A stretch of DNA of 33,732 nucleotides from the IMG/VR virus record IMGVR_UViG_3300044617_001497, positions 1 through 33,732 of that record. One strand, given 5' to 3'. The DNA comes from a virus (Duplodnaviria > Caudoviricetes). The translations under genes and the position numbers were made by a program. The notes under the pieces are model-generated. The model searched no databases and was not told where the DNA came from. It saw nothing but the letters and a program-made list of their open reading frames with translations. Shown here one piece after another: positions 1-33,732 of the stretch (its first letter is position 1; each line of letters starts with the position of its first letter).

Positions 1-2281
1 TGGCCGATGTTGGCATACCTCCAATTGTACCTCCAACACCTTCTTGTGCGTCTGCAATATTTTGATTTATCGAGTTCTCATCAAAATCATCAGATAATGT
101 TGCATTTCCACAATCACAATCGCATGATGCGCAATCTGGATAAGTAATCATAGGTAGTCCTATCCTTGGAAATCCGGTTATCCTCAAGGCGGCAAAAATT
201 GATGCTGCTAGAAATGTTAAAGACAAGGCAACAAAAAACGCACATTTTAATGCATAGTAAATCAAAAGAAATATTAATCGAATTATTTCTAAAATATTTG
301 TTACATTCACAACAAACCCCGCACCTGCACTTATTATACCAGAAATTTCATTTATTTGGTGTGCTGTTTCTGATATGGTATCTCTACAAAATTCAATTGA
401 TAATCTTAATAACAATATTCCTAAATAAATTAATACAAATTTTAAAATTGGCCACATAAGTGCAACAAAATGTGCAACAAATAATATAACTAAAAGTGGT
501 ATGGATAATATATTAATTAATAAATTGAATGTGAAAAATTGTGCATCAAAGTTTCTTATGATATCATTAACTGGAAACGTATTTACATTAGATTTACAAG
601 TCCTGTTATCAATTTCCTTAATACCTAAATGTTTTGCTCTCCCTCTACCATTTTTATATCTATCGATAAACAATGCTGTTGTGTAAACCTTATTATAATG
701 GTATTCATAAAACGTGTCTTCACAATCAATCGCCGATTGGGGATCAACATAATCGTCCCAATCTAAACTAAAACTATATGAACGAAGTAGGTCAAAATAG
801 TCCTGACCATAAAAATTGTATTCAATCTGTGATGGTTGATTTGGATCTGTTTTAGTGATTGTAATTTGTATTATATCACCAACGTTAATCGGAATTAAAC
901 TTATATCACCAAAATATGGTTGTGAATTAATTGATATTAATATAGAACTGACATTTTGTGTATTTGATAAATGAAACCCACCGTTTCCTATAAGTGGTGT
1001 CACCAAATAAGAAACTGATAATGTTCCAACCGGGAAATTAATAGTAACGCTTGGCGGTGCTATTGGCGCATTAATTAATGGATCACTGTTCGAGGTAGTC
1101 CATCCATGTTCTTTTATATTTGGGACTAAAAAGTTTGCTCTTTGAACCTCGTTTTGAAGTCCTCCTTCATTATTCCATTTAAACTTTAATCTATATTTTC
1201 CTTTTGTGGGTATACCGACTTTTGGATCCAAAGAAATTGCTGGTTCACCAAATTCATTTGTGTAAACATAATCCATGTTCATAGGTATATTAATCACATA
1301 TGATCCATCTCCGTCGATAAGTTTACCATCTTGTTCAAACTTATATTGTTCCAGAATTGGAAGTCCTTGGTCGTCCAGGTTAATTGTTTGTCTTATTGCC
1401 AAAACTTGTCCTGGACCGGCAACCATTTCACATAAATTTCCTGTATTATTTTTTGGTTTACATGATTTTGCTCTTATCGCATCATCATCTGCATTTGACA
1501 TAATTGACCCCATAAGAATCGCCTTGGGTTCAATTTTAATATTCGATTCTTTTGTTAAGTCAAAATCAACTCTTGTTATACCTAATTGACAAATATCTTC
1601 CTCACCCCACAATGGTGAAATCTCTACAATCTTTGTGAGACTTTTTACTTGTGGTAACTCATTTAGATTTGATGAGGTTTTGAACTGATTTCCGTCAACT
1701 TGTGACTCTGTTGCCATACCGGCTTGTATCAAATCTTGTGGTGTAAAAGAAAAACAACCAATATCAGATAAATCAACATCCATAAAGATTGTTTGAGTTC
1801 CTATTGGAACTCCAAAAATCATGAAGTCTCCACTTTCATTTGTTTTTGTCGTGAACTTATAGTATTTGTCATAAACTTCAATATAACTTTGGTCTAAAAG
1901 TGTTTCTTCTTTTGTTGGAAATGATCCGGTAGCGTTGTGACCAACATATGATGGTTCTTTGGACAGTAAGTTATATCTATAACCTTCTTCTGTTGTGTCA
2001 GAAATTGACGTGTAAGGGTATAATTCAGTTATTATTGGGTTTGTTGAGTCTTGTGGTGTGATTGGTAAAAAAACCGAAACTTTTGCATTTGGTAATCCAA
2101 AACCACCGTTTACAAAAACTCTTCCAACAACAACACCATAATCAGAACATTGTCTTGTGTATATATCTTGTTGTAATATTTTTAAAGATAGTATGTTGAT
2201 ACCTTCAAAGTCTTGTTGTAAGTTAACTTTGATTGCTTTATCAACACCCACTTGTGTTCTTATTCTTTGTGATTTTGGCAT
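1..2281 (-). CDS. Large putative baseplate-associated/virion protein, 3'-truncated by the window edge; N-terminal carboxypeptidase-regulatory-like beta-sandwich and long hydrophobic segments
   Basis: Not in the ORF track because it has no stop in the window. ATG at 2281 gives MPKSQRIRTQVGVDKAIKVNL..., and the frame reads through to base 2 (about 760 codons, ending ...GGMPTSA). Contains YGVVVGRVFVNGGFGLPNAKVSVF...TNESGDFMIFGVPIG, hydrophobic stretches at nt ~184-538, and YPDCASCDCDCG. It follows the gp6-like gene and has TATTTAT 15 nt upstream. Confidence 0.8.
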   Translation of the reverse strand, partial: MPKSQRIRTQVGVDKAIKVNLQQDFEGINILSLKILQQDIYTRQCSDYGVVVGRVFVNGGFGLPNAKVSVFLPITPQDSTNPIITELYPYTSISDTTEEGYRYNLLSKEPSYVGHNATGSFPTKEETLLDQSYIEVYDKYYKFTTKTNESGDFMIFGVPIGTQTIFMDVDLSDIGCFSFTPQDLIQAGMATESQVDGNQFKTSSNLNELPQVKSLTKIVEISPLWGEEDICQLGITRVDFDLTKESNIKIEPKAILMGSIMSNADDDAIRAKSCKPKNNTGNLCEMVAGPGQVLAIRQTINLDDQGLPILEQYKFEQDGKLIDGDGSYVINIPMNMDYVYTNEFGEPAISLDPKVGIPTKGKYRLKFKWNNEGGLQNEVQRANFLVPNIKEHGWTTSNSDPLINAPIAPPSVTINFPVGTLSVSYLVTPLIGNGGFHLSNTQNVSSILISINSQPYFGDISLIPINVGDIIQITITKTDPNQPSQIEYNFYGQDYFDLLRSYSFSLDWDDYVDPQSAIDCEDTFYEYHYNKVYTTALFIDRYKNGRGRAKHLGIKEIDNRTCKSNVNTFPVNDIIRNFDAQFFTFNLLINILSIPLLVILFVAHFVALMWPILKFVLIYLGILLLRLSIEFCRDTISETAHQINEISGIISAGAGFVVNVTNILEIIRLIFLLIYYALKCAFFVALSLTFLAASIFAALRITGFPRIGLPMITYPDCASCDCDCGNATLSDDFDENSINQNIADAQEGVGGTIGGMPTSA

Positions 2282-2296
2282 TAATAGATTTTTTTG

Positions 2297-2303
2297 ATAA
2301 ATA
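2297..2303 (-). promoter_or_regulatory. TATTTAT putative phage (late-type) promoter element
   Basis: Minus-strand CTATTTATC, 15 nt upstream of the ATG at 2281; the same heptamer recurs upstream of nine genes. Confidence 0.55.
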
Positions 2304-2353
2304 GTTTATTTCCTATTTTCAAAAAATAATAAGAATTTTAGAAAAATAAATTA

Positions 2354-4192
2354 TCAGAAAAAGTTAACGGTTTTGAAGTTCAATACTCTCACATTAATAT
2401 CTTTATTTGGGAACCTAACTTGATAAGTTTGTGTTGGTTCTGCAAATATTGTATCGGCTACTAATTCGATTTGTCTTGTCTGTGGGTCGGAATATTTTTG
2501 AGAAGTTTGAGATGATGAATATTGACCCCCAACGTTATTAAAAAATAACATATCAGAAATACTTATAACTCCGTCTAATTGTTGTATTTGTTTTCTAATT
2601 TCTGAAACATAAACATTTTCACCTAACTGACGGTTGCTTGGTGAAAAATAATTTGTGATTATTTCAATTACCTTTGTAACCAATGAACCTTGATTTTGTG
2701 TTGAGTCTAAAACAACATCAACAGTTACCGAAAGATCAATAACATTTGCACTTTCAACTGAAATGTAATCATTAATCATTCTGTAGTTTGATAAGTAATT
2801 AGCAATATTTGTTTTAAGTGTGTTTGAAGATATTTCGGTTAGTTTACCATCATTATCATATGATAATAATTTGATTTTAATTTTATTGTTCTCTTCTGTA
2901 ATACTTACTTTACCTGGGGCTCCAAATTGTGATGGCATTGTTCTTATGATCGATTCATAATCATTAATTGTAACTGCTCTGTTTTGTGCCGCAAAATTAA
3001 AGGACACCATTTGTCTCACTTCTTCTGTTGTTGGTGGATTGGCTCCTCCAATTGCTGCGGTTAAGTTGTTACATCTTAATGAATTGATAACAGTTCTATT
3101 AACACTCTCTGATGGTCCGTTTACCGCAAATGATACAATTCCTATTTGATTAATAACGCCAATACCTAAATTACTCGATTGTCCACCACCAACTCTATAT
3201 TGTACAAACATAGTTGTATTTGGTCTTAATGCACTTCCAAGTGTTAAATTATTTGAGTATTTGGAAAGATTAAACCCGTAACCATCTCTTGTAAATTCTC
3301 GAAGTTGTTCTTCTGCAGATGTATTACCACCACCAAATGTCATTTTGAAAAATCCTTCTGGTGTATATTCGGTTATAAACTTGTTATTAGTCATTATGTA
3401 TTTTCCAACTTTAACACCTGGATTATCAGATACTTTTGTTGGGTCTTCGACAAATACCCTGTCTTCCATAAGGGCTTTTACTTCATACCATCTGTTTTCC
3501 AAACCTAAAAATTCTTGAGGTTGGGGTACTGTGGTATATTGTGTTCCTTCTTTAATCAAAACACTAGTTATACCTAAAACATTTTTTTCCGGTAAAAACA
3601 TCTCAAAAAATGGTTTCACGTCATTTGCTGTGATTACTCTTTTGAAAACTTTTGTACTTCCGTTTACAACCACTTCTCTTTTAGTGATTGTATAATTCAA
3701 CAATTTTCCGGATGAATCAAAATTTGGTGTTTTTAATCTATTTGGGAATCCTTCTGAATTTATTGCAGATGAAAAATCAATATCATAAACCGTTTCAAAT
3801 GGTTGTCCACCACCGTTAACTTGAGCACCTCTTCTTAATATTCCACAATATCTTAAATCTTCCTTATCTCCAAAAGCTGGAACAGTTATGGAAAAATCTA
3901 CCAGAGCCACTGATGGTCTTTGTCCTGGTATTTTTAAACCATATGTTCTTGCTATATTATAAATTGATGATCTTTGTTGTGCAAATTGCAAAACGGTTTC
4001 TTGGATACTTCTGTCTATGTGAAATTGTAGGTTATCAGTTACCGCAGCGTTGATATCCATCAAAACTGAAAATATACCAGCATCATTAAAGTTTTGGACT
4101 AAATCTGGATAATACTGTCTTGTAAAATTAATAAGTTCAGTTCTAATCCCCTGAAAATCTCTGGTTGTATATGATATTTTTTTTTCTGCCAT
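2354..4192 (-). CDS. Baseplate wedge protein, T4 gp6 / baseplate J-like
   Basis: 612 aa. N-terminal YTTRDFQGIRTELINF, AQQRSSIYNIARTYG, YRVGGG and FAAQNRAVTINDY are typical of gp6/gpJ. Lies directly after the gp25-like gene. Confidence 0.9.
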   Translation of the reverse strand: MAEKKISYTTRDFQGIRTELINFTRQYYPDLVQNFNDAGIFSVLMDINAAVTDNLQFHIDRSIQETVLQFAQQRSSIYNIARTYGLKIPGQRPSVALVDFSITVPAFGDKEDLRYCGILRRGAQVNGGGQPFETVYDIDFSSAINSEGFPNRLKTPNFDSSGKLLNYTITKREVVVNGSTKVFKRVITANDVKPFFEMFLPEKNVLGITSVLIKEGTQYTTVPQPQEFLGLENRWYEVKALMEDRVFVEDPTKVSDNPGVKVGKYIMTNNKFITEYTPEGFFKMTFGGGNTSAEEQLREFTRDGYGFNLSKYSNNLTLGSALRPNTTMFVQYRVGGGQSSNLGIGVINQIGIVSFAVNGPSESVNRTVINSLRCNNLTAAIGGANPPTTEEVRQMVSFNFAAQNRAVTINDYESIIRTMPSQFGAPGKVSITEENNKIKIKLLSYDNDGKLTEISSNTLKTNIANYLSNYRMINDYISVESANVIDLSVTVDVVLDSTQNQGSLVTKVIEIITNYFSPSNRQLGENVYVSEIRKQIQQLDGVISISDMLFFNNVGGQYSSSQTSQKYSDPQTRQIELVADTIFAEPTQTYQVRFPNKDINVRVLNFKTVNFF

Positions 4193-4198
4193 TTGTTA

Positions 4199-4660
4199 TT
4201 AAATATTTAAGATTACGAAATCACTTGAATCTAAAGCCCCTGAAGTGATTTTATAATCAATTCTTACTTTAGCGGTGTATTCTTTTTCCGCTAGTCCTGG
4301 AACTCTATATTCTCTTGAGCCATCTGGTGTTATATAAGTTGCTCCCGGATCTTCGTAATTCGCGGTTGCAGGTTTAATTTCAATGTTTGTTATTAATATA
4401 CCCGGTAAATATTCACCAACACTATCTCTTATTTCAGTTTCTATTTCTGAAAAGGTTGGTCCGTCAAGTGGTTCGAAAATATATTCGTAAAGTCTGGTAC
4501 CGAAATCTGGTAAAAAATATCTGGTTCCTTTTTTTGTTAAAAGTAAGTGAACTAGATTACTTCTTATTTCTGATGATGTAGTTTGAGTCGCATAAAGATA
4601 TCTACCATCTTCAGAATCATAAAACGGAAAGTTAATACCATATGTGAATCCATTTGCCAT
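4199..4660 (-). CDS. Baseplate wedge / sheath initiator, T4 gp25 (GPW_gp25)-like
   Basis: 153 aa. IRSNLVHLLLTKKGTRYFLPDFGTRLYEYIFEP is the gp25 signature. Confidence 0.92.
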   Translation of the reverse strand: MANGFTYGINFPFYDSEDGRYLYATQTTSSEIRSNLVHLLLTKKGTRYFLPDFGTRLYEYIFEPLDGPTFSEIETEIRDSVGEYLPGILITNIEIKPATANYEDPGATYITPDGSREYRVPGLAEKEYTAKVRIDYKITSGALDSSDFVILNI

Positions 4661-4665
4661 ATAAA

Positions 4666-4672
4666 ATAAATA
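4666..4672 (-). promoter_or_regulatory. TATTTAT putative phage promoter element
   Basis: 5 nt upstream of the gp25-like ATG; a second copy lies at 4692-4698. Confidence 0.5.
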
Positions 4673-4693
4673 TATTATTTTGGATTTTTATAT

Positions 4694-5487
<794 letters not shown>

Positions 5488-5491
5488 ACTA

Positions 5492-5498
5492 ATAAATA
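5492..5498 (-). promoter_or_regulatory. TATTTAT putative phage promoter element
   Basis: 4 nt upstream of the HNH ATG and directly abutting a 14-bp hairpin. Confidence 0.5.
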
Positions 5499-5539
5499 TA
5501 CCGAATAGTGAAAAAATATGATCAATTCACTATTCGGTA
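5499..5539 (-). terminator. 14-bp perfect inverted repeat between the RNR and HNH genes (terminator/attenuator candidate)
   Basis: TACCGAATAGTGAA (5499-5512) pairs with TTCACTATTCGGTA (5526-5539), 13-nt loop, followed on the minus strand by TATTTATT. Confidence 0.6.
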
Positions 5540-5553
5540 ATAATTATTTATAA

Positions 5554-7413
5554 TCACACAATTTCACATGCTCCACCGGCACAAGCGGCTTCACCGCTTA
5601 AGTTAGTATTATCTTGAAGTTCGATGACTTTAGTTAGGTTAACATTTGTTAATGTCTTAACTAATCTTTCAAAATCTTCTTGTGTACAATCCTCAAAAGG
5701 TGCTTGTTTGTAAGTGTGGTTCGAATAAGGTAATACTGAAAGTCCATTATAGAATTTTCTGTTATTCCACATCCATTCACCTACCAATTCCCATTCATCT
5801 TCTTTGATTGAAACTGTTGCTGAAACGTTGTGTGAATTTTGACCACTTCTGTGTCCTGAACGAACCCACTCTTGTGATACTTTTTTCACACGGTCCAACA
5901 TTTGAAAAACTGATTCATATCGAAGAATTGATCCTTCTGGCGCTTTTTGTGGGATTGTGATTACTGCCGTGTCATGTGGACGGAAATATTCGTCTTCAAC
6001 TAATTCAGGATGGTTGATTGCCAAGTAAGAATAGATTGCTTCGTTTTTACCAACACGAATTCTTCTTAAATAAAAATCATTATGCCATGCGTGAATACCT
6101 GAAGATGTTCCCAACACTAATGATGATGTACCCGATGGTTTTACCGTTGTTGTTCTTGCTGCTTTATTGATTCCAATAAGTCCAGCAACTCTTTCGTTCT
6201 CGTCTTTTACGGCTTGTGCTCCAGCTTTCATGTCATAACCTAATACAACACCAGAACCAATTCCCGTCATACCAACTCCGATAAGAGCGTCCTTTTCTGT
6301 CGTTCTTTTCCATACATCGCGAAGGTAATGGAAATCTGTGTATCCGGCTTGGAGAGTCCCGATAAACGCGGCTCCTTTAACTCTTTTTTCAAAATCTTCT
6401 TGAGATTCGATGTCAGAAGCGTTAACCTCACACAGGTTACAGAATTGATACGGACGAAGACCGATTTCACAACAAGGGTTAGTTCCCCAGTCTTTGTCAT
6501 TTGACAAGTAGATACCTGGTTCCCCAGCTCCAGACAATTCAATTCGTTTCCAAAGATCCATAAAGTATTCTTTAGTTACTTTGTGACGAAGAAGAACTGC
6601 CGAGTTGTTTGCTCTACCTCTTTGTGGGTTCTTTTCCCACCAGCTTCCTGATTTACAAGAAATCATTTCATCATCATCAGCGGAAAACAATGATATAAGG
6701 GCCGCTCTTCTAATACCACCTGCCAATACCGCATCTGCAATATGACAAACAATATCATGAGTTTCAATTGGTGTTAACTTTTCTCCATCATTTTTGTTTT
6801 CAAACACTTTAGTAATATTGTGAATACAATCTTTTAGTGGTTGAGGTCCCGGTGCTTTTCCACCTGATGTTACAAGTAACGCTCCTTTTTGACGAATATC
6901 AGAAAAATCAAATACTGGTGTTGATGATTTAACACCAAAATAAGATTCTACTAATACTTTAATTGCGTCGGCCCATCCTTCGATACTATCACCAATCAAG
7001 TATCTTCTTGTTCTACTTGGATTTGGTCTTTTAATCTCTGGAAGTTTTTCAACGTGATGTTTTTGTACTGAAAATCCTACCCCTGTTCCACCTAACAACA
7101 AGAACATTGTTTCTGAAAATGCGTCTTGATGATCGATCGGTAGATAAGCACAGTTGTAGATTCTGTTTGGTGAAATTTCAATTGGTTTTCCACCAAACTG
7201 TAGTGACCTCATCGAAGGAAGAATTTTTTTATCATATACCATTTTGTATACTTCTTCGATTTCGTCTTTAATGTGGGGGTATTTCTTTTGGTGCATTTCT
7301 TTGTTTCTTGTCACCAATTCTTCCCATGTTTCCCGTCTATTCAAATCGGGAACAAATTTGGCGTATTTCATATACACCGTGATGTCGCTTAATATTTTTT
7401 GTGAGATATTCAT
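5554..7413 (-). CDS. nrdJ: Class II (adenosylcobalamin-dependent) ribonucleotide reductase, monomeric RTPR type
   Basis: 619 aa. RRETWEE, YNCAY, GGIRRAA, active-site TNPCCEI, TTVKPSGT, C-terminal redox pair CAGGAC. No intein or intron interruption visible. Confidence 0.93.
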   Translation of the reverse strand: MNISQKILSDITVYMKYAKFVPDLNRRETWEELVTRNKEMHQKKYPHIKDEIEEVYKMVYDKKILPSMRSLQFGGKPIEISPNRIYNCAYLPIDHQDAFSETMFLLLGGTGVGFSVQKHHVEKLPEIKRPNPSRTRRYLIGDSIEGWADAIKVLVESYFGVKSSTPVFDFSDIRQKGALLVTSGGKAPGPQPLKDCIHNITKVFENKNDGEKLTPIETHDIVCHIADAVLAGGIRRAALISLFSADDDEMISCKSGSWWEKNPQRGRANNSAVLLRHKVTKEYFMDLWKRIELSGAGEPGIYLSNDKDWGTNPCCEIGLRPYQFCNLCEVNASDIESQEDFEKRVKGAAFIGTLQAGYTDFHYLRDVWKRTTEKDALIGVGMTGIGSGVVLGYDMKAGAQAVKDENERVAGLIGINKAARTTTVKPSGTSSLVLGTSSGIHAWHNDFYLRRIRVGKNEAIYSYLAINHPELVEDEYFRPHDTAVITIPQKAPEGSILRYESVFQMLDRVKKVSQEWVRSGHRSGQNSHNVSATVSIKEDEWELVGEWMWNNRKFYNGLSVLPYSNHTYKQAPFEDCTQEDFERLVKTLTNVNLTKVIELQDNTNLSGEAACAGGACEIV

Positions 7414-7455
7414 AGTTTACAAATTTAATTATTATTATTTTAATATTCAACTTTT

Positions 7456-8835
7456 TTAGGATTGTTTTTCTCTTTCTTTTCTTTTTTCAAGTAATTCTTT
7501 TACTCTTTGTCTTTGTCTTTCTTCTTTTTGATCTTCAAGACCTAGGAATGTTGTTGTTGATTCTGTATCAATGTCAATCATTGAGTTATCAAATTTACAG
7601 TTTTCAAACACTATTCCGTCATCACCAATTCTAGACTTTGTAATCGCTATTGTTGCCAACTTGAGTTCTTTTTGTTGTAGTGTTTTTGCTATTGATATAA
7701 TTACGTGTCCAACTTGAGCCTTTTTGATTGACCCACCCATTTGATCAGTTGTTACAACTTCAGATGAAATTGATGACCGGTTACCTTGAGTTGCGGTCCA
7801 ACCTACAATATTTAATTCGTGACACATTGCTTCAAATCCTCTCATAACACTACCTTCACTTTTCCATTCGTCCCCAAGATTTTTGTCTGGAACAATACAA
7901 TCAATATAGTCTAATACCACCATGTCAATTTTAACCCCATCAGCAATCATTTTTCTGATTTCGTTTTTGATTTGTAACATGGTTTTGGTGTCAGAAGGTA
8001 ATTTTTTCAAAATCAACTCGTTTGGCATTGTTGTTTTGATTTCTTGTACTTTTTGCATTACTTCCTCTTTTTTTTCTGACAATTCGTCAGGGTGTATTTT
8101 AGTCCATAATGTAAAATGTTTACGTTGAATTACCTTCGGGTTGTCTTCAAAGAATACTTGAAGAACATTAAATCCAAGGTTAAAAGCGTGGTTTGAAATC
8201 TTGGTGAGTACCGTAGATTTACCCACACCTGTTGGTGCTAATATAACACCAATTTCACCCTTCGCCAAACCACCTTTAAGTAGTCTGTCAATTCCTGGTA
8301 TTCCCATTGGAATTGGGTGTCTGTAGTCTTCTTCAAGTACTTGATCTAAATTTGAAAACACGTCCATCATTGAAGTGTCTTTGTTACCCACAAGTAGTGC
8401 GTCTCTTACCAATTCTTCAAGTGTGTCATAACTTTCAAATTCACCACCATCTATGATCTTTTGAGCCTTTACCATTACCTTCTGTAGTTCTTGTTGTTTA
8501 CAGAATTTTAATGCCTTTTCTTGTACAAAATCCGCTCCGTCGATAGGTGCATCCTTGATTTTCTTAATTGTATCAAGGACTACCTTAACTGCAAACTCCT
8601 GTTGTAACTCGGATTTTGCAACTTGTTCAAGTGTTTCAAAAGATGGTGTGTGATCGTACTTTACATAGTACTCTTTAATCATCTGGATGATTATTCTGAA
8701 GTATTTGTTTTCAAAATAATTACTCTCGATAACGTCAAGAATTGAGTGTGAAAACTCTTTGTCTAAAATAATTTGATTGAGTAATTGTACTTGGAAATTG
8801 TTTCCTAAATAGTCAAAATTTTTGTTCGTCGCCAT
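7456..8835 (-). CDS. dnaB: Replicative DNA helicase, DnaB / T4 gp41-like (SF4)
   Basis: 459 aa. Walker A APTGVGKS, Walker B VVLDYID, WTATQGNR, KSR arginine finger. Confidence 0.92.
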   Translation of the reverse strand: MATNKNFDYLGNNFQVQLLNQIILDKEFSHSILDVIESNYFENKYFRIIIQMIKEYYVKYDHTPSFETLEQVAKSELQQEFAVKVVLDTIKKIKDAPIDGADFVQEKALKFCKQQELQKVMVKAQKIIDGGEFESYDTLEELVRDALLVGNKDTSMMDVFSNLDQVLEEDYRHPIPMGIPGIDRLLKGGLAKGEIGVILAPTGVGKSTVLTKISNHAFNLGFNVLQVFFEDNPKVIQRKHFTLWTKIHPDELSEKKEEVMQKVQEIKTTMPNELILKKLPSDTKTMLQIKNEIRKMIADGVKIDMVVLDYIDCIVPDKNLGDEWKSEGSVMRGFEAMCHELNIVGWTATQGNRSSISSEVVTTDQMGGSIKKAQVGHVIISIAKTLQQKELKLATIAITKSRIGDDGIVFENCKFDNSMIDIDTESTTTFLGLEDQKEERQRQRVKELLEKRKEREKQS

Positions 8836-8858
8836 AGTTTTTTTATCGTTTAGTATTG

Positions 8859-8865
8859 ATAAATA
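8859..8865 (-). promoter_or_regulatory. TATTTAT putative phage promoter element
   Basis: CTATTTATC, 23 nt upstream of the helicase ATG. Confidence 0.45.
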
Positions 8866-8874
8866 GTACTAACT

Positions 8875-9318
8875 TTAGATAAAATTTGGTTTAAAATAAT
8901 TAAATTTTTTCCCTGAAAAAATGTCAGTCAACTCACCTAATACCTTTTTCAGTCGTGGGCGTAGGTCTACGGTATATCTGACCTTTGGCGGGTATAGTTT
9001 GGCGTCGAACATTCTCTGACATATTGTCATATCTGCAGTCTTAATAAATAGCATAAAATTTTCTTGACCATCCGTATTTGATGTGTTTAACACTTCCGGA
9101 TTCTCACTAATTTCATACTGATTGTCAATCATGTAAACCACAGTTCTCATTTTAAGATCATACTGTAATTCATTACAAAATTGTCGAACGTAATTATAAA
9201 GTTCTTCAGATTGAATAGAATTTTTATTAAATCCCTTCACATTGAAATACCGTTGTACAACGATGTTTTCATTACACATTAACAAAAACTCCACTTTTGT
9301 TGTTTCTTGTTCTCTCAT
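8875..9318 (-). CDS. Hypothetical protein between exonuclease and helicase
   Basis: 147 aa, tightly packed (3 nt after the exonuclease stop), same strand; no motif recognised. Confidence 0.8.
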   Translation of the reverse strand: MREQETTKVEFLLMCNENIVVQRYFNVKGFNKNSIQSEELYNYVRQFCNELQYDLKMRTVVYMIDNQYEISENPEVLNTSNTDGQENFMLFIKTADMTICQRMFDAKLYPPKVRYTVDLRPRLKKVLGELTDIFSGKKFNYFKPNFI

Positions 9319-9321
9319 AAT

Positions 9322-10338
9322 TTACTTTTTTCTTTGTTTGTTTCTAAAATTTGTTTTTTCTTTTCTTGAAAGTTTTAAAAAGGGCTTCAAGAAATTAACC
9401 CATGCATCATCTCCTTTTGGTAGATATTTAAAAAATCCGTCCTCCATCATCATTCGAATTAAGTTTCTATGTCCTCTTCCATCGGGATCCATCGATTCAG
9501 AGTAGTATTGTTGAACTAATTCTTTTTCCTCGTCATTTAAAAGTGGGTTATCCAAGTCTACAAGTTTTTGGTTAATTACAAAAAATTCATCACCAAAAAT
9601 ACCTTCTTTTGTTTTTCCACTTAAAAGGTTTTGAATTGCCGTATTTCCTTTTTCTTCTTTAAGAAGATTTTCACCTTTTTGTAAAATATAGGTGATATCT
9701 AACTTTCGTTCAAGCAATTCAGGAAATAATTTGATTAATGTTTTTTCACCTAGATAAAATATTCCATCGATATTATCGGAACTATCACCGGTTAAAATTT
9801 TGACGGTTTTAATATTATAGTGTGGAACTTCAATATCGTGTAACTTAATATTATCCCCAAACTTATAATATTGTTTTGCTGATGGTGAATAAATTGAAAC
9901 CTTTTCGCTAATTAATTGAGTTAAATCTCTATCACTTGAGAATATTGTTTTTTCTTCGTCTAACGAGACTTTACAGTAATGAGCAATTAAGTCATCAGCT
10001 TCTGCGTGTTCTGTCTCCAGTTGTCTTACAAACATCTCTTCGAGGTATTGTTTAACTCTTTGTTTCTGATCTAAAAAGGATTCTTCTTTTAATTCTGATT
10101 CTGATGGTTTACGATTCAATTTATATTTTGGATAAATTAATCTTCTTTGTGAAGATGAGGTTTTTGAATCCCAACAAACCAAAACTTTTTGATAATTTTG
10201 CTCTTCCAAAAATTTACGTAAAGTATTCAAAAAGTGCCAAACACCTCCTACATGTCTACCGTTATGATAAAATTCCCGTACACCATGGAATCCTATCTTC
10301 AATAAATTGTTACCGTCAACAAGTAATGTCTTTGACAC
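9322..10338 (-). CDS. 5'-3' exonuclease / flap endonuclease (T4 RNase H, Pol I N-terminal-like)
   Basis: 338 aa, GTG start. LLVDGNN, EADDLIA, SSDRDLTQL and LTGDSSDNIDGI carboxylate motifs. Confidence 0.92.
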   Translation of the reverse strand: MSKTLLVDGNNLLKIGFHGVREFYHNGRHVGGVWHFLNTLRKFLEEQNYQKVLVCWDSKTSSSQRRLIYPKYKLNRKPSESELKEESFLDQKQRVKQYLEEMFVRQLETEHAEADDLIAHYCKVSLDEEKTIFSSDRDLTQLISEKVSIYSPSAKQYYKFGDNIKLHDIEVPHYNIKTVKILTGDSSDNIDGIFYLGEKTLIKLFPELLERKLDITYILQKGENLLKEEKGNTAIQNLLSGKTKEGIFGDEFFVINQKLVDLDNPLLNDEEKELVQQYYSESMDPDGRGHRNLIRMMMEDGFFKYLPKGDDAWVNFLKPFLKLSRKEKTNFRNKQRKK

Positions 10339-10358
10339 TGTTTGATTATAAAATGTTA

Positions 10359-11366
10359 CTACTCTACTTCTTCTTTTTCTGCTTTCAAATCGAAGTCACC
10401 ATCAACTCCGATTATATCTTTCCAATAGTCAGCATATTCTTTTTTATACTTTTCTATTGATGCTTTTTCCTCTGATGGATCTTTGCCTGGTAAAAATCCG
10501 TGTGGAGTCACAATAATCTTTCCGTCTTCAAAACCAAGACCATTGATGTGGTTTTTCATAACCGACACTTTTGTTCTTGAAGCAAACTTTACAGTTCTCT
10601 TGTCTTTTGTTGCGGTGATCTTTGTTGTTCCAGCACCTTTTTGATTACCAAACAAAAATACCAACGAAGAGTTTAACCAAATTGCTTCACCACCTTTTGC
10701 TTTAATTTTTGGTTGTCCAAATGGATTATCCGGTAATTCAACCCAAGGTTGGTTAACAATGATTAAGGTATTTTCATATTTAGAGTCTGCTTTACGAGAT
10801 CCTGAAATACGTTGGTTGATACCCATACCAATTTTGTCGGCTAGAACACTTGCGTTGTGTTGTTTACCTCCTTTACCCTCGTAAGTCATTTTACAAGGAA
10901 CAGAACCCACTGAATCCCACATAATACAAAGAGAATAATCTAATTCACCTTTTTCTTGTGCGTCCAATAGTTCATTAATGTAATCAGTGATTTGTTCAAT
11001 GTATTCAAAGTTATTGTTAAAAAGGAAAAAACCATCCCAAGTTAACTCACCAGTTTCAGTGTCAACCACTTCTTCACATTCAAACCCCATAAGTTTTGAG
11101 TGTTCAAAAGACCATTTTTGTTCTGTAATAATAAACACAGGAAGAATACCTTTCTTTTGAGCGTCTACCGCAGTTTTAATAAGTGCTGTAGTTTTACCAG
11201 TATCGGAGTGACCTAATAACATGTTTAGGTGTCCTACCGCAGGACCTGGTAAACCAACCGCATCCAAAAAATCTGGTCCAAGATCAAAAAATCTTTGAGG
11301 TTTATATTTTGCGTCCGAAGAGAATTTTTTCTTAATCGAACTAAAGTCATTCTTTTTGATTGCCAT
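10359..11366 (-). CDS. recA: RecA/UvsX-like recombinase
   Basis: 335 aa. Walker A GHSDTGKTT, Walker B IMWDSVG, IIVNQ, KGGEAI and KNH motifs. Confidence 0.9.
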   Translation of the reverse strand: MAIKKNDFSSIKKKFSSDAKYKPQRFFDLGPDFLDAVGLPGPAVGHLNMLLGHSDTGKTTALIKTAVDAQKKGILPVFIITEQKWSFEHSKLMGFECEEVVDTETGELTWDGFFLFNNNFEYIEQITDYINELLDAQEKGELDYSLCIMWDSVGSVPCKMTYEGKGGKQHNASVLADKIGMGINQRISGSRKADSKYENTLIIVNQPWVELPDNPFGQPKIKAKGGEAIWLNSSLVFLFGNQKGAGTTKITATKDKRTVKFASRTKVSVMKNHINGLGFEDGKIIVTPHGFLPGKDPSEEKASIEKYKKEYADYWKDIIGVDGDFDLKAEKEEVE

Positions 11367-11587
11367 TATATTTCGTAGATTTTAAAATTATTAATTGTTT
11401 CCAATTTGTCTTTAGCGTTTGTTAGTTGTTCTACTAAATTATCCATTTCTTCAGTATGTTGTGGGTGTTCACCGATACCTACTGGGTTAGTAAAATAAAC
11501 GTACAATCTTGCTTCAGCATCTGCAATTTCTGACTCATATTTTTTTACCAGAGCCTCTTTTAACTTTTCAGCAATAAATGTATTCAT
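11366..11587 (-). CDS. Small phage hypothetical protein (PVGIGEHP motif)
   Basis: 73 aa, predicted helical hairpin with a NPVGIGEHPQ turn that I recognise from T4-like aquatic phages; TAATG overlap couples it to recA. Confidence 0.8.
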   Translation of the reverse strand: MNTFIAEKLKEALVKKYESEIADAEARLYVYFTNPVGIGEHPQHTEEMDNLVEQLTNAKDKLETINNFKIYEI

Positions 11588-11623
11588 AATGTTTTTATTT
11601 AAATATAGACAATATATTTGTAC

Positions 11624-12313
11624 TTATAAAGTGGTTTTTTCAATTATTTGTTGATAATAATTGGTTTGAAAGTTTGGTTTTAAAATAATGTTCCCGGTAT
11701 TATGTCTTGTCATTGAATCCACTTTTTCATACATAAGTTTGGTATCTATATTTCCCATTCCAGATACATGATATGTTGACATTCCCCACCTATAAATCAT
11801 TGTGGGTTTACCGTTACTTTCATATATTCTAGCATTTGTTTTATATGTGATATCAAAATCTTCACCAAATGAACTATCTGGAAAACTTATTCTATTTATA
11901 TATTGTTTTGTGTAAACATTACCATTATTAACATTTCCATCTATTTTTTCAAATTTATTATGTAAAAAGAAATAATGTTTTTTTGGTCTATAAATTTCAT
12001 ACCCCGGATTTTCCAAGATAAATTGTTCTGACATTTTCAAAGCATCTTGTGCTAATAAATCATCATCATCTAATCGATAAATAAAATCATATTTACACTG
12101 TTTGAAACCGAATTCAAGTTTTTTTGAAATGTTTGGAAATCTTTCTTGAACGTTAAATATTCTAACTTGTGGGTGATTAAAAGTATAATGAGTATTTGGA
12201 CTATCATTGATAATCACCATCTCACTGTTTTCATTGGATTGTAAAAGAAACGAATGAATCGCTTCTTCTAAAATATGATGTCTTTGATATGTTAAAGTTA
12301 ATACGGAAATCAT
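11624..12313 (-). CDS. Glycosyltransferase family 2 (GT-A fold)
   Basis: 229 aa. ISVLTLTYQR, EMVIINDS, DxD motif RLDDDD, and GED motif. Confidence 0.85.
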   Translation of the reverse strand: MISVLTLTYQRHHILEEAIHSFLLQSNENSEMVIINDSPNTHYTFNHPQVRIFNVQERFPNISKKLEFGFKQCKYDFIYRLDDDDLLAQDALKMSEQFILENPGYEIYRPKKHYFFLHNKFEKIDGNVNNGNVYTKQYINRISFPDSSFGEDFDITYKTNARIYESNGKPTMIYRWGMSTYHVSGMGNIDTKLMYEKVDSMTRHNTGNIILKPNFQTNYYQQIIEKTTL

Positions 12314-12316
12314 GAT

Positions 12317-12344
12317 AATAAAAACCCCAGCCTAAACTGGGGTT
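12317..12344 (-). terminator. Intrinsic terminator downstream of ssb
   Basis: Minus strand AACCCCAG-TTTAGG-CTGGGGTT followed by TTTATT. Confidence 0.75.
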
Positions 12345-12363
12345 ATGAATTGGTTATTAAGTA

Positions 12364-13230
12364 TTAGAATGGTAACTCCTCATCAACCTCGTCGTTTGCT
12401 TGTGGGTCAACAACTTTAGTTTCAGTTTTTGTTTTAGTTCCACCCATAGAAATTTCAGCTTCAGTTGAGTCTCCATAAACATATTTACCAGCGTCAGAGT
12501 CCCATCGTGGAGTTTCACCTCTTGCAATTGCTTCAAGGTACTCGGTTGGTTTTTTAGAATAAACATCTTCCCATGTTAGTTCGTCATTTACCCACTCATT
12601 CATTTGGTCTTTATCATCAGAAACTGGAGTTGGGTCATCATACATAACAGTTTGAATAACTGTGTAGAATGCTCCTTTTGGGGTTTTTGCTTTGGTAAGT
12701 TCCAAAATTAAGTCTCTTCCATTGTCAGCATCTGCGATATCACCTTTTGCTTTGTAGATCGGAATAATTTTGTCGAAAATACCTTCTTGTTTGTAGTTGT
12801 GTTTGAATCGCCAAAATTTAACTCCATCCTGTTCATTATTTCGATCAATAACTTTAACAATATAGAACTTACGTGGTTTGTATTGTTTTGCCAATTCTTT
12901 ATCAGAATCTCTTCCAGTTAACATCAACTCTTCGTAAACCTCACTTAAAGGTGAACGTTCATTGTCATTTTTTCCTGGATCATAGAACTTCTGCCATTTA
13001 CCATCAACAAGAATTTCGTGGAACCACACTTCTTTAAAAGGAGAAGATCCATCTGTTGTTGGTAAAATTCTGATTTTTCGCTGTGCCTGTTTTTCATTAT
13101 CCTTAAGGATTGCTGCGAAATATTTTTTCATTCTTTCTTCTTGAGACATTTTTGAAGTGGAAGAAGAACCACTTTGTTTTGAACTTTCGTACTGAGCCAA
13201 AACTGCATCTAAAACATTGTTTGTCGCCAT
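12364..13230 (-). CDS. ssb: Single-stranded DNA-binding protein, T4 gp32-like
   Basis: 288 aa. IRILP...PFKEVWFH, YIVKVIDR, GRDLIL, and acidic tail DEVDEELPF. Confidence 0.85.
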   Translation of the reverse strand: MATNNVLDAVLAQYESSKQSGSSSTSKMSQEERMKKYFAAILKDNEKQAQRKIRILPTTDGSSPFKEVWFHEILVDGKWQKFYDPGKNDNERSPLSEVYEELMLTGRDSDKELAKQYKPRKFYIVKVIDRNNEQDGVKFWRFKHNYKQEGIFDKIIPIYKAKGDIADADNGRDLILELTKAKTPKGAFYTVIQTVMYDDPTPVSDDKDQMNEWVNDELTWEDVYSKKPTEYLEAIARGETPRWDSDAGKYVYGDSTEAEISMGGTKTKTETKVVDPQANDEVDEELPF

Positions 13231-13261
13231 GTGTAATTAAAAATTAAAAGTTTATGTGTTA

Positions 13262-13290
13262 AGTATAAGTGTATAAAAAGTTATAGTCAA
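13262..13290 (-). promoter_or_regulatory. Sigma70-type promoter for the replication cassette
   Basis: TTGACT-N17-TATACT (5/6 and 5/6 consensus), just downstream of a terminator and about 30 nt upstream of the ssb ATG. Confidence 0.65.
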
Positions 13291-13301
13291 ATAGTGTCGC
13301 C

Positions 13302-13335
13302 AAAAAATTTTAAGGTCTCAATTTGAGACCTTAAA
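13302..13335 (-). terminator. Intrinsic terminator ending the upstream structural transcript
   Basis: 12-bp stem TTTAAGGTCTCA/TGAGACCTTAAA (13309-13335), then ATTTTTT on the minus strand. Confidence 0.8.
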
Positions 13336-13337
13336 TA

Positions 13338-14006
13338 TTAAAATTGTACTTCTTCAGTATCGTCGTCATAGTCACTAAAAGAAGATTTGATTTGGTCTGG
13401 TTGGTATTCTTCCACCTCATCGCTGGTAAGAACATATTCATTTTTTCCAGTTTGTTTCATTTCTTCTTGTTTGTCAACAAAAAAGTCAGAAAGTTTTTGT
13501 TTAAATGGTCCTGAATCCAAACTTCTTAATTCAAGTTTTTCTTCTGGAGTTTTAGGTCTAAACTGATCAAATTTAGCTTCAAGATCGTTGATCTTATTAA
13601 CCAACTGATCCATTTCACCAAGTTTTTGTTCTAGGTTTGAAAGTTGTGAAAATAAATTATTAAAATACTCGTCTTGTTTGTCTCCCATACTTTTTTGACT
13701 ATCAACTAGATCTGTAATATCAATTTCTTCTTCACCGCCTTCTTCACCTCCTATTTCTTCAACATCATCATCTTTTTCAACGTCAATCTCTGTTGTTCCC
13801 GTTGGTGCTGGTGGTGCTCCTGCATCAGGTGCTGGTGGTGCTCCTGCATCAGGTGCTGGTGGTCCTCCAGGTAATGGTTCTTCCAATCCTGCGTCTCCTC
13901 CTGGTGGTGGGGGTGGTAATTCACCCTGTTCCATAATGTATTTATTAATAGAGTTATATCTTTTAATCTCTTCTAATATTTTTTTATCAATATTCATTTT
14001 ATCCAT
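13338..14006 (-). CDS. Acidic, Pro-rich, coiled-coil hypothetical protein (possible head core/scaffold-type)
   Basis: 222 aa. Short N-terminal helix, poly-Pro/PDAGA linker, acidic stretch, heptad region FSQLSNLEQKLGEMDQLVNKINDLEAKF. Function is inferred only. Confidence 0.75.
   Translation of the reverse strand: MDKMNIDKKILEEIKRYNSINKYIMEQGELPPPPPGGDAGLEEPLPGGPPAPDAGAPPAPDAGAPPAPTGTTEIDVEKDDDVEEIGGEEGGEEEIDITDLVDSQKSMGDKQDEYFNNLFSQLSNLEQKLGEMDQLVNKINDLEAKFDQFRPKTPEEKLELRSLDSGPFKQKLSDFFVDKQEEMKQTGKNEYVLTSDEVEEYQPDQIKSSFSDYDDDTEEVQF
13804..13863. repeat. 24-bp in-frame tandem repeat, 2.5 copies (PPAPDAGA)
   Basis: GGTGCTGGTGGTGCTCCTGCATCA at 13804 and 13828, plus a half copy at 13852. Confidence 0.95.
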
Positions 14007-14226
14007 TTAATAATGTTTTTATACCAGATTTGGTTTCTACTTGAATTTTTTTGAATGTTTTCATTGTGTTGTCAACTCTTTCAATCAATCCATCTCTCAT
14101 TCTTACTGTATAACAATCTCCAGTATCTAGGTCGCAAACTTCTTTAGTTCCATTACCCATATCTTTTTCGGAAACTCTTGTGTTTTTACCAAGATAATTG
14201 TCTAATATCATTTTAGTATTGCTCAT
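13999..14226 (-). CDS. Hypothetical protein
   Basis: 75 aa, TATTTAT 13 nt upstream, stop overlaps the start of the 222-aa gene. Confidence 0.75.
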   Translation of the reverse strand: MSNTKMILDNYLGKNTRVSEKDMGNGTKEVCDLDTGDCYTVRMRDGLIERVDNTMKTFKKIQVETKSGIKTLLNG

Positions 14227-14239
14227 ATGTTTTTTTTAT

Positions 14240-14246
14240 ATAAATA
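14240..14246 (-). promoter_or_regulatory. TATTTAT putative phage promoter element
   Basis: 13 nt upstream of ATG 14226; second copy at 14254-14260. Confidence 0.5.
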
Positions 14247-14264
14247 TATCATAATAAATAAAAA

Positions 14265-17200
14265 TTATTGATTCTTGAATTTAGAAACAAAATATCCTAT
14301 TACATTTTCAACTTTTTCTTCTAATTTTTTCTTATCGGCTTGAGCCAAATCGTCCCACACCTTATCTTCCAAATTAGATGTCCATAATAGAACGTTTGCC
14401 TTTGCCAACTTTTCTTTATAACTATTGTCGTCATATTTGTAACTACCAATTGCAATTACTTTTGCTTTGAATTTAGAAATAAAGAATTCGACAAACTTTT
14501 CAAACGAGTCAAATGATGCGTATGGAACATTTTTCTTTTGTCCCTTGTCGGCACAGAAGTACTTTTTATTAAAGTACGTTTGTGAGTCACCCCAAGGGTT
14601 TATGTCTAATGTTACACTAGCATAATTATGGTCATAAGATTTAAATGTTATTCCGGACCCAGTTTCTATAGATAAAGTTGCTAATATAAAATCAAATAAT
14701 TTATCTTTGTTTTGTGAACTTAAAGATTGTTTTTCAACTTGTTCGTTAATAACCTCAATTGCCTTATCGAAAGTAATTTTAGTTTCAACTGGAGTTTTGT
14801 TTGTGTATGATTCAAAAACTTTAACCAAATTTTCAGAACAATTTTGATTGGCCGTTGGTTGTATATTTGATGAATTGGCTCTATTAATTATTTCAGATTT
14901 TTGAGCCAATATATTATTTTGTTCTTGTATTTTCTTATCTTGTTCTTCAATTCTTTCCTGTATTGATTCTAATATTTTTGTTGTCAAAGATTGGAGTAGG
15001 TTATCAATTGCTGGAATACTATAGAAAGGTTGTCTTTGACCTTCAATAGTCGTATCAAAACCATTCTCACTAATTCTATGACTGACATGAGTAATCATAT
15101 AAGGTCCAGCAAACATAGGTATATTTCTCAAATTAAAATACATTGTTGGTTGTATAAGTGCGTTACCCATCATATCTATAGTACATTTATAACTTCTGTT
15201 TTTATAAACGTTATATAGTGAAGCGCTTTGTGATGCTCCAGATCTATTTCGATATAGGTTGGCCATTTGAGTTAACATTTGTTCAGACTCCGCGGTTGGT
15301 TTTCCTGGGTCTTGAGCAATATCAAGACTTTTAAATATTTGCTGGTTTTGTGGTCCAAAATCTACGTTAAACCCAACAACTTTATTTGATTTATCCCAGT
15401 TAGTTTTTCCTTCTTGATTTTCTAAAAGTGGGTTGTCAGATGCCCTTCTTAAATCAAAAGCATCATCTCTATATCTATAATCAATGTTATCATTCATCGC
15501 CAAATGTGTACTTGGTACAAAAGAATAAACGGCCAAATATTTGGCTGTGGTTTCTCGATAATCAACATTTAAAAATGTCCCAAACAAAGTGTTTGCAAAT
15601 TCTAAAGTTCCTTCAGGTCTTGGTGTTGGGTTTTTGGATGCGTCTTGTACATTATAAAAATTAGCATAAGATGGGAGTATAAATGATGTAAATCTATTAT
15701 CTCTAAATATTGTTTCAACAATACCTAACATTGTATTTTTATAATCCATATATTCAATCAAGTCCTTTGCTTTGAATATATCTACATATATTTTTTGACC
15801 TATATCTCTACTAGCCCTATCAACAGTTAATACGTCCTCAAATAAAGTTTTGGTTTTGAAATCCCCTCCTGATATCCATTTATCATTAATTCCCTTTAAA
15901 GTCTCCCACAACTCAAGTCTGGTTTGTTCACCTTCAAATTCTGTATATTTTACCCCAGGATTTTCAGTGGTAACATTAATAGGACCTATTTTCGCTTTAA
16001 CCTTTGTGATTATATCACCAAGAATTAAGTTTATATAAGAATCACTACTAGTTTTATAACTTGTCATTCCAGAGAAAAACTTATCTTGATTCATTGTTGG
16101 GTCAGTTAGCTTTGCTTGAGCATATATTTTAATTATAGGTGCAAATAATTTAACATTATTTTCATTAAAATTCATATTCATGTCAACAAAGAAATCTGTT
16201 ATATATGAACCATTGTCGCTATATTTTAATTGTGGTATTTCTGAAAAACCTACATATGTTTCTAAAGATGCCCAAGTTTGTGGATTTGATGATTTTGACA
16301 CCGCCAAAGTCGTAGTACCTCCGCTTGTTGGTAAACTATTTTGAACATAAGTTTCCCATGTGTATGGATCTACTATATTTTGTGGTGCAAAACTGTAAAA
16401 CAATTTTCTATCAAAACTTGAAGGGTTACCGTACTTGAAAGTAATCTTATAATTCATAAACTCGTCAATTAGTTTTTGAATGTTTGTTTTTTGATCTTCA
16501 GTTATTTTTGTGACTAATGTAGATCCTGATAGATTAGATGGTTTAGGTATTACAAACATCTCTCTCATTAATGCTTGGAAATTTTCATTTCTTTGTTCTA
16601 TCTGGGTATCTTCTTTTCTAGGTACTGTAATACTTTCAAAATCATAAATTGATTTACTGAAGTTTAAAAAGTGAGTTTCAAAAAGGTCTAGAATTTCCGG
16701 AGTGAACGTTGTAAATAACTCATCAATTTTAGAATATTTACTTGAATCTCCGTGTAATGAATAATTTTCTTGCCATTCAGTGTTGTTTAAAATTTGTTTT
16801 GTATATTCGTCTGGTTTTGGTTTTGTAATTTTACTAACATCAAAATATCCATATTGTGGTGCTTTCCAAAATAGTCTAACAGAACCATTATGTAATGCGG
16901 GATTATTTTGTAAATTAATAGTCTGTGTCCCAGCTTGATTGAAACATTCTTGACTTGCCTGATTAACGTTAGATCCCAATGATGGTAATGCAAATGCGGA
17001 TTGACCGTCGTCGGATAAAACATAACAACTCCAAGGATAAACCGTTAATGATCTATTTGGGTTTAAAATATCAAATCCTTGAGGTTTTACAATTACAGAT
17101 GAATTACTCAAAACCATTTTGAAATTTGTATTTAAAGCGTTTTGAATGTCTTGATTTGAATACCCTCCGATTGCCTTGTTTGTAACAACAAAATTCTTAA

Positions 17201-20200
17201 TACCAGTATTTGCATTATTTTGAATTGGTGTTGTTATATATAAACCAGAACCTCCAGTTGTTCCGGAAACTTGACTAACAATAATTGTGTTCAATGCCAA
17301 GGTTGATCCGGACAGAGCGGTTCCTGGTGTTATAGAGTTAGAAGATGTGTTAACTATTTCTACTTTATCTCCAGAAACAAAATAAGTTCCGGTGATTGTT
17401 CCTGTTTGTTTGAAGATACTTTTACCCTGAAAGAACACATTGAAGTCATTAATAAGTTTCGGGTAAAATCCTGTGGTAATCTGATTGAGATTTGCCGATA
17501 TATTTTGAGTGTTTTTATCTAAAACAATATCATAATTTTGACCATCAACTATTACTTGATATGTTGTTGTGGGTGATTGTGTACTAGGATCATAGTTATC
17601 CAAGTAGTCCGTATTTTTCCAAACCGAATCTAAAAAATCAACTCCTGTGGATTTGAATGTCTTATACCTATTCCATATAGATCCGTATTTTAAAACCCAC
17701 GAATATGGTAAATTATGAATTGCTGCAAACTTTTTAAATGATGGTAATATATAACTTAAATTGGTTATAGAATTATCCGAGTTTAATTTTTTATATTTTT
17801 CTTTTAACGTTGCGAGTGGTAAACTATTCAAAAATAAGTAAGCCGCTGCTTTATATGGTGATTTATCAGCCAAATTATACCTAAAGTTTTGAATACCTTC
17901 TTGTATTGCATTTGCGAAGAATGGTGTGTTGAATATTGATGTTGTCTGTTCGTTATAAACATTACCACTATAATTCACATAAAATATTGATCCTTCGGTT
18001 GCATATTGTTCTTCTATAATTCTTCCCTTATAAAAGCTTGTTAAATTTTGTAAATTTAAAACTTGATCAAATGTTTTAGTTTTGTAATTAAAATTTGAAA
18101 TTGGTGAAATATCATCTTTATTACTTATAACTTTGTTATCTGTTCTATATTTTAAAGTGTCACTAGTTTTGAACGTATCGACACTTGACTGAACGGAATT
18201 ACCATTTGCCAAATAATTTTTACACCAGTTTAGATCTGTTAGTGGGTATAAATCTGTGAAGTCATATTCTTCATTTATAATATCTCCACCAAAGAATGAT
18301 TCCACGGGAGCGTTATTTTCTAAACCTAATTTAGGAACTGATGTATTATCTTGCAGTATGTCAGACTTATATAAAGCATATGAAACATTAGTATCATTTT
18401 TAATATATGGTGTGTTAAAAATACCTCTTTCGTAATTGTTCCATGATGATCCTTTACCGTCATTTGATATTTGTTTCAAATATGATTGGTAAACTGGTGC
18501 ATTAATATTCAATTCTTTAATTTTTTTAGATAGAATTGGATTACTGGTTCCTAATGCCGTCATCATATTTGTAACTTCAGACTCAACAACTGAAGTTTGT
18601 ATGTTATTTATTGTGATTGATTTTCTGTTGAATTTTGAATAATAAGAGTTTAAAATCATTCTCTCATATATTTCATAAAAGAATTTTACTTCTTCTGTAT
18701 TAGAATAAACGTCATTACCAATTGTAAATTCAATTGCGTTGAAACTGAATCTTTGTGGTTGAGTTAAATCATTATTTGCATCTCCAAAGTCAAATTGTGG
18801 GTTTTCTCTTTCGACATAACCTCTTAAAAATTCTTCAACAAACTGAACTTCCGGCCAAATTTCAGGAACAAAAGCATTTATTTTATTTGCCAAAACATAA
18901 TCACCAGGATATTTTAATTCGTACTTTTCTTTACCGTCAATTAAATTTTCAACAATAAGTTGAGGCCATGGATAAATAACTTGATTTGTTTCATTGTATT
19001 TGTAATCAACACTTTTCTGTGTTGATCCTGAATCAAAAATCGCTCTTTTTCTATTTTCGTCATCTCTTAAAGTCCACGCAACTGTGTGAACATCATCCAT
19101 CAATCTTAAAAAGGCTTCTCCTTGTGCAAAAAATACTGCTAATATATTTTTAATAGTTGGCTCAAACCCCAAACCATTATTTTTATCTTTAAACTGTTCT
19201 GTTATTTGTTTGGTTAACCCTTCCTCTATTTCTTGTTTTTTGGCAATAAACTTTTCATCATTCTTTTTAATAAGGTCTTGGAAGGAATTTGGTCCCGTAA
19301 AAAATAATAATCCTGGGTAATTTGTTAATTTGTTTCCGTTTATTATTTCTTCTTGAATTGTTTTTTTGGATGTATCATATTCTTGGGAACCGATTTCTAA
19401 TTGTTTTCCCGTTCTTTTATATAAAGTTTCTCCAATATTGATATCACCTAATGTTACTTTTTTGAAAAAGGTTTCAATCTTGACTGGGATATTACCCAAA
19501 TCTTTTCCTACCGCTTTGTTTGCTTGTAACTCGTTCAAGTATTTTTTTAGAATACCATCTAATTCGGTTATCGCTTCGTTTTGTTTTTGGATATCGCTAA
19601 ACTCGGGCTTAAACTTATATAATATCGTTTTGTCTGTATTATTTTGAATGAATATATTTTCATAATCTAACCATTTTCTTGACCAAACACTTGTTGATGA
19701 TGCCAAGTAAACATCTTTAGAGAAGTCCGCAAGTTTTTCAGAATATAATTTTAAATCATTAAGTACATCTAGATTTTTTTTTCTAAAGTTGTTTTCTATG
19801 TTTGTGATTAGTTGACCTAATCTTTTTTTCAATTCTAAAATTGTAATCTCTGGAAATGTTTCATCAATTAATCCTTTAGCTTTATACTCCGAATACAATT
19901 CTTTCATTTTTTGGTATCCACCGCTACTGTATTTAACAGAAGTGTTCGTACTACTATTAGAAGAATTGGTACTTTGTGTATTTGCGGAATCAATTTTGAT
20001 TCGATACATTTGAGGGACTGCCATAATTTGACCCCAAGTAACATCCGCCAATACCGTATATTTGTAGGTGTAAAACTTACATTGTATTCTAAAATTATGA
20101 GTTGATGGATCAAAACTTGCGTTGAACGTCTGTAACATTAATGGTATTCTTACTGCCTTCCCTAGATAACCTTTTATTGTTAAATGAAATAGTGGATATG

Positions 20201-20762
20201 GTAAATTAAAAAAGGCCGCATATGGTGAATCGTTTCCGGCTTCAAATAATGCCCGACCTTTTACGTCTTCCATAGTTATGTTTACTTCAGGTAAAAATTC
20301 AGTTCCATAACTTATGTTAATTTGATTTAAACCCAAAAGACCATTATCAACAGATCCTGGATCTCCATATGAAGTAAGAGTTTGTTTTATATAATAATCG
20401 TTGTCTTTAGTTCCGTATTTAACTTGATCTAATCTTGGTTGATTTTGACCTTTGCCTTGTAATGTATTTTTACCTGTTAGTTCATCAGTATCTGCAGTGT
20501 CGAGGAAATCTTTAAACCCTGGATTTAGGAAATTAATTTTTCCAACCGATATAGTTTGGATTTGTGTGTTCTGTGGAACTCCTAGTGCCAATTTTGTTCT
20601 TGGCGTTACCGAACATTCTAAATTTGCGTAGTAAACTAGATCTTCATGTTTGATCAATCTTTCTTTAATAGTCCCATCTTCAGCAATTACTTTGTTCGGG
20701 TCAATTACTGATATGTTTTGATAATCAAATTCAACTAATATATTTTCAGAGTTATTTACCAT
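14265..20762 (-). CDS. Giant baseplate hub protein (T4 gp27 / P2 gpD-like) with C-terminal glucosaminidase (GH73)-like domain
   Basis: 2165 aa. N-terminal GLNQINISY...PEVNITMEDVKG and late YKCTIDMMGNALIQPTMYFNL...GPYMITHVSHRISENGFDTTIEG resemble the two ends of a gpD/gp27 hub. C-terminal LATLSIETG...HNYASV...YASFDSFE resembles lysozyme-fold GH73. It sits after the LysM gene, the usual hub position. Confidence 0.7.
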   Translation of the reverse strand: MVNNSENILVEFDYQNISVIDPNKVIAEDGTIKERLIKHEDLVYYANLECSVTPRTKLALGVPQNTQIQTISVGKINFLNPGFKDFLDTADTDELTGKNTLQGKGQNQPRLDQVKYGTKDNDYYIKQTLTSYGDPGSVDNGLLGLNQINISYGTEFLPEVNITMEDVKGRALFEAGNDSPYAAFFNLPYPLFHLTIKGYLGKAVRIPLMLQTFNASFDPSTHNFRIQCKFYTYKYTVLADVTWGQIMAVPQMYRIKIDSANTQSTNSSNSSTNTSVKYSSGGYQKMKELYSEYKAKGLIDETFPEITILELKKRLGQLITNIENNFRKKNLDVLNDLKLYSEKLADFSKDVYLASSTSVWSRKWLDYENIFIQNNTDKTILYKFKPEFSDIQKQNEAITELDGILKKYLNELQANKAVGKDLGNIPVKIETFFKKVTLGDINIGETLYKRTGKQLEIGSQEYDTSKKTIQEEIINGNKLTNYPGLLFFTGPNSFQDLIKKNDEKFIAKKQEIEEGLTKQITEQFKDKNNGLGFEPTIKNILAVFFAQGEAFLRLMDDVHTVAWTLRDDENRKRAIFDSGSTQKSVDYKYNETNQVIYPWPQLIVENLIDGKEKYELKYPGDYVLANKINAFVPEIWPEVQFVEEFLRGYVERENPQFDFGDANNDLTQPQRFSFNAIEFTIGNDVYSNTEEVKFFYEIYERMILNSYYSKFNRKSITINNIQTSVVESEVTNMMTALGTSNPILSKKIKELNINAPVYQSYLKQISNDGKGSSWNNYERGIFNTPYIKNDTNVSYALYKSDILQDNTSVPKLGLENNAPVESFFGGDIINEEYDFTDLYPLTDLNWCKNYLANGNSVQSSVDTFKTSDTLKYRTDNKVISNKDDISPISNFNYKTKTFDQVLNLQNLTSFYKGRIIEEQYATEGSIFYVNYSGNVYNEQTTSIFNTPFFANAIQEGIQNFRYNLADKSPYKAAAYLFLNSLPLATLKEKYKKLNSDNSITNLSYILPSFKKFAAIHNLPYSWVLKYGSIWNRYKTFKSTGVDFLDSVWKNTDYLDNYDPSTQSPTTTYQVIVDGQNYDIVLDKNTQNISANLNQITTGFYPKLINDFNVFFQGKSIFKQTGTITGTYFVSGDKVEIVNTSSNSITPGTALSGSTLALNTIIVSQVSGTTGGSGLYITTPIQNNANTGIKNFVVTNKAIGGYSNQDIQNALNTNFKMVLSNSSVIVKPQGFDILNPNRSLTVYPWSCYVLSDDGQSAFALPSLGSNVNQASQECFNQAGTQTINLQNNPALHNGSVRLFWKAPQYGYFDVSKITKPKPDEYTKQILNNTEWQENYSLHGDSSKYSKIDELFTTFTPEILDLFETHFLNFSKSIYDFESITVPRKEDTQIEQRNENFQALMREMFVIPKPSNLSGSTLVTKITEDQKTNIQKLIDEFMNYKITFKYGNPSSFDRKLFYSFAPQNIVDPYTWETYVQNSLPTSGGTTTLAVSKSSNPQTWASLETYVGFSEIPQLKYSDNGSYITDFFVDMNMNFNENNVKLFAPIIKIYAQAKLTDPTMNQDKFFSGMTSYKTSSDSYINLILGDIITKVKAKIGPINVTTENPGVKYTEFEGEQTRLELWETLKGINDKWISGGDFKTKTLFEDVLTVDRASRDIGQKIYVDIFKAKDLIEYMDYKNTMLGIVETIFRDNRFTSFILPSYANFYNVQDASKNPTPRPEGTLEFANTLFGTFLNVDYRETTAKYLAVYSFVPSTHLAMNDNIDYRYRDDAFDLRRASDNPLLENQEGKTNWDKSNKVVGFNVDFGPQNQQIFKSLDIAQDPGKPTAESEQMLTQMANLYRNRSGASQSASLYNVYKNRSYKCTIDMMGNALIQPTMYFNLRNIPMFAGPYMITHVSHRISENGFDTTIEGQRQPFYSIPAIDNLLQSLTTKILESIQERIEEQDKKIQEQNNILAQKSEIINRANSSNIQPTANQNCSENLVKVFESYTNKTPVETKITFDKAIEVINEQVEKQSLSSQNKDKLFDFILATLSIETGSGITFKSYDHNYASVTLDINPWGDSQTYFNKKYFCADKGQKKNVPYASFDSFEKFVEFFISKFKAKVIAIGSYKYDDNSYKEKLAKANVLLWTSNLEDKVWDDLAQADKKKLEEKVENVIGYFVSKFKNQ

Positions 20763-21075
20763 AGTACAAGAAGTGATTATCCAGAGCGCCTTTATAGTCC
20801 TGTAATGAAGTTAAAAGAGGAAATGGAATTGTCAATACTGCCCCATCAGGAATGTTAGATTCTAAACCTGTATATCCTGGGTTTGCTTGTAAAATTAACC
20901 ATCCAAAGAAAGGAGACCCGTAATACTGTTGAGATATTTTATCTAACCTAGATTGACCATATCTAAATATATATTTTTTATCTGATGGTTTTAATGGTAA
21001 TTGTACATAAGGAACGACCTGTTGTACTCCATTTTCTAAAAACATATTATATCTATTGTAATATTGAAGTGCCAT
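20752..21075 (-). CDS. LysM-like baseplate wedge protein (T4 gp53 / P2 gpX-like)
   Basis: 107 aa. SRLDKISQQYYGSPFFGWLILQANP...IPDGAVLTIP. Confidence 0.85.
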   Translation of the reverse strand: MALQYYNRYNMFLENGVQQVVPYVQLPLKPSDKKYIFRYGQSRLDKISQQYYGSPFFGWLILQANPGYTGLESNIPDGAVLTIPFPLLTSLQDYKGALDNHFLYYGK

Positions 21076-21077
21076 TT

Positions 21078-24000
21078 TTATAAGAATGTTACTTTACCAT
21101 TAAAGGTTTTTTTATTTTTATTTGTATTAATTGTAGAATACGTTTCTTTAAGTAATTTTCTGTTATCTTTTGTGTTACTATTTTCTTCTGTTGTGTAGTA
21201 TAATTTTGTTTCGAATTTTTCAATTTTATATTTTTTGAATTTTTCGTATTCTGGTGTTTTTTCGTACTTGTCGAAAATTTCTTTTTCTTTTTTATATTCC
21301 TCATTGAAGTTAAATTTCAGTTTTTCACACGTTGCTTGAATTAGTTTTACAAGATCTGTGTTACCTTTAACTTTTTCTGTTAATAATTTATCAACAAATG
21401 CATTATACTTATCATCGTTTGTAAATGTTTGTGACATTACCATATAAAATCTTCTAGTATATGTGTCTTGAGAAAATAAAACCCATGTTGGGTTGAAAGA
21501 AAGTCCTTGATCTGTTAAAGCTTTGTTTGGGTCTAATATTTTATTCTCTAGTATACTTTTGTTATATAATGTGAAAGCACTTGCGGTTTCACTAGGATAG
21601 ATCCTTATCATATTTTCAAAAACATTAGTCCCTCCGGGTATTAATTCTGTGTTATAAACAAGGTATTCTCCGGTGTCCGTTTTGTAACCATCAATTTTAT
21701 TAATTACTAAATCCAACTCTTTAAAGGTCTGTATATAATCTTCTTGGTATTTAACTATTTCATTTATTGCTCCGGTTACCGCTTGATCCATTTCGGCCTC
21801 TTGATTCAAAATGATATCAAACAAAACATTTTCCACATCACGTTTTGTTTGTTTTGACCATTCATTATTACTATCTTCAATTGCCTTTAATATAGGATTA
21901 TTTTTGTCGGTCACATCTTTTAACGCCTGTTTAAATAATTTTCCGATACTACCTTGATAATCAGATGGTTTTCCAATAATTTCTATTTTATCAGAACTGC
22001 TTTTGTAATAATTTAAAACACCTTCTTTATAATTTCTATCTTCCAAAACAAGTTGAGATATTGGGTAATTGGTAACTTCATACAGTTTTTTGATTTGATT
22101 AAAAATTGTTGTGAAATAATTATTTGTTTTAGTTGAAAGTTCTTCAAATATTGCGGTATATTCTGTTTCACCCGTCATAATTTTTCCATCATTATAATAC
22201 TCTGTCGTTAATATATTTCCAATTGTCGATCCTCCTTTTTCACCAGCATCCTGGTTATTTATTGCGGCACTATTAGACGGTACAACATTAGCCTTACCAA
22301 CAATTTTTGCAACCATACCTTCATCCCTTTCTTTTGTACTTTCTGTTGCAACCGCCCTTTCATCATAAATTTCTGTATTAGCATAATAGTTAAATGATAA
22401 TGCGTTTTGAAGTTGTGCTACCGGTCCGGCTAATCCATGTCCACCAATAAAATCAAATCCCAAGGTAATTTTTGCCAACATAGGTTGGACTCCGATACCT
22501 TCCGGATTAATATCATATAATAATGGTTCATAAGTTATTGACAATTGATTTGGTACTATTTTAGTATGGTAAAAATCTCCAATTCTCAATACTAAAATTG
22601 GTGGTGTACCAAATGAGGTATTTCTCGCATCGTTATATTTCGGTTTACCGTCTGGTCCGATAACTGGTATTGTTTGTCCTGGTCTTACACATTGATTCAA
22701 AAATGTTAATCTAGCATTCAAACCTTCAGGTGTCATTGAGTGGAAAGTCGGATTGAAAAACTTAATTTTGTCTTTTAATGATGCATAAACCGTAGGGTTT
22801 GTGATTTTAATTACTTCAAAATAGTCGCATTCAGAAAATAATTTTCTTAATATTTTTTTCGAGATTCCTTCTTTTACTCTTTTTTTAACATCAATATCAA
22901 CATCATCGTTTTGTCTTGGTGGTTTCGGTGGTGGTGTACATCCAGAATTTATACAATCTTCTAGTGTTTTAAATTCTCCTGTCGCAGATTGCTCACACTT
23001 TCCATCAATACATGCATACTTTGTAGATATCTGTCCACAGTTTTTATCACACTCCTCTTGAGTGGTATAATCACCAGTTCCGTCCGCAACTTTTTGACAA
23101 GGTTGACCTGGAGTTACACATTTGAAGTTTTTTAATTGTTCATTTCTTTTACATCCTCCTTGTTCTGGTGGTGCATTTTCACATTCACTTTTACTTGCAA
23201 AAGTACCATCTTTTGATTGTATACATTTACCATCATTATTAGGTCCACATTTCCACTTGGGTTCTTTAGCGTTTGATAATTTAATTTTTGCAAAAGCAAC
23301 TCTTCTACATGCCATAGCCGGAATACTATACCATTGTGAATTATTAGTAACTTTATTAAGACTTACGTCTTTAATATCTGTTGTACAATTAATTGGGCTA
23401 GCCAAATTGAAATCTTTATCTACAGATTCAACTTCCGTGTTCCCTTTTGAAGAAACTAAATCTCCAGTTTTTGGTATAACGGCTGTCTCACCATCAGGTC
23501 TAAATGTTATAATTAATTTAGCTTCATCCCTCCATTGTTTTACCGTTTTGTCACCAATTTTTTGTGTATTCAACCAATTTTCTACAGTACTATTTCTTCT
23601 TTTAGATAAGTTTACGTTGTAATTTTCTTTTGCCGGTGCCGACGCGGAACCTATCAATTCCAGTGTAACTGTTGCTTCTAAATCTACCAAAGCCTTTTTA
23701 AGTACTTTAGGGACAAAATCATTTTGTATTTGTGAAAAATTACCAATTATTACGTCATCAAAAAATTTACTTATACCAGCACTAGAAAATTTTTCTGATC
23801 CAACAGCAACTTCTATAGGTGCTGATGTTCCTTCATATGTTGACCTTCTACCTAGATATTGAGAATACCAGTCAGTGAATGGACTTGGTACCGATGTTAA
23901 ATTAGAAGATTTACCAATTGGGTAGTCATTGTCAAAATAAAAACCAAAACCCAAATACGAATTTAATTCTGACTCAACGGATCCAATATTTATGTCCAAA

Positions 24001-26456
24001 TTATTAGTTGTGTTAGTCTCTTGTGTTCCAGCTCCATTATTCCCACCTGAAGTTCCGGTTCCTGAATTTGCATTCCCATCAATTGTATTTGCACCTCCGG
24101 TCGACGCATTTTGAGCATAACTTATCGATCCAAGTATATCAACTTCTTCTTCTCTTGTTAATTGTGGATTTTGTAATAGTTCTTGATATGTATATAGTTC
24201 GTTTATAGAAAGTTGGTTAAATTTAAGTCCTAAATCATATAAATCATATTTCACGCAACCAGCAAAGAAAGAATCCATAATAGAATCTACTTGTTCTTGA
24301 GACATATTTGCTAATTGTTTTTCAATGATAGTGTTCATTGCCGCTGGATGGTCAACTACTACAGTCCAGTTCAAACTTCCCGTCCTTGTTGTATTTTTAT
24401 ATGTATAGATAGGTTCAGGTCTGCCAAGGAAAGATGTTGAGTTCCATGATGCGGTTGATGAATCATTGAATTTTAAATCATAAGGTGGGAACCACATGAT
24501 TCTACCTCCATTTGGTCCCTTTTCACAAATTGGTAAATCATCATATGTATAACCAGGTTCACTTGATGTTCTCCAAGCAAGATTCTCAAGTGAAAACATA
24601 TATTTTTTAACTTTACCATTCTTAATGTTTGTGGATTCTTCACCTCGTAGTGGTGCAATATTCAAATTATATGTGTTATCAAATATTGAATAACTAAACT
24701 TTCTACCAGATTCAGTTATACCATCTGTTTTTTGTAAGTCACCATAAGTAAGATAAGGAGTGTCTTTTTGAAAGACTCTACAATATTCCGCACCTACTTC
24801 AGTACCATCGATACTAATTGTTTCTGAATTTGTAACACTATCATAATAAGCAACAACTCTGGAACCTTTAGTCATTTCCTTATATCCATCATTGAATACT
24901 TTTGAAACTTGGTTAATAGCGTTTCCAACGTGTTGTAATCTTCTTACACCCGTTACATTATCTGCGGATTCAATTAATTTTTGTGTGTTATCTAAAATTG
25001 ATCCAGGTTTGAACTCAAACTCTGTTGAATCTGTATCTTGATTAAATTCCGCCTTAACTGAATTAAATTCAGCATCTTGTGGTTGTACTGGGTCTCCACC
25101 TGGTTTAACATGAAAACCTATGTTTTCTTTATACTTTGGTGATAACCAAACAAATTGTCCCGCAATTCCACCTAAATTAGTATAGGATTTACCCGCTAAA
25201 CCAAATTTTATTTTATCAATATTACCTTCATATAGTTGAGCCAATTCAGACGGACCATAAACAGGTGCTTGTGTTTGTTTACCAAATCTATCAACTGGTA
25301 TCTCATTATCTGGCGAGTTTATTGTTGATGGTTCAGCCTGATCACTACCAACATAATATCCTCCACCTTGAGTTGTGTTATTACCTAAAAGGTTATTGAT
25401 TGCTTCGGTTACTCCAAGTAATAAACCTTTATTGTATTTTGGTCTATAAATGTTGTAATCTAAACTTTTAAATAAAACAGACTTTTGACCATACCCGGTA
25501 TTTGCGATAAAAATTTCGGATGGATTTCTTGTTTTGTTAAGTATTGGACCAAGTAATCCTCCGGTCAAATTATTTACAACACCAAGAGCGTTTTCTGTTT
25601 GTGGTGATAATACTTGATGGTTTTCATCAAAATAATCTCCTGGTATTGGTGATACAGGAAAATAACTTCCTGTTAATCTATTTGCAAATGAAACAGCCAA
25701 AAGTAATGGATTTTCTGGAACTGTAATTTTCCAATTTTTTCCTATCAGTGGTTGTTGTCCGGTGGCAACTAATGACGCTTCAAATGGATCTTGTAAATTA
25801 TCTAGTTGAAATACATTAGATATAATTTGTTGTTCCTCAAATGCAATTCTTGCTTTGAATTCATCTCGAAGTGCGATCGCACCTCTTTGAGCCAGTTGTG
25901 AATCCTGTGAAAGTAAACCTACCGACCCTTGTGGGTTATCATCTATTAATATTTGAAATGGTGTATAAGTTGACGGTAAAAAAACTAAAGGTACACCTTC
26001 ATTGTCAGAATAAGGAACAAAGTATTGTGCATTTTGAATTACATCAGTTACTATGTATAAATCTTTATATCCAGTTTCAGGTCCATAAATATTTTTAATG
26101 TATGCAGCATCAATAAAAAATTCATTTACTAATACTACATCCGCATCGTCTTGACCATATTCTCCTTGGTTGGAGTCGACCGGTAGTGGTGCTCCATTAG
26201 TAGATATTATATTATTGTAACCACCATCTGGACCATAAGCATTTAATGGGTAAAGTTGATTTGCTAAAACCGTTGTACCTATTAAATCATTTGGTGAATC
26301 AATAACTGAACTATCATTTAATGGTGAAACTTCATAATTAACATTACCAGATGGTGGTGAAAACGCACCTGTAACTGTATAAGGTGGAAGATTTCTGTTC
26401 ATCAAAGAATTTCTGAACGATGAACTGGCATCAAATGATAAAGTAGTATCAGACAT
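21078..26456 (-). CDS. Giant tail-tube-initiator-like baseplate protein (gp48/gp54, P2 gpU-like fold) with inserted OmpA-like domain and Cys-rich repeats
   Basis: 1792 aa. WFPPYDLKFNDSSTASWNSTSFLGRPEPIYTYKNTTRTGSLNW and PPILVLRIGDFY...LSITYE...PMLAKITLGF are two halves of a tube-like fold. IGSASAPAKENYNVNLSKRR...CRRV is OmpA-C-like. Position between tape measure and LysM gene is canonical. Confidence 0.7.
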   Translation of the reverse strand: MSDTTLSFDASSSFRNSLMNRNLPPYTVTGAFSPPSGNVNYEVSPLNDSSVIDSPNDLIGTTVLANQLYPLNAYGPDGGYNNIISTNGAPLPVDSNQGEYGQDDADVVLVNEFFIDAAYIKNIYGPETGYKDLYIVTDVIQNAQYFVPYSDNEGVPLVFLPSTYTPFQILIDDNPQGSVGLLSQDSQLAQRGAIALRDEFKARIAFEEQQIISNVFQLDNLQDPFEASLVATGQQPLIGKNWKITVPENPLLLAVSFANRLTGSYFPVSPIPGDYFDENHQVLSPQTENALGVVNNLTGGLLGPILNKTRNPSEIFIANTGYGQKSVLFKSLDYNIYRPKYNKGLLLGVTEAINNLLGNNTTQGGGYYVGSDQAEPSTINSPDNEIPVDRFGKQTQAPVYGPSELAQLYEGNIDKIKFGLAGKSYTNLGGIAGQFVWLSPKYKENIGFHVKPGGDPVQPQDAEFNSVKAEFNQDTDSTEFEFKPGSILDNTQKLIESADNVTGVRRLQHVGNAINQVSKVFNDGYKEMTKGSRVVAYYDSVTNSETISIDGTEVGAEYCRVFQKDTPYLTYGDLQKTDGITESGRKFSYSIFDNTYNLNIAPLRGEESTNIKNGKVKKYMFSLENLAWRTSSEPGYTYDDLPICEKGPNGGRIMWFPPYDLKFNDSSTASWNSTSFLGRPEPIYTYKNTTRTGSLNWTVVVDHPAAMNTIIEKQLANMSQEQVDSIMDSFFAGCVKYDLYDLGLKFNQLSINELYTYQELLQNPQLTREEEVDILGSISYAQNASTGGANTIDGNANSGTGTSGGNNGAGTQETNTTNNLDINIGSVESELNSYLGFGFYFDNDYPIGKSSNLTSVPSPFTDWYSQYLGRRSTYEGTSAPIEVAVGSEKFSSAGISKFFDDVIIGNFSQIQNDFVPKVLKKALVDLEATVTLELIGSASAPAKENYNVNLSKRRNSTVENWLNTQKIGDKTVKQWRDEAKLIITFRPDGETAVIPKTGDLVSSKGNTEVESVDKDFNLASPINCTTDIKDVSLNKVTNNSQWYSIPAMACRRVAFAKIKLSNAKEPKWKCGPNNDGKCIQSKDGTFASKSECENAPPEQGGCKRNEQLKNFKCVTPGQPCQKVADGTGDYTTQEECDKNCGQISTKYACIDGKCEQSATGEFKTLEDCINSGCTPPPKPPRQNDDVDIDVKKRVKEGISKKILRKLFSECDYFEVIKITNPTVYASLKDKIKFFNPTFHSMTPEGLNARLTFLNQCVRPGQTIPVIGPDGKPKYNDARNTSFGTPPILVLRIGDFYHTKIVPNQLSITYEPLLYDINPEGIGVQPMLAKITLGFDFIGGHGLAGPVAQLQNALSFNYYANTEIYDERAVATESTKERDEGMVAKIVGKANVVPSNSAAINNQDAGEKGGSTIGNILTTEYYNDGKIMTGETEYTAIFEELSTKTNNYFTTIFNQIKKLYEVTNYPISQLVLEDRNYKEGVLNYYKSSSDKIEIIGKPSDYQGSIGKLFKQALKDVTDKNNPILKAIEDSNNEWSKQTKRDVENVLFDIILNQEAEMDQAVTGAINEIVKYQEDYIQTFKELDLVINKIDGYKTDTGEYLVYNTELIPGGTNVFENMIRIYPSETASAFTLYNKSILENKILDPNKALTDQGLSFNPTWVLFSQDTYTRRFYMVMSQTFTNDDKYNAFVDKLLTEKVKGNTDLVKLIQATCEKLKFNFNEEYKKEKEIFDKYEKTPEYEKFKKYKIEKFETKLYYTTEENSNTKDNRKLLKETYSTINTNKNKKTFNGKVTFL
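22938..23255 (-). repeat. Three degenerate 4-Cys protein repeats
   Basis: WKC..C..GTFASKSEC..C / FKC..C..GDYTTQEEC..C / YAC..C..GEFKTLEDC..C; 12 Cys in about 106 aa. Confidence 0.85.
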
Positions 26457-26473
26457 TAAAATTTATTTTTGTT

Positions 26474-26492
26474 ATAAATAAATAGATAAATA
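26474..26492 (-). promoter_or_regulatory. Cluster of three TATTTAT elements
   Basis: Copies at 26474-26480, 26478-26484 and 26486-26492, upstream of the 1792-aa gene. Confidence 0.5.
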
Positions 26493-26521
26493 TGAATTTT
26501 TTAAATTAAATAAATCATTAT

Positions 26522-28585
26522 TTACTCTGGTTTTCCTGGGGCACTTGCCGTGTACATTCCTCCAGCCCCACCAGGTATTAAACCATTTCCTGTTTTTAAT
26601 TTATTAAGCTGGTCAAGAACCATATTAATATTTGTTGTATTTTTACCACCTTCAAAATATTCGGTTAACGCTCTTGACATTAATTCTGTTAGTGCTTGAT
26701 TTTTAGAATCTGGATCAAGTTTAACATTTAGATCAATTTTAACGTTTTCATTTATTTCTAATGGTTTAAATTCTATTTTACCCATTTCTTTAATGTTCGT
26801 TATTTGGTTGGTAAAAGTTTGAACTGTATTATTAAATGTCTCTGTATTTGCGTTGAAATTTGAAAGTGGGTCAGTTTCAGATCCTCCCATTCCAAATAAA
26901 TTTGTTAAACCTCCGAGTCCACTATTAAATAAATTACCTAACGTATCGGTAATTGTAGAAAAATCAAAATTTGATAAATTTCCAAGATTAGATAAACCTC
27001 CTAACATTGATGTAAAATCAATGTCTTTTATTTTATTAATTATATCTCCAAAGTCACTAATCCCATAATTTTCAAGAGCTTCTTTAATGAACTCTTTTAC
27101 TTCACCAGCAACAGCGTCGGTTCCCTCCCTATATGTTCTGGTACTTACATATCTTCCACCGATTAATCCTGGATCCGTTTCTTTATCTCTAAATAAAGCT
27201 TCTCTTAAACTAGTTGTCGATAAATCATAAATACCTTTTGCAGTTTGACTAGAACTCATACCATAACCAATTGCTTTAAAAAATTGATCAAATTTGGCAT
27301 TTAATCTTTCGGTTTGATTAAGTTGTTCTCTGGCTAATTCTTCCATGGTTTTAGCCTGACCTTTTTGTTCTTCTTTTAAACTTGTGATTTGTTCTGCGGT
27401 TAACTGTGATGCTTCAACAATATCATATTCACCAGTAAAATTACCACGTTCGTCAACTTGTTTGACCTTAACTTCCGCAATTCCTTCTTTGTTAATTGTT
27501 GCCATAGTAGCAATTAACTCCCTATCCTCTTTAGATGCGATACCCTCTGGGAACTTAATTTGTTTTAATTTCATATCAAATTCCGCGGCATGAAGAGCCA
27601 TCTGTTGTAACTCACCATTAGCATATCCCAATTCTTTCCCTATTTCATTTAACCTTCTTTTTTCACCGGGTAATATTTCGAACTGACCTAATTCTTTATT
27701 AAACCTAACAAAGTCTTTGGACATTTCTATAATTTGATTCTGTAACTCCGCAGGATCATTTTGTGATAAGTCCATTAATCTTAATGGATCAAGAAGTGCG
27801 TTAGCTGATACTCCTAATCTTTGAAGTCCTGCAGCTAGTTCAATCGCCCCTTCCGGATTGAAGACTTTATCAACTATTGTAAATATTTTTGTCATGTCCA
27901 CGCCAAGTCTTGCTGCTTGTGCCGACATTTTTGCCAAACCTTTAATTCCTCCTTCGAAATTATATATGTTCATTTTTTCAAGGTTAGAGACAACTCCAGC
28001 AGAAACCGCAGCAACTGAAACACCAGCACTTCTGGCAATTTCAACAACTCCTTCCATGGTGTCTCCAACGTTAACAATTGAAATACCAACATCTCTAAAC
28101 TTTTCTGCTAATGTTCCTACGTTTTGTCCGGTAACACGAGCGGTTGCCGCCAATTCTGTAAGTTGTTCATTTGAAATTGTAACTGTTGTTTCGTATTCTC
28201 CAGCAAGGGCATTAAATGTTTTGGAAACATCGGTAACCCCCATACCTAGTTCTGCGAATCTAGAAGCGTTATCTGCAACCATCAATTCAAACTCTCTACC
28301 TCTTTCGATTCCTAAACCAAGGGAGTTTCTAATTTGTGTTGATTGTTCGTCTAGAATTCTTGTTCTTTTGTATATTTCTGAAGGAGCAAATAAAGCTTCT
28401 GTTTGACCACTTATCCAAGCCCCAATACTACCGATATTACCTTTTAATAGATTATCTGTAACCCCCTGTGAAAAGGCCTTACCAATTTTGGTGCCTGACT
28501 CGTAACTTGCAGCTACGTCAGCATCAATTAAACCCTTTACAATATTGGCTTGATTTTCGGTATTTCCGTCGCTTAAAAACATCAT
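26522..28585 (-). CDS. Putative tape measure protein
   Basis: 687 aa, Ala/Gly/Leu-rich and helical (GIKGLAKMSAQAARLGVDM, GAIELAAGLQRLG); lies between the chaperone and the tube-initiator gene. Confidence 0.75.
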   Translation of the reverse strand: MMFLSDGNTENQANIVKGLIDADVAASYESGTKIGKAFSQGVTDNLLKGNIGSIGAWISGQTEALFAPSEIYKRTRILDEQSTQIRNSLGLGIERGREFELMVADNASRFAELGMGVTDVSKTFNALAGEYETTVTISNEQLTELAATARVTGQNVGTLAEKFRDVGISIVNVGDTMEGVVEIARSAGVSVAAVSAGVVSNLEKMNIYNFEGGIKGLAKMSAQAARLGVDMTKIFTIVDKVFNPEGAIELAAGLQRLGVSANALLDPLRLMDLSQNDPAELQNQIIEMSKDFVRFNKELGQFEILPGEKRRLNEIGKELGYANGELQQMALHAAEFDMKLKQIKFPEGIASKEDRELIATMATINKEGIAEVKVKQVDERGNFTGEYDIVEASQLTAEQITSLKEEQKGQAKTMEELAREQLNQTERLNAKFDQFFKAIGYGMSSSQTAKGIYDLSTTSLREALFRDKETDPGLIGGRYVSTRTYREGTDAVAGEVKEFIKEALENYGISDFGDIINKIKDIDFTSMLGGLSNLGNLSNFDFSTITDTLGNLFNSGLGGLTNLFGMGGSETDPLSNFNANTETFNNTVQTFTNQITNIKEMGKIEFKPLEINENVKIDLNVKLDPDSKNQALTELMSRALTEYFEGGKNTTNINMVLDQLNKLKTGNGLIPGGAGGMYTASAPGKPE

Positions 28586-28595
28586 ATCTTAAATG

Positions 28596-28602
28596 ATAAA
28601 TA
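28596..28602 (-). promoter_or_regulatory. TATTTAT putative phage promoter element
   Basis: 10 nt upstream of the tape measure ATG. Confidence 0.5.
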
Positions 28603-28608
28603 TTTCAT

Positions 28609-28761
28609 TTAAGTTTTTTTATTTTGTTCAATTAATTTATCAATGATGTATCTTCTTTCGTAAGTTGGCATACGATAAAAGTCCGTATAGGAAATGTGTA
28701 ACATTTTTGCTAGAAAAATATATTCTTCTAAAATATATCCTCTATGTTCAGAAGAAAGGCC
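28609..28761 (-). CDS. gp51-like / gpT-like chaperone extension, probably expressed by +1 frameshift from the upstream gene
   Basis: Not in the ORF track. The +1 frame reads GLSSEHRGYILEEYIFLAKMLHISYTDFYRMPTYERRYIIDKLIEQNKKT* (50 codons) and fills the gap before the tape measure gene. MPTYERRY resembles the gp51-type MPxxER motif. It overlaps the upstream stop and its only ATGs are internal. Confidence 0.7.
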   Translation of the reverse strand, partial: GLSSEHRGYILEEYIFLAKMLHISYTDFYRMPTYERRYIIDKLIEQNKKT

Positions 28762-29512
28762 GAAAAAATTCCACCCCAAAGGCAACGTTCACGTTGACTC
28801 TTTCTCCTGACGGGGCGGTTACTTCTTTTGTTAAATCTAATCTGGGTTCGTTTTCTAATACGAATGTCCTGATATGTTTAGAGTCCATAATTGGCATGGT
28901 CTCAATAAATTTTGCAATATCTCCTCTGTCTGTACTACCATTAATATCAACAATCATTTTGTTTAATCTCAAAGTAATAATTGGTGATACCCTTCCTTGT
29001 GGATATGAATCTAATATAGATTCTATTTCAATAGTGTCTCTCATGGTTAATGGTTTTATTTTTACAGTCGCCTTACTTTTAGGTAGAGTTGTTGTAAATG
29101 TCCCATCGTTATCTGGTAATACTTTTGTTTTTTTAATGTTCATCTCATCTAAAAAGACTGATGTTTCAAATGGTCTATTTGTTTGTGGATCTGTAACCAT
29201 TAATTTATATTCAGGACCAAATGATGTGTTTCTTAAAAATATAAGAATAGCCTCAATGTCTCCATCTAATAATTCTTCGGGTCTTAAATCTGGTTCATAT
29301 AACTTACTTCTTAATAAAGGTAGAATAATACTTTCTTTAATTGTTTTTCTTGAATCCATGTTTACAAGAATGTTTTCATCGGCCGCAGTTAAATAACCAA
29401 TTTTTACATTTTTCTTTTTTGACGGATAAAAAATACCACCCGATGGTAATGACACAACATCGTGGGGAAGATTAAAATTCATTTGACCGTAGTCGTTTAC
29501 GTTATTGTCCAT
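28748..29512 (-). CDS. Tail/baseplate hub assembly chaperone, T4 gp26-like
   Basis: 254 aa. Duplicated motifs VSLPSGG...IGYLTAADENIL and TTLPKSKATVKIKPLTMRD; LLDGDIEAILIFLRNTSFG; ends FGVEFFRPFF. Lies between tube and tape measure genes. Confidence 0.8.
   Translation of the reverse strand: MDNNVNDYGQMNFNLPHDVVSLPSGGIFYPSKKKNVKIGYLTAADENILVNMDSRKTIKESIILPLLRSKLYEPDLRPEELLDGDIEAILIFLRNTSFGPEYKLMVTDPQTNRPFETSVFLDEMNIKKTKVLPDNDGTFTTTLPKSKATVKIKPLTMRDTIEIESILDSYPQGRVSPIITLRLNKMIVDINGSTDRGDIAKFIETMPIMDSKHIRTFVLENEPRLDLTKEVTAPSGERVNVNVAFGVEFFRPFF
28760..28768 (-). other. Candidate +1 ribosomal frameshift site TTT_TTT_CGG
   Basis: UUU_CGN-type motif four codons before the stop; slipping TTT to TTC enters the gp51-like frame. 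Confidence 0.6.
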
Positions 29513-29575
29513 ATATAGATTTGTTTTACCTTAAATATAATTTCACATTATTTTTAGTAAACAATTGTGGACAAC

Positions 29576-29610
29576 AAAAAAAATCCCTAATACCGAAGTA
29601 AAGGGATTTT
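29576..29610 (-). terminator. Intrinsic terminator after the tail tube gene
   Basis: Minus strand AAAATCCCT-TTAC-TTCG-GTA-TT-AGGGATTTT followed by a T run; cUUCGg loop. Confidence 0.8.
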
Positions 29611-29633
29611 GAAAAAAATATTTTGAAGTATTT

Positions 29634-30122
29634 CTAGTAAACCAAAATACAACGGTCCATTTGCAAAGTCGCTGAAATGTCGGCAATTGCATCTTGTGAA
29701 TAAGATAACGAACCAAAGTTAGCGTCAGTTAAGAAAGCTCCTTCTAAAATCCATTTCTCAACAACAACTCCGGTTGGGTCTAACATTTCAAGGTCCACAT
29801 TCTTTTTGTAACCTGCGGCATAACCCATACGACCTGTTACAGATTCTGCACATAGACGTACCCACTCCATAATTGCTTGAGACGCTGATGGTCCAATTGG
29901 GTCTCTAAACTTAACATTAATCGAATTCCATACGAATCTACCCGCAACATAAGTTGAAGTATTTAGAAATTGAATTTCAGTTGAGTTGATTTTGATTGTG
30001 GGTCTTGATGCACTTTCCACAAACCACTCGTTGATACCTAAACTTGAAGGAAAACGTAAAATAAACCTGTTCTGTCTTTTAGGTTCATACGGAACTGGCA
30101 TTTTCATTAATAAATCAGCCAT
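29634..30122 (-). CDS. Tail tube protein, T4 gp19-like
   Basis: 162 aa. YEPKRQNRF, YVAGRFVW, GYKKNVDLEMLDPTGVVVEKWILEGAF. Confidence 0.92.
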   Translation of the reverse strand: MADLLMKMPVPYEPKRQNRFILRFPSSLGINEWFVESASRPTIKINSTEIQFLNTSTYVAGRFVWNSINVKFRDPIGPSASQAIMEWVRLCAESVTGRMGYAAGYKKNVDLEMLDPTGVVVEKWILEGAFLTDANFGSLSYSQDAIADISATLQMDRCILVY

Positions 30123-30165
30123 AATTTTTTATTTTTTTTTGTTTTATGTTTATTCTTTTATTATG

Positions 30166-30172
30166 ATAAATA
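30166..30172 (-). promoter_or_regulatory. TATTTAT putative phage promoter element
   Basis: 43 nt upstream of the tube ATG, followed by a very A-rich leader. Confidence 0.55.
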
Positions 30173-30211
30173 TATCAAGTCAAAAAATTTTTCTATTTAC
30201 TTTGGTTTTTT

Positions 30212-31126
30212 TTAAAATATTCTTCTTTTAATTCTAGCAATAATATTCTCTGCTAATTTATTCTCTTTTATTTCTTCTTCTTCACCTGATTTAGTTAAAA
30301 AAGTTCTTAAAGATTTTAATCCTGTTTCTTTTGCTCTATCGCTCGATGCAATTGCATTTTTTTCATCATCATCTAAAAAGTGTACTTCTGGTTCTACAAA
30401 TAAAAATCCACTTTCTATTGGGCCCTTATCACCAATTTGATCATCAAAATATGCTTTCTTTTGTAATCTGTAAGAAAGTGCACTAACGTAGTCGTGGAAG
30501 TTTTTATTAGCCTGAAACTTTAATTCTTCTGGTGAAGCTGCTTCATCCGACTCAAAACTAACCGGAACAAAAACACATCTATTTAAATAATCTCTTACTA
30601 ATTCAGAATCACTCATGGGTTTTAATTTCATGGTTTCTCTAAATTTACGAAGTGAGTTTAACATTTGGTTTTTGTCAATACCCCCTCTTTCCATACTGAT
30701 TAATTTTAAAACAGCCTTTTTGAGTGTGTTAGGGTGGTGACCTCTTGCGGTGATTATTGCAAATATAACCCCATTATTAATTGCGTCTCTTAATTTTTCC
30801 CATCCTACTCGTACAAGTGGTGCTGTTTCTATATCTTCTAAAAATTTTCGGTCACCTGTAGTTCTAAAATCAACCAAAGCATCCGGTGAATAACCAACAA
30901 TAGTGTGACCTTCATATTCGAATTGCTCTTTTCCAATCATACCACGGTATTCTGCAAAATCTTCAGTCGACATACCAACATCTCTACCTTCTTTATCCAA
31001 TAGATAAATTTTTGTTGGCATTCTCATGATATTATCATCCCAATCTAAACTGGGATAAACGGTTGGTATAAATGAACCAACTTCAATTTCAGATAATATT
31101 TCTCTTACTAATTTTTTGTAATTCAT
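30212..31126 (-). CDS. HAD-superfamily hydrolase-like protein
   Basis: 304 aa. Motif I LDWDDNI, motif II IITARGH, motif III Lys (PEELK), motif IV FLDDDEKN. Confidence 0.75.
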   Translation of the reverse strand: MNYKKLVREILSEIEVGSFIPTVYPSLDWDDNIMRMPTKIYLLDKEGRDVGMSTEDFAEYRGMIGKEQFEYEGHTIVGYSPDALVDFRTTGDRKFLEDIETAPLVRVGWEKLRDAINNGVIFAIITARGHHPNTLKKAVLKLISMERGGIDKNQMLNSLRKFRETMKLKPMSDSELVRDYLNRCVFVPVSFESDEAASPEELKFQANKNFHDYVSALSYRLQKKAYFDDQIGDKGPIESGFLFVEPEVHFLDDDEKNAIASSDRAKETGLKSLRTFLTKSGEEEEIKENKLAENIIARIKRRIF

Positions 31127-31130
31127 ATTA

Positions 31131-31137
31131 ATAAATA
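31131..31137 (-). promoter_or_regulatory. TATTTAT putative phage promoter element
   Basis: 4 nt upstream of the HAD ATG, just after the sheath terminator. Confidence 0.5.
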
Positions 31138-31147
31138 CTTCATTAAT

Positions 31148-31181
31148 AAAAAAAAAGAGGTCAAATTTCTTTGACCCCTTT
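31148..31181 (-). terminator. Intrinsic terminator after the tail sheath gene
   Basis: Minus strand AAAGGGGTCAA-AGAAAT-TTGACCTCTTT plus a T run. The one non-canonical pair is G-U only on the minus strand. Confidence 0.8.
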
Positions 31182-31201
31182 CTTCTTGTTTTTTTATCTT
31201 A

Positions 31202-33732
31202 TTAGATATTTTCAAAAGACGCTCCAGTTGGTGTGATAAAGAAAGTAATATCAATAAACTCGAGTGATCTTGTAGGTTTAATATAAATTTTACCTACTAA
31301 TTGATTTTTATCTAAATCTTCTGTGTCATTAGATACTGTTACTCTAAAGTCATAAAGACCTCTGTCTCTTCTAATTGCATCTAATATCGGGTTTACAGCA
31401 TTTAAGAAGTCTTGTCTTACTTGTTGATCATTTTGATCAAACAACAATCTTACTGATACTGCGGAAATTAGTTTTCTTGCCTGAAGAAGTAATCGTCTAA
31501 CGTTGATTCTATCAAGTGCAGATTCTCTAACTTGAAGAGTTTTATTACCCCAAATTACCGTACCTACATCTGCAAACGTTGCGATTGGGTTAACTCTACC
31601 AAGATATAGAACATCTCTATCTTGTTGTGTCAACTTCTTACGAGCTTTAATTGAGTTAACAATACCACGAGTATAACCAGCCGCTGCGAACCAAGGGAAC
31701 GCGATGTTGTCGGTTAATGCTAGGTTTCTTGTAACTTCAGCAGTTGCAGGAATGTACAATTGTGTATTGTTTACATTATCTCTAGTTAATACCCATGGAT
31801 AATAAGTTGCCGTATAGTTAGAATCAATTCCAGTTTCTTCTAAAATATCAACAGCTTCTTGAGGGTAAATCATATTATCTCCTTCAGTTGTAGTTGCCAC
31901 AAACATATTGTAATCTGGAAGTGTTGCGATATATAGTGAATCCGCTCTTTCTTCCTCAACCATACTAATTGCTTGTTCTACAAGGTCAGAGTTATTTTGA
32001 ATATCAATACCAGGTGTTACAAATACGTTAATGTTAACTGCTTCTGGGTTGGCAAATGTTCTTTGACCCAACAAGTATGCGTAATAGTCAGTATTTCCGT
32101 ATTCAATAGTTCCGTCCCCAATTGATATTTGTTTAAATAATCCATTACCCTTACCTTTAGGGAATCTTAATGATGGACAAGCCCCGTTCAAGAAACCACT
32201 TCTACCAAGTGCAAATTTATCAGCGTTTGTTCTATATTCTCTATAGATGTCCCAACCATCAAATCCACCATATACAAACACTGTGAATTTTCTAGCGATT
32301 AGTCTGTAATATGGATCATCAGTATTTTCTGGTTCAGAAGAGAATGGTGCGGAACCAACTTCATAAGCTGGTGTACCACTTGATGCAAAACCTGATGAAA
32401 TAGTAATACCACTTGCGAATTGATCCATGTGGAAACCTTTTGTTTTAAAGTTCCAATCAGTACCATCTCCATTACATAAATCAAATGGTTTAACTTTTCC
32501 TTTATATTGGAAGAAGTCAGAGTCATAACCCCAGTAAGAACCTAGACCTAGATATGTTTTTCTTACATTATCTCCAGCACTTACAAATGCGTCGTCTTGT
32601 CCAGTTGTTGTTCCAAAAGGTGGGTTGTAAACTTGTTCACCTGGAAGGAAGTATTTAGTTTTATACACTGGGTAAGGTGAGTTACCAGCTGGATATTCTC
32701 TAAATGTATAACCTTCAAATCCACAAGGAATCGCGTCTACCGGTGCATCTGGGTTCATTTCAATTAAAACATATTTTGATTTCAACTCATATTCACCATC
32801 TAAAGTACCAATTTTTTTAGCGATAAAATTATTTTCAGATGGATTCATCGAACAATTAGTGAATTTTTCTAATACAACTGGGTTAGCGTCGGTATCAAAA
32901 TAATCTCTTACTAATACAGTAAATGTTTCATTATTAAATGATAAGTCTGAAATTGAAATTTTAACTTCGGTGTTTGCTGAATTTCCATCAGAAATTGTAA
33001 AGAATTTAAATAGGTTATAAACTTTAGAACCTCTTAATTCGGAAACAATCCATGGTGTACTTGGAGATTGGAATCTTTCCATGTACCATCCAATAGTTTG
33101 AGGGTCATTACCTTGAGCTCCTTGAGCGGATACAACCACAGGACTTAAACCTCTGATAAAACCTTTATTCCATCCATAAGTTAATAATGTACTATATAGT
33201 TCTTCTACCATTAGAGGAACTGTAGTTCTTGGTTTGTCAAAGTTTCCTCTACCAAATACTTTACTGATGTTGTTAGCGTCTGACACACTTAATGAAACTT
33301 CAAAGTTAAATACAGTTCCATCGTTATTGATAGCTTGAATTTCAAATGGTAAGAATGGGTTTTTCAAAACACCATTGTATGTTCCAGTCATATCATAAGT
33401 TACTTGTGATGTACCAGTTACTTCGAAAATAGGATTAATTTCGTCTGAATAAGTTGATAATCCTCTACTTCTTAAAGTACAAACAACTAAATCATCATAT
33501 TGTGTAAATGATGTACCAGTGTAATAGTAAATCATACCAACCACTGTACCTGCATAACAATCAATAACAACAGGTGCTGTTGTTGTTGTAGTTGTAATAG
33601 GGGTTGGTGTAACACAAGGATTAGTAGTTGTTGTTGTAGTTGTTGGAGGAACTCCAGTAGTAGTTGAAGTTGTAACTGGATTCAAATGAGTGATCCCCGT
33701 TACAGTTGTAAAGAACGAATAACCAGTATATT
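31202..33732 (-). CDS. Contractile tail sheath protein (T4 gp18-like), 5'-truncated
   Basis: C-terminal sheath domain YTATYYPW, PWFAAAGYTRG, VNPI, IWGNKTL, SALDRINVRRLL, IKPTRSLEFI. The frame stays open past the track's TTG at 33685 (YTGYSFFTTVTGITHLNP) to the window end. Confidence 0.95.
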   Translation of the reverse strand, partial: YTGYSFFTTVTGITHLNPVTTSTTTGVPPTTTTTTTNPCVTPTPITTTTTTAPVVIDCYAGTVVGMIYYYTGTSFTQYDDLVVCTLRSRGLSTYSDEINPIFEVTGTSQVTYDMTGTYNGVLKNPFLPFEIQAINNDGTVFNFEVSLSVSDANNISKVFGRGNFDKPRTTVPLMVEELYSTLLTYGWNKGFIRGLSPVVVSAQGAQGNDPQTIGWYMERFQSPSTPWIVSELRGSKVYNLFKFFTISDGNSANTEVKISISDLSFNNETFTVLVRDYFDTDANPVVLEKFTNCSMNPSENNFIAKKIGTLDGEYELKSKYVLIEMNPDAPVDAIPCGFEGYTFREYPAGNSPYPVYKTKYFLPGEQVYNPPFGTTTGQDDAFVSAGDNVRKTYLGLGSYWGYDSDFFQYKGKVKPFDLCNGDGTDWNFKTKGFHMDQFASGITISSGFASSGTPAYEVGSAPFSSEPENTDDPYYRLIARKFTVFVYGGFDGWDIYREYRTNADKFALGRSGFLNGACPSLRFPKGKGNGLFKQISIGDGTIEYGNTDYYAYLLGQRTFANPEAVNINVFVTPGIDIQNNSDLVEQAISMVEEERADSLYIATLPDYNMFVATTTEGDNMIYPQEAVDILEETGIDSNYTATYYPWVLTRDNVNNTQLYIPATAEVTRNLALTDNIAFPWFAAAGYTRGIVNSIKARKKLTQQDRDVLYLGRVNPIATFADVGTVIWGNKTLQVRESALDRINVRRLLLQARKLISAVSVRLLFDQNDQQVRQDFLNAVNPILDAIRRDRGLYDFRVTVSNDTEDLDKNQLVGKIYIKPTRSLEFIDITFFITPTGASFENI
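33572..33679 (-). repeat. Thr/Pro-rich low-complexity segment within the sheath
   Basis: PVTTSTTTGVPPTTTTTTTNPCVTPTPITTTTTTAP: 20 Thr in 36 residues. Confidence 0.9.

Follow-up and report, generated by a model that had tools for sequence, protein, structure and literature searches.

A probable +1 ribosomal frameshift in the gp26-like tail chaperone gene of a freshwater phage clade, with a candidate stem upstream of the slippery site

The locus described here raises the question of how an open reading frame without an evident start of its own, overlapping the 3' end of a gp26-like gene in the +1 frame, is expressed. The window, i.e., the whole stretch of DNA analysed (33,732 nucleotides), is a linear virus record (Caudoviricetes; IMGVR_UViG_3300044617_001497) with a GC content of 32% and a CheckV completeness estimate of 11%, and its sequence was found in lake and freshwater metagenomes. 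The original prediction, made from the letters alone, was that a +1 programmed frameshift joins the two frames into an equivalent of the lambda G/GT chaperone pair.

The tail gene neighbourhood and the predicted proteins

The genes on the minus strand follow the order sheath, 304-aa gene, tail tube, gp26-like gene and 687-aa gene. The presence of the sheath gene (31202..33730, minus strand; PF17482, phrog_23 E 7e-47), whose 5' end lies beyond the window, indicates a contractile tail. The tail tube gene (29634..30122, minus strand; phrog_4542 E 4e-27) is directly followed by the gp26-like gene (28748..29512, minus strand), as in G/GT-type chaperone pairs. The 687-aa gene directly downstream (26522..28585, minus strand) gave no informative Pfam or PHROG match; by its position it would encode the tape measure protein, and the gene in this position is annotated as tape measure in the HSE3, immuto and LIS04 records.

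The gp26-like gene would encode the short chaperone form (TAC-N) of 254 aa and has a full-length profile match to the T4 gp26 family (PF12322 E 2e-11, phrog_150 E 2e-13). Its structural model has a mean pLDDT of 84.8, and its BFVD matches are gp26-type hub proteins. The top three of 48,161 PDB representatives were 3FGX (Z 5.5, rmsd 4.4, 89 aligned), 3KLU (Z 5.3, rmsd 3.6, 84 aligned) and HK97 2OB9 (Z 5.2, rmsd 3.7, 90 aligned), all of which are named as tail assembly chaperones in PMC9603447. The match covers the C-terminal half of the model (residues ~132–230) with modest Z values, unrelated rows starting from 3.3, and a Foldseek search of the model against the PDB returned no match at E 0.001. 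The modelled structure suggests that the gp26-like product is a tail assembly chaperone with the TAC fold.

At the 3' end of this gene the minus strand reads GGG GTG GAA TTT TTT CGG CCT TTC TTC TGA, the TGA being at 28750-28748. The slippery site, TTT TTT C, occupies 28762..28768 (minus strand), with Phe249 at 28768-28766 and Phe250 at 28765-28763. The +1 frame is open from a TGA 8 codons upstream of TTC onwards (…ST*TLPLGWNFFGLSS…), and the +1-frame ORF (28609..28761, minus strand) runs for 50 codons from GGC (28761) to TAA at 28611-28609, all its ATGs being internal. If TTTC is read as a single Phe step, the predicted junction is VAFGVEFFGLSSEHR and the ORF forms the C-terminal extension (TAC-C) of a long form of 250+50 = 300 aa. 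The sequence, frames, lengths, codon counts and coordinates given in the original prediction were all reproduced; the lengths of its 254-aa (ORF 28748-29512) and 300-aa products were recomputed, and CGG was indeed uncommon (6/343 Arg codons, against 266 AGA, in 19 window genes with 9,900 codons).

No indel in the T run was found in the contigs obtained from two DNA runs, where two contigs cross the site, or in one low-depth (depth-3) RNA-library contig from Logan, which has six T across it. An assembly artefact was therefore rejected: the spanning contigs are free of indels and T6 is present in all relatives.

The assignment of the +1 peptide as gp51-like stands only in part. There was no Pfam or PHROG match (phrog_634 included), and the window-clade profile gave no significant match to T4 gp51. 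What stood was a weak, transitive link to cyanophage gp51: the profile matched the Immutovirus-type ORF at E 3e-12, which in turn leads to gp51 at E 3e-5, and a direct comparison with cyanophage gp51 (hhalign) gave E 0.0026 and a probability of 11.5%, better than 15/15 shuffles. The cyanophage gp51 profile itself matches residues 209-245 of T4 gp51 (E 1.6e-8 in a two-sequence search). Complex prediction pairing the +1 peptide and the tube protein gave a score of 0.00, which counts neither way.

Several other features of the window were observed. Behind the gene in the tape measure position lie genes for proteins of 2165 aa (14265-20762) and 1792 aa (21078-26456) with no informative family match, the latter with short Cys-rich repeats near residues 1080-1190. 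Replication genes at 5554-13230 (class II-type ribonucleotide reductase, DnaB helicase, 5'-3' exonuclease, UvsX-like, gp32-like and glycosyltransferase) are inserted between the tail and baseplate wedge genes. The motif TATTTAT occurs 11-50 nt upstream of many gene starts (18 minus-strand and 7 plus-strand matches in the window), at 28596-28602 on the minus strand and in other leaders at 31137, 30172, 26492, 8865, 5498, 4672 and 2303; it follows the stop of the +1 ORF in 154/156 relatives and is a candidate late promoter or translation signal of the window clade. Shine-Dalgarno (SD) sequences are absent before all 19 window genes, the leaders being A/T-rich, as in Bacteroidia. A related 248-kb contig (locus L433) belongs to a Flavobacteriaceae bin, and this bin and the SD-less leaders are weak hints of the host.

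Conservation of the junction among relatives

A total of 256 loci were collected, from which 82 duplicates, 10 loci with too little downstream DNA and 3 short of the C-terminus were dropped. The remaining loci comprised 81 chosen by protein similarity and 75 chosen by a DNA pattern; because this pattern contains the site, the latter are not evidence for the site itself. GGG, TTT TTT and CCT were each found in 81/81 protein-selected loci, and the codon after TTT TTT was CGG in 74, CGC in 6 and CGT in 1. The +1 ORF had 49-54 codons in 80/81 of them, whereas the −1 frame had 5-40; it was likewise open in 75/75 of the pattern-selected loci. The one exception (L067) has a +1 ORF truncated by an internal deletion of ~43 nt in comparison to L066.

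This constancy differs sharply from the gene body. Among 50 representatives of <90% identity (median 62%), 0/73 conserved-residue codons before codon 222 were invariant. By parsimony on a tree of 120 sequences from both selection sets, four-fold codons of the gene body required at least 26 changes (median 37) and two-fold codons at least 9, compared with one change at G236, two at G246, one at P252 and none at E237, F249 and F250.

Past the zero-frame stop, the +1 frame contained no stops in 48/48 representatives, while the other frames contained 136 and 161, and the differences within the +1 ORF were biased to third positions (6697/4537/10168 in the 48 representatives); the +1 ORF is therefore real coding sequence. 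GAA or GAG precedes the U run in 143/143 junctions, and conservation of the +1 peptide starts at FGLS. From these sequence patterns we consider it very likely that the two frames are joined into one product.

The opposite view, in which a TTG (28785 or 28779) or an internal ATG, perhaps by translational coupling, starts the +1 ORF as a small gene of its own (cf. the annotation of cyanophage gp51), appears highly improbable. It would agree with the annotation of the +1 ORF as a small separate CDS in public records, with a TTG five codons before the site in 124/143 unique junctions and with the 41/143 that have an ATG no later than the site. However, this TTG is a by-product of TTT GGG and is absent or cut off by TAG in 19/143 junctions; in 7/143 a GTA GAR creates a +1-frame TAG two codons ahead of the site, 6/143 have no ATG, GTG or TTG as far as 12 codons past it, and in 13/143 the ORF is without any ATG. 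The early ATGs are scattered in position, the internal ones are likewise scattered and located after the conserved FGLS start, and the residues preceding the site vary between W, L, S and stop. No conserved start exists among the 143 junctions, so that the description of the overlapping out-of-frame ORF as start-less was upheld, and a separate gene would leave the invariant TTT TTT unexplained.

This reading corrects the annotation of a large myovirus group, of which approximately 1,800-2,100 stored IMG/VR stretches match the patterns. The predicted long chaperone is missing from public records, e.g., those of SP-15, HSE3, Mel-JY01 and the immuto phages.

Direction of the shift and the candidate 5' stem

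The +1 arrangement extends beyond the window clade. The Immutovirus-type set (83 examined, minus 12 duplicates and 5 short, with LR756508 set apart) left 65 loci, in which a +1 ORF of 73-106 codons was found in 65/65. Their sites read TTT TTT TGG (33), TTT CTT TGG (28), TTT CTA TGG (3) and TTT CTT TAC (1), the first TTT being the invariant element. The same layout occurs in RM378, SP-15, HSE3, GXN1, LIS04, Mel-JY01, QdP_Psa3 and LR756508 (RM378, SP-15, HSE3, LIS04 and Mel-JY01 are cultured), with U6 in RM378, SP-15 and LIS04, TTC TTT CGT in HSE3 and GXN1, and TTC TTT CCC TAA in QdP_Psa3. A −1 layout is found in S-PM2, phiM12, RsoM2USA, PA5oct, GAP32 and Atu_ph07, and in 53/53 loci of the cyanophage type (80 examined, minus 26 duplicates and 1 short), all with T TTT TTC; in LR756511 the small ORF has its own ATG, and no matching ORF was found in L436. 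The gp51-like ORF is unannotated in the public records of PA5oct (L340), RsoM2USA (L339) and LIS04 (L054).

The two directions differ in the base before the U run, which is T in 0/65 Immutovirus-type but 53/53 cyanophage-type loci, even though codons for these residues most commonly have T in third position in the former. On a tree of 39 proteins, 2 changes account for the +1 label, against a mean of 10.3 for shuffled labels (0/500 as low), and the starred branches alone force only 1; the direction has therefore switched at least once. Within this one protein family, −1, +1 and two-gene (T4) arrangements all occur; a tail-chaperone shift would need a particular ratio but no particular direction.

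For the window clade, a −1 shift was rejected, the −1 frame being short and unconserved. A lambda-type X XXY YYZ heptamer with a −1 extension was not found, as the −1 frame closes in 5-40 codons (81/81) and the base preceding the U run is never T; nor was a prfB-type arrangement, the stop lying 4-5 codons downstream of the site. The most probable reading of the sequence data is a +1 ribosomal frameshift at UUU_Y, giving predicted chaperones of 254 and 300 aa. Most ribosomes would produce the 254-aa form, and a minority would slip +1 on UUU UUU C and produce the 300-aa form. Peptidyl-tRNA-Phe would re-pair forward at UUU_Y; we infer that the P site is more likely on the first UUU, or that both Phe tRNAs move together, the first UUU being favoured because it is invariant in the window clade and a fixed element in the sister clade. 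A slip on either Phe would give the same junction, E-F-F-G-L-S-S. If the pair behaves like that of lambda, the short form would cover the tape measure protein, and the recruitment of tube subunits would fall to the rare long form.

UUU_Y is formed by the first Phe codon in the Immutovirus type and LIS04 and by the second in HSE3 and GXN1, and P-site re-pairing there is the single rule that accommodates most of the family. According to PMC5009743, UUU_Y sites in bacteria are prone to +1 shifting without an adjacent stop. The +1 site has apparently been relocated to CCC in distant members: in L426, L429 and L430 only a CCC site fits (AAT CCC AGT), and QdP_Psa3 has TTT CCC TAA (L344:2160-2178). 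One further exception, L434, keeps the +1-frame ORF with the junction GTT TTC CTC and no in-frame UUU.

A candidate stem precedes the slippery site. Its 5' arm, RCCCCR in codons 233-234 (28811..28816, minus strand; GCC/ACC in 140/143 junctions), is complementary to its 3' arm, YGGGGT in codons 245-247 (28773..28778, minus strand), which overlaps the SD-like GGGGTG (28777-28772, minus strand). Four pairs are kept in 143/143 junctions, one is C-G in 140, A-U in 2 and mismatched in 1, and one is kept in 135/143. Three departures on one arm coincide with three on the other; the A-U swap counts as one compensatory event since L145 and L227 are sisters, and one locus breaks the covarying pair. The 52-nt window segment folds at −20.3 kcal/mol (z −2.7), and the pairing probability of the stem exceeds 0.5 in 48/48 representatives versus 156/480 synonymous controls; its mean is 0.43 once downstream sequence may also take part in pairing. 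An ungapped alignment of the Immutovirus-type clade gave no consensus stem, and Rfam on 28500-29700 gave two weak chance-level matches, none at the site.

The 6-bp stem ends 4 nt before the U run, which, with the first UUU in the P site, is one base before the E-site codon. Refolding behind the ribosome, this stem (RCCCCR/YGGGGU) would push it forward and block backward slips. In E. coli lysate, as reported in PMC6321510, E-site-adjacent hairpins raise +1 and damp −1 shifting; the hairpin there was engineered, had 12 bp and required a paused A site. The stem described here, if true, would be a natural case of this stimulation of +1 shifting on 70S ribosomes.

The stem loop contains GGA GAA (28802..28807, minus strand; GGA in 140/143, with 1 and 0 parsimony changes), which is as invariant as the slippery site and alters in the same three loci that change the stem. 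It might matter for the protein, act as an SD-like pause or engage in a second pairing; a pairing with the downstream TTC TTC in the minimum-energy window fold (z −1.1) showed no covariation in the 143 junctions. A terminator role of the stem and U6 was set aside, as it would cut inside the ORF and the loop has 32 nt.

The U6 of the window clade is also compatible with a −2 slip and with the deletion of one U by the polymerase, both left unconsidered by the original prediction. Phage Mu uses a −2 frameshift in its chaperone pair. Here, tRNA-Phe on the second UUU would move back two bases at a slow CGN, giving E-F-F-F-G and 301 aa in the same frame. U6 offers perfect re-pairing, which would explain the invariance of both Phe codons, and is also present in RM378, SP-15 and LIS04; CGG is rare, and L434 (GTT TTC) fits −2 better than +1. 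We nevertheless regard a −2 slip as unlikely, since it is impossible at TTC TTT C (HSE3, GXN1, L428 and QdP_Psa3), which permits +1 re-pairing, and at AAT CCC AGT (L426/429/430), and a stem on the 5' side reportedly dampens backward slipping (PMC6321510). Somewhat less likely still is stem-dependent slippage of RNA polymerase, in which the nascent stem next to the RNA-DNA hybrid would cause the loss of one U and ordinary translation would yield the same 300-aa protein. A precedent is the Roseiflexus IS630 T5C5, which drops one base if a stem loop folds on the 5' side (PMC5009743), and the distance from the stem end to the end of the U run, 10 nt, is about one hybrid length. However, the U run is short and the stem loop has 32 nt, relatives with TTT CTT, TTT CTA or TTC TTT have no homopolymer, and the one depth-3 RNA-library contig has six T, which is compatible with a minor form.

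Other explanations concern the stimulator alone. In prfB, three bases separate an internal SD from the P-site codon. The GGGGTG here has this spacing, ending 3 nt upstream of the first TTT, and it is also a stem arm; the original prediction proposed GGGGTG as an SD-like stimulator and a hungry CGG codon as the trigger. A +1 shift in which the stem is irrelevant and the stimulus comes from the rare CGG or from prfB-type base pairing between GGGGUG and 16S rRNA is doubtful in our view. The spacing, the invariant GGG (81/81) and the CGG in 96/143 junctions speak for it. Against the SD role stand the jointly invariant distant 5' arm with its A-U swap, the SD-less leaders of the window genes and the GGG in only 40/65 loci of the sister clade; moreover, Bacteroidia keep the anti-SD sequestered and still shift on prfB (PMC10798248), which would bear on this phage if its host belongs to that group. 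As for CGG, 47/143 junctions carry CGC, CGT or CGA, and the Immutovirus type has TTT CTT, CTA or TTT TGG with the first TTT invariant; the rarity of CGG is also a weak argument, since double coding requires the C to form UUC and the GG to specify Gly in the +1 frame. Returning to the stem, we tentatively propose a natural bacterial +1 frameshift in which a stem refolding behind the ribosome replaces the SD in an abundant SD-less freshwater jumbo-phage clade, and in which the same UUU-UUY site flipped between −1 and +1 within one chaperone family, marked by the base preceding the U run. The direction is directly testable in SP-15 (Bacillus subtilis), immuto (Flavobacterium) and RM378, which are cultured.

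Comparison with known systems

Vladimirov and colleagues reportedly recognized genes 26 and 51 as the TAC genes of T4. Their study (Vladimirov, Gautam and Davidson, 2022; Virology 566:9, PMID 34826709) identified the TAC genes of T4-like phages, according to the citing papers PMC12846349 and PMC10885494, which describe poly-T frameshift signals in the TAC-N genes of T4-like phages and separate short and long genes in some. The tie between gp26/gp51 and G/GT, of which the original prediction knew no earlier description, is the subject of that work as cited; the link is already published and is not what is new here. The G/GT equivalence itself is supported by gene position, by the start-less +1 ORF at a U run and by the TAC-like fold. 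What appears new from the sequence comparisons is the stem and the direction switch within one family, although Vladimirov et al. (2022) may list +1 members. The literature searched, which mostly excludes subscription papers, yielded no paper on gp26-like genes with a +1 shift or a 5' stem.

The TAC genes of T4-like phages share the protein family and the short/long logic with the window pair; the citing text names −1 alone, whereas the window has a +1 extension with a conserved 5' stem. A forward shift in a tail chaperone gene is likewise known from the halovirus HSTV-2, where a +1 G/GT-type shift is considered very likely (PMC5009743), and from PRFect on SEA-PHAGES annotations, with 350 forward sites among 2,718 positive ones and the joined genes mostly TAC genes (PMC10885494). 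These cases involve other protein families and hosts, and the portions of PMC5009743 and PMC10885494 that deal with them mention no 5' stem.

At the site itself, the bacterial UUU_Y +1 sites (argI, YopN-TyeA) and the UUU_CGU of influenza PA-X have UUU in the P site followed by a pyrimidine, as here. The PA-X precedent invoked in the original prediction is apt insofar as UUU is followed by CGN in 81/81 protein-selected loci, but the closest precedent is the bacterial UUU_Y, and the sister clade has TGG there. Unlike these sites, the window site is conserved across a phage family, may use the first or the second of two neighbouring codons and is preceded by a candidate natural stem. In comparison to lambda gpG/gpGT, the overlapping ORFs between the tube gene and the putative tape measure gene, the start-less second ORF and the predicted chaperone fold (HK97 2OB9 among the top matches) are alike; lambda employs tandem −1 slippage, whereas the window gene would shift +1, with a predicted chaperone about twice as long (254 aa) and a contractile tail.
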